From Dipteris shenzhenensis (Eukaryota), in the NCBI GenBank assembly GCA_047967505.1, contig CM106538.1: DNA of 64,000 bases; one strand, 5' to 3'. Of the stretch, positions 1 through 64,000 are shown one piece after another. Position 1 is the first letter of the stretch, and each line of letters opens with the position of its first letter. The notes under the pieces were generated by a model. It searched no databases. It saw only the letters and a list, made by a program, of their open reading frames with translations, and was not told the DNA's origin. The translations under genes and the position numbers were made by a program.

Positions 1-654
1 GTAGATCGGCCTCCTCTACCTCTGCCTCTACCTCTGCCAGCATTTGAGTAGAAGACAGTTTCTTTTGAAGTTCCTGCTGAAGAAGATGCACCACCATTTC
101 TCTGCTCTTCAGAAATTAGAAGAGCAATCAGCTCCTCAAAATCAGGAAATTTTTCACGGACGGCAATGGATGTTCGGAACTGTGCATAATCGTTTCCTAG
201 ACCATTCAAGGTTCATCATCATCCACTGGTGACCCAATGGAAGCAAGTGCATCTGCAATTTTCTTCACTTTCATGTGGTAGTCATTTATGCTCAAATTTT
301 CTCTTTGCACATTGTGCAACTCCTGTTTGAGTTGCATTTTCTTGGCTTGTGTATTTGTGCTGTACATTTTTCCTCCTTTGGCGTACTTGCATCCTGAATA
401 TGCACAATCATGGAGTCCGAAATACTGATAGACAGCCAGTACATAACTTTCCTGGCTCTCTCATGCCATCCTTTGAATGCCTGCATTTCCTGTTGACTGG
501 GAACATTAGGAAGAACAGGTTCTTCTTCATTTCCTGTAATGAATTCCCAATAGCCTTTTCCCATCAAGAAATTCGTCATTCTAAACTTCCATGCCTGGAA
601 GTTGTTCTTGTCAAGCTTTTCAGTGACAATCTGTGAAAGAGAATCAGATGCCAT
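1..654 (-). pseudogene. gag: Copia gag (UBN2-type), frameshifted and with deletions
   Basis: ORF 292-669 matches gag of the intact copy, then loses frame through small deletions. Confidence 0.88.
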
Positions 655-1158
655 TACAGAACACTGCAAAATATTCTGTCACTGCAAAAAACACAGCTTT
701 TTGCCTCACACGGGTAGATCTGCAAAACTGACGAAAGTGGTATTTCACCACACAGTCACTTCCTAGTGACGATTTTGCATCAACAGGCAACAGGCATGAA
801 TCTGCAACTCCCAATATCTCTGCACACAGACATACGATGCAATTTCTGCAGCACCTTTCCACCGACTAGCCGCGCAGTGGTCGCACAGCAAAAACAGGGC
901 CTTTTTTTGAGTGCCTGCGAAGAACTTTCGCCTTCAAAATGGGCCCCGAAACGGCCTCAAACGCATATACTGTGCTCTCGCCACACCGCGAAGGGTGTCT
1001 CAATCTGAAACAGTGCACTCCTGCACTTCTGGCTGTGCTACCTGCAGAGATTTGCTCCCAAACTCGAAATAGGAAAGCAACACTGGTCCTCTTACTAGGA
1101 CACCACGAACTTGGCTTGCTTTCTTGAGCTCCTTACCACGAATAAGGCTCTGATACCA

Positions 1159-1511
1159 TGTGAAGATAGTGGGAGAGAGGGAAGGAGTCTCACTTGCGGC
1201 TTTCTCACCTGCACAATGGGGGAATACACACAAAGGTGGAGGCTAAAAACAGTTTTCCTCTTCTTAGTTGTGAAAGCCAAAAAGAACTCTAGTACAAAGA
1301 AATAGAAGAACCCTATATGTGGGTCTCAAACCAAACTCAACTAACTAAGGTGGCATACTAACTGAGCCACGAACTAGTGTAGATAAGGATAGCTGTCATC
1401 CAGCTATTTTTCGTGGGCGGTGTACCAACCGCACCTCCAGCTAACAAGTCGGTGACATAAATGCACAACAGTCACCCTGGCATATTGCGAGTGGAGCTCG
1501 ATATCTCAACA
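1159..1511 (-). repeat. 5' LTR of copia family A copy 1
   Basis: Minus strand TGTTGAGATATC...TCTTCACA directly followed by PBS; similar to LTRs at 5847 and 38293. Confidence 0.9.
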
Positions 1512-2339
1512 CTTATGACACTTATGGTACCACTTATTTAAACAGTTCGATTACACTTACGAGACCGTTTGTTGGAAACTATGAGACTCATACCTATTGG
1601 AAAAAAGATAAACTACAAGCAATAGATCCATAGATATTGCTTATAACGTTTGTATTTCACAAAGTTCTACCCGTGATTTATAATGCTTCACAGTGTTCTT
1701 GGGCTTGCTTTGATTTGGGTAGATTGATTGGTTTGTTTGATAAAAATGGATTTTATCACCAAAAATATCCTTTACTTTCTCAAAAGGAACACTTTCCTTG
1801 GATTATGATTTGACATTAATGCTCTTATTAAGCTCTTTCATGGCGGGTAAGTTCTGCATGGTGGACTTACCCCTCTCCATGTGGTCTTACTCTCTGGGAT
1901 AGGGGTGGGACACTCTCACACACACACACACACACACACACACCTAACTATGAGCAAATTCACACACAATTAATTTATATCCTTGTACGTGAATCAATCT
2001 GATGCATACAATCATACATACTTGAACCTTTTAATCATGTCATGTGTATGGTTGCAAAAAACTATTTCATTGTTGGAAGATTGACACATGGTGGCTACCA
2101 ATATCTACTTTTTCTTTTTTTGGGGATTTTTAGTCCCTAATTCCTTATTGTAACCTTTTAAAAGCATATTTGAGCCCCACTCTTACTCTTGTAATGCATT
2201 GGTCATTACATGAACCATTTTAGTACTTTGAGCTCTTTCCTACTAATAATTTCTTCCCCTTCATTTTTTTTGATACTATAAAGAATATTGCCTTGATGAT
2301 AATAATTAATCATGTGTATCCCCCTTGTATTTCTGACAA

Positions 2340-2531
2340 TTGATCTTCTTTATTCAATCACATCCTTCCTTCTACTCTCGCCCCCATCGTGGTCCCCTCT
2401 CTTCCTCTCTCTCTCAAGTTGCCCTCCATCCCTCACGTTACCCTCCCTCCCTCTCCCTCTCCCTCTCCCTCTCCTTTCTCCTCCTTTCTCTTCCTCTCTC
2501 TTCCCATTCTCCTCCCTTCTCTCCCTCTCTC

Positions 2532-2581
<50 letters not shown>

Positions 2582-2959
2582 CCTCTCTCTTCCCCTTCTC
2601 CTCTCCTTTCTCCCTCCCTTTCTTCCCCACCCTTTCCTACTTTTCTCCCATGCCTCCTCACCCTCATTTGCTGGCATGGCAGCGCAATGGGCAGTGGCAT
2701 TTTTTTTTTTGGCCTATAACGGCAACGTGACCCCTTCCCTTCCCCCCCTTTCCTCTCCTCTTTTCTAATTAATTTAAAAAAAAATCATTTCTCCCCTCCC
2801 ATTTCTTCTCCCATCCCCCTTTCTCTTTTTCTGTGTTTGAATTGTTGCTACCGTGGCAGCGCAAGAGACCTCTCCTCCCTTTTCTCCTCCCCTTTCCTCT
2901 CTCCCTTTCCCTTTCCTCTCCTCTCTCTTCCCCTTCCCCTCCCCCCCTGTCGCCCCCCC

Positions 2960-3006
<47 letters not shown>

Positions 3007-3256
3007 GTGAGAGCTACCCTACCCTCCCTTCCCTCTCCTCTCCCTCTCCCCTTCCCCTCCTCCCCCCCCCCCTCTCTCTCTCTCTCTCTCCCTCCCCTTG
3101 CTCTTCCCTTTCCCTGCTTTCCTTCCTCGCGGCAATGCAAGGTGCTGTGCAAAATTTATTTATTCCATTATTATTTCTACTATCACGGCAGTGAGAGAGC
3201 TACCCTACCCTCCTTTCCCTCTCCCTCTCCCTCTCCCTCTCCCCTCCCCTCCCCGC

Positions 3257-3322
<66 letters not shown>

Positions 3323-3470
3323 TTCTCTCTCCTCCTGTCGCTCTTCCCTTACCTTCTTTCCTTCCTTGAGGCTTCCCCCTCTCTTTTCCTCTCTTTCCCT
3401 CTCCATTCCATGTCTCTCCCCCTTCCCTTCCCTTTTCCTTCTTTCCCTCTCTTTTGCCCTCCATCAAGAT
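2340..3470. repeat. C/T-rich low-complexity tract with (CT)n microsatellites and internally repeated units
   Basis: Several (CT)n runs; recurring GAGAGCTACCCTACCCTCC at about 3009 and 3195. Confidence 0.9.
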
Positions 3471-3982
3471 GCATCATTTGAAGATGTGTGCTTCACTCAA
3501 TGCAAACACATCTTAAAGACCTTTGTAACTATTGCAATGTGTTTATAAAGTTCTTTGAGATTATACCGATGCTACTTTCTGAAACTTTGAAAGGTGTTTA
3601 TCGGCACCATTATTAAATCTTGGCAATCTTGGAGTTCCAAAACTCTAAAAGGTGTTTATTAACACCGTTCTTACATCTTGTAGATTTTAGAAAGCTCTAA
3701 TGGTAAATTAATCTCATGTGCATGGACCTTAACTATAATAATATAAATAAATAAATATTATATATACATATATAATATTTTCATGGTTTTTTGTATATTT
3801 CAATCATTAATAAGTTAAGAAAAAATTAGTTCTGAAAAGAGAATTGAATTTCTTTAAAATAAATATTTATACTAGAATTTTTGCAATATAGAGTAAGGTA
3901 TGAATTATGTTTCCTAGTTTTGCATTATTAGTCCAAAACAATAGTGTGAGTAATGGCTGCCATATCAACCATAACTTGCTGC

Positions 3983-5846
3983 TCAACTATCAAACCTGCA
4001 GTTTTTCAAGTATGGAGCCAATACAGGCAATGGAGTACTCAGTAACTTCCCCCTCTCCATACTGAAACAACCAAGTATCTGACAAACATCATCAAGACCA
4101 TGCACCTCCCACTGCAAAGCATCCCTATCCATAAGGAACCCTATGGCAAGTAAACTCAGAAGGATAGCAACCTCCTGAATACTGAGACCATAACCTGTCT
4201 CACTGTGCATCACATCCTGAGCTCTCATAACGATATCAAACCTATGAAGCCAAGCTCAAGGGGATTGCTTCTAGTTATGGAGGCACTTACGAAGCAAACA
4301 CATCAATGATTTCTGCCCATGCGCAATATGACCCGAGTCAATAACTGCAGAAACCACATCTGTCCTGACATAACCAGCCAATGGATCATACTGGGCATCG
4401 TTAGCCAAGGTATCCTCCTCACCATGCATAGCCTCATCCTCATCTGCAAGAGGCACTCCACATCCTGGGAGTAAATAGTAACTGTCCATAGAAGATGTAT
4501 CAACAATCTCCATTGGAGTATAAACCTGTGGAATACTCGAGACATTTGACCGTCTCTGACCAAAATCAGGAAGTAATCGTGGCTGTCCCAACTTTATAAC
4601 CTACTCACCATGGGAAAAACCTCCCACTCCAAGGGATATGGGCTGCCCTTGCAAAGAATTCGGAGGTATCAATGCACTTACACCCTCCTGGAACACCACT
4701 CTCCTGCTATCGACAATCCTGGGCTATCTAAACATAGCATCCTCTTTGAAATAGACATTATGGCTGTGTATCAACTCTCTAGTTGAAGAATCCCATAACC
4801 TGTAGTCCCTACTAGACTCACTGTATCCAAGGAAGATACACCTCCTCGATCGGGAACCATGAGCATAAGCCTTGTAGCCAAACACACGTAAATGCTCATA
4901 ACATGGTGCCCTGCCTGTCAAGAATTCAAATGGCACTCTACTATTTAGAGATCTCCTGGGTGACCTGTTAAGCAAGTATGCAGCTGTCTAACATGCCTCA
5001 ACCTAATAGCATTCGGTAAGACCTGCATATCGTAGCATGCTACCAATCCTATCCAATAGAATCCAATTTATGCCTTCTACCAAGGCATCGTGAGCAGAAA
5101 GATGACGAGTGGTCAACACCCTCCTGATACCAAGTGTATCACATAGATGCTGAAATCTAGAAGAGGTAAACTCTACATCACCATCAGTCATCAAGCTCAA
5201 TAGCTTCTTTCCTGAATAATTTTCAGCATTATTCAAGAAGCGCGGAAATGTATCATATACATCATGCTTCTGCCGAATCGGATATACCCATATGTACTTT
5301 GTAGCAGCATCAATAAATGTCACAAAGTAAGAGGCACCACCCAGTGAAGCGATAGGCATAGGCCCACAAACTGCACTATGAACCAACTGTAATGGCTCAA
5401 CATACCTCTCACTGACTGTCTTCCTCACAAAAGAGGATCCTGACTGTTGATCATCATCATAATCATGACATAAAATTTGAGAGACATCGATAACACAAAT
5501 GTATCTCCATGTTGTAAGGGCTTCCATACCTGCAGTAGACATATGTCCAAGTCTGGCATACCATAAACTAACTGATGGCTGCTTACTAATCATAAGCATC
5601 TTATCATGGACACCTGATACATGCAATGCATAAGAGAATCCAACCCGTGATCCCCTAGCCATAACTAGATTGCCTCTAGCAATCTTCCATGCATGATCAC
5701 CCAAAGAGACATGATAACCTGCCTCAACCAACTGTCCAGTACTGATCTTGCTCGTAGCAAGTCCTAGTATATGTCTAACCCTTTGTAGAATAAGAATAGA
5801 GGCACTAGGCATAACAAGGTGGATATCCTTATAACCATAGACATCC
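3983..5846 (-). pseudogene. pol: Copia pol remnant (PR C-terminus, integrase, internally deleted RT)
   Basis: ORFs 5003-5860, 4724-4975, 4271-4591 and 3983-4228 are collinear with copia pol, separated by stops; no YVDD seen. Confidence 0.85.
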
Positions 5847-6143
5847 TGTTGAGATATCAAGCTCTACCCCCGATATATCTCCTGGATGACTATCATTTAT
5901 GTCACCGCCTATGTTAGTTGTACTCGTGGGTAGTTAGACTACCACGTATGTTTTTGGTTTGGGTTCACATATGAACCATGTATTCTAGGGTTTGACATAT
6001 AGGGTATTTCCCTCTTCTATTGTATTGTTGTTGTGTGCAAAAGTGAAGAAAGGCTTCACCCTCCAACCTTGTGTCCTCTCTCTTTTGTGTGTTGTGAAGA
6101 AAGCTGAACTTGAGTCTCCTATCTCTCTCCCTTATTCTTTACA
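5847..6143 (+). repeat. 5' LTR
   Basis: TGTTGAG...TTTACA; one mismatch to the 3' LTR. Confidence 0.97.
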
Positions 6144-6155
6144 TGGTATCAGAGC
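6144..6155 (+). promoter_or_regulatory. Primer binding site (tRNA-iMet)
   Basis: TGGTATCAGAGC immediately after LTR. Confidence 0.95.
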
Positions 6156-6721
6156 CTTGTTCATGGTAAGGAGCTCAAGAAAGCAAGCCAAGTTTGTGGT
6201 GTCCTGGTAATAGGACCAGTGTTGCTTTCCTATTTCGAGTTTGGGAGCAAATCTCTGCAGGTAGCACAGCCAGAAGTGCAGGAGTGCACTGTTTCAAATT
6301 GAGAGGCCCTTCGCGGTGTGGCGAGAGCGCAGCATATGCTGCGGGAGTGGGCAAAGCCCTTGGTGACTTTATTTTTTTGATTTGAGGCCATTTCGGGGCC
6401 CGTTTTGAAGGCGCAAGTTCTTCGCAGGCACTCAGAAAAAGGCCCTGTTTTTCACTGTGCGACCACTGCGCGGCTAGTCGGTGGAAAGGTGCCACAGAAA
6501 TTGCATCGTATGCCTGTGTGCAAAGATATTGGGAGCTGCAGATTCATGCTTGTTGCCAGTTGATGCAAAATCGTCACTAGGAAGTGACTGTGTGGTGAAA
6601 TACCACTTTCGTCAGTGTTGCAGATCTGCCCCTGTGAGGCTTTTTGCAGAAGTTTTGCTATTTGCCCTTGTGAGGCATTTGCTGTGTTTACAGGTTGCTG
6701 TTGCAATTCGTGATTTATAAA

Positions 6722-8227
6722 ATGTCTGAGAATCTGTCTACCATTGTCAGTGAGAAGCTTGACAAGAACAACTTCCAAGCATGGAAGTTCAGGATGACAA
6801 ACTTCCTTATGGGAAAGGGAGTTTGGGAGTACATCAGTGGTGAAACTGCAGAACCAGTTTTGGGTGCTGCTCCTACTCCTGCTGAATTGAAGGCCTTTAA
6901 AGAATGGCATGAAAAAGCCAGAAAATGCCTGTATTGGCTGTCTGTTAGCATTTCAGATTCTATGATTGTGCATATACAGGATCTAGAGACGCCTAAGGAG
7001 GCATGGGATACATTGGTGAAGCTGTATAGCACAAATACCAAAGCACGAAAGATGCAGCTGAAGCAGGAGTTGCACAATGTGCAAAGGAAAAATCTAAATA
7101 TAAATGAGTATTCCTTGAAGGTGAAGGGCCTTACAGATTCTCTTGCCTCCATTGGAGCACCTGTTGATGATGAGGACTTAGTGTCTGTGACCTTGAATGG
7201 TCTTGGGAAAGATTATGCACAGTTTCGGACATCCATTGGAGTCCGTGAAACATTTCCTGATTTTCAGGAACTTATTGCTCTCTTGCTGAGTGAAGAGCAA
7301 AGGAATGGTGGTTCAGCCACCTCAACTTCTCAAGAGACTACTTTCTACTCGAATACAGGTAGAGGCAGAGGTAGAGGAAGAGGCCGTTTTGGTGGCCGTG
7401 CAGGAAATCAGAACCAACAGCAACAACAGGAAAACCAGTCCTATGGAGGAGGACGTGGTAGTTCTAGAGGCAGGGGGAGCCAAAGAGGCCGTGGTTCATG
7501 GCAAAGGAACCAGCAAGTAAATAGCAGCACAGAATGCTATTATTGTGGAAAGCCTGGACACAAGGAGAATACATGCTATAAAAAGCAGAATGACATCAAA
7601 AGTGGGAAGTTGCAGCAAAGCAACTACGCATCATCAAGTGGGCATGGTGACGACAGAAATGAGCACCTTTTTGTGATGCAGCATATGGTTAACTCCATGT
7701 CAGGAGATGCTGCAGCTTGCAATGATGTTTGGTATGTTGATTCAGGTGCCTCTAACCACATGACCAGTCATGGTGAGTGGTTTCATGATGTTAGAAATTT
7801 GGATAAGCCAGGTTATGTTGAAACAGGTGATGATACTGCGCACCCAATTACGCAGGTTGGTAAAGTGCCATTGGTTATGCAGGATGGCAAAACGAAGTAC
7901 TTGGCAGATGTACTTCATGTTCCAAAAATCACTAAGAACCTGGTTTCAGTAGGCCAGATGGTTGAGCAAGGTCTGCAGGTTAGATTTAATCCTGATGGAT
8001 GCTTTGTTGAGGACTTGAAAAATAAGTGCCGCTTGGTTGCGAAAGGCAACAAAAATGGCAAAATGTTCACCTTGGATGTTGATATGCCTGAGGTGAAAGC
8101 TGCTATGTTTGCGCATGGGAGAGGTGTCATTGCAGATATTGAGATATGGCACAAGCGCATTGGGCACGTGAATATACAAAGGCTGAAATCTATGCAAACA
8201 AAAAAACATTGTTGCAGGTTTGCCTAA
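6722..8227 (+). CDS. gag: Gag-protease-pre-integrase part of the copia polyprotein (frame broken at A7 run 8200-8206)
   Basis: UBN2-type gag, RGG-rich linker, CYYCGKPGHKENTC knuckle, WYVDSGASNHMT protease, IWHKRIGH pre-integrase motif. Confidence 0.93.
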   Translation: MSENLSTIVSEKLDKNNFQAWKFRMTNFLMGKGVWEYISGETAEPVLGAAPTPAELKAFKEWHEKARKCLYWLSVSISDSMIVHIQDLETPKEAWDTLVKLYSTNTKARKMQLKQELHNVQRKNLNINEYSLKVKGLTDSLASIGAPVDDEDLVSVTLNGLGKDYAQFRTSIGVRETFPDFQELIALLLSEEQRNGGSATSTSQETTFYSNTGRGRGRGRGRFGGRAGNQNQQQQQENQSYGGGRGSSRGRGSQRGRGSWQRNQQVNSSTECYYCGKPGHKENTCYKKQNDIKSGKLQQSNYASSSGHGDDRNEHLFVMQHMVNSMSGDAAACNDVWYVDSGASNHMTSHGEWFHDVRNLDKPGYVETGDDTAHPITQVGKVPLVMQDGKTKYLADVLHVPKITKNLVSVGQMVEQGLQVRFNPDGCFVEDLKNKCRLVAKGNKNGKMFTLDVDMPEVKAAMFAHGRGVIADIEIWHKRIGHVNIQRLKSMQTKKHCCRFA

Positions 8228-11081
8228 ATTCAGAGTTGAGGGAATGCAAAAGGTATGTGAAGCATGCCAAATGGGTAAGCAGGCTAGACATGCATTTCCC
8301 AAAAATGCTAAGGTGAGCAGAAGACCTTTGGAAGTGATCCATTCGGATGTTTGGACAACCAAAACAGCTTCTATTGGTGGATGCCATTATTATGTGACAT
8401 TTATTGATGACTACACTAGGAAGGTGTGGATTTATTTTATGAAGCACAAAAGTGAAGTGTTCAGCCATTTCAAGGCTTTTAAGGCCATGGTTGAAAAAGA
8501 GAAAGGTGTGCATATTAAAGTGCTAAGATCTGATGGAGGGGGAGAGTACTTTTCAGAAGAATTTTGTGAATATCTGAAAGAACAGGGAATTCAAAGGAAG
8601 TACTCATGCAGGTCTACCCCTCAGCAGAATGGGGTTGCAGAAAGGAAGAACAGGCATATTGCAGAAGTAGGACGGGCGATCCTAAATGAGAAAAACATGC
8701 CTGATTATTTTTGGGCTGAAGCAGTAGCAACTACTGTTTATATTATGAACAGAAACCCCACTGCAGCTGTCCATGGCATGACGCCTGAAGAAATGTATAC
8801 AGGCCAAAAACCAGATATTTCTCACTTGAAGGTATTTGGTTGCATAGCTTATGTTCATGTTCCTGATGAGAAGAGAACAAAGCTAGATCCAAAGGCAGAA
8901 AAATGCATCTTTATTGGATATGCTCTGCACCAGAAAGGGTATCGCTGTTATAATCCTTCCACCCGCAAAATGCAAGTGAGCAGAGATGTTGTTTTTGATG
9001 AAATGAGCAGCTGCTGGTATGCACCAACTGTTATGGTAGGAGATGCAGATGCAGGAAATGGGAATGCTGCAATAAATGCAGAGCAGCAATCTCAAGCCTT
9101 GAGTGGACCCAGAGAGTCCTCTACTAGTGGATCTAATGCATGGACAGGGAGATTGAGATCTAGTGAATCGTCACATGGCAGCCCTGATAGTGTTGTGCAG
9201 GTATCACATAAGGAAAAAGAAAAAGTAGACCATGCTCCAGTGTTTGATGTGTCTGCTGGTAGCTCTCATGTTGATGGAGAGTCAAGCGGCTCTGAAATGA
9301 GCCTTGATGAGGAACTTGGGATTCCTTCTGTTGTTATGCCTGGTGCAAGGAAAAGCAGGCATGATTTAAAGACTCCTGCAACTGATCCAGTTGTACGGAG
9401 GTCCACTCGTATTAAGTATCCAGTTGACAGGCTGAGATATGATGGGTATACAGCACATCACTATGCTTATATGGTCAAGGTTCTAGAGGAGCCAGAGCCC
9501 ACATGTTTTGAGGATGCAGCAGGGCATAAAAATTGGGAAGCAGCTATGGATGAAGAGATGGCTGCCTTGGATGCAAACCACACTTGGGATTTGATGCCTT
9601 TGCCTCATGATAAGAAGGCTATTGGCTGCAAGTGGGTTTACAAAGTAAAGAATAATGCTGATGGGTCTGTTAGCAGGTACAAGGCAAGATTGGTTGCCAA
9701 AGGTTTTGCGCAGACATATGGAATTGACTATGAGGAAACTTTCAGCCCAGTTGCAAGGATGGCAACCGTGAGAGCAGTGATTGCTATGGCTGCTGCAAAG
9801 GGATGGTCTTTGCATCAGATGGATGTGAAAAATGCCTTCTTGCATGGTGATTTGCAGGAAGAGGTTTATATGATGCAGCCAGAAGGTTATGAGGATAATT
9901 CACACCCCGATTTTGTATGCAGGTTGCGCAAAGCCTTGTATGGCTTAAAACAGGCGCCGAGGGCATGGTCAGACAAGATAGGGCAATATCTTGTCACTAT
10001 TGGATTTCAGATTTCCAATTCAGATTTTTCACTTTATGTGAAAAGGACAAACAGAGGGATTGTGCTTATAGTCATCTATGTTGATGACTTGATTATTACA
10101 GGTGATAGTGATGCAGACATTAATGAAGTGAAGCTGCTATTGAAGCAGAAATTTGAGATGAAGGATTTGGGAGAGCTGCGTTACTTCTTGGGCATTGAGG
10201 TTATTAGATCCCCGAGTGGGATATGGCTGTTGCAAAGGCAATACGGTTTGGACATGCTGTCCAAATATGGGATGACAGGCTGTAAGCCTATTTCTGTTCC
10301 ATTAGAGCAGAATGTGAAGCTCAATGCAGAGATAGGTGAGCTTCTTGAAGATATTACTATGTACAGGCGCATAGTAGGTAGCTTGATTTACATGACTATA
10401 ACCAGACCAGATTTGAGCTATGCTGTGGGGCTGGTGAGTCAGTTTATGCAGGCACCGAGGAAGCCACATTTGGATGCGGCTAGGCGCATACTGCGGTATG
10501 TGAAGTCCACATTGCATTATGGACTGTTTTATGAAGCTGGGTGTGCATTACAGGTACATGGATACACAGATGCTGATTGGGTTGGTAGTGTCTCAGACAA
10601 GAGATCTACTAGTGGTTTTATGTTTTCCCTTGGGAGTGGTGCCATCAGTTGGAGCAGCAAGAAGCAGCCAACAGTTGCCTTGTCGAGCACAGAGGCTAAG
10701 TACAGGGGTGCAGCAATGGCTACATGTGAGGTAGCTTGGTTACGGAAGCTACTTGCAGATATGGGACAGTCAATTCATGCAGCAGTTGTCATTCATTGTG
10801 ACAACATTAGCAGCATCATGCTTGCTAATAACCCAGTTTATCATGCTAGAACAAAGCACATTGAGGTGCATTATCACTTTGTGAGAGAGAAGGTTCTAGC
10901 TGGTGAGATTGATCTTGTCTATGTCAGCACTGAGGAGCAGGTGGCTGATATTTTTACGAAGGCATTGGGTACCGAGAAGCTTCGCAGATTTAGGAGCTTG
11001 CTTGGTGTACGTGAGATGGATTTGAGCTTGAGGGGGAGTGTTGAGATATCAAGCTCTACCCCCGATATATCTCCTGGATGA
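8207..11081 (+). CDS. pol: Integrase-RT-RNase H part of the copia polyprotein
   Basis: VIHSDVW, RSDGGGEY, PQQNGVAER (IN); QMDVKNAFLHG, YGLKQAPRAW, IYVDD (RT); YTDADW, KHIEVHYHFVRE, ADIFTK (RH). Confidence 0.95.
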
Positions 11082-11335
11082 CTATCATTTATGTCACCGC
11101 CTATGTTAGTTGTACTCGTGGGTAGTTAGACTACCACGTATGTTTTTGGTTTGGGTTCACATATGAACCACGTATTCTAGGGTTTGACATATAGGGTATT
11201 TCCCTCTTCTATTGTATTGTTGTTGTGTGCAAAAGTGAAGAAAGGCTTCACCCTCCAACCTTGTGTCCTCTCTCTTTTGTGTGTTGTGAAGAAAGCTGAA
11301 CTTGAGTCTCCTATCTCTCTCCCTTATTCTTTACA
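11039..11335 (+). repeat. 3' LTR
   Basis: Follows PPT; followed by TSD CATCC. Confidence 0.97.
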
Positions 11336-14300
11336 CATCCATAGAATGATCAATGCTCATCAAACCACTCTCCACAATGCATTCTTGATATGCACTGAAC
11401 CATGACCTATGAGGGGTCATATGACATGAAGCACATGGATCTAACATCCAATCACCGAGAATGGGTACATCAGTGGCCAAGAAGGAGGTGTCAGACATAG
11501 ACAAAAGAATGCCTTCATCACTGCTACTGTCAGAGGAAACCTTGGCATCCACGCCTTGAAGCTCAACATGCTTCTTCTCCTTCTTTCTATCATTCTTAAC
11601 CTTGCTCTTCTTCTTGTATTTTCTCAGCCATTTCTAGCAATACTTTTTCATGTGGCCATACTTTCCACAATAGAAACATTTAACACAAGCTCGAGAGCTA
11701 GACTTGCTCTTGGAATTCCCCCTTAAACATGACCTGTTTCTACCGATTGATCTACCTTTGGAGTGCATATCAAGGCTGTAATTTCAGCACATCGGGGCAT
11801 TTCAACCCATCATGCTGTAACATAACACTATCATGGTCATACATCCAGCATATACGAGTATAGAACTCATATGCATGGCAGTCTACACCCTGTACACCAT
11901 CCTGTACCTGCAAGTAGACTGACTTCAAGAGTGATGACTAAATGATAGAGCATGCTTGCTCATCCATGTCATCCCAATCACTCTGTTTAATGCTATTAGG
12001 CTTGACACCTTTGCATTGAATGGGCTTATGCTGCCTTTTCTGCACTAACACATCATAAATCTGCTTTTTCCAATACTGAAAGTTTGATCCATCCAACCTC
12101 TCAATATCAAAGAGGGCACTACCAGCTGTAGATGCCATATCTGTGGCACAATAGCTCACAACCAAAGAGCAGTATAGTGCAATAGGCAACCCAAATGACC
12201 AAAAATATAGTGTTGTCCAGACCAATCAGGTCTCCAAATAAACTGGCTGATCCAATGCTTAAAAGCACTCAGCCATAAAGAGGCATAAACAAGAATATAT
12301 GCAGCCCACCAGTAACCTGCCAATGCCTGGCAATCCAAGTAAGAAATGCACTGAACTAAATGAGCAATGCTTGCTCAACCAATGGCAATAGGAGCCCAGA
12401 TCAACTATCCATAAACATCAGCGCGGCATCCACCAATGCAAATCCATAATGCATCGAAATGGCATTTACTGCATCACCAATCCATCACCTCAAGTGTGCA
12501 ATCCTTTGGCAACAAAATCAAGCATTCACCACTTGCCAAATGTGCCAAAGTGACTTTCCAAAATGCCAATAATGCCCTTGGACTAAAGTGAGATCCCAAT
12601 CACTTTTTGTAATTTACTGTTGTGCAAGAGAAATCACATCCACTTTGGGCAAGATAACACGATGTCCTTGTCTTTGAACAGTGATATCTTTTCACCGAAA
12701 GACCGGATGCCAAAGCTGTAAACAGCAAAGTTGTAGCTTGTAAAAAGATCTACAACTTGTCAGTTGAGATCAAGAGCCAAATCTTTGTGGATTCTTAGAT
12801 ATTCTCACTTGAAAAACAGCTTCCTGCACATTGGTCACAAATAGATAGTAGACTGCAACTTTTTGTGGTTTTGCAGAGGCTGTAACTCCTCTGCAGCTTA
12901 TACCGGATCAACTTGCTTTGAAAAGCAAAGTTGTAGTATGTTCTGTGAACTACAACTTTCCAGTTCGGGACAAAGTGCAATTCCGCACCTGGAAAGAGAT
13001 ATTCAGTCCTGAAAATGACTGTTTTGTCATAAAAAACAGCAACAGCAGCAATTGTAATGTCCTGACCAATGGCAAACACAATGCCATAAAATCAGCCCTG
13101 AATATGGTAACAAATCAGCCCCAAAATGCTGACAAACCAGCCCTAAAATAGCTCCAAACAATGCTAATCTAACAGGATCTCAATACATCACCGTACCACC
13201 GTATGTATCCAACATAGGCAAATAACCATGCATCCAATGAATTGTCAATGCATCTCAACCAGGCATGTAGCACTATCAAAGCATGTGTCATTGCCACTGC
13301 CAAAGTGATGTACCTATAAGAAAGATAGGCAACCCACTGACTAGACAGAGAGAGCTGAGCTCTATGACGGGGGAATGAAAGAGGCCTGGGAGATGATGTA
13401 TGGTATGAATGCAAGGTGCTCGAAAAGAAGAGTGTCGATGAAGACCACTTGCTAGCAAAAACCACTCAATTCCGTAGTATAACTAGTGCCAAAAGCATCT
13501 GAAAACAAATGCATTAGCCTTGCATCCACTACACTGCATGATCAATGCATACAGCATCCAAACCGGCCCAAAACGACATCAAATTGCATCCAAAAAATGC
13601 ATCAAATGGGGGCTCGAAATGCAACACTTTTGCACTCTAAAAATCAGCAAAAAATTGCTCAAAACAATGCGTGAGATGCCCTTCCTCTTCGCCAAACATA
13701 ACAAGTACAACAGCCCCAACGATTACTGTAAATTCTTTAGTATTCTGAGCGGTGAGAGGGAGGGCTGTTAGGCTCCTTCTAGTGCTTCTAAAACAAGCTC
13801 AGAAAGGCCATCCTCAATGAATAGCCTGGTTCCTCGAGTCAGCAACTCATGGCTTCACTGCTTCAAAGGTGCATCTTTAGTAACACAAGGCGTCTCAAGA
13901 CAATCTTCAATGTCAAGCCTCCAAACAACAGCGCTTAGACTCAGTGGCTCCAAGTGCCTCAAACAAACAGTGCTATACCCAACTGCACACAAGGTTCTCC
14001 AAACGAAGCGAGCTGCTAGAAATGGCCTATGGGTTGTCGTAGAAGGACTGACTATGCACATGACTCCACCCATGAAGGCTTCTCCAAATGGCTTTATCTT
14101 CAACGATCTTCACGCCTCCGCCTGCCTTCTCAAATGTGAAGGCTGTCACACAGCAATGCAGTCTCCACTAAGCGACCTCTAATGCCTTCAACAAATGGTG
14201 CCCCAATGATGGACTGGCCAACAGACAGCTGGGCACACCTCCTTCAATGGACCTTCTCCAACCAAGCCAACAACTGGTCTCCTACAACGTCATAGTAGTC

Positions 14301-14604
14301 GGCCCAATTGCATCAGGACACAGCCTCGCTACGCCAGCAACATATAGCAGCAGGCGGCTCTACAACAACAACCAAGGAGCCAACTGCATTGCCTCAAAGC
14401 TCCAAAGTAGTGCCGCCAGAGACCCCATTGACGTAGACTCCAACAAGTTCTTGAGTAAGGAAATCATTCAGTTCTTCCTGCTCCTTTGTGCAGATCACAA
14501 TGGCAATAGCAGCCTTGCCTTCCTTTAGCTTCACCTTCAGCTCTCACGGGAATCTACCAAGCTCTCCATCAGGCTCTGGGCTTTCTCCACACTTTGATAC
14601 TAGT

Positions 14605-15060
14605 TGTGGGGGAAGAGAGGAGCACTTAGAAAGGGATAAGGGACACCGTATATGGTAGAGCAAAAGCTACTCCAGCTTATTCCTCTATCATATATATATG
14701 AGTATATATGGGCACTGTACAAGTGAGTGGGCACACTGCCCTTTACCCCAACAATATGCAGCCTTGCTAGGAGGCTAATGAGGTGATAAAGCAGAGGAAA
14801 GCAAAGCAAAAATTGCAAAAAGAGTCTGTAGGCCATGAGGTAATCTGGCAAAGCAAAAGCGTGGAGCAAAAAGGAAGTGGAAGCAAGAAAGCAAAGGGTG
14901 GTAAGAGAGAGCAAAGAGAAACCAAGTAAGAGGTGAGCTGGTAAGGACCTATGTAAGATGAGACACCATGGAGATACTTTGCAGAGGCCTTTGAATCAAT
15001 CAAGCAAAAAACACCCCCGAGCAAAGAGACATAGTATAGGGAAGCAAACAAGCAAAGACA
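14605..15060 (-). repeat. Probable 5' LTR of family E (distal boundary uncertain, may end at 14753)
   Basis: Ends in CA on the minus strand next to the decayed PBS; TATA-rich tract near 14690. Confidence 0.45.
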
Positions 15061-15316
15061 CCTTTGAATTACCTTTGTTAAATAGGGTGCTAGGCCAATC
15101 CGTTATGCGTAGTTAGGCCAATCCATTGCAATGGAACAGAAAGGGGGAGGGGGGGTTAGAGGAAAAATTAGGGGTAGTTAGGTGGGTAGGGAGAGGGGGG
15201 CTTTGGGGGTGGGGGGTTCATTATATGTGTATGTGGGTGGTCAATTATTGCAAAAAACCACAGGATGCTTACAATAACACCAAAAAATAAAGAAGAAAAT
15301 AAAAAATAAAGATAGA

Positions 15317-16160
15317 ATGTTTGGGTGTGAATCCTATGCACATGTACCAAACAAACAGAGAAACAAGCTACAACCAAAAAGCACTAAATGTATCTTCTTA
15401 GGCTATTGTGATGAGAAGAAAGCCTATAAGTTGTATGACCAAGAGGCAAAGAAGATCATAGTGAGCCACGATGTGGTGTTCACGGAGCAGCCACATGCAG
15501 TGGAGCCAGAGAAGAGCTCTTCCACTTTATCATCAAGCGAAGAGGTAATTCACTATGAAATTGTCCCAAGAGCTATAAAGGAAGAGGAAATATCAAGTGA
15601 TGAAGGTATAAGTCACCAACCTGTTGTTACACCACCGGAAAAGCCATTGCCTCGATGGGTAAGGTAGCTCTACGACCATGATAACCAAATGCCTATGTCT
15701 ATTGAGCAGCATGTAGATGGACCAAGGCGGTCTCAAAGAATCGAGGAGCAAAGGAGGGCTCCTGCTCACATAGTCAATATGGCCTTGATGGCTGAGATTA
15801 TTGCAGAAGTAAAGGAGCCTACGAGTTTGGAGGAAGCACTTGCAGACAGAGATTGGAAAAATGCTATGCATGTAGAATATGATAGCATCATGAAGAATGA
15901 AACTTGGGAGCTAGTAGATCAACCACCTAATAGAAAGGTTATTGGCACCAAGTGGGTTTGGAAGGTAAAGTACAAGGCCGATGGGACTTTGGAAAAGTAC
16001 AAAGCCAGATTGGTTGCACAAGGATTTTCATAGCTTGAAGGGTTTGATTTTCATGAATCTTTCACTCTGACTGCCAGAATGACCACTATTCGCATAGTAC
16101 TATCAGTGGCTACTCATAAAAAGTGGCCAGTTTATCAAATGGATGTTAAATCAGCATTCT
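15317..16160 (+). pseudogene. pol: Isolated copia pol fragment (integrase C-terminus to start of RT)
   Basis: FGCESYAHVP..KLQPKSTKCIFLGY; EPTSLEEAL..NETWELV..KWVWKVK..KARLVAQGF; QMDVKSAF. Confidence 0.9.
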
Positions 16161-16499
16161 GTATGGCAATAGCCCGATCAAAGGTTAATTGGGAAATCAA
16201 TGTGTGTGTTTAGATTTAAATGTCCCATCAATAAATGAGCCATACAATTAATTCCACCAATTGGATAAAAAAGCACTGGTTTGGAAAAATATAAATAAAT
16301 AAATAAAACTAAATTGAAGTACCGTTTAACAATATTGCAATCCAAAACTTTTATTTAAAAAAGAAAATGGGCAAGCTGGCAAACAAAATTTTCTTTATAT
16401 TAAGTTTGCTGACTAGACTTAGTATAAAAATGTCAAATCTGTCAAGTAGTCGAGGCTCCGAGGTCAGGGTCCACTTACCTACCACCATCCAATAAAAAT

Positions 16500-17600
16500 G
16501 AGGTATTACAATATCATCATTTCAAATGGGTAGACCAAGGAACATAGACAACCGTCTAGATTCAGAAGTAAAATTTTAAAAATATCATAAGAGCATAATG
16601 CAAAAGTAGCATCACATGTCACATGACGGTATTTCATATCCATAATTGATAGACCTTTCAAATTATTGTAAATAAATGAATACCTCCTACAACTAAAGGA
16701 AATTTTACCAGAATTAAAAGAGATAAAAGAGCAAAATTGAAACCAGCCATGGGAACCACCACAAAAAATATTATTGAGGGGGGTATTCCACACCCTTAAA
16801 TTTAGGAATGAGAATCAAGCAAATTAAATTATTAACATTTTATAAGGAGGGTAATCCTCATCCTTGAAAGATTAACCACAATTAAATGAAGGGAACAACT
16901 ATAGAAAAAGCACTAGTAAAATTAAGAAAAAATGACTAAGTCTAAAAACTTTAAGAAGGAGAGGGAAATCAAACAATAAAGAGGTTAACTAACCACATGT
17001 AAATAATGAGGGTCAAAAGGAAAACACAAGGGAAACAAAATGCCAAGGGTTAAAGTCCAAGGCCACCCCTAGCTATCCCCACATTAAAAATTGCTACAAT
17101 AATGACAACGAGGTAAACAAATGGTTAACTATGAGACTATTAAAAACCAATCTCGTAACTAAGTCAATTGATTTAATAAAAGAAACCAATGATTAAATTA
17201 AAAGAGGAAAATAAGGATACTAAGAATTAATAAAAATTCCATTATATAACTAATAATTAAACTATGCATGTAAGACAAAGAAAAGCCTAAGTTATCAAGC
17301 AATTACCAGAATAAATTGAATAGACAAAGAATTAAAAGGAAAACATTAAAAGAAATTGAATTACTTTAAAAATAGCAATTTGGTTGATTGTTTGTAAACA
17401 TTAATTTGAATTAATCATTTTTTATTATACCATAAGTTTTACTACAAAGGCATCAAAGAAAATTTAAATATAGACAATAATTAAGAAAAGAACTTTAAGG
17501 GACCTTAAAATTAGAAGATAACTACCAAAAGCTAAAGGAAATACAAATAGGTGAGGGGTCATCAACACCCTCTCCAAAAATAACCTAAAAGTAATAAATA
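16500..17600 (-). pseudogene. Heavily decayed L1-type LINE ORF2 remnant (tentative)
   Basis: Minus-strand traces in L1 order: TPHLFVF (cf. PLSPxLF), QINVYKT (cf. INxxKS), RGGLGL; very AT-rich with many stops. Confidence 0.4.
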
Positions 17601-18529
17601 AGGAACTAACAATGAGTCATGAGTTGTCATTTGCAATAGGCTATTATGATTTTTCACGTCTTAAATATTGATCATTTTTACATTCTTTTCGAGACATTAA
17701 TGAGAACTATTTTCACAACTTTAACAAAATAAGCATAGTTTCAAACTTCTTTTGAAAAATGTACATATTGCTAATTGAAAGATGAAAAGGTTTCTACTTT
17801 TCACATCAAATGACAAATTGAAAAAAACAAGATCAATGATACGATCTAATATTCTTTGAAACTACTAATAATTCATGCATGTCTACATAAAGTATGATAC
17901 ATTATTTACTTAGAATGACAAAAATATGCCTTTTCTTCTACGAAAACTTCATCCCAATCATTGAAGTTCATCCTTTTCATTGAATTAGAGAATATATGTG
18001 GTGTAAAGATAAGTATGTATATGTCATCCATAGACAAAGAAGAGGCTTGTTGAAAGAAAATATTTCGATAGGTGTAGAAAGAAAATCAAATATCTGAATG
18101 GCCAAATTTAAGATGATTGTGAGTAGTACAATTTAGTGGTTTACTTTATTTTGATCTAAATATGAATCATGAAGATGAAATTAGTTGTCCTTTTTAAAAA
18201 TGATGTAAATCTAGATTCTGGAATCCACTTTGTTGTGATAAAGTTCGACAGATACAAATTTTCATCCGAAAAAAGAAAAAATTCTAACATGAGTGCATGC
18301 AAATGTCATTCTAGTAGAAGCAAAAACATTTCATCACATGTAAAACTTTCATCGATAGAAAATTTCCATCGGTGGAAAATTTTTTTTGTCAACAAAAATT
18401 TCAGTCCGTCGATGGAATTCTTTTCTGTTGATGAATTTTGGGATTCTAGAAATCTAGTGGGATTCTGGTGGAAAATTTCCGTTAGCGGAATTTTTTTCTG
18501 TTGATGACATTTGGGATTCCAAAATCCCA

Positions 18530-20794
18530 AAGCAGCAACAACGATTGCTTCAACAAGCTTCTACCAGCACCACCGTACCTTGCCCAATGACTCATTGAAA
18601 GCGCCATCTACGCAGAGCTCACGGTTCCCTCTTGTGACTCATGATGTCCGACCTGTGATAGAATCTTCCAGATTCTATCACAATCTATGAAGATTCTGGC
18701 CTATCAAAGGCTTGAACCATAGGCTCCCACATAGTGTCTTTATCACACTAGCCATGTGCAATATTTGCCATGTTAGCACCAGCCAAACTCTATCTACCAC
18801 ATCACTTGGACATGTGGCAAAATAGGTCAACACTCGCTTGCCATGTCATCAGCCCCTATGCATTGCCATGATAGTAGGAAGGTATAGTTGCCATGTTAGT
18901 AGTCTAAAAAAGGACTTCAACTATCAAGTCGACCAAGCAGACTAGGATCCTTAGTATATTGATAGCGGTGCATCATCTCACAACAGATGAAACCATTAGA
19001 AGGTCAAAAGATTGGGAATTATGCGACCTTCCACCAAGAAAGAAGACTATAGAAAACAAATGGGTATACAAAGTGAAGTACAATCCAGATGGAAGTATTC
19101 AAAGATACAAAGCCAAACTAGTTGCAAAAGTATTTGCACAGTTATATGGTCGAGATTATGATGAGACTTATGCTCCAGTAGCAAAGATGAATTCCATATG
19201 GTTCTTGATATCACTAGTGACACTCAGTAGATGGAATGTGTATCAGCTCAATGTCAAGAATGCTTTTCTCAATGGTTACCTAAACGAGGAAGTCTACATG
19301 CAACAACCAGTAGGTTACATTGAACCAAGAAAGGAGAATAAGGTTTGCCACCTTAAGAAAAGTCTCTATGGCTTAAAGCAAGCACCTAGAAGTTGGTACA
19401 ATAGAATCAACATGTATTTTGTTGATCTGGGATACATGAAATCCAATGTAGATCATACTCTCTACTACAAAGTTCAAGGGGAAGACATTACTATTGCACT
19501 TTTTTATGTAGATGATCTGATTATGATAGGAAGCAAGGATAGCTTCATCAAGAAATTAAAACAAGACTTATCTGCAGAGTTCAACATGAAAGATCTTGGA
19601 CTTATGCACTATTGTCTTGGAATTGAGTTTTGGAGAGATTCAAACATCACCTTTATGAGTTAGCTCAAGTATGTTGAGAGTATCCTAAAGAAGTTTCATA
19701 TGGCAGGTTGCAAGATTGCAGCCACTCCCATGGAACATAGTTTGAAACTTACAAAAGACTCAGCAAAGCCTACAGTCAATGATAGATACTACAGGCAGCT
19801 CATCAAATCTCTTATATAGCTAACTATCACACACCCATATATTTGTTATGTAGTAAGTTCACTAGCACAGTTTATGGCAAATCCAAAATAGTCTCATTGG
19901 AATGTAGCCAAAAGTGTCTTGAGATACATCAGAGGTACAAGACAGTTTGGAATAGAATACAAAGGAAGTCATCCATGGTTGCATGGATATTGTGACAGTG
20001 ACTATGCTGGAGATCATGAGACTAGGACATCCACATAGGGATATGCATTTTTCCTTGTTCAAGGTGCTATATATATCATGGTTGTCAAACAAACAACCAA
20101 CTGTTTCTTTGTCTTCAACTGAAGCAGAATATAGAGCACTCACTACAGGTGCATGTGAAGCTATATGGCTCAGAAGACTATTGTCAAAAAAAGATTACTT
20201 TGATGAATCAAATCCAACAACAATATACTGTGATAACCAATCGGTTCAAGCATTGGCCAACAATCTAGTATATCACCCCAAGTCAAAGCATATTGATGTT
20301 AGAGAGCACTTCATTAGAGAAAGAGTGTTACTTGGTGACATCACATGCAAACATTTGATAGCAAATAGAATGCTGCAGACACCTTTATGAAACCACTCGA
20401 TAAAGAGCTTTTTAAGAAACATCAACAAGCTCTTGGTTTGATGCAGAGGAAGGACATTCCCATGAAAGGGGTGTGATGGAATGTAATGTTTAGTCCTTCT
20501 TCAATTCCCCAGAATCATCATCTTGAGGGAAGGCCTACTTCATGATGTTGATCTTGAGGAAAGGTGTTGAGAAATCATGCTCAACATCATGTTACCATAT
20601 GTGCATATCACTAACACCATAGAGTGCTATAAAGGAAAGGGTTAGATGCCCTAACCCTAACTCTAAATGGGTTTGTATATATTGTACATTTTCAACTAAA
20701 TCTAGTGTACAATTAGTTATTTGTGGTGTGCTTTCTAGATATGCCCTCTCTCCTCATCTCCACTCTTCTCCTCTCCCCTCTTCATATTTTGTTA
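18530..20794 (+). mobile_element. Copia family B, internally deleted copy (leader fragment, PR trace, RT-RH, 3' LTR 20565-20794)
   Basis: RT WELCDLPP..YGLKQAPRSW..FYVDD; RH STEAEYRA..KHIDVREHFIRE; LTR matches 37762 and 49944. Confidence 0.9.
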
Positions 20795-22146
20795 ACTCTT
20801 GCTAGCATAATATGTCCCATGGGCTATAAGATTGCATAGGATATTCACAAATAGCCAACAATGCCAACGCACACACAACCCACAATTAATTTTCCCTAAC
20901 CCTAAGCCATTGTTCTAAACTTTAGACACAGGCCACCAAAATTAGCACACACGACAAAGGACCAATAAGCCAAGAGTAGCATATACCATCAGCATTCCAG
21001 CTATTCACAAACAACCAAACAACACAACACAACCCCCAGTCCTTTTCCTGAAACCAACATTCTGTTTATCTAAAACCCACTATTCCATTTACCAAAACCC
21101 AAGACACAATCCACCAAAACTAGCACGCACCACACAGACAAAACCCACCAAAGCCAGAATCTGTAGTGTAGACATCTGCTGCAATAAAACAATTTGAAGA
21201 CAACTCAAATCTGGGCAAACAAACACATACATCATAGGTGTATGTGCACACTAAAAGCCATTTCTGTCCACAATAATCATACCAAGATGAGCCCATAGAT
21301 AGAACTTCAACAAGGTCTCTAAAAGCTCCTAAATTTCTATACACAACTAAAAAGCCCAAAGTAAATAGCAATGAAGAAATTAACAAACATCCAGGAATTC
21401 CACATACATAGACACAGACAAAGACACACACACAACCCATAACACACAATAATCATGCTAAGGTGAACCTAAAATCATAAGCACACTCACAAGTGCACAC
21501 TAAGGAGCCATTAAAATCTATAGTAATCACACCAAGGTGATCCTACAAATGGAACGCAACCTGTGAAAATGGAGATATAGTTGGGTGGCCTAAAAGAAAT
21601 ACAGAAACATCATGCAAATAAGACATGGCTATTCTTGACATTACTATAGGCACTACAAAAGGTTGTAGCCTATTATAAATTTTCATAAGGGCTTGTCCCA
21701 TGTAATAGCCAACAATGTCCCCACACAAAAAAACACACATGTGCGCACCATCATGCAGACTAGCCATGCTTGGACGCAAACTTGCTAGCACATAAAGTCA
21801 TAGCCTATAAGCGTGCATGAGGGGTTAAGCCATGTGTAGGCCAACCATAGCCTGCAGCTAGCAATGCCCCCCCCCCCCCCCCACACCCCCCCCCCCCAAT
21901 ACCCACCATCATGCAAAGAAGCTGTTGTCTCTGTGCCAACATGGACTTAGGTAGAATAGAATGTGTGTGTAGAATAGCAGCAAAGCTCCGCTTGTACTTG
22001 CATAAGGCTAGAAATAATCCCTCTTAGACATCCAACTTGCATGTTCTACATGCAATTCTACATACGACTCCTATGTGCGAGTTGTACATGCAAGTTCTAC
22101 ATGCGAGTTGTACATATGACTTCTACATGCAACTTCTATATGCGAG

Positions 22147-24425
22147 TGTTGGGATAAATATGATCAAGGGCTTGCTCTATGGTGCATGTGTGCATCTAGG
22201 GGAGTCACATGTGTGTTTGTGTGTGTTGTAAAGGCACATCAAGTGCTATGATGTGTCAAGTGTGTGACCTAAGTGATGATGTAAGCGAAAGACCCCCACA
22301 TGGGAGGTTCCTTTGATTTAATTAGGTCAATCCCACTGATGTAGGGGCTGATTGCCACTGATGTAGGGGCTGATTGACACTTATGTAGGGAAGGTACTAC
22401 CTTCTCCCCCTTTCTATAAGAGAGAGTCCTCTCTCTCACAATCCATAATAGAGAACCACATCTTCGTTTCATTGTGCTCTCACACCTCTTTCAAGATGCA
22501 TCTATTCTCTCCTATGGGATTCTACACTTGGTATCAGAGCTTTAGGTTCTAGATCTAGCCTAGCCTAGCATTAGATGCTTTCTCTAGCATAAACTACTAG
22601 TTTTCTCAAAGCTTCTTCATTATCTCCATCTTCCTCCTTCCCCAAATCTGTGAGAGCTCAATTCTCCCATTATATGTGACCATTGCTCAAACCCTTTGAG
22701 CTGTAGACTCCTAGTGTATGGGGGACCTTCTAGCTGCAAGCAATTAGGGAGATTTCCTCTGTACATGCAATGCCAACACGAAGACTTCTTGCCAATCTTT
22801 CGCGTAATGCCGCCTCTGTGCTTACCTATTTGCAAATCCCTCTGAACCTGAACTGGGACAACACTACAGGCAAGCTGGTGATGAAATCTAATCCTGTTTA
22901 GTCAAGAATTGGAGGGGAAATCATAAAAAAACCAGTCAACTTTGTGAAGCTTGGCTATGGCAACCTAGCGCAACATTGCCCTTTTCCTTGGTGGAGGACC
23001 TTCTCTGGTATAAGGCCTTTCTTCGTGCATAAAAATCCCCTTTAATAGAGCTATGAGCTATGAGAATTGCACCCTCCAATCTACTCTGATCTCTGTTGAC
23101 AAAATTTTGCATATTTTGGTCATAAGGTGTTGAGCAATCACCTTAAGTTTGGGGCTTTCATGATTTACTACAGACTTTCATTGCTTTGATTGTACTTGAG
23201 TAGTCAAACTCAGTCATGGAGCTCATAAATGTCCTTATACTTTGCATTTAGAATGATGACTATGTGATTCTCTCTTGATGAGTACTTGAATTGTAAAGAT
23301 GACTAAGCCCAAGCAAGTAGAGAAGTTGGATGGAACTAGTTTCCATACTTGGCAAACAAAAGCTGAATTTTATGCTTATGAAAAAGAAGATATGGAATGT
23401 TGTGAATGGAAAGAAGTCTACAAAAGAAAAAGCTAATTGGTTGATCAAAGACAAAAAGACTCTTGCTACCATTGCTATGGGATTAAGTGACTCATACATT
23501 CACCACATTGTATGGCTTTGAAACTTCACATGAAGCTTGGGATCATCTTCTCATAGTATTTCGTGCACAAAGAAAATGATTCAAATATATCTTGTTCCTT
23601 TGCCTACAATTGGAAAAGTGAATGTGTTATTCCATGAAGAACAACAAAGAGAATCAAGCATTTCTTGTGAAGAAGGACTACTTCAACAACAAAGCAAATC
23701 CTGGCTGAAGGAAGGACTCCATCAGTAAATGACAAATCAAACTTTGAAAATAAAGACTATGCTTTTTAAGCACTTTGTCATTTGAATTTTTGTTTATCAT
23801 CACTTGGTCAAATTTTGAGGTTCTCTGCCTGGAGTAGTACTCCATAAAGAGTATCATATGTTTTGTAAATACCCTCTGGTCACCATATGATGTAGACCAT
23901 GTGATATGTGTTTTGACTATCCCATTTATGTGAACCTCACACCCTTGGGAACCCTTGCTAGCATGAGATCCTAGCCATAGATTTATCCTTGACCACCATG
24001 AGATGGCATGAGAAACTATGAGACTAGATGTATCCTTGACACTACAAGAGGCAACCCCTTGAGGGGGGGTATGTTGGGATAAGTATGATCAAGGGCTTGC
24101 TCTATGGTGCATGTGTGCATCTAGGGGAGTCACATGTGTGTTTGTGTGTGTTGTAAAGGCACATCAAGTGCTATGATGTGTCAAGTGTGTGACCTAAGTG
24201 ATGATGTAATCCAAAGGCCCCCACATGGGAGGTTCCTTCAATTTAGGCTAGTCCCACTGATGTAGGGGCTGATTGCCACTTATGTAGGGAAGGTACTACC
24301 TTCTCCCCCTTTCTATAAGAGAGAGTCTTCTCTCTCACAATCCATAGTAGAGAACTACATCTTTGTTTCATTGTGCTCTCTCACCTCTTTCAAGATGCAT
24401 CTATTCTATCCTACGGGATTCTACA
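22147..24425 (+). mobile_element. Short non-autonomous copia-type LTR element (family C), decayed gag only
   Basis: LTRs 22147-22526 and 24072-24425, TSD GCGAG, PBS 22529-22540, PPT 24061-24069, gag remnant 23330-23550 (WLIKDKKTLATIAMGLSDSYIHHI). Confidence 0.95.
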
Positions 24426-24430
24426 GCGAG

Positions 24431-25000
24431 TTCTACATATAGAAAGAGAACGTGTTACAAATTCTATATGCGAGTTATACATGTAGAAAGAGAATGTGTT
24501 ACAACTTCTATATGCAAGTTCTACATGTAGAAAGAGAATGTGTTACAACTTCTACATATGACTTCTACATGTAGAGAGAGAATGTGTTACACTTTCTACA
24601 TGCAGAGAGAGAAGCTCTCCAACTTGTATATATACCCCATAATGGAATGAAGGGGCCACACTCTTTGGGGCATTGTGTTGAGTTCTACTTTGGTATTCGA
24701 AGCAATTGTCTCAAGTGTCCATGCTTCCTTGCACTCCACGTCCAAAAGTATGTCCTAACCTTGCAACTCCTCCTCCCCTCTCCTCCAACCTTGCAACCCA
24801 TCCTCTCCCTCTCCTCCTCCCTCCTCCTCTTCCTCTCCTCCTCCCTCCTCCTCATCCCTCTTCCTCCTCCTTCTCCCTTCTCGTCCTCCTCCTCTCACCT
24901 CCTCCCTCCTCCTCCCTCCTCTCTCTTCTTTCCCCCATGCCCTTACACCTTCTTCCTCTCCCACTCCTATGCTCCCCCTAAACCCTTTATTCCTCAACCT
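24431..25000 (+). repeat. LTR segment shared with 31605-32118 (minisatellite plus CT-rich tract)
   Basis: Direct repeat GCAGAGAGAGAAGCTCTCCAACTTGTAT...CCTCAACC at both loci. Confidence 0.88.
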
Positions 25001-25049
25001 TTAAACTCCATGATCTACGACGAGGGAGAAAAGTTCTCCACCATGTACT

Positions 25050-25295
25050 CTACCCTGAACCTTGGATCCTCCTTCTAACCCTGGACTCCTTCTAAACCCT
25101 GGAACCTCCAACCCTGGAACCTCTTCTAAACTCTGTAACCTCTCTCTAAACCTTGGAACCTCCTACTAACCTTGAAACTCCTTCTAACCCTAGAACCTCC
25201 TTCTAAACCTTGGAAACTCCTTCTAAACCCTGGAGCCTCCTTCTAATCCTGGAACCTCCTTCTAACCCTTAAACTTCTCCTAAACCGTGCAACCC
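25050..25295 (+). repeat. ~20-bp minisatellite (CCTTCTAA(A)CCCTGGAACCT)
   Basis: About a dozen diverged tandem copies. Confidence 0.85.
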
Positions 25296-25544
25296 GGAAT
25301 GAAGGTGAAAGCCTTCATTACCTCAATCATGATGATACACGTTCCTTTTACACATGCATGCACTTTGTTTGCTTACCACACTTAAGCCTACGTCTCTCAC
25401 CGGAACATGACTCGAGGTCCTAAGCTACACATATACTACAACTGACAAACCCCGATATATTTGTAGGTGACAAAAAGCCTCGGAACCCTGCATACTGAAA
25501 ATACCTAGCTCTTCCTATGAAAGAAGTAGGAAAGAGCCAACATT

Positions 25545-25620
25545 TAGTGCCATTGCTGGGGATCGAACCCGGGTCACCCGTATGACAAGTGGGTATACTC
25601 ACCACTATACTACAACTAAC
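25545..25620 (-). tRNA. trnD-GUC: tRNA-Asp(GUC)-derived copy (probable pseudogene) extending through the CCA position
   Basis: Minus strand GTTAGTTGTAGTATAGTGGTGAGTATACCCACTTGTCATACGGGTGACCCGGGTTCGATCCCCAGCAATGGCACTA aligns over its full length to plant cytosolic tRNA-Asp+CCA; anticodon GTC at 25584-25586; A and B boxes intact; differences mostly C>T/G>A. Confidence 0.9.
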
Positions 25621-25717
25621 ATTGTCGATATATCTGTAGGTGACAAAAAGCCTCAGAACCCTGCATACTGAGAATACCCAGATCTTCCTACAAAAGCAGT
25701 AGGAAAGAACCAACATT

Positions 25718-25735
25718 TGGCACCGTTGCCAGGGA
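25718..25735 (+). promoter_or_regulatory. Primer binding site (tRNA-Asp)
   Basis: TGGCACCGTTGCCAGGGA vs TGGCGCCGTTGCCGGGGA, 2 nt after ...CCAACA. Confidence 0.85.
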
Positions 25736-26369
25736 GACTAGCGTCTTAAGTAGCGAGTAAACATACACAAGTATGTGTAGAAAAATAAACTACTTCAAAC
25801 GTTCACCAACGTAACACTCAAGGGCAAGGAGAGTAATTTTTTTTTTTCATTTCTAGCCAAACATATCTATACCAAGCATCAACCTTGGGTTACTACCTTA
25901 AGAAATTTTCTTTATTTCTTAAATAGAAGCCACATGATAAACAATCAGGCTAGGTAGTGGACATGACTACATAGAGCTTGCAATTTTGATCATTTCACCT
26001 TTTTGCAGAAGAGCAAACCGAGCTTTCTATAAAGAGTTAGGGCTCGGGAAGAGTTTAGGGTTTAACCCTAAACCTAAACTCATTTCCTATAAAAACCCAC
26101 TCCACCCCCTCATTCTTCATCTTTCACATTGTGCCTCCATCCTCCTCTTCATTCCAAGCCCTACGCAAGACACTCCTCCCTCTCCATCGACCACCACCTT
26201 ACTCCCATCCTCACATTGTAAGTGACTTCAAGCCCATCTCGCAGTGATAACCTAGCCATCCACCCACCGTCCATTGTTCTTCAACAATCCCGTAACATCG
26301 ACAAAGACTTGGAGAGTGTTCAGGTGACCACCTCTTCCTCCCTTTGGATTTCTATCCGTCAAGGTTTTT

Positions 26370-27036
26370 TCTTCTCTCTTTTTTCCCCCCCCTCCCATTT
26401 CCACCACCCCCCTCCCATTTCCACCACCTCCCCCCTCCAGCTCCCCCTTCCCCCCTCCATCTCCACCACCCCCTCCCCCCCTCCATCTCCTCCCCCCCTC
26501 CATCTCCACCACCCCCTCCCCCTTCCCCCTTTCCCCCCTCCATCTCCATCTCCCCCTCCCCCTTCCCCCTTTCCCCCCTCTAGCTCCCCCTCCATCTCCA
26601 TCTCCCCCTCCCCCCCTCCATCTCCACCACCCCCTCCCCCCCTCCATCTCCACCTCCCCCTCCCCCTTCCCCCTTTCCCCCCTCCATCTCCCCCTCCATC
26701 TCCATCTCCCCCTCCCCCTTCCCCCTTTCCCCCCTCCATCTCCCCCTCCCCCCCTCCCCCCTCCATCTCCACCACCAACCCCCTCCCCCCCTTCCATCTC
26801 TACCTCCCCCTCCCCCTTCCCCCTTTCCCCCCTCCATCTCCCCCTCCTCCCCTCCCCCCTCCATCTCCACCACCCCCTCCCCCTCCACCACCCCCCTCCA
26901 CCACCACCCCCTCCCCTTTTCCCTCTTTCTCTCTCTTTCCCTCCTCCTCTCTCTCTCTCTCTATTTCTCTCTCCCTCCCTCTCTCTTTCCCTCCCCCTCT
27001 CTCTTTCTTTCTCTCTCTTTCGCTCTGTATCCCCCT

Positions 27037-27100
<64 letters not shown>

Positions 27101-27150
27101 TTCCCTCCCCATCTCTCTTTCTTTCTCTCTCTCACTCTCTCTCTTTTCCT

Positions 27151-27211
<61 letters not shown>

Positions 27212-27250
27212 ACTCACTCACTCACACTCTCTCTCTCTCTACCCCCCCTC
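26370..27250. repeat. C-rich low-complexity minisatellite and (CT)n tracts in the gypsy leader
   Basis: Repeated CCCCCTTCCCCCTTTCCCCCCTCCATCTCC units. Confidence 0.9.
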
Positions 27251-27719
27251 GCCGACTGCTCCCTACCATCTACCCTCACCCTAAGCAAGGGCCCTTAAGG
27301 CCCTTGCTATTGTTAGCGGTTGCACTTGTAGTGCCCGCCTGCATGCAGCATCGGCCAAAGGGCAGTGCAACGCTTGCCCCACCAGTGGCGGTGTCGCTCG
27401 CCCTCGCCATCTGATCGCCCCGTACGCTCGCCACCTTGCCTCCTCCCCCTAACCTCCCTCACCACCCTCCCTTCCCCCTATCGAACGCTGCCGTGATGAC
27501 ATCTCCCTCGCCCCTACACCCCTCTTCCCCCGCCCCCTCGCCCCTCCCCTCCCTTGCACTCCCCCTCCGTCCCCGTCCCCTAGCCCCTCCCGTCCCCTGC
27601 ACCCCCCCGTCGCCACCTGACGAGCGAAACTCCCCCCTTTTCCCCCCCTGCATGAAAAATCCCCCCCGACCACTGCCGCTTCATCTTCCCCCCTCACATA
27701 GTATTTAAAAATTAAAAAA

Positions 27720-28020
27720 AAACTAACCTAAACACTAAACTAACCCTAGGTTAGATTAACCTAGGTTAAGTTAGTCACACCTAGGTTAGGTTAGATTAGT
27801 CCAATTTAGTAGCTTCGGTTAGGTTAGATTAACCTAGGTTAGTTAGTCTAACTAGGTTAGTTTAACCTAGGCTAGTTACTGATAGTTAGGTTAGTCTAAC
27901 TAACTTTTAGTTAGTAACTAACTATAGTTAGTCAACTTAGTTAGGTTAACCTCCCAATTATAGTAACTGGGAGGATATAGGTTAGTTAACCTAAGTAGAT
28001 TCACTAAATTACAACCCCTT
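27720..28020. repeat. Quasi-palindromic TTAG/CTAA array
   Basis: Repeated AACCTAGGTT, TTAGTTAG, TAACTA. Confidence 0.8.
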
Positions 28021-28588
28021 AGTTGGACTTAAAGTCCATTCACACCACCCTTAGGACACTCCCCCACAAAGCAAATTTTACCCCTACTATAAACCCTTGT
28101 AACTCATCTGTTTGGGACCCAAACTGGATTTTGTTTGAACCTAGATTTCACACACAGAAACACCACGTTACAGGGTATTTTTCAAGCCCATTGCACACCA
28201 TTTCAGCATCCCTAGCACTCGTTCATTTTTGCCCCTATGTGGGCCTCGTTTCGCACAAATTCGCTCATATCTTAACGATCCGTCTGCACTGGCATAGTTT
28301 CCTAGACACGTAGGACAATATTAGTACATTGTTAACATGACAGTCCCTACACAAACTAACACCTTTCTAACCCTCCCAACAAAACTAAATCCACACCGCA
28401 CTTGTGACAGAGACAACCTTGGCAAATCTTGCCCAATCTGCATGCAGCTATGTTCCGGCCAACGCCTCCGAATCCAACGCTCGCCACATCTGCATACAAC
28501 TTCGCTGCAACCACCGCCCCTGCCAGTCCTCTTCTCTGAATCCCCCCTTGAAATTCAATCACTCCCTTTAACTCCTCCACGCCCCAAC

Positions 28589-29590
28589 ATTGCTGGATGT
28601 CATCATGACAATGATGGGGATATTAACCTCGTCGCAGAGGTTGACAGTTTCTTTAATCAAAAAAATAACAACAATCAAGGGCAACGCCCCTTGGGAAAAC
28701 TTGAACTTCCCAAATATAATGGTAGGGGAGATCCAGCCTAATTCCTCCAGCATTTTGATGCCGCATGCCGAGTAGGTGGAGATCAATCCCATGAAACCAA
28801 GGTGGCTTGGTTTCCCATGGCCTTAACTGATGAAGCCTCTGAATAGTACCTAGACCTTCTAGTGGAAGAGCGCGCCACATGGGACCTACTTCAAACAGAA
28901 TTTAAAAGACGCTTTCAAACGAAGAGGCTACAAGATGATCCCGCTCTCCAACTAAGCAAGATCGAACACGGTCAGCGAGAAGATGTATGCACATACCTGG
29001 GTAAGATGAAGAGATTAATCACCAAATGTCACCCATGCCCAGATGCAAAGTACCTCACGGCATGGTTCATAGCAGGACTAAGAAAGAAAATCCAAAAGGA
29101 TTTGAAAAAGATAAGCAGCTATGAAACATTTAGTACTGCTCATGCGGTAGCCATTAACATCGAGGATGGCATGACTAACTCAGACACTAGCAGTGATGAT
29201 GGCAGATCTAGTACACATGATAAGCTCTCAAAAAAGGGCAAATCAAAGGCCACTGCTGAAACATCAAATGAAGATCACCTAGAGGCCATGACCCTGAATC
29301 TAAAAGAAGACATGATGCAGGCCATGGAACAAAAACTTCAATTGTCTTAGCCACAAACTCAGACATATTCACGGTGAGAAAATGTCTGCTGTCCACATTG
29401 CATGGCCAATCATACAGCAAATGAGTGCTCGGTCCTAAGAGCTAGGATCACTACACAAGCGAATGCACTGCCAAGGTTGTGGTGCCATATCTGCGTCGTT
29501 GGTGGCCATGATGAGAACAATTGCATCTTCAACATGCACAATAGCCCGCCTCGACCTCAACAATACCAAGCAGCACCCATGCTAGTCTAG
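28589..29590 (+). pseudogene. gag: Gypsy gag copy 1 (gag capsid-like domain plus two Cys/His knuckles)
   Basis: LELPKYNGRGDP, AWFPMALTDEASE*Y, TWDLLQTEFKRRF, FIAGL, CHICVVGGHDENNC; in-frame stops. Confidence 0.85.
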
Positions 29591-30026
29591 GGTATTTTTC
29601 CAACCATTTGCACACCATTTTGGCATCCCTAGCACTCGTTCATTTGCACCCCTATGTGGGCCTCGTTTTGCACACATTCGATCATATCTTCACGCCGTGT
29701 CCTCCGATTAATGATCCATCTGCACCGGCACATTTCCCTACCCATGTAGGACAATCTTAGGAACTTTATTAACACGAAGGTCACTACACAAACTAACACC
29801 ACTCGAACCCTCCCAACAACACTAGATCCACACCCGCACTTGTGGCAGAGACACCCTTGGCAAATCTAGCCCAATCTGCATGCAGCTATGTTCTAGCCAA
29901 CGCCTTCGACTCTAATGATCACCACATCCACATATAACTCCGTTGCAACAACTGCCCCCGCCAATCCTCTATCCTGAATTCCCCCCTAAGATTTAACTAC
30001 CTCCTTTAACTCCTCCACACCCCAAC

Positions 30027-31080
30027 ATGGCTGGACGCCGTCATGACAATGATGGGGATATCGACCTTGATGTAGAGGCTGACAATTTCTTCAATTAAAG
30101 AAATAACAACAATCAAGGCCAACACCCCTTGGGAAAACTGGAACTTCCCAAATATAATGGTAGGGGATATCCAACCCGCTTCCTCCAGCATTTTGATGCC
30201 ACATGTCGCACAGGTGCAGTACAATCCCATGAAACCAAGGTGGCTTGGTTTCCCATGGCCTTAACTGATGAAGCGTCTGAATGGTACCTAGACCTTCTCG
30301 TGGAAGAATGTGCCACATGGGACCTACTTCAAACTGAATTCAAACGATGCTTTCAAATGGAGAGGCTACAAGATGATCCTGCTCTCCAACTCAGCAAGAT
30401 CGAAGAGAAGATGTACGCACATACCTGGGTAAGATGAAGAGATTAATCACCAAATGTGACCCATGCCTAGATGCAAAGTATCTCACGACACGGTTCATAG
30501 CAGGTCTAAGAAAAAAAATTCGAAAGGATATGAAAACGATAAGCAGCTATGAAACATTTAGTACTGCTCATGCAGCAGCCATTGACATCGAGGATGGCAT
30601 GACCGACTCAGACACTAGCAGTGATGACGGCAGATCTAATACACGAGATAAGCGCTTGCGAAAGGATAAATCAAAGGACACTGCCAAAACATCAAATGAA
30701 GATTGCCTAGAGGCCATGACCATGAAGCTGAAAGAAGACAATATGCAGGCCATGGAACAAAAACTTCACTTGTATCAACTGCCAACTTAGACATGTACAT
30801 GGCGAGAAAATGTCTGGTGTCCACACTGCATGGCAAATCATACAGCAAATGAGTGCCCGGTCCTCAAAGCCAGGATCACTGCACAAGCAAATCCACCGCC
30901 AAGGTTGTGGTGCCATATCTGCATCGTCGGCAGCCATGATGAGAATAGTTGCATCTTCAACATGCACAACACCCTGCCTCGACCTCAACAATACCAAGCG
31001 GCACCCATGCCAATATATAGGCAACTGGCACTTGCACAAGCACCCCTAGCTCCGAGACTAAATCTTGTTTCCATTTAGAC
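30027..31080 (+). pseudogene. gag: Gypsy gag copy 2
   Basis: Tandem paralogue of copy 1; CPHCMANHTANEC and CHICIVGSHDENSC. Confidence 0.85.
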
Positions 31081-32119
31081 ACAAGTCCCACAAGTACTCA
31101 GGAATCCAAATCCACGACCATATCCAAGAGCACCAAATCTAGCTCCTCAGGCAGTTCCAATACATCAATTACAAGCCGAGGAAGTAGACTTGTTATTCGA
31201 GTATGAATCATAGTACCTATTGTACTATGTAGAAGGTGCAGAGGGTCTAATACCAGTTTATGCAAATCAAGTACGACCCAACACATTTCGAGCACCAAGT
31301 GCTACGGTTGTGGAGAAAATCATCGGATTGCAGAGTGCCCTCATCATGGTAGCTGAGCTACTTTCCAACCACTTTGCAGAGATTGTGGCAAAGGACATGC
31401 CTGTATGGATTGTCCCATGAAAAATAAGATCCCAGAACAAACAGAGGTTAAGCCTGACATCCCCATCGGCATCATTGGGTGGATCATCAAAGTCTGGGTC
31501 CAGTAAGTGTAACATCACAACCTATAAATATAATTACACGCCAACAAAAAGAGGCCACCAAGGACCCTAACATTCCAATCCAACCAAAATGACTTTTGAA
31601 AAAGAACATGTAGAAAGAGAATGTGTTACAACTTCTACATGTAGAAAGAGAATGTGTTACAACTTTGTGATTGAACTTTGTGTTACAACTTTGTGTTACA
31701 ACTTTGTGTTACAACTTTGTGATACAACTTTGTGTTACAATTCCTACATGCAGAGAGAGAAGCTCTCCAACTTGTATAAATACCCCATAATGGAATGAAG
31801 CCCACACTCATTGGGGCATTGTGTTGAGTCTACTTTGGTATTCCAAGCATTTGTCTCAAGTGTCCATGCTTCCTTGCACTCCACGTCCAAAAGCATGTCC
31901 TAACCTTGCAACTCCTCCTCCGCTCTCCTCCAACCTTGCAACCCATCCTCTCCCTCTCCTCCTCCCTCCTCCTCCTCCCTCCTCCTCCTCCTCCTCCTCC
32001 TCCTCTCTCCTCCTCCTCCATCCTCCTCCTCCCTCCTCTCTCTTCTTTTCCCCATGCTCTTACACCTTCTTCCTCTCCCACTCCTATGCTTCCCCTAAAC
32101 CCTTTGTTCCTCAACCCTT

Positions 32120-32615
32120 GTAGGAGATCAGTGACAGGTTACTGTTTCTCATTTGGATCTGGAGCTGTGTCATGGGTCAGGAAGAAGCAACTCACAGTTG
32201 CTCTTTCGTCTACTGAGGCTGAGTACAAATCAGCATGCTTTGCTTCTTGCGAGGCAGTGTGGTTGAGAAGGATTTTAGGGGACATGGGTGTAGTGCAGAA
32301 CATGCCTACATAGTTATCATGTGACAATCAGAGTTGCATGGCGATTGCAAAGAACCCTGTGTTCCACGATCGCCTAAAATACATTGAGATTCAATATCAC
32401 TTTGTACGTGAGCGGATGGAGAGGTTGACTTGGTGTACTGTCCGACTACAGAGAATGCTGCGGAGATCTTCATGAAGGCTCTTGGAAAAGACTTGCTGGA
32501 GAGGCATCTTCATCGACTTGGCATTGGACCAAAAAAGTAAGTTCACTTGTGGGTGGACATTGAGGGGGGTGTTAGATATCAATGCTCCACTCTCACGTAA
32601 CTATGCAAGAACCAG
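32120..32615 (+). mobile_element. Copia RNase H 3' fragment with PPT and start of an LTR (32570)
   Basis: GAVSWVRKKQLTVALSSTEAEY..; GAGGGGGG then TGTTAG. Confidence 0.85.
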
Positions 32616-32617
32616 CT

Positions 32618-35600
32618 AACTTGTCACAACACTAGCAACAGAATCTACATCGAGACATTGCCCGAGCTCAAGCAGAATGGGATAAGAAAGACAAGTACGC
32701 CTATCATCTGATTAAACAGAATGTGCAAGATGTCATGCTAGGACAACTCAACACAGTCAAGACATCAAAAGAAGCATGGGATATGTTTGTAGCTCTCTAC
32801 GAGTCCAAGAACACATCCAAGATTCTCACCCTGAGAAACCAGATCAACTAGAGTTTTCACAACAGCAGTGAGACCGGTCATGCTTATGTACTCTGCATAA
32901 AAGACTACAACAATAAACTTGTAGTAGCAGGAGAGACTATGAACGCCACAGAAATGGTTCAAGTGATCCTGAATGGACTAGGAGAGGGATACGAGAATCT
33001 AGTCCAGAGTATTGCCATCCAATGGCAAATTTCGACACTGGAAGTACTTTAGTCAATCCTACTTGGTGAAGAACTTAGGACTCAGGCAATTCAAGCACAT
33101 AAAGGTCATTCTAATGATCAGGCATTCACAGCTTCAGACAAAAGTAGAGGCAAAGGCAAAGGCAGAGGTAGAACGTATCAGAAAAGTGGTCATCATCAGT
33201 AACAAAATCAAAGTCAGCATCAACATCAGCATCAGCATCATCCTCAGCAACATCAGAATCAGCAAACAGGAAATCATTCCAACCGAGGAAGATTCCAAGG
33301 ACGAGGGAATGCATCCACCAATGTGTCAAACATTCACTGCAACTACTGTCACAAGTTTGGACACTATGAAAGAGATTGCTACAAGAAGCAATACGACCAA
33401 GGCGGTCAATCCAGCAGCAATCGAGGGAATTCTCGAGGCAGAGGAAATCATCATGGTGGACATTTTAGTCACAGTCATTTTGCAAATGAACATGGGAATA
33501 TGTTTCTTGCAAGCGAGAAATTGCAACAGACTGATACACTGTACCTAGACATTGATTTCAATCCCAAAGAGTATTACAGCTATCAAGTCGACCAAGTGGA
33601 ACAGGATCCTTGGTACATCAACAGCAGTGCATCATCTCACATGACAAATCATCAGGAATGGTTCACAGAGATGAAACCATTAGAAGGATAGAAAAATGTC
33701 ATCTACACAGCAGACAATACACCGAATCCAATTCAAGGGACGAGTGTTATCCCTATGAACAACTTCATTGGTACAAAAGGATTAGTGAAATATGTGCTCT
33801 ATGTTTCAAAGCTCAGTAACTTTTTCAGTAGGTCAAATGACAGAAGACAATTACAAAGTCATCTTCGATGGTGATGAATGCACTATCAGAGACAAATCCA
33901 AAAGATGTCAGCTAGTAGCAAAAGGTCTCAAGGAAGGACCCTAATACATAATGCTAGCTACAGTACCAGATAAGCATGCCATGTCAGCTCAACTGCAACA
34001 GATGCCACTATCTGCAAAATGGCACAAGAGATATGGTCATGTCAATTTCAAGTACTTGTTAGATCTTAGGAATCAGAATATGGCAATTGGGATTCCGAAG
34101 CTACAGTTTCTTGGGAAAGTTTGCGAAGCATGCTGCTTCGGCAAACAAAAGTGAACCAACTTTGTTAGAAGTACCTCTCATGCATGAGGTATTCGTGATT
34201 TGATACATACAGATGTATGGGGTTATGCCCAGACCTGCAGCATCAATGGTTCACTTTACTACTTGACTTTCATCGATGACTACAGCAGATATTGTTGGGT
34301 CTACTTTTTGAAAGAGAAATTTGAAGTGTTTTCCAGATTTCAAGAATTCAAAGCCATGGTAGAAAAATAGATAGGCAAAAAGATCAAGGTCACGAGATCA
34401 GATAGAGGAGGTGAATACATGTCTTCATCATTCATGAACTTTTGCAGAAATCATGGCATTCGAAGACAATTCAAATGTGTAGATACTCCTCAGCAGAATG
34501 CAAGAGCTGAAAGGAAGAATGGCACTTTAGCAGACAGTGCTAGAGCAATGCTTGGTGAAAAGCATCTTTTGAATCAGTATTAGGCAGAAGCAATAGCTAT
34601 AGCAAACTATTTACTTAATCGGCTTCCTACTGAACCGATACAGGGTATGACTCCTTATGAAGCATTCACTGGACAAAAGCCACACATTGGGCATCTCCGC
34701 ATATTTGGTTGCATAGCATATGCTCACATACATGATGATCATCGCAGGAAATTAGATGCAAAGTCACGCAAATGCATCATGGTTGGCTACAGTGAAGAAA
34801 GCAAAGCATACAAATTGTATGATCCCATCAACCGCAAAGTCATTATCTCTAAAGATGTAATCTTTGATGAGGAATTAGAATGGAAAACCTCACCTAAATA
34901 GGAGATAGAAGCTTCGACTTCACAATCATCTACAAAACAGGTTGATGATGAAGAGCAAGAATTGCCAACAACACACCAAGCAGACTCGCAGTAGCTCAGA
35001 CGGTCTACTAGGGAAAGCAGACCTCCAGCCAGATTGACATATGCTCAGAAAGGCAAAGCAATTCAGGTGGAAACCACCAACTATGCTCTTATGACTACCA
35101 TCATGGCTATAGAAGAGCCAGTGTACTTCGAAGATGCAGTACACAAGCTAGAATAGCAAACTGCTATGAATGAAGAAATGGATGCTTTGTATAAGAATAA
35201 TACTTGGGAATTATGTGACCTTCCACCAGGAAAGAAGGCCATAGCAAACAAATGGGTATACAAAGTGAAGTACAATCCAGATGGAAGTATTCAAAGATAC
35301 GAAGCCAGACTAGTTGCAAAAGGATTTGCACAACAATATGGTCGAGACTATGATGAGACTAATGCTCTAGTAGCAAAGATGGATTCCATATGGTTCTTGA
35401 TATCACTAGCAACACTCAACAAATGGAATGTGTATCAGCTCGACGTCAAGAATGCATTTCTCAATGGTTATCTAGACAAGGAAGTCTACATGCAACAACC
35501 AGTAGGTTATGTTGAATCAAGAAAGGAGAATAAGGTTTGCCATCTTAAGAAAAGTCTCTATGGCTTAAAACAAGCCCCCAAACATTGTACAGTAGAATCG

Positions 35601-38024
35601 ACAAATATTTTGCTGATCTGGGATACATGAAGTCCAATGTAGATCATACTCTCTGCTCCAAAGTTCAAGAGGAAGACATTACTATTGCACTTTTGTACGT
35701 AGATGATCTGATTGTGACAGAAAGCAAGGATAGCTTCATCAAAAAATTGAAACAAGAATTATCTGCAAAGTTCGACATGAAAGATCTTGGACTTATGCAC
35801 TATTGTCTTGGAATTGAGTTCTGGAGAGATTCAGATAGCACATTCATGAGTCAGCTCAAGTATGTTGATAGTCTCCTAAAAGGGTTTGTATATATTCTAT
35901 TTTTTGAACTATATCTAGTGTACTTTAGTCATTTGTGGTGTGCTCTCTAGCTGTGCCCTCTCTCCTCATCTCCACTCTTCTCCTCTCCCCTCTTCATATT
36001 TTGTCATACTAGCCAGAGGATGTGCATTTGGAAAGCAGACCTCCAGCCAGATTGACATATGCTAAGAAAGGCAAAGCAATTCAGGTGGAAACCACCAACT
36101 ATGCTCTTATGACTACCATCATGGCTACAGAAGAGCCAGTGTACTTCGAAGATGTAGTAGACAAGCCAAAATGGCAAACTGCTATGAATGAAGAAATGGA
36201 TGCTTTGTATAAAAATAACACTTGGGAATTATGCGACCTTCCACCAGGAAAGAAGGCCATAACCAACAAATGGGTATACAAAGTGAAGTACAATCCAAAT
36301 GGAAGTATTCAGAGATATAAAGCCTGATTAGTTGCAAAAGGATTTGCACAACAATATGGTCAAGACTATGATGAGACTTATGCTCCAGTAGCAAAGATGG
36401 ATTCCATATGGTTGTTGATATCAGTAGTGACACTCAGCAAATGGAATGTGTATCAGCTCGATGTCAAGAATGCATTTCTCAATGGTTATCTAGATGAGGA
36501 AGTCTACATGCAACAACCAGCAGGTTATGTTGAACCAGGAAAGGAGAATAAGGTTTGCCATCTCAAGAAAAGTCTCTACGGCTTAAAACAAGCACCCAGA
36601 AGTTGGTACAGCAGAATTGACAAGTATTTTCCTGATCTGGGATACAAGAAATCCAATGCAGATCATACTCTCTACTACAAAGTTCAAGGGGAAGACATTA
36701 CTATTGCACTTTTGTACGTAGATGATCTGATTGTGATAGGAAGCAAGGATAGCTTCATCAAAAAATTGAAACAAGACTTATTTGTAGAGTTCGACATGAA
36801 AGATCTTGGACTTATGCACTATTGTCTTGGAATTGAGTTCTGGAGAGATTCAGATAGCACATTCATGAGTCAGCTCAAGTATCTTGACAGTCTCCTGAAG
36901 AAGTTTCATATGGGAGATTGCAAGATTGCAGCCACTCCCATGGAACAAAGTTTGAAACTTACTAAAGATTCAGAAAATCCTACAGTCAATGATAGATACT
37001 ACAGGCAGCTCATCGGATCTCTTATATATCTAACAATCACATGGCTAGATATTTGTTATGCAGTAAGCTCACTAGCATAGTTTATGGCAAATCCAAAATA
37101 GTCTCACTGGAATGCAGCCAAAAGAGTCTTGAGATACATCAGAGGTACAAGACAGTTTGGGATAGAATACAGAGGAAGTCATCCACCGTTGCATGGATAC
37201 TATGACAGTGACTATGTTGGAGATCATGAGACCAAGAGATCGACACAGGGATATGCATTTTTCCTTGGTCAAGGTGCTATATCATGGTTGTCAAACAAAC
37301 AACCAACTGTTTCTTTGTCTTTGACTAAAGAAGAATATAGAGCACTCACTACAGGTGCATGTGAGGCTATACGACTCAGAAGACTATTGTCAAGAACGGA
37401 TTACTTTGATGAGTCAAGGCCAACAACAATATACTGTGATAATCAATTGGCTCAAACATTGGCCAAAAATCTAGTATTTCACTCCAGGACAAAGCACATT
37501 GATGTTAGAGAGCACTTCATCAGAGAAAGAGTGTTACTTGGTGACATCACACTGCAGCATTGTGATAGCAAAGAGAATGTTGCAGACATCTTTACCAAAC
37601 CACTCGGTAAAGACCTATTCGAGAAACACCAACTAGGACGCAGAGGAAGGACATTCCCATTAAAGGGGTGTGATGGAATGTAATGCTCAGTCCTTCTTCG
37701 ATTCCCCAAAATTATCATCTTGAGGGAAGGCCTACTTCATGATGTTGATCTTGAGGGAAGGTGTTGAGAGTTCACGCTCAACATCATGTGATCATGTGTG
37801 CATAGCACCATCACGTGATCATATGTGCATAGCACTAACATTATAGAGTGCTATAAAGGAAAGGGTTTGATTCCCTAACCCTAACCCTAACCCTAAAAGG
37901 GTTTGTATATATTCTATTTTTTGAACTAAATCTAGTGTACAGTTAGTCATTTGTGGTGTGCTCTCTAGTTGTGCCCTCTCTCCTCATCTCCACTCTTCTC
38001 CTCTCCCCTCTTCATATTTTGTCA
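32618..38024 (+). mobile_element. Copia family B, 5'-truncated, with internal tandem duplication; 3' LTR 37762-38024
   Basis: gag, CNYCHKFGHYERDC, WYINSSASSHMT, IN, RT twice, RH; partial LTR 35881-36006. Confidence 0.92.
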
Positions 38025-38292
38025 TACTAGCCAAAGGATGTGCATTTGAATGTCTATACTTTGCTTTGCATATGTGCAAATCCTAGATTTTGAGATATTA
38101 TGTGTTGTGTCTCTTTTGCAATTATCCCAAAATATGCTTCGTTGATGATATCATCGACCGAGCACGCACTCCGTCGTTGATACATCGATGGAGCGATTGA
38201 CACAAGCAAAAACCCCCAAAATTTTATTGTATTTTTTGCATCGATAATATCATTTACACTCATTAGGTCAATGATGTCCTCGACCAAGGACT

Positions 38293-41200
38293 TGTGAAGA
38301 GATTGGGAGAGAGGTAAGGAGTCTCACTTGCAGCTTTCTCACATACACAATGGGGGAATACACACAAAGGTGGAGGCTGAAAACAGTTTTCCTATTTTAA
38401 GTTGTGAAAGCCAAAAGAACATTTGCCAAGTGTATACTGCTTATGTTGTCACAATAAATGACAATTGGCCCATCTTAGACTGATGCATATCATAAAGTAG
38501 CTTATGTAACCAAGCTGCCTCACATGCAGCCATTGATGCACCCCTGTACTCAGACTCTGTGCTCGATAAGGCAACTATAGGCTATTTCTTGTTGCTCCAA
38601 GTGACTACAACACTCCCGAAAGAGAACACATATCCACTGGTAGATCGTCTATCAGAAATACTACTAGCCCAATCAGCATCAGTGTATCCATGCAATTGTA
38701 TTTGAACCCCGATCTCATAAAATAGTCCATACTACAATGTGGGCTTCACATATCTGAGTATGCATCTAACCGCATCCAAATGCGGTTTCCTTGGAGCTTT
38801 CCTAAACTGATTTACCAACCCAATAGCATAGCTCGAATCTGGCCTGGTAATAGTCATATAAATCAAACTTCGTACTATGCGTCTATACACAATAGGGTCT
38901 TCCAGAAGCTCACCTGCATCTGCGCTCAACTTCACATTCTACTCCAAAGGAGCTGAAATAGGCTTACAGCTTGTCATCCCATATTTGGACATGTCCAATC
39001 CATACTACCTCTGCAAGAGCCATATCCCACTTGTGGATCTAATCACCTCAATGCCCAAGAAGTAATGCAGCTCTCCCAAATCCTTCATGTCAAACTTTAA
39101 TAGCATTTTCACATGAAGGATATCTTCATCACTGTCACCTGTGAGGATCAAATCATCAACATAAATGACAAGCAGCATAATACCTTTCTCTCTTTTTCTC
39201 ACATAAAGTGAGAATTTCTCACATATAGTGACAAATCTGCCTTGGAAATCTGAAAGCCAATAGTGACAAGATACTATCCTATCTTGTTAGACCATTTTCT
39301 GGGTGCTTGCTTCAAGCCATACAAGGCTTTCTTCAACCTGCAAACAAACTCAGGATGAACAGCATGAACATAACCTGGTGGCTGCTCCATATAGACCTCT
39401 TCTTGCAAATCACCATACAAGAAAGCATTCTTTACATACATCTGATGTAAAGACCATCCCTTTGATGCAGCCATAGCAATGACTGCTCTTATGGTTGCCA
39501 TCCTTAACTAGACTGAATGTTTCTTCATAATCAATGCCATATGTCTGTGCATACCCCTTGACAACTAATCTTGCCTTGTATCTACTCACAGAACCATCTG
39601 CATTGTGCTTCACCTTATAAACCCACTTGCAGCCAATTGCATTCTTGTCTTTAGGCAAAGGCACCAATTCCCATGTAGCATTTGCTTCCAAGGCATCCAT
39701 TTCTTCATCCATGGCTTTCTCCCATTTTTCTTTTCCCATGGCTTGCTCAAAAGAAGTGGGTTTTGGTTCTTGTATCACTTTGACCATATAGGTATAGTGA
39801 ATGGCTGTAAATCCATCATATTTCAGCCTATCCACAGGATACTTATTTTTGGTAGACCTATGCAAAATAGGCTCACTACCAGGTGCTCTCAAAACATTCC
39901 TTGTCTTCCTTACTCCAGGTGTAACAACAGACAGAATACCCAACTCATCATCAAGGCTCTATTTTGAGCCACTAGATTCACCATCCACATAAGAGTGACC
40001 TGCATTCAAATCAACCATGGGCTGATCTACTTTCTCTTTTCCTTTTCCTGATACTTGCATACCACTATCTGCATTGCTTTGAGGAGACTCTCCTGAACTC
40101 AATCTGTCTGTCCATGGGGAAGTATGTGAACCACTGCTAGAGGACACTACAGGTCCACTAATATTTTGTGATTGCTGCTATGAATTCTATGCAGCATTAC
40201 CATTTTGTGCATCTACATGATCAATCACATTTATTGGTTTATACCAGCTGTTAACGGAAATGAGAGAGAGAGAGAGAGAGAGGAGTGCACACAAGATACT
40301 AACTATACACTAACTGTATTCCAAGGAAAATAGGAATATATACATGGACCCCTTAGGGTTAGGGTTAGGGTTTGTCCCATAACACTTATAGTGCAATTTA
40401 CACACACCATTCTCAACACCCCCTCTTAAATTGCACTACATAAGAAGAGGGTGAGTTATGTATCAAGTCGATTTCTTCACTAAGAACTTTCTCACGAACA
40501 AAGTGATAATGCACTTCAATGTGTTTTGTTCTGGCATGAAACACTGGGTTCTTTGCCAGTTGAATGCTGCTCATATTGTGTCCGAATAGAGCACAGTAGG
40601 GTCTCCAAAAAGTATCTCAATCTCTGAAAGAAGCCTTCTGAACCAAATTGCTTCACATGTTGCATTGGTGGATCCTCTATACTCTGCTTCAGCGGCTTCA
40701 GCGGTAGACAATGCCACTGTTGGTTACTTCTTGCTTTGCCATGACAAGGCTGCAGAGCCAAGACTAAAGCAGTATCCACTGGTGGATCTTCTATCATTTA
40801 CACTTCCTGCCCAGTCAGCATCTGTGTAACCATGGAAGTGTAAGTCGGATGACCTGGCATAACGTAGTCCATGATCCCGGTGTACCATGAATGTATCTGA
40901 GTACTCTCTTCGCTACAAGGAGATGAGTCTTCTTGGGATTCTGCATGAACTGGCTAAGCACACCAACTGCATAAGATATGTTCGGCCTGGTGATTGGCCC
41001 AATATTGTCTTGGAACATTCTTCTCATCAAGCATGCACCTAGATGACTCTGCAATCACCCTGTTCTTTTGTTCACCAACCCATTTTGCTGAGGGGTATAT
41101 CTGCATGTGAACTGACGTGTGATGCCATGCTGTCTGCAAAAGGCATTGAACTTTGTGGACTTGTATTCACCTCCATTGTCACAACAGAGAATCTTTAGGT

Positions 41201-44200
41201 ACTTGCCAGTCTGCTTTTCTACCAAGACTTTGAAGTCTTTGAAGATGTTGAATGTATCAGACTTCTGTTTCAGGAAGTAGATCCAAGTCTTCTTTGAGTA
41301 ATCATCGATGAAGGTCATGAAGTACAAAGCCTTGCCAAGAGACGGTGTAGTAGCCAGACCCCATAGATCTGAATGCATGATCTAAAGAACATCAGTACTT
41401 CGAGTCGAAGATGTTGGAAAGGGCTGTCTGTGTTGCTTACCCATGCAACAAGCCTCACATACATCTTTTTGAAAGTACAATTATGGAAGCCTCTGTACCA
41501 TGCTTGTCTTTTTGAGGGCTACAAGGCTTTTGAAGTTGAGGTGACCATACCTCTTGTGCCATAATGTACTAAAATAGGCATCTTGATTCTGATGATGAGC
41601 TGCTAGGGCTCTCTGGATCGGAATGGCAGAAGAAAGCTTGAACATTCTTCCAATCTTAACACCGTGAGCAATGATGCATTCAGGGCTCTTGAGCTCTCTC
41701 ACGATACATCCATACTTGTTGAAGACGACTTCCATGTCACTCTCAGTCATCTGTCCAACAAAGAGAAGGTTCTGTGCCATTGTGGGGACATAGAACGCAT
41801 CTCCAATGCTCCCTGTGGTGCCTGCATTACTGTGCAAGGGTAAGCTGCCAATCCCTTCGATTTTGTGGGGTGTGTCATCCCCCATCATGACGTTCTCTTT
41901 TGGATTCCGATTGGGACGGAGATCAGAGAACCATTCTTTCTCAGGTGTCATGTGGTTTCTCGCACCAGAGTCAAACCACCATGTGTCCTCATCCTTCTGA
42001 ATCTGAGATGTAGACTGCGATATGAGAACTTTGTGTTGATAGTCCTAAGAGTTGTCTTCATCATAGGCATAGTGGGCGGATTGCCGTTGATGAGGGTTGT
42101 GAGACCTGTTTGATTGGCCTGCATTTCCTAAGTCCCTTTGTTTCTTTCTACATTCTGGTTCCCAATGGCCTGGGATGCCACAATAGTTGCAATTTCCCTC
42201 GCGTTTAGGAGTACTTCCTTGATTTCCTCCTCTTCCAGAGTGACCTCTACCTCTGGGATTCCATGTCCCCCTCTGAGCGGGCAGACCATGACTATGAGTT
42301 GATGAAGATGGAGATTGTCTGCCCTGGTACTAACCTCTGCCTTGATTGCTAAAGCATCCAGAGTTCTTGCCTTTTCCCCTGTATGACCCTCTCGTACCTC
42401 CTCTTGCTGTGAATGCAGTGTCATGATTCTTTGAATCTGTTTTGAGACCACGTCTCAATTGCTCCTACATGAGCATGTTTGACATGAGTTGAAATGTTGG
42501 AGGTGCATCTCGAGTGACTAATGCGGTCACAAACTACCCATAATCTGATCCAAGTCCATTGATGGCAAGTTGGACTAGTCTTTCTTCTTTGACCTCATGT
42601 CCCAGTGATGTGAGCTGATCTCCGAGGTCCTTCAATCTGAGTAAGAAGTTAGGACCTGATTCATTTGGAAGCATTGGAGTGTTGTTGAGTTGATTCTCTA
42701 ACAAGAGAATACGTGACATGTTGTTGGCATTGTACCTCCTTTCCAAAGCTTTCCAAGCAAGTACAACTGAAGTCTGCCCACGAAGAAGAGGGATCATCAT
42801 ATCTTTTACATTGAAGTTGATGATATTCAAGGCAAGTCGAGCCTTGGCATTCCACTCTTTCTGTGTCTTGGTGAGCTCTAGTTGCTGATCTGCTGTAAGA
42901 GGAGTTGTTGAGGTCGGCTCGGGTCGCTTTTCATCTTCTATGACTATGTCCCACAAGTTCTTTAGTTGAAAAATGTTCAGCATCTTGAATTTCCAATTGC
43001 CATAGTTGTTATCATCAAGCTTGCTACTCTGATCAAGGAATATGACATCATCATGTGTTTTTGCCATAGTGCACCAAAAATCAAATCCTTATACAAATAG
43101 CAACCAAGTGCCGGTGATAGCCAGAGGCTTTACAAGGTTTGTAGAAGTGGTGCAAAACCGAATGCCAAAATAGTCAACTAGTGACTTTACAATGTGGCAA
43201 GTGTGTGCAAAGGTGCAACTGTTCTGAATTAAGAACCCCAACTGCCAAGTGACTCAACAAGAGTGAATTTGCCCTCTATCAAGGAATGAAACAAGTGTTG
43301 GTATGTGTGAGATGAATGTCGATGAGAGGTTCCATAGGGACTGGCACCGTTCGGGAACTACTCGGGAATTTTTAGATAGGGCTCCAGATTGGCTTTTGTG
43401 GATTATCTCCTCTAAGGTAGCTAGTCCTCTAACTAGTCTACATGTCCAACGATATGAAAAAGCAGAAAACTAGATTTTATCTTCATTAGGTTTGTGCTGG
43501 GTTCGGAGAGGATGCAATCTGATCAGGAGTGGTGCTGATGGAGAGGTTTCTGCCAACACTGCAACCTAAAAAATCCTAGAAGTCAGAGCTGATGTGACAG
43601 GTGTGTAGAGCATGATCTGGCGAGCGATTTTGGTTTTGGAGCGTCTCCAAATTCCACCTGGATTGAAAGATAGAGCCCACAGAAGAATATGACCTCAAGT
43701 GTGCTAAAAAATGCACTGATGATGTGGCTTGTGTGTGCATATGCTGGAGCACACAGTGTGCCTGTGCACACTTGCTGAGGTGGCAGTAGGCTGGCACTGC
43801 CACGTGTCATGTGAGGTAGTAGTAGTGAAGGGTTAACTATGGTTTAGGCTAACCAACCTGGGAGGATAACCTAACCTCTGGTTATCTTAAGCTAACCCAA
43901 GTGAAAGGCTATCTGCCACGTGAGGTGGTGAGGTGAGAGAATGTAGAGAGAGGAAGAGGGAGTTATGTCTCTGTCGTGAAGACGACGGAGGTCCTGTGAA
44001 ATCTCTGAACGTTGCTACTGGAGTCGGCCAAGAAGACGTTGGGAGCCCGTTGGCTGTGGGCTATGGCGAAGGAGCTCGGTTGCACCCGCGTTGGTTGAGG
44101 CTGGTCGGCCAGTTGAGCCTAGGAGCTTTGATCGTTGAGTGCTACAGGGGCTGTAGAGAGTCGCCCGTCGAGAGTGCTCAAGCAGGAGTGGCCGTGAGGG

Positions 44201-47200
44201 AGGAGAGCTTTTCTACTATGTTGGAGAGTTGTCCGTTGTTTCGAGGCACTGCGCTGGGTTCATTTGGACTCGTCCGTCGTTGAGGGCTAGCGAGCTACAG
44301 AGTCGAGGTTCTGTAGGAGCTTTGGCCGAGGCGTGAAGGAGCCTAAGGTGCAGTCGTTGACAACCCATGAACCTTTGAGAGCTTGTTGCCTTTGCTGTTG
44401 TGGGCGAGGCGGTTGATGGTTCCAAGAATTGGTTCCAAGGCTCACTCGCATCCACGTAAAACCAGAAGAGAACGCGCTGAATATCGCGAATCACAAAAAA
44501 CGTTCTAAGCCATAACGCAAAGTGAGGGACAACACAGAAAACTCCGATCAGTTTCCGTAATCGTTAATTGCCAGAGAGAAAGATGAGATGCCCGTTGGCT
44601 CACTGCTGGAGGTGCGTATGCGATTGTTCAGCGCTGGAGGCGAGATAGGAACCGGGGAGCTTATTTGGCCGAGGCTTGCTGTGGAGCCGCTTTGCTGAGG
44701 ATGCTTGGGCTTCAACATGTCGTTGCAAGAGCCTCATGGGCTGGAGTAGGAGCTGCCCATATGGAGATGTCGTTGCAAGTGTGTGCAGGCATTTGTTGGA
44801 GCTGGTCGACCGATGGAGCTTAGGCTCTGTTGAACGTGAGCTCGTGGAGGGTTGCTGAGCTGGAGAAGCCCGATCTCTGTATGTTGAGTGTCGTTTGAAG
44901 CTGGATGATGCGCTCAAAGAGGGATGTGTTGGAGGCGACTGTGTACAGCTTGTAGCTCTAGAAATGGAAACCGTGGCCTTAGTAGCTGCTGCTAGCATTG
45001 TTGTTGGAGTCTCCAGAGGATCAACCATAGTGGTTGAAGGAAGAGCACCTCGCAAGCCTCTCAAAGCTCCTCTCTCTTAGGAAATAAAAGCTTACAGAAC
45101 CTTAGAGGCTCAAAAATGAACCTTTCTCTCTCACAAAACCTTACAAGATCTCTCAAAGAAATCTACGAAGTTTCAGAACAGCATAACTTGACCTCCATAA
45201 AGCGGAATGGAGAGATTTTAGATCCGAAACGGAGAGGAGACGGGGCTCTACGATGAGAGCTAGCTGAGAGATGAAGATGCCTCATGAAAGAGGGCCTGTT
45301 GCCTTGATGGAACAAGGGCTTCCACTCTCTCTGACAGAAATCTCTCTCAATGGAAGATGCCTCACGCAAGGAGGTCTTGATACTCATGAAGGGAGTGAAG
45401 CACCATTGGCTCTGATATCATGTTAACAGAAATGAGAGAGAGAGAGAGAGAGGAGTGCACACAAGATACTAACTATATTCCAAGGAAAATAGGAATATAT
45501 ACATGGACCCCTTAGGGTTAGGGTTAGGGTTTGTCCCATAACCCTTATAGTGCAATTTACACACACCATTCTCAACACCAACTGCTCATCTCATCAAAAA
45601 CAACATCTCTGCTCACTGTAAGCTTATGAGTAGAAGGGTTATAGCATCTATATCCTTTCTATTGCAGAGAATAACCAATAAAGATGTACTTCTTAGCTTT
45701 TGGATCCAACTTGGATCTCAACTCATCTGGCACATGAACATAGGCAATGCAACCAAAAACATTCAAATGAGAAATATCTGGTCTCCTACTAGTATACCTC
45801 TCCTTTGGCATCATGCCATGTATTGCTGCAGTGGGAGTCCTGTTCATTATGTAGGCTAACTGCTTCAACCCAATAATAATCTAGCAGGTCTTTTTTGTTG
45901 AGCATGGCACGAGATATCTCTCCAATATGCCTGTTTTTCCTTTCTGCAAGTCCATTTTGTTGTGGGATATGACGGTATGAATATTGTGGCTTTATCCCAT
46001 GCTCCCACAGGAACCTTGTAAACTCATTTGAGAGGTACTCTCCCCCTCCATCTGACCTTAGGCATTTTATTTGCAAGCCTGTTTCTTTTTCAACCATAGC
46101 TTTAAAAGCTTTGAAATGCCCAAACACTTCACTTTTATTTTTTGTAAAATACACCCAAACTTTTTGTTATAGTCATAAATAAAAGTGACAAAATAACGAC
46201 ATCCTCTAATAGATGCAGCTTTAGTAGTCCACACATTAGAGTGGATTAATTCCAATGGCCTCTTACTCTCTTAAACATGTCTAGGAAGTGGTTTCCTTGC
46301 CTGTTTTCCAAATTGACAGGCTTCACATACCTTATGCATTTCTGCAACCATGAACATAGGCAATCCTGCAACAATATTTTGGGCCTGCATTAATTTAAGC
46401 CGATGTACATTAACGTGACTAATGTGTTTATACTAGATATCAATATCTGCAACTACACCGGACCCATGTGCAAACATTGCTGCACTGAATTCAGGCATGT
46501 CCACATCCAACGTAAACATCCTGCCCTTCTTCTTCCCTTTTGCTATCAAGCGACCTTTATTCTTCATATCCTCAACAAAGCATCCATGAGGATTAAATCT
46601 GACCTGCAAGCCTTGCTCAACCATTTGACCAACAGAAACCAGGTTCTTGGTGATATTCGGGACATGAAATACATCACATAGGCTTTTTTTTTCCCATCCT
46701 GCATAGACAAAGGAACTTTACTAATCTACACAATAGGATGTGTAGTATCATCACTAGTCTCCACAAATCCTGGTCTTTCCACTTTCCTTGCATCCTGCAT
46801 CCATTCTGCATGACCTGTCATGTGGTTTAATGCACCTAAGTCAACATACTACACATCATTGCTTTTTTCTGCACTTTTCACAGAATTGGTCACGTGCTGC
46901 ACAATAAACAAATGCTCATTTCTGTCATCACTTGTCTACTAGAGGATGCATAATCGCCTTGCTGCAATTTTCCATTCATGATGTCATTCTGCTTTTTATA
47001 GCAGTCTTTAGCCATATGACCCATTTTACCATAGTACTAGCATTCAACATTGCTGTTTGCATTTTGGCCTCTTTGCCATCCACCACGACCTCTTTGGCTC
47101 CCCCTTCATCTAAGGTTACCACGTCCTCCTCCATAGGACTAGTTTTCTTGAATTTGCTGCATATTCTGATTTCTACCACGGCCTCAATCGGCCTGCTCTA

Positions 47201-48130
47201 TGTTTGCCTCTACCTCTTCCAGCATTTGAGTAAAAGACAGCTTCTTTTGAAGTTCCTCTTGAAGAAGATGCACCACCATTTTTCTGCTCTTTAGAAATTA
47301 GAAGAGCAATCAACTCCTCAAAATCAAGAATTTTTTCACGGACGGCAATGGATGTCCGAAATTGTGCATAATCCTTTCCTAGACCATTCAAGGTCACAGA
47401 AACTAAATCATCATCTTCCACTGGCGACCCAATGGAAGCAAGTGCATCTACAATCTTCTTCACCTTCATGTGGTAATCATTGATGCTCATATTTTCTCTC
47501 TGCATATTATGCAACTCCGGCTTAAGCTGCATTTTCCTGGCTTGCGTATTTGTGCTATACATTTTTGTTAAAGTATCCCACGCTTCCTTTAGCATGCTTG
47601 CATTCTGAATATGCACAATCATAGAATCTAAAATACTAATAGACAGCCAGTACGTAACTTTTCTAGCTCTCTCATGCCATCCTTTAAATGCCTACAACTC
47701 TTGTTGATTGGGAACATTAGGAATAAATGGTTCTTATTCAGCTCTAGTAACGAACTCCCAATAGCCTTTTCCCTTAAGGAAATTTGTCATTCTAAACTTC
47801 CATGATGGGAAGCTATTCTTGTCAAGCTTTTTAGTGACTATCTGCAAAAGAGCATTAGACGCCATTACAAAACACTGCAAAAATATTCTATCACTGCAAA
47901 ACTAATGAAAGTGGTATTTAACCGCATAGCCACTTCCTAGTGACAATTTTGCATCAACAAGAAATAAGAATGAATCTATCACTCCCAATATCTCTGTGCA
48001 TAGGCATACGATGTAATTTCTGTGGCAACTTTTCACCGACTTGCAAAAGAGTGGTCGCACAGCAAAAATAGGGCACCTTTTTGAGTACCTATGGAAAACT
48101 TTCACCACCAAAATGGGCCCCGAAATGTTG
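38293..48130 (-). mobile_element. Copia family A copy 3, decayed, 5' LTR missing, 3' LTR partial (38293-38420), interrupted by family D
   Basis: gag start at 47865; PR, IN, RT and RH fragments collinear with 6722-11081; RH fused to mid-LTR. Confidence 0.92.
40249..45577 (-). mobile_element. Copia family D, both LTRs present, most of RT deleted
   Basis: LTRs 40249-40418 and 45421-45577; TSD CCAGC/CCAAC; PBS rc 45409-45420; PPT rc 40419-40427; gag start 43067; IN joined to RT C-terminus near 41000. Confidence 0.94.
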
Positions 48131-48431
48131 GCCCTATTTTTTTGACGAGGTCATTTCGGGGCCCGATTTGGTGGCGAAAGTTTTCCGTAGGCACTTAGCT
48201 GGAAAGTGCCCTATTCTTTGCTATGCGCCCACTATTCTACAGGTCGCACAACAAGACAAAGCACCCACAGACGTGCACACAGACGCGTTTACTGAACTAA
48301 AAAAAAACTTACGGACACATCTATTTGCACGTCTAGAGACCCGCATCTAATGGCACGTCTATATAGTAGACGGATGCACGTATAGACACACATCTAGATG
48401 CGTAAATAGATGCTCTGCTAAAAAATTTAAA

Positions 48432-48606
48432 AAACAGATAGACGCATCGTTAAATGCGTGTATAGATGCATTTATAAACGGTCTTATAGATGCTTTTATA
48501 GATGTGCAAATAGACCTCGAAACAGATAGACGCATCGTTAAATGCATGTATGGATGCATTTATAAACGGTCTTATAGATGCTTTTATAGATGTGCAAATA
48601 GACCTC
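48432..48606 (+). repeat. 88-bp tandem duplication in a DNA-transposon-like subterminal region
   Basis: AAACAGATAGACGCATCGTTAAATG at 48432 and 48520. Confidence 0.85.
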
Positions 48607-48850
48607 GGGGGGGTCATTCATCATATGTAACCCTATCATGTGAGTTCAATAGAAGGATGTTTTTAATATTTAAAATTTACACAAATTAAAATACATAAGG
48701 CAGTTTTTAAAATGATTTTGGAAAAAATTTACAGATTTGTATAGAAAAAGGGTACATTTTATTAATGGAAAAATTACAAATAAGGGATTTTACAAATAGG
48801 CCTTGAATGCACGTGATATTGAGGGTTTATACATAGTGACCCCCCCCGAG
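48604..48850. mobile_element. MITE with G-run terminal inverted repeats
   Basis: CTCGGGGGGGTCA...TGACCCCCCCCGAG, imperfect inverted similarity over ~45 bp, AT-rich core. Confidence 0.75.
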
Positions 48851-49296
48851 AAACAGACGCTCCCCGAACAGACAGACGCATATATAGCACCTTTATAGAC
48901 GCACTGATAGACGCGCTACATAATATTTTTTAAATTTACAGAATGCTGTGTGTATGCTATATAGTTACAGGAATCCCATTTCCACATTGTGTAATTCAAT
49001 TCTTACAGCCAACCGCATTTTAATGAGCACTCTTGCAAGCACGTCTATAGCCAACAATTACAATTCCAAATAAAACATTACAACTCCAAAACGTTTAGTT
49101 CACAAGGCATTAATTGATAGAACATTGCACAAGAAAATTGAAAGCTCAAAAAGTGCTTGTATGTACATATAGCACGAAGCTAAGCCATGTCATGTGGCTT
49201 CAAGTACAAAAAATAAGAGGAGTGTATATACAAGAGGCATGAAGCCAAGCCAGTGGCTTTAAGTACAAAAAAGAGTAGCTAGCACTACTTCTATAA

Positions 49297-49943
49297 CTAA
49301 TCTAAGTTCTCCACGTCCTCGCTCCCTTCCACGCTCCCTTCTGCGCTCCCTTCTATGTTCCCTTCTCCGCCTCCTTCCTCGTCTTCTTCCTCGTCTTCTT
49401 GTGTTGGGGCTTGTAAACAAGGGACAACATATATCAATGTATGAAAAATCAAATCTTTACTTATAATATTGACATTATTTAATTACTTTCAAATACCTCG
49501 GGGGCTACTCCAGTAGCCTGGATATACTGCTCCTCAGTAATCAACCCATCATGATAGAAGTACTTCCATGTAACTCCTCTGCGATGGTGGCGATGGTAGG
49601 CTATCTCGACAGGAGTAGGGTATCTGCGCACGATCTCAAGCTGCAAGATGACACAATTTGCGGAGGGGTTAGTACAAAGAAACAACCTCCTAATAAACTA
49701 CATAAGCAATATAATTTGAGATCAATACTTACAAATTGGGCCTCCCATGATTCAACACACCCTGCTCCAAAATGCACGCTTCCATTTGCTCCATCTGGAT
49801 CCTTCATGCCTCCACGTGCTGCAGACTGGGGTCCTCCCTCGCTGACTTCATTGCTTTCTTCCACTCATGCTTGTGAGCAGTGTGGGGCAGGCCCCTTGGT
49901 GGTTGACCTCCCTCGAGCCTGGCAAGCTCTGCTAGTGCCTGCC
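49297..49943 (-). pseudogene. 3' three exons of a spliced gene of unknown function (probably transposon-encoded), cut by the copia at 49944
   Basis: Exons 49733-49943, 49497-49640 (144 nt, LEIVRRYPTP..VAPE) and 49297-49410 (acidic tail); introns of 92 and 86 nt, last acceptor decayed. Confidence 0.65.
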
Positions 49944-52900
49944 TGTTGAGAGTTCACGCTCAACATCATGTGATCATGTGTGCATAGCACCATCACGTGA
50001 TCATGTGTGCATAGCACCATCACGTGATCATATGTGCATAGCACTAACCTTATACAGTGCTATAAAGGAAAGGGTTAGATTCCCTAACCCTAACCCTAAA
50101 AGGGTTTGTATATATTCTATTTTTTTAACTAAATCTAGTGTACAGATAGTCATTTGTGGTGTGCTCTCTAGCTGTGCCCTCTCTCCTCATCTCCACTCTT
50201 CTCCTCTCCCCTCTTCATATTTTGTCATGGTATCAAAGCTCCCTTGCCTTTCGTTGAGGCATTGGGATCCTTGAAAGAGTGAGAGAGATCAAAAGATTGA
50301 GAGAGTTCTTCTTGAGTGATTTTCACTTTCATTGAGTGATAGAGAAAATCATGTTCATTTGAAAGATATTTCCGTCCATGTGAGGTTGAAAGGTTTCCTT
50401 CTTTGAGAGAGAGAGATCTAGTTTGTGAGAGGATTCATTGAGAGAGCTCTTGAAAAGTTTCATGAGAGACCTATGCTGAGAGATTTCTGCTATGAGAGAG
50501 ACTTTACTTTGAGAGAGTCTGTGAGAGAGAGACAGAGTCACTTTGTAGGTCCTATCCTGCACTTCAACCACACCCTTCACTTGAACTGTATTGGTGGCGA
50601 ACTACTTTAAGGGGAGCCTTGCCGTCGATGGGCTGCAGCAGCGACACCTACAAGTGAGATTAGCATCTTCAACAACTACCTCTGAGGCTCTGCAAGCTTC
50701 AGCAGCACCCTTGTACCAAGGCCTTGTGCCATCAATGGCCAGCTCCAAACTCCAAAACGTACGCACGCTTCTCCAACAGGCTGCCGACAAACGTCCACAC
50801 TCCTCTCCAGTCGCTTTTACAAAGCCATCTAGCAGCCCAAACTAAGGGCTGTCAACACTCCTAAGTACTATACATCGCCTCCTACACCTTCAACGAAAGC
50901 CCACACTATCCCTCTCCACAGATGCTAGCCTCTCCATATCTGGGCTACAAGCCAATGCCAATAGTCCTCAACGAGCTACATTATCCAAATCCAAAGATAG
51001 CAACAGCTTCTCTTGCGTTGGTAACTCCCAGCACCAGCAAGCAGCCTCAACTTCACAGAGCTCCTTCGCGTAGACGCAACTCCTCCAAAGGCTCTAGTGA
51101 GCCTCTTGCAATCCAACTGCGCCCAACAACTAACCTCTCCAACGAATAGCTAAGACGGAGCCTTGACCAAGCGACTATTCCTCAACGCCTCTGCCAACGA
51201 GCTCAAGGCATCGTTTCCAAGCCTCTCCAACAGAGCCTCTACACCAACTCTCCAAGAAGCGCTACTAGCAACTACATCAACCAAAGATGAGCTCACAGGC
51301 GACCTGCAACAAGCAGAGACTCTCGAAAGCTTCAACGACTCTGATGCTTCAAACTCCAAAGCAATGCCAAGCTTCTGCTCATAGTCTAGCTCCTCGACTC
51401 AACAAAACTAAATGAAGTCTAGTAGTAAGATGGGCTCCCAGTGGCAGCGTCAACATCCGTCTTCAACGAAGCCCACTGCTTTCTTCGACTCGATTGACGG
51501 AATCATCAAGATTTTGAAGTATCCGGAATCTTCTTAGATTCTGGTGCCTCACCTCGTGACACATGGCATCATGGTGGCCCTCCTTATCTCCAACCCAAGG
51601 TTGGTTCTCACACTGTCACGTGGCATGCATCTAACCACACCCATGCTTGGTCAGCCTTATGCCATGTGTAGATAAGAGTTAACCTCGGTTCATGTTAACC
51701 CCTGGTTAGGTCACCAGAGTAAGGTTTGGCCAAAAATCTACCACGTGGCACCCTTATCTCCTTATCTACCATGTCATCGCCCTCGTTTAGCATGCCACAT
51801 CATCACATTATCCTGACACGTGGCAACTGGCTGCCACATCATCAACTCATCTGATCTACCATGTCACCCTACCAGCTCAACTGCCACATCACTTGTGCCA
51901 CATCATCAACCATGTTAGCACTAACACGTCATCAACCACGTCATCAGTGACACATCATCTAGGTCACATCATCAGTGTCACATCATCAGTGCCACGTCAA
52001 TAGTGCCATGTCATCTGGCCATGTCATCAGGCCACATCATCACTGCCACATTACCTCTGCCACCTCAGCACTGCCACCTCAGTAGTGCCACCTCAGCACT
52101 GCCACCTCAACTATCCAATCAGCATTAACCTCTGCAGGCACAGTCCCTTTCCAGGCACACTGTGCACACACTGTATGTGCACACTCCTGCCACCTCAACA
52201 TAGAGCTTCACAGGCACACCTCTTGCTAAGCACATTGCCACATCATCACTACATGTGACTCACAGTGACACATCATCATTGAGCACCATTTGCACTCCTT
52301 TTGCCCCTCCACCTAGATCAAGTCATATTTCTTGATCCAGGAAGAATTTGAGGGCACTCCAAAAAGGAAAGTCACTCGTTTTTTCATGCTCTACGCGCTC
52401 GTTACATCATGTGCACATTTAAGTGCAAGTTACACTCACATTTAAGCCTCGTCAACCAAACCACTTCCTTCACGCACATTTGCCTCTACATCAACGCATC
52501 TGACCCAGCACTTAAAAAGAACAAAAGAAAAGGAATTATTTGCTATTCTTTCATCGATCGATGGTTGGTTTAGATCTAGATCAGAGTAGGCTAGATCGCC
52601 ATAGAGGGGACGCTTTGAATTTCCCAAGTTGCCAATCTAAGCCATGCCCGAAATTCCCGACTAGTACTTACTCGGATCCGATTTCACATCATTACATTAC
52701 CTGAAACCTAACGTTCATCAGTTCAGTGAGTAGACTTCAGAGTTAAGAGGCATTGCAGATTGATTCAGTGGGCAGATAGCATTTGATTTCACACACACAT
52801 GCCACCATTGTAAAGCCTATTCGGCTATCTCACGGCATCGTGCACATCATTTTCAGCCTTGGAAAGCCTCTTGGCTATTCTCGGCATCATTGCCACGAGC

Positions 52901-54236
52901 CTTGTAACACATATCATATTTTATATAGTGCAGTTCTATCTTCACCGACGGTATAGAGATTTCACTTGGCATATTCAGAGTATTTGTAGTTGATTCATAT
53001 AGAGATCTTCACGACATTTTTTGAGTACATTTCTTGCAAATGAACATGGAAATATGTTTCTTGCAAGCGAGGAATTGCATCAGACTGATACAATGCACCT
53101 AGACATTGATTTCAATCCCAAATAGGATTACAGTTATCAAGTTGACCAAATGGAATAGGATCCTTGGTACATCTATAGCGGTGCATCATCTCATATGACA
53201 AATCATCAGGAATGGTTCATAGAAATGAAACCATTAGAAGGTCAGAAGAATGTCATCTACACAGCACACAATACACCGAATCCAGTTCAAGGGACAGGTG
53301 TTATCCCTATGAACAATTTCACTGGTACAAAAGGATTAGTCAAAGATGTGCTTTATGTTCTGAAGCTCAGTAAGAACCTTTTCTCAGTAGGTCAAATGAT
53401 GGAACACAATTACAAAGTCATCTTCGACGGTGATGAATGCACTATTAGAGACAAATCTAAAAGATGTCAGCTAGTAGCAAAAGGTGTCAAGGAAGGATGC
53501 TTATACAGGATGCTAGCTACAGTACCAGATAAGCATGCCATGTCAGCTCAAATGCAATAGATGCCACTATCTGTAAAATGGCACAAGAGACATGGTCTTG
53601 TCAACTTCAAGTACTTGTTAGATCTAAGGAATCGGCAATTGGGATTCCGAAGCTACAGTTTCTTGGAAAGGTTTGCGAAGCATGCTGTTTCGACAAACAA
53701 AAGCAAACCAACTTTGTTAGAAGTACCTCTCGTGCACGAGGTATTCTTGATTTGATATATACAGATGTATGGGGTTATGCCCAGACCCCGCAGCATCAAT
53801 GGTTCACTTTACTACTTGGCCTTCATCGACGACTATAGAAGATATTGTTGGGTCTACTTTCTAAAAGAGAAATCTGAAGTGTTTTCCAGATTTCAAGAAT
53901 TCAAAGCCATGGTAGAAAACTAGATAGGCAGAAAGATTAAGGTCATGAGATCAGACAGAGGAGGTGAATACATGTCTTCAGCATTCATGAACTTTTGCAA
54001 AAATCACGGCATACGAAGACAATTCACATATGCAAATACTCCTCAGTAGAATGCAATAGCTAAAAGGAAGAATGGGACTTTAGCAGACACTGCTAGAGCA
54101 ATGCTTAGTGAAAATCATCTTCTGAATCAGTATTAGGCAGAAGCAATAGCTACAGCTAACTATTTGCTTAATCGGCTTCCTACCAAACAGATACAAGGTA
54201 TGACTCCTTATGAAGCATTCACTGGACACAAGCCAC
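49944..54236 (+). mobile_element. Copia family B 5' portion (LTR 49944-50227, PBS, ~2.8 kb leader, gag deleted, PR-IN), 3'-truncated
   Basis: TGTTGAGAG..TTTGTCA then TGGTATCAAAGC; 53030-54236 homologous to 33480-34680. Confidence 0.92.
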
Positions 54237-54555
54237 GCATGTCATTTGGGACCCACTCCTTCATTATACAATTAGTATACAATGTGTTGTTATCCACATT
54301 CTCCTTCGTGCCCTTTGGCTCATACCATACCGCTGTAAATGTTGTAGCTCTCCCTTGGTCATCTCTTTGCACATCAACTACTTTTGCAACCCAAAACTTC
54401 ACATTCTCATATTCATCATCCGATGGCCGAACCACAACAAAACAATCGACCTCTATATCTACTTGTGGCATAAACTCTCTCTTCTTCGGTCCACAATATG
54501 GACGTGGGAGTATGATGTATTGAATATTGACCTTCTCCCGTTTCTCCTTTGATTG
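54237..54555 (-). pseudogene. BAH-like beta-strand domain fragment
   Basis: RPYCGPKKREFMPQVDIEVDCFVVVRPSDDEYENVKFWVAKVVDV..TAVWYEP resembles the BAH pattern (xFVxVxP..xxVAxI..vxWY). Confidence 0.45.
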
Positions 54556-54639
54556 ACAAATGTGTTAGATATAAGGAATATTATCAGGCTTGCTCATTAT
54601 GGCAGTGAACCAATACATAGCAATCATAATCAATATATG

Positions 54640-55660
54640 TATTTTAAAGAAGTGATTTTGGAGTGGGAGGAGATTACTACTAAGTACATAAAAGAGTTCT
54701 TGGAGGCAAACCCAGTATTTAGTTTGACTAGTTCAAGTGATTTTGTGGTCTCTCAACATAGAAATAAAAGTGGAGATACTCGTGAGCGAGACAAGGAACA
54801 ATCAATAAAATTTCAAGAGCAAGAACTTCAAACAGGATGAACTGCTTTGGATTTTTGTAAATGGGCGCTCATTAATAGAATAAAGCGGCCAATTTCTTTG
54901 AGTGATATGCAAGCTTGTTTGTATGCTCAAAAATCGGGTTACATTCGTCCATATATCACTGGAGCGTCTACAAAGACGTACATAACAAGTGTACAAGATC
55001 CACTTAGATTAAACATACGATAAATTTTTGAGAATATTAATTTCTTATATTAATTGCTTATTTATGATGTGTCATTTTGTAAATTCCTTTATTTCTCAAT
55101 TTTGTCCAACATTTCAATAACTATCGATCCTTTTCTTTTATGTGCAGGGTTTGATGACTTGTTGGAAGAAGTGAAGAATGGATTGATTCTTGAATTTGAC
55201 CCTAAGGTGAATGGCTTATGGGAACACAATCTCCTGATATTAATTGATTCCATATTTGAGTTCAAAGTTCTTCAATTTGAAGTGAAGAGATCATCGATTT
55301 CAAGAGCAGGATATGGCTTGTTTATGCATGCAGCTGTAGTCTAATAAAACAAAGACATTTTGTGTACAATGGTCCAAAGTATGGTTACGATAGTTGGCTT
55401 ACTCTTTGTACTCAATTTCAAAGGTTTAAGATCTATGGCCTCCTTGAAGATCCAAAAGTTACACCAAAAGAGGATAGGCAATGCATCGTGGGAGACGTGT
55501 TGTATTGGAATGTAGCTGGATACATCAATAGCTCTATCAATTGTAAGGATAGCATGAATGCTATATATGTATATGATCTTAATGTACCACCTCAATGGAT
55601 TAAAGACAAATGAGACTCTAATGTTTTGGATATAGTAACAAGTATTGATATGTTAAATGT
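54640..55660 (+). pseudogene. Decayed SET-domain protein gene
   Basis: After acceptor TGTGCAG (55147): FEVKRSSISRAGYGLF, VYNG, NVAGYINSS..MNA, which are SET motifs in order; stops and frameshift near 55345-55360. Confidence 0.7.
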
Positions 55661-56326
55661 ATGGACATAAAGTGTCTTTGTTTTGGTTGGCTGAGTTTTG
55701 AGCTTTGAAAATTACATATAGTTGTTAAAGTTCCTTGAATTTGCATGAAAATGCCCAAAACAAAAGTGGGAAATGTATATTGCTAGTGCAGTTCAAAATG
55801 CTAGAAATAAAACACTTGAATCTTGACATTTAAAATTTTGTATTTTCCAAGATTTCTCTACCAAGCACCCCCTTTTGACTTGAAACTTAATCCAATCAAT
55901 GGAAAGGATGCTATTGTTCAACTCAGCCCATATGCATCAGTAGATGAATTACTACTGTCATTTGATGGATGGACGTTGTAAATAACTTGTGTGTGTGTTA
56001 ATAGCCAACAATTGTAACTAGATGTAATGTTTGGTAATGGAAAACATTTGAATTTTAGACGTATTTTACATTTTGTATTTTCCATAAGCTAGATGACCTA
56101 TAAATTGCTTTTTGGTGTGGTAATAATCCAACATTTGTAGCTAGATGTAACGTTTTGTAATGGAAAAACATTTGAATGTTTTGACATTTTATAATTTGTC
56201 TTTGACATGAGTTGAAGGACCTACAAATCACTTTTGAGTAGTCCAAACCCATCCTCTAAAAACAAAACAATGTGCTATTTGAGATAGTTTCCCACATGGT
56301 TGAAACCCATCACTCACACATAGAAA

Positions 56327-56746
56327 CTAGTTGATGTGACATCCCCATTGAGTTCACTAGCACTCGATGATGGGTGCAGACCATAGTATACACTTGTACA
56401 TTTGCACATATTCCCTGGCACAAAGATGTGCATCCCTAGCACTCTAACAAGCTCAAACAATAATATGCACTTACACATTTGCACACATATTCACACCTCA
56501 CATGAGCATCTATTATACAAGGATCTTCGTATTGAATTTCTGTGAGACTAGTTAATGTGACATCCCCATTGAGTTCACTAGCACTCGATGATGGGTGGAG
56601 ACCATAGTATACACTCACGCGCACAAAGATGTGCATCCCTAGCACCTCTAGCAACAAGACAATAATATACACTTACACATTTGCACACATATTCACACCT
56701 CACACGAGCATCTATTATACAAGACCTTCATATTGAATTTCCGTGA
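56327..56746 (+). repeat. ~220-bp tandem duplication
   Basis: CTAGTT(G/A)ATGTGACATCCCCATTGAGTTCACTAGCACTCG at 56327 and 56548. Confidence 0.88.
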
Positions 56747-57292
56747 ACATTCAAGGTGCTAAATAGACTTGTCATAACAAAGGCTAGCACTAAAGGAGAA
56801 CCCTAATAAAAAGCCAACCATGTTCTCTTCATCCAAGCTAGAACTATCTATGAAGTCAAGAGTTTTTCATTTTAGCCTCTTCCAAACGAGCATTTTTAAG
56901 CAAAAGACACAATAGCTAAGTGGACAACACACCACCATAATTAGAAAAAAATATTATGTACGCCCCCCACAACTTGGGCGAAAACATCACCGTTGAAATT
57001 TGCATTAGCTAATATAGGACAAACATATATCGAATGCCATCCCAAGCTCACCTCCAAAAGCAAAACAAGTACTATAATTTTCACCTCATAATCGTCACCA
57101 CCAATTGAAAATAATAAACTTCATCAACATAGCAGGGCTTCGCTACGTGACATCATCAATGATTGTTAACGATGGCTGTAAGACCATGACCTGAACATAT
57201 GCTCACACATTTACACATCCACACACCTACACACATGGCATCAATTTATACAAAGTTCTTCATACTAAGTTTTGTCAACACTCCAAAGGTTA

Positions 57293-57294
<2 letters not shown>

Positions 57295-57357
<63 letters not shown>
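57295..57357. repeat. (TG)n(AG)n compound microsatellite
   Basis: Direct reading. Confidence 0.95.
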
Positions 57358-57358
<1 letters not shown>

Positions 57359-57520
57359 GACATGAATAAAATCACATATTATGCATTCACTTATCTAAGA
57401 TGTTCATCCTATGTTTCTATCAACACTCTAGAAGTGTAGGGCAACCTTTACCGTGACAGAGTCCAAAACTAAGAAGCTCCACTTTCAAAGGGGGGGGAGA
57501 GAGAGAAAGAGAGAGAGAGA

Positions 57521-57866
57521 GATGATGATGATGATGATGATATATTAGCGTCCACAAGAGCTATTGAGATATGACCTATGGGACCTAGCAAGAATATTAT
57601 TTAGTCTCCTCTTAAGGAATCAGAGTTCGCATTTTGTGATTTGCCGAAAAGTACACTCTAATGTCGGAATAGATTGGGCATTTGAATGCTTAGTGTTCCT
57701 CATTCTTCAATGTCATGACCTTCACATAAGGTGCATGTCGATCTTCTCTTTCTAGACCACTCCATGCTCTGGTTTCAACGACCAAATCATGGGAGTGGGC
57801 CTGAAGAAGTGTGATAGCTCACCTTGCCTTGGGTGGCATGGGAATGACAATATGTGGTTGGTGGCC

Positions 57867-57868
<2 letters not shown>
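57521..57868 (-). mobile_element. 5'-truncated non-LTR retrotransposon (RTE-X/L2-like C-terminus) with (CAT)n tail
   Basis: AHSHDLVVETRAWSGLEREDR..CTLCE..EEH*AFKCPIYSDIR (CCHC motif, frameshifted); (GAT)7 at 57521-57541. Confidence 0.75.
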
Positions 57869-57920
<52 letters not shown>

Positions 57921-58169
57921 TTACTACAATAGACCTATACCTCTATGAGAGCAGAACAATTTTCAAACTCCATATGCTTCAATATAAATTTAGCTAGTTC
58001 CATTGCAAAGTTCCAAGAGCCTTTTCCATTTACAACTACATTTATATAGCCTCCCAGCTCGCAAATCTTTAGAAGTCTGTTGGAGGTCATTTGCTATCTC
58101 TAGAAGTCCGTTGGAGGTCTTTTCCTAACAACTTATGGACCATGTCCTACCTCCTCAACTGTTCATAGT

Positions 58170-59074
58170 TACACAATTTAAGAGCACACCTCCTAACCTA
58201 TGTGTCCTCAAAGCCCTGGACCATGCACATTTGTTGTGGTATCCTTTCAAAGGGTACCCAAGAGAATAAAAAATACAACGTAACACTGCCAAAAATGGAA
58301 GGAAACAATCCATATGGAAGTTGGGCTGCTTACCTTTCTTCCAGAAAAGTTGTTAACATCTGATGGTGGACACAGAAACAAACCTTGTAAAAAATTTAAC
58401 CTGCCTCTTCAAAATATCAATTCAGACTTGCAGCAAAATCAATAACAAACACAGTTTGCCACATGAGCTCTTGAATATTTTTTCCATTAATGATACTCAA
58501 CTCTGACCAGAATAAACCACGGCTTAAAATATACAACCTGAAGCATGTTCTGAAATTTTGTACCACGGATCACTAGATGGCCTAAAAATCAGACAATTGC
58601 ACTAAAGAAGAAGCTAGGCGAAACTGGAAATGCAACCACTGATAACCCCAGCTTACAAATATATTTTAAGCCAAGGTTTAAAGAAGGCAATGACTGGTCT
58701 CTCTGCTTTGAATTTTTGGAACTGAGAGTGAGATAAAGGGTGATGTGATGTTCCCCATGCTGATATTCAAGCAACTAATCAAGAACTGCCACCTTCATAT
58801 CTCAACCCATAGTATCTACTTAACCGTTGTATGGTATTATCCTTAATGCAGCTCAGTATCTCCTCCAATTTTCTGAGATTCTCCTTCACTTTTTCTTCTT
58901 GTTCTTTTGCTAGTTTTTCCTCTGCCTTCCTCAGTTCCTGGGCAAATTACAACAATCTATCACCATCTGAGATCAGCTACTAGCAAATGCTCCAAAATAG
59001 ATTAAGCTACCTGTAATGATTGAAAAGTACCACAGCTTGTGCATGCCGATGCACCACTTCAACGTATGCTTTAA
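58170..59074 (-). pseudogene. Multi-exon gene fragment, unknown product (coiled-coil-like)
   Basis: GT-AG exons 59011-59074, 58825-58937, 58657-58721, 58538-58581 and 58334-58359; the last four splice in frame to ELRKAEEKLAKEQEEKVKENLRKLEEIL..LKYICHLVIRGTKFQNMLQMLTTFLEE. Confidence 0.6.
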
Positions 59075-59780
59075 CTAGATGCACACAGACATTACTAACA
59101 AATAATCCAAAACAAGAGCACACACTAAGAAGCCCAACCGCTATCTATCTTCTCACATAATAACAAGTTCTTCCAAACAGATAACTGGGTAGACACGTCC
59201 AGACACATGGTATAGATCTGGACGAGTCAAGACCTCTGAGTTGGAGTAGCTCCTGCGAATGCTCCCAGCCCCCCCCCCCCCCCCCCCGGCTCCCGTCTAC
59301 CTCCCTCGCGCCGCGCAGCCCCCTCCCCCCTTCCCTTCCTTCCCCTCCTCCGCCTCGCGCCGCGCTGCCGCCACCCTCCCTCCTCCCCTCCTTCCTTCTC
59401 CGCCTCCGCCTCACGCCGCACTGCCACACCCCCGCCCTCCCTTCCTCCCCCTTCCCCACCTTTGCGCCGCGCTGCCCCCCCCCCCCTCCTTCCTCCCTTC
59501 CTTCCTTCTCCGCCTCCGCCTCACGCCGCGCTGCCACACCCCCGCCTCTCCTCCTTCCCCTTCCCCGCCTTCGCGCCGCGCTGCCACCCCCTCCCTTCCC
59601 TCCCTCCTCCCTTCCTTCGCCTTTTCTCTCTCCCTGCTGCCGTCTCTCCTCCTCCCGCTTCCTCCTACGCCTCCCTCCCTCCTCCTTTCCTTCCCCTCCT
59701 TCGCCTCCATTCCTCCCTCCCTCGCCTTTGCCGTTTCTTTTCCCCCGTCTTTTGGAGCTTTCGCAGTTTGTCAGTGTGGT

Positions 59781-60700
59781 ATGGCGGCCATAAGCCCGGA
59801 ACCGGTGGCCCAGACAAACCCCCTCCCTCCTTCAGCCTACCACGTAACACTGACAGAACATCAGGTCTCCTTGGTGAAGTAGGCTGCCAATGACTTTTCC
59901 CAGACTTCCGTATATGGAAGTGTCATTGGCTACGCCCCTTCACGAGCAGACATCAGGGACTGGCTGCAGTCCACCCTATACCTTGAGGACAGCCACATTG
60001 AGGAGGTCGCACTCATGGGACGTGGCATCTTCTGGCTCAAGCTCTCCTCGGCGCAGGCTACGAGCGATATGGTCAGACGGTCAACTACCTCTGTGGGTGG
60101 GAAGATGCTTATGGTCCCGTGGTATAGGGGTTTCAGTGTAGCGGACTTCGATGCCCGCTTCCGCATCCCCCGCCATCCAGTTACCCTCATCTTCCCAGGG
60201 CTCGCAACAGAGCTTCGCCCGATCATCAAGGACTTGGGGGCACAATTTGGCTGGCTCATGCAGGACACCTTCGTTGATGTGGTGGCAGCCCAAGGGGTTC
60301 CACGCGTCAAAGTGGCAGTCCTAGATCCGCAGAGTATTCCCTTGGAGTTCGAGATTGAGATGGAGTGGTGACGCAGGTGTGGTGACGCAGCGCATTATGG
60401 TCACTGGTCGCCCAGATCAGTGTCTGAGATGCCACGGCTTCGGGCACCAGGCGTGCTCTTGCCCTCGCTTCACGAGGACAGAACCTCCGATGGCCCCCAA
60501 CCAGGCAACTCAGGATCCCCCCCGTCAGGCGTCGACAACCCCTCCACAAGGGGAAGGTTGGACTGAGGTCAAAAGGAAAAGGAAAGGAAACAAAACAATA
60601 ACCAAAAAGCCTCCTCTCCAGTAGGAGACCCTTGAGGTCACCAGTCAGCAGCAGCCCGGTAAGGGGAAGGAGAAGGTCAGCCAACCTCATCCTCATCTTT
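59781..60700 (+). pseudogene. L1-type LINE ORF1 (DUF4283-like plus zinc knuckle), frameshifted; C-rich 5' region from about 59250
   Basis: MGRGIFWLKL..MVPWYRGF..PVTLIFPGL..; CLRCHGFGHQACSC. Confidence 0.8.
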
Positions 60701-61361
60701 CACCCCATCCCACTCCTCCTCCCCCCTCCTCCTCGGTTCCCCTACCTCCCCCCCTTCCGGGACCCCCCGGCATCTTTGGTTTCAGGCCCCCCCCTCTCCC
60801 TCGAGCATGAGCCTGCGGGGACCCCCCCTTCCTCCTGCGGCCCTGGAGCTAGCACAGACCTCCTCCGCGCCTATCCCCCCTGGACAAGTGGAGGGTTGGC
60901 ACAAGGAATCTTGCCACCTCATCCTATTTTTCCCATTATTTAACTTGCATCCTTGGACTATCTATACCCCCCCCCCCCCCCACATGGGCCTATCTTACAT
61001 GGAGCGAATAATCTAATATAATATCCATCTCCACCTATTTTATATTACTTCTCTCATGGACTTTAGGCCATATCTCACTAAATGCACGCATGGGACCGCC
61101 TAGGTGGAGAGGTGGCACATGGAGGAACCATGCCACCTTACATTTTATAATATTACTACCATGGATTATGTACAACACACCTTATGGGTCCTCTTACGTG
61201 GAAGGGTGGCACATGGTCATGCCCTGCCACCTCAACCCTGGGCCCTATGCACATCATATTTTATTATACTATTGCCACACATACAAACACACACACATAT
61301 TTATGCCTTTTTCCTTGGACAAATTTATCCATAACAATGTATGTATGTACATGTGCGATGT

Positions 61362-61393
<32 letters not shown>

Positions 61394-61397
<4 letters not shown>

Positions 61398-63830
61398 CAC
61401 GAACATAGAAGAAACTGACAAGAAAGCTTTAAGATAATGTTGCTCTTGATATTAAGCAGGAAATGCGCTACCCGTGGGCTCTGAGCGCAAAGGAGACGAA
61501 GAGTACAGTGTAATGTGCAAGCACACAGGTTATGTCTTCCAACGGTGCTCTACATCTCCTTCCTATGGAGCAGGGAAGGGGACATCATATGGTGGGCTTC
61601 GAGTGGAGCTGACAGAGAAATGAGTTACATTTTGTATAATCCAGAGCAAGAAAAGATAGCGCGCACACGCGAGAGAGAGAGAGAGCGGGGGGGGACAGGG
61701 GGACGGAGATAGGAAGTAGGAGGAGGTCATAAATTAGATAAGGAGTGTCACATCAAAACGTACCTACACAATGAGGCAATAGGACATTATATAGTCCCCC
61801 CACAACATCTCCTTTTTAGCCCTGTCAGCTCTCCTTTTTGCCCCTAGGGCTACCCCTCACAACTAGGCCTTTTTTCCCTTTTATTATGGCATCCCTTCCC
61901 CTACAATTTTGCCCGCAAAATTTCATGCTGCGGCTGTCATACGAGGGTGCCAGAACAGCAATTGTTGCTACTGAACGTAGCAAAAGGTGGGGATGCTCCT
62001 GCACAACGCCTTCTAGCTGCCATGAATGTATACCTTGTTACAAAGTATTCTATGTCTAAAGCCCACAATGTGCTTGGGGGTTGTAGAGGATATGGCCTTC
62101 CTCATCCATAGGCAGCAACTCTGAGAGAATATGTGCGTTCTGGCCCACATGGTTTTGGCAATGATACATGGAACACATTATGGATCTCGGAGGAGGGTGG
62201 TAGTTCCAATTGATAAGCTACTTCTCTAACCCTACGGGCCATAGCTAGTTTACTGTGGGTGTACTCCTCAGAGAGAGGTATCGATTTTGGTGGAGATGGT
62301 ATCGATTTTGGTGGAGATGGTGGAGATGGGTGTACCCCTCGGAGAGAGGTATCGATTTTGGTGTACCCCTCGGAGAGAGGTATCGATTTTGGTAGATGCA
62401 CAAAATCCCGTTTTGAAAACCAGGTACCTCCTATGTTCGTTCGCATAGTTTTCCACTTGGCTTGGGCTTCTTAGCCGATTGCAAAAGAGCCTCCCTTTCC
62501 AAGTCATGTCGTGTCTGAAATTGTGGAAAGCATTCTTACTTTGCATCCCTACATTGCTTCGAATGTGTTCATCCAATAGATAAATGCTTGAATTATAAAC
62601 AACTCTTGCCAAAGTGACTCTTAAATTTTGCACCTGGCAATCTGAGACGCTGAATACCATGTCTTGGTAGGGATGAGCCTATCAACCACAACATAGATGC
62701 TGTCCCATCCTCTGTCTGGGATGAAGTCCATAGCTGTGTGTGCACATTTTCCTTCTGGAATGGGCAATGGCTGCAACAACCCAGCTGGAAGTTTGCTGTC
62801 AACCTTATTGTTGGCATGGCAAGCACTCGGTAACATATTGCACCACACCTTTCCAACGACCCTCCCAAAACAAACTCTGTTTTATCCTTTTACAAGTCTT
62901 TGTGATGCTCGTATGTCCTACCATAGGGGATGAATGCATTTCCCTCAAACACCAACATTCTATAGTGCGATTTGGAAACAAAATCCTGAAACCATAACAA
63001 GTAATTGTTCAATTTAAATTCAGGATGATCATCACGTGGGGGTCCAGAATATTGTTTTTGGCCTCAAATTCTGCATCTACTCATCTTGAATGCCATCTAT
63101 CAAGTCCTGGTAAAGAGTGATGACAACAGACAATGTGAGGCATCTACAAACACAATTTCTTTTCATTTCTTATATTCAATGTCAAAGTCGTATGAGTGCA
63201 CTGAAGCCAATCACCTCTATTGCTTGGCTAAATGGGCTAAGAAAGAAAATATTTAAGTGTCATGTGATTAATCTTGACTTTGATCCCTGCTGCCATATAG
63301 TAAAGATGTCACTTTTGAAAGCATGTAGAATTGCCAACATCTCTTGGTCATAAACATGGTAAGTCAGCTCTTTGTCATTATACTTTCTGCTTTCAAAAGT
63401 TCACACCCCATGCTTTTGCCTTCAAACAGTCTCCAATCCTGTGTCACTGGCATTTGCCTCCAGAATAAACAACCATGAAAATCAGGGCATACCAACACAA
63501 GGGCATGAGTCAAATCGAATTCCAGAAAACCAGCCTCTGTGCCTCCATTGACAGGGGCTGTCCGTTTGGCAAACTGATGTATTGAATGCCTGGAAAAGGA
63601 GGCAACTCAGCTCGTAGTTGTGGCCATTCCCTTACACATTTCAACTTTGAATGGGTCCACTTGAATCCCACTCCTCCCCACAATGCGCCCAAGGTATTCA
63701 ACCTCTTCTGCCGCCTTGGCGAAGAGCTGATGCAGCTTCAAAATTTCGAGCACTTCCCTAACATGTTCAATGTGCTCCAATCTGCTTTTTTTTTAAATGA
63801 GGATGTCATTAAAAAAACCAGCGTGCAACA
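61394..63830 (-). mobile_element. Decayed Ty3/gypsy pol (RT-RH-IN) with candidate PPT (61808-61817) and LTR (about 61394-61807)
   Basis: FFNDILI, HVREVLEILK, EYLG (RT); GLLQPLPIPE..AMDFI and VAYQLELPPSSEIHNVFHVS (IN); LTR limits tentative. Confidence 0.8.
62258..62395. repeat. Minisatellite (GGTATCGATTTTGGT / GTGTACCCCTCGGAGAGA) inside gypsy integrase
   Basis: Four copies of GGTATCGATTTTGGT. Confidence 0.85.
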
Positions 63831-64000
63831 GAATAGAATTGGCTGCAATATCTTGTTCATCAGTGCCTAAACGTAGCCAGTGCAAGTCTGGGAGTCTAGA
63901 CCCAAGATCCAGGTCTAGGATCCCAAAGTCAGAAGTGTTGGTGTCACAGTTATGCTGAAACGTGTTTCCCACCATTTTCCCCCCAAAATGCCGTTTCAAA

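Follow-up and report, generated by a model that had tools for sequence, protein, structure and literature searches.

The NIF-like and SET-like sequences at ~54513-55600 of the window (the whole 64,000-nucleotide stretch of DNA analyzed here) are best explained, with a probability that we put at roughly 70%, as a dead fragment of a cassette pairing a NIF-like gene with a SET-domain gene, the SET part belonging to a family which in several lineages appears to be encoded by CACTA/EnSpm transposons and which would act on chromatin. The locus would be the remnant, cut off at both ends and lying among transposable element (TE) debris, of a two-ORF cassette in which a NIF-like ORF comes first and a small SET ORF follows ~130-400 nt on, on the same strand; the genome is probably that of a seed-free vascular plant. 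The first-pass annotation had described this region as a decayed SET-domain gene in a transposon-like context, and had proposed a TE-borne or horizontally acquired lysine methyltransferase rather than a standard plant SDG.

Structure and decay of the window copy

The features of the unit and of its left flank are as follows, with the evidence for each in parentheses.

53034..54240, plus strand: truncated Ty1-copia fragment (Pol beta-barrel, integrase region), outside the unit (PF22936, E 1e-22)
54242..54512, minus strand: fragment of another repeat, holding an open frame of 108 aa, outside the unit (variant contigs of runs X1 and X2)
54513..55023, plus strand: C-terminal tail of a NIF-like (FCP1/SCP-type phosphatase-like) ORF, 5'-truncated (tblastn, NIF-family HMM)
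54550..54552, plus strand: in-frame TGA in the NIF-like tail (sequence; relatives read through)
54838..54840, plus strand: second in-frame TGA in the NIF-like tail (between the two HMM-matched pieces)
55024..55147, plus strand: AT-rich spacer closing on a pyrimidine tract and a phase-1 acceptor, AG 55146-55147 (sequence; fern-type contig L002)
55148..55338, plus strand: SET exon, N-terminal part, with the GxG motif (hmmsearch; tblastn with Adiantum proteins, 47% identity)
55339..55355, plus strand: frameshift zone (gap between HMM positions 76 and 82; reading frames)
55356..55598, plus strand: SET middle part, ending at PPQW (hmmsearch; 55% identity to relative P0015; conservation list)

The window is plant-like DNA, rich in repeats and full of Ty1-copia and Ty3-gypsy remains. 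The copia fragment to the left of the unit is 90.7% identical to a copy at 33480-34687, the match stopping abruptly at 54240 and not resuming downstream. Of the public runs found to share sequence with the region, none is an RNA run and two are of DNA type (X1 and X2), with small shares. Within 54241-55700 these two cover the interval 54242-54512 and, in X2, a further 36 nt (55016-55051), and their contigs occur in several variants that part from the window sequence at 54242 and at 54510-54512; from these contigs we infer that the left edge of the unit lies at ~54513. The SET part has no cover in X1 or X2, an observation with no bearing on expression or copy number. A minus-strand ORF at 54241-54564, considered either to belong to the unit or to encode a BAH-like domain, was rejected since the same contigs show a separate repeat piece there; it has no Pfam match, its Atlas recognition was below threshold, and it resembles none of the collected proteins. 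The unit is truncated at both ends, and its abrupt start at ~54513, adjoining a piece of an unrelated repeat and a copia fragment that is itself truncated, marks it as a dead fragment of ~1.1 kb.

The first half of the fragment resembles the end of a NIF-like ORF found on a metagenome contig (L002) that also carries an intact SET ORF. Residues 180-342 of that ORF (3569-4606) align to 54529-54999 with 27% identity (tblastn, E 2e-12), and the NIF-family HMM matches 54553-54837 (positions 198-289, E 4e-17) and 54841-55020 (positions 302-353, E 1e-7), while HMM positions 1-197, the phosphatase domain, find nothing anywhere in the window. The tail terminates at TAA 55021-55023, equivalent to the end of the relatives' ORFs. 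A reading of 54640-55020 (54529-55020) as a SET exon was discarded, this stretch being the tail of a separate NIF-like ORF that ends at its own stop.

The spacer that follows closes on a phase-1 acceptor, which is kept ahead of the SET exon in L002 (AG 5015-5016); the first residue of the Adiantum modules varies between D and N, pointing to the same phase. The conserved acceptor implies that the SET exon is normally spliced to an upstream exon which is missing in the window, where neither a matching donor nor an upstream exon for AG 55146-55147 was identified. A possible splice from a GT donor at 54989, which would link the upstream ORF with the SET exon in phase 1, was dropped: L002 does not conserve this donor, and the NIF ORF there continues to its own stop. 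The intron proposed at first pass therefore survives in its acceptor, conserved in L002, and not in its upstream exon, which is absent from the window.

The SET sequence itself is read in two frames. In frame 1, positions 55282-55323 encode VKRSSISRAGYGLF, bearing the GxG motif, and frame 0 holds YNG (55365-55373), NVAGYINSS (55509-55535) and NA (55557-55562). AGYGLF (55306-55323) and YNG represent SET motifs I (GxG) and II (YxG), in order, and pair through the family profile with GRGLF and YAG of MLL1. When a family HMM built from 15 intact relatives was searched against all 3455 six-frame pieces of the window, just two of them matched, 55156-55338 (profile positions 16-76, E 2.6e-11) and 55356-55598 (profile positions 82-161, E 1.2e-29; both hmmsearch), and the window SET shares 49-55% identity with intact relatives over 80 residues. 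The Pfam SET model (PF00856, gathering score 22.4 bits) had no match on the window pieces even at E 10; Pfam is blind to the separate pieces, and the case for SET consequently rests on the relatives. This silence is what would be expected if the resemblance were a matter of chance, with no real SET-derived sequence behind it, a reading whose probability we regard as practically nil and which is already refuted by the family HMM, matching at E 1e-29 and 3e-11 and representing proteins that pass PF00856, as well as by the identity to intact relatives.

The copy is heavily damaged. At 55339-55355 it has 17 nt where relatives have 15 nt (five profile positions), a net +2 frameshift, and the incoming frame of the N-terminal part runs into TAA TAA at 55342-55347; a TGA stop (55611-55613) follows the PPQW end of the middle part, and a Trp replaces the nearly invariant Gly that precedes NVAGY. 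For profile positions 162-196, the C-terminal quarter with GEELFxxYxF, no downstream piece of the window scored above noise, and the copy is without motif IV (ELxF/YDY in canonical SET domains), the presumed catalytic Tyr and the knot-forming C-terminal strand, all within a region where intact relatives have GEELFxxYxF. A third SET exon proposed by eye at 55868-55978 (DELLLSF, resembling GEELFxxY) was rejected, since its score of -2.6 bits does not stand out from those of 50 other pieces. Lacking a start and a catalytic C-terminus, interrupted by two stops in the NIF tail and shifted in frame within the SET part, the window copy is non-functional. Its branch in the family tree is long (0.61) and belongs to a fern-type subclade. 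The description given at first pass holds well for this part of the locus: all three SET motifs lie in canonical order at the places given for them, far beyond chance and in agreement with the family HMM; the disabling mutations are borne out by the net +2 frameshift, TAA TAA and the missing C-terminal quarter; and no Cys-rich pre-SET region is visible, pre-SET and post-SET being absent from the window and from every aligned relative.

The SET family and its NIF-like partner

To place the fragment among known proteins, we turn to its relatives. A word-indexed search returned seven proteins of the fern Adiantum nelumboides that are 48-53% identical to the window's 110-aa piece. An intact Adiantum module used in phmmer found 30 proteins at E<=0.001 among 1.84 billion representatives, and a 20-sequence profile found 31 proteins in a collection of 5.8 billion. 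The named matches come from A. nelumboides, the lycophyte Diphasiastrum complanatum and the liverworts Riccia sorocarpa (17 proteins in the profile search) and Calypogeia fissa; the remaining matches, which are the majority, are ENA, Logan or JGI contigs without a name. Many contigs of ~1-5 kb carry stand-alone SET ORFs of about 170-212 aa with their own start and stop.

Judged by sequence, this is a genuine but divergent SET family, and a narrow one. PF00856 matches 19 of the 20 aligned relatives at E<=0.01, with 24.4 bits for P0015 and 25.9-27.4 bits for P0002-P0005 (cut-off 22.4), and four of the seven A. nelumboides proteins pass it. The Pfam check suggested at first pass is in this way answered by the relatives, to which the window is tied through the family HMM, and not by the window pieces themselves. 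Against the PDB, the family profile matches the SET domains of MLL1 (8.6e-7), LegAS4 (2.1e-6), EZH2 and SETD2 in alignments spanning the four motifs, GxG, YxG, GN..(R/G)(F/Y)IN(H/S)S and GEEL..(D/x)Y.F. A profile is needed to see this, a single-sequence phmmer search with the intact module giving E 0.43 and 1.3 only. The SET three-dimensional fold was found as well, and the top Foldseek matches include ATXR5.

In canonical SET domains, motif III reads (R)FINHSCxPN, and its Asn and His contact AdoMet. The signature of the present family is GNVAGYINSS, in which the Asn is kept and a Ser stands in place of the canonical His in 20 of the 20 aligned sequences (S151), with neither the Cys nor the PN that follow. 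Since the His is replaced in every aligned member, catalytic activity is uncertain. The proteins are also minimal: members end 1-3 residues past the SET core, the family alignments contain no conserved Cys cluster, and Pfam detects no pre-SET or post-SET, PHD, SRA, AWS, CXC or reader domain in the proteins scanned.

These features bear on whether the window holds a decayed conventional plant SDG (SUVH, ASH, TRX, ATXR or E(z) class). In its favor, the fold and the motif order are those of SET, MLL1, EZH2 and SETD2 come closest in sequence among PDB entries, and ATXR5 ranks high in Foldseek. Nevertheless, the PDB matches are weak and tied across SET classes (E about 1e-6, 15-24% identity), the family has GYINSS in place of RFINHSC and lacks SDG accessory domains, and neither a conventional SDG nor a seed-plant protein occurs among the named proteins in the 30 phmmer and 31 profile matches, most of which are unnamed. 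We consider an SDG origin highly improbable, and the earlier suggestion that this is not a standard plant SDG is supported, both by the named matches and by the missing SDG flanking domains of the relatives.

The order of NIF-like and SET ORFs is common to the window and L002, a fern-type contig. L002 carries a 346-aa ORF with a NIF domain (PF03031, E 1e-15) and, ~390 nt downstream on the same strand, an intact SET ORF of 192 aa (PF00856, 37.2 bits). A further NIF-like protein, P0111, also matches PF03031 (E 1e-14), and two additional SET/NIF protein pairs sit on equal-sized contigs (15150 and 29897 bp), suggesting that each pair shares one contig. The NIF-like relatives are stand-alone proteins of 350-393 aa that end at their own stop, and none of 80 NIF-type proteins contains a SET domain. 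The L002 ORF and P0111 are thus matched to the NIF/FCP1/SCP-type family through PF03031, whereas the window keeps the family-specific tail without the domain. The nucleophile motif of the NIF family is DxDx(T/V), and 15 of the 15 NIF-like members checked have LDLNG (DxN) instead; with DxN in place of DxD, the protein is more likely a binder of phosphorylated CTD than an active phosphatase. On this basis the NIF-like partner may bind substrates in their phosphorylated form, the polymerase CTD for example, without dephosphorylating them. To our knowledge, no NIF-like gene has been described as linked to a SET ORF.

The rest of L002 is less informative. Its four upstream ORFs have no Pfam match; one of these, a 519-aa ORF upstream of NIF and SET, returned nothing from Pfam even at E 10 and nothing credible from the PDB by phmmer, and gave a weak Atlas lead to methyltransferases. 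The NIF ORF likewise had no PDB match at E 0.01. No CACTA part was demonstrated in the fern-type cassette as seen in the window and in L002, where the other ORFs are without Pfam matches.

Transposon linkage and origin of the family

Evidence for a transposon context comes from ten related loci in a metagenome collection (L001-L010) and from Riccia. In nine of the ten loci, L002 being the exception, SET shares its strand with Transpos_assoc, Transposase_21 or DUF4216. The orders are as follows.

L004, one strand: Transpos_assoc, then SET
L005, one strand: SET, then Transposase_21 (243 bits)
L006-L009 (one sequence, four times), one strand, within 4.8 kb: SET, then Transposase_21 (176 bits), then the DUF4216-like stretch of L003
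L003 and L010, one strand: SET, then DUF4216
L001, one strand: DUF4216, then Transpos_assoc, then SET

With 93-100% nucleotide identity in their overlaps, L003, L004, L005 and L010 form one family, in which the order is Transpos_assoc, SET and Transposase_21, or a deletion leads from SET through to DUF4216. L003 and L010 part from L005 just past SET, and are accordingly read as internal-deletion derivatives that retain SET. The Transpos_assoc matches score 26.7 and 22.3 bits, below the Pfam cut-off of 27.7.

Similarly, three Riccia proteins retrieved with the SET profile (P0060, P0071 and P0080) combine SET with the N-terminal region of a CACTA transposase, 38-43% identical to residues 123-293 of the L005 transposase ORF (E 1e-30 to 4e-10), and P0080 additionally matches, weakly, the first 35 positions of Transposase_21. 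These models splice out of the SET C-terminus and continue into transposase; like those of Adiantum, the Riccia proteins are automatic gene predictions. Five other Riccia proteins (P0068, P0069, P0061, P0070 and P0076) gave no Pfam match to Transpos_assoc, even at E 5. A zinc-finger-like CxCxxC...H motif can be seen in P0068 and P0069 by eye only. In A. nelumboides, the module of the seven named models is 94-100% identical to that of P0005 (where listed) and follows unrelated N-termini (RT, integrase SH3, gag, zinc knuckle). Near-identical modules behind unrelated exons point to a dispersed repeat that was caught by gene predictors. Moreover, the deepest split with support in the family tree (99/95) has CACTA-linked members on either side, which suggests that the association is old.

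The window does not share this context directly. No transposase was found in it by tblastn or by Pfam on the 66 ORFs of 54214-63999. CACTA elements end in 5'-CACTA...TAGTG-3' terminal inverted repeats (TIRs) and are flanked by a 3-bp target site duplication (TSD); neither TIRs nor a TSD were detected in 54000-64000, where the inverted pairs are simple repeats only. The unit is truncated, and the element ends may for that reason be absent. The check for flanking TIRs and transposase thus came back empty in the window, and the proposal of a TE-borne gene is supported for the family, through nine of ten loci and three Riccia proteins, and not for the window locus, which has no transposase, TIRs or TSD and whose neighbors are fragments of unrelated TEs. 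The SET family looks like CACTA transposon cargo that may act on chromatin.

Two other origins have to be weighed against this one. The locus might be a pseudogene of a small host SET gene, possibly long domesticated, and its NIF-like neighbor, kept in seed-free plants, with the TE sequences around family members due to capture or to nearby insertions. The stand-alone SET (about 170-212 aa) and NIF-like (350-393 aa) ORFs could equally well come from host transcripts, L002 and the window agree in NIF-SET order although identity is as low as 27% (NIF) and 46% (SET), as at a conserved locus, and the search of the window found no TE termini. What makes a host gene unlikely in our judgment is the linkage to CACTA, on the same strand and in a consistent order, in three divergent nucleotide families (L001; L003, L004, L005 and L010; L006-L009) and again in Riccia, together with the retention of SET within the same repeat in the deletion derivatives L003 and L010. 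The 17 Riccia paralogues, the near-identical Adiantum modules behind unrelated upstream exons and the abrupt junctions of the window fragment also speak against it.

A SET gene acquired horizontally from a virus or bacterium (chlorovirus vSET-like or Legionella LegAS4-type) and then spread is, we think, very unlikely. Viral and bacterial SET proteins are small and free of accessory domains, as the proteins of this family are, and LegAS4 is among the PDB profile matches (2.1e-6). However, LegAS4 scores no better than eukaryotic SETs, and P0028 and P0029, phmmer matches that do not look like plant proteins, are long repeat proteins matching in many short stretches. Scans of IMG/VR viral contigs and of 185,579 prokaryote genomes, both seeded on one signature motif, gave 24 and 25 pattern matches, none of them confirmed, and revealed no relatives. 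Horizontal acquisition, the other half of the first-pass proposal, finds no backing in these motif-seeded scans. Cargo of CACTA/EnSpm transposons, with the window locus as a dead copy, remains our preferred reading of the family.

Known transposon-borne SET genes and a possible role in silencing

Transposons carrying SET genes have been reported in several other settings. In red algae, Plavaka elements, of the EnSpm/CACTA superfamily, encode PAG2, a protein described as an N6-adenine DNA methylase (PF01555) joined to SET (10.1101/2025.02.11.637652). As far as that description goes, the likeness is considerable, extending to SET cargo in the CACTA superfamily, accessory genes for chromatin or nucleic acids beside it, and the degeneracy of most copies; the weak methyltransferase lead of the 519-aa ORF in L002 may be added. 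Compared at the level of description only, the land-plant loci differ in using Transposase_21, DUF4216 and Transpos_assoc and in the NIF-like partner; no PF01555 match was found at the metagenome loci or in the L002 ORFs. Helitron captures of SET genes are also on record.

Outside the CACTA superfamily, HarbingerS and Phytophthora MuDR elements are reported to encode SET histone methyltransferases (Kojima and Jurka, Repbase Reports 2014, via PMC12730594). Like the elements described here, these are, in that summary, DNA transposons with a SET methyltransferase gene, which has been read as a counter to epigenetic silencing; on the same descriptive level, they belong to other superfamilies and hosts, and SET is placed here between the zinc-finger region and the catalytic core. 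A transposon-encoded anti-silencing protein is further known from VANDAL21, namely VANC (PMC12730594; Bostrychia preprint). In both cases, as these accounts present VANC, a TE-encoded factor is proposed to act on the epigenetic state of its own element, and VANC differs in not being a SET-type enzyme and in coming from MuDR elements of eudicots. SETMAR (Metnase) of anthropoid primates fuses SET to a mariner transposase (PMC8704517). It resembles the Riccia models P0060, P0071 and P0080 in that, going by the published outline, SET and a DDE transposase are joined in one product. With SETMAR, a host gene present in one copy captured a dead transposase, and the SET domain comes with pre-SET and post-SET, in contrast to the multi-copy elements and minimal SET of the present family.

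A precedent for how a second product might be made is offered by En/Spm, where TnpA and TnpD arise from one CACTA transcription unit by alternative splicing and TnpA is a DNA-binding protein without SET. The superfamily is the same, and En/Spm shows how a second product could share the 5' exons of the transposase; the differences are that TnpA has no SET domain and that splicing, in the present family, is seen in gene predictions only. In the literature outside Repbase Reports and preprint supplements, we found neither a SET gene in land-plant CACTA/EnSpm elements nor a NIF-like partner.

A mechanism can be proposed along these lines. In several lineages, SET would be encoded between the N-terminal, Transposase-associated zinc-finger region of a CACTA element and its Transposase_21 core, and an intact element would make a small SET protein, possibly by alternative splicing of the transposase transcription unit. 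The protein would methylate a lysine of histones, or of proteins bound to the element, at the transposon or in its vicinity, and this methylation could tune the chromatin state of the element itself, in either an anti-silencing or a self-limiting direction. In the cassette of the fern type, SET would be partnered by the NIF-like DxN protein. A more ambitious version, which we hold to be speculative and somewhat unlikely, envisages an old land-plant CACTA lineage with its own minimal SET methyltransferase, made from the transposase transcription unit, targeted by the shared N-terminal zinc-finger region and joined in ferns by a catalytically altered NIF-like partner; the two together would change local histone marks and engage the polymerase CTD, and so escape or set the silencing of the element; the window would then be a fossil of this lineage.

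The window locus is functionless, and its value is as a pointer to the family. For genome annotation, the chimeric "SET-domain protein" models (seven in A. nelumboides and 17 in R. sorocarpa) would be better flagged as TE-derived than counted among host SDGs. If a SET domain is indeed built into plant CACTA elements, the system is tractable, with intact members of ~170-210 aa that can be expressed and assayed. We know of no earlier description of a transposon linked to polymerase CTD phosphorylation, a link that the DxN NIF-like partner suggests. Transposon-encoded chromatin enzymes are rare and testify directly to an arms race between elements and host silencing, and this family occurs in liverworts and ferns, lineages that do not have the same TE silencing marks as flowering plants.

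Repeats around the SET/NIF unit

The dead unit formed by the SET fragment and the tail of a separate NIF-like ORF (about 54513-55600) lies among repeats, and the window also holds remains of other transposons and low-complexity arrays:

54242-54512, a 270-nt piece left of the unit, containing a 108-aa open frame (…FWVAKVVDV…WYEP…) on the minus strand
55993-56235, a 123-nt unit present twice (79% matches), directly 3' of the SET fragment
56323-56746, a unit of about 200-220 nt present twice (96-100% in segments), shortly 3' of the SET fragment
33003-38048, 18907-20792 and 49944-50228, several copies or partial copies belonging to a single Ty1-copia family
62105-63008, what is left of a Ty3-gypsy integrase on the minus strand (Integrase_H2C2, E 4e-12; Tf2-1 SH3, E 5e-9)
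2300-3550, 26220-27420 and 59150-59900, long low-complexity arrays, CT/GA-rich and Pro/Ser-coding
59304-59622, a 56/110-nt tandem array, part of these low-complexity arrays

The 270-nt piece is a fragment of a repeat family; several variant contigs carry it at high word depth in the public sequencing runs X1 and X2, with flanks that differ from those in the window, and its 108-aa frame drew no lead from Pfam or Atlas, a resource of protein-cluster leads. The Ty1-copia copy at about 33-38 kb contains an internal duplication (35012-35880 versus 36030-36899, 93% identity), and the low-complexity arrays are open on both strands in several frames.

Related CACTA loci and NIF-like proteins

Among the related metagenome loci, L003, L010 and L005 belong to one CACTA family (93-100% identity). 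The Transposase_21 region is gone from L003 and L010, while a complete SET ORF is kept, adjoining the DUF4216 part; compared with L005, these two are internal-deletion derivatives. The relatives of the NIF-like tail (54513-55023), P0082-P0111, read LDLNG (Asp-x-Asn) in place of the phosphatase nucleophile motif in all 15 proteins checked, which suggests that catalysis is altered or lost throughout the family.

In L002, where the NIF-like ORF precedes the SET ORF, another frame lies 5' of both on the same strand:

L002 321-1877, plus strand, a 519-aa ORF

By eye, its C-terminal part resembles methyltransferase motif I. It had no match in Pfam or PDB, and its methyltransferase leads in Atlas were weak (a trimethylguanosine synthase-type cluster at 0.90; a PF01555 cluster at 0.86, rank 13). 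If a real methyltransferase, it would parallel the N6-methylase plus SET combination of PAG2, an accessory gene of red-algal Plavaka.

Chimeric public gene models

Public gene models of Adiantum nelumboides (P0001-P0007, P0025, P0110) and Riccia sorocarpa (P0057-P0080) join the SET module to retroelement, P450 or transposase exons, and are annotated as "SET domain-containing protein" or as hypothetical. With these chimeras included, the number of host SET genes would be overestimated.
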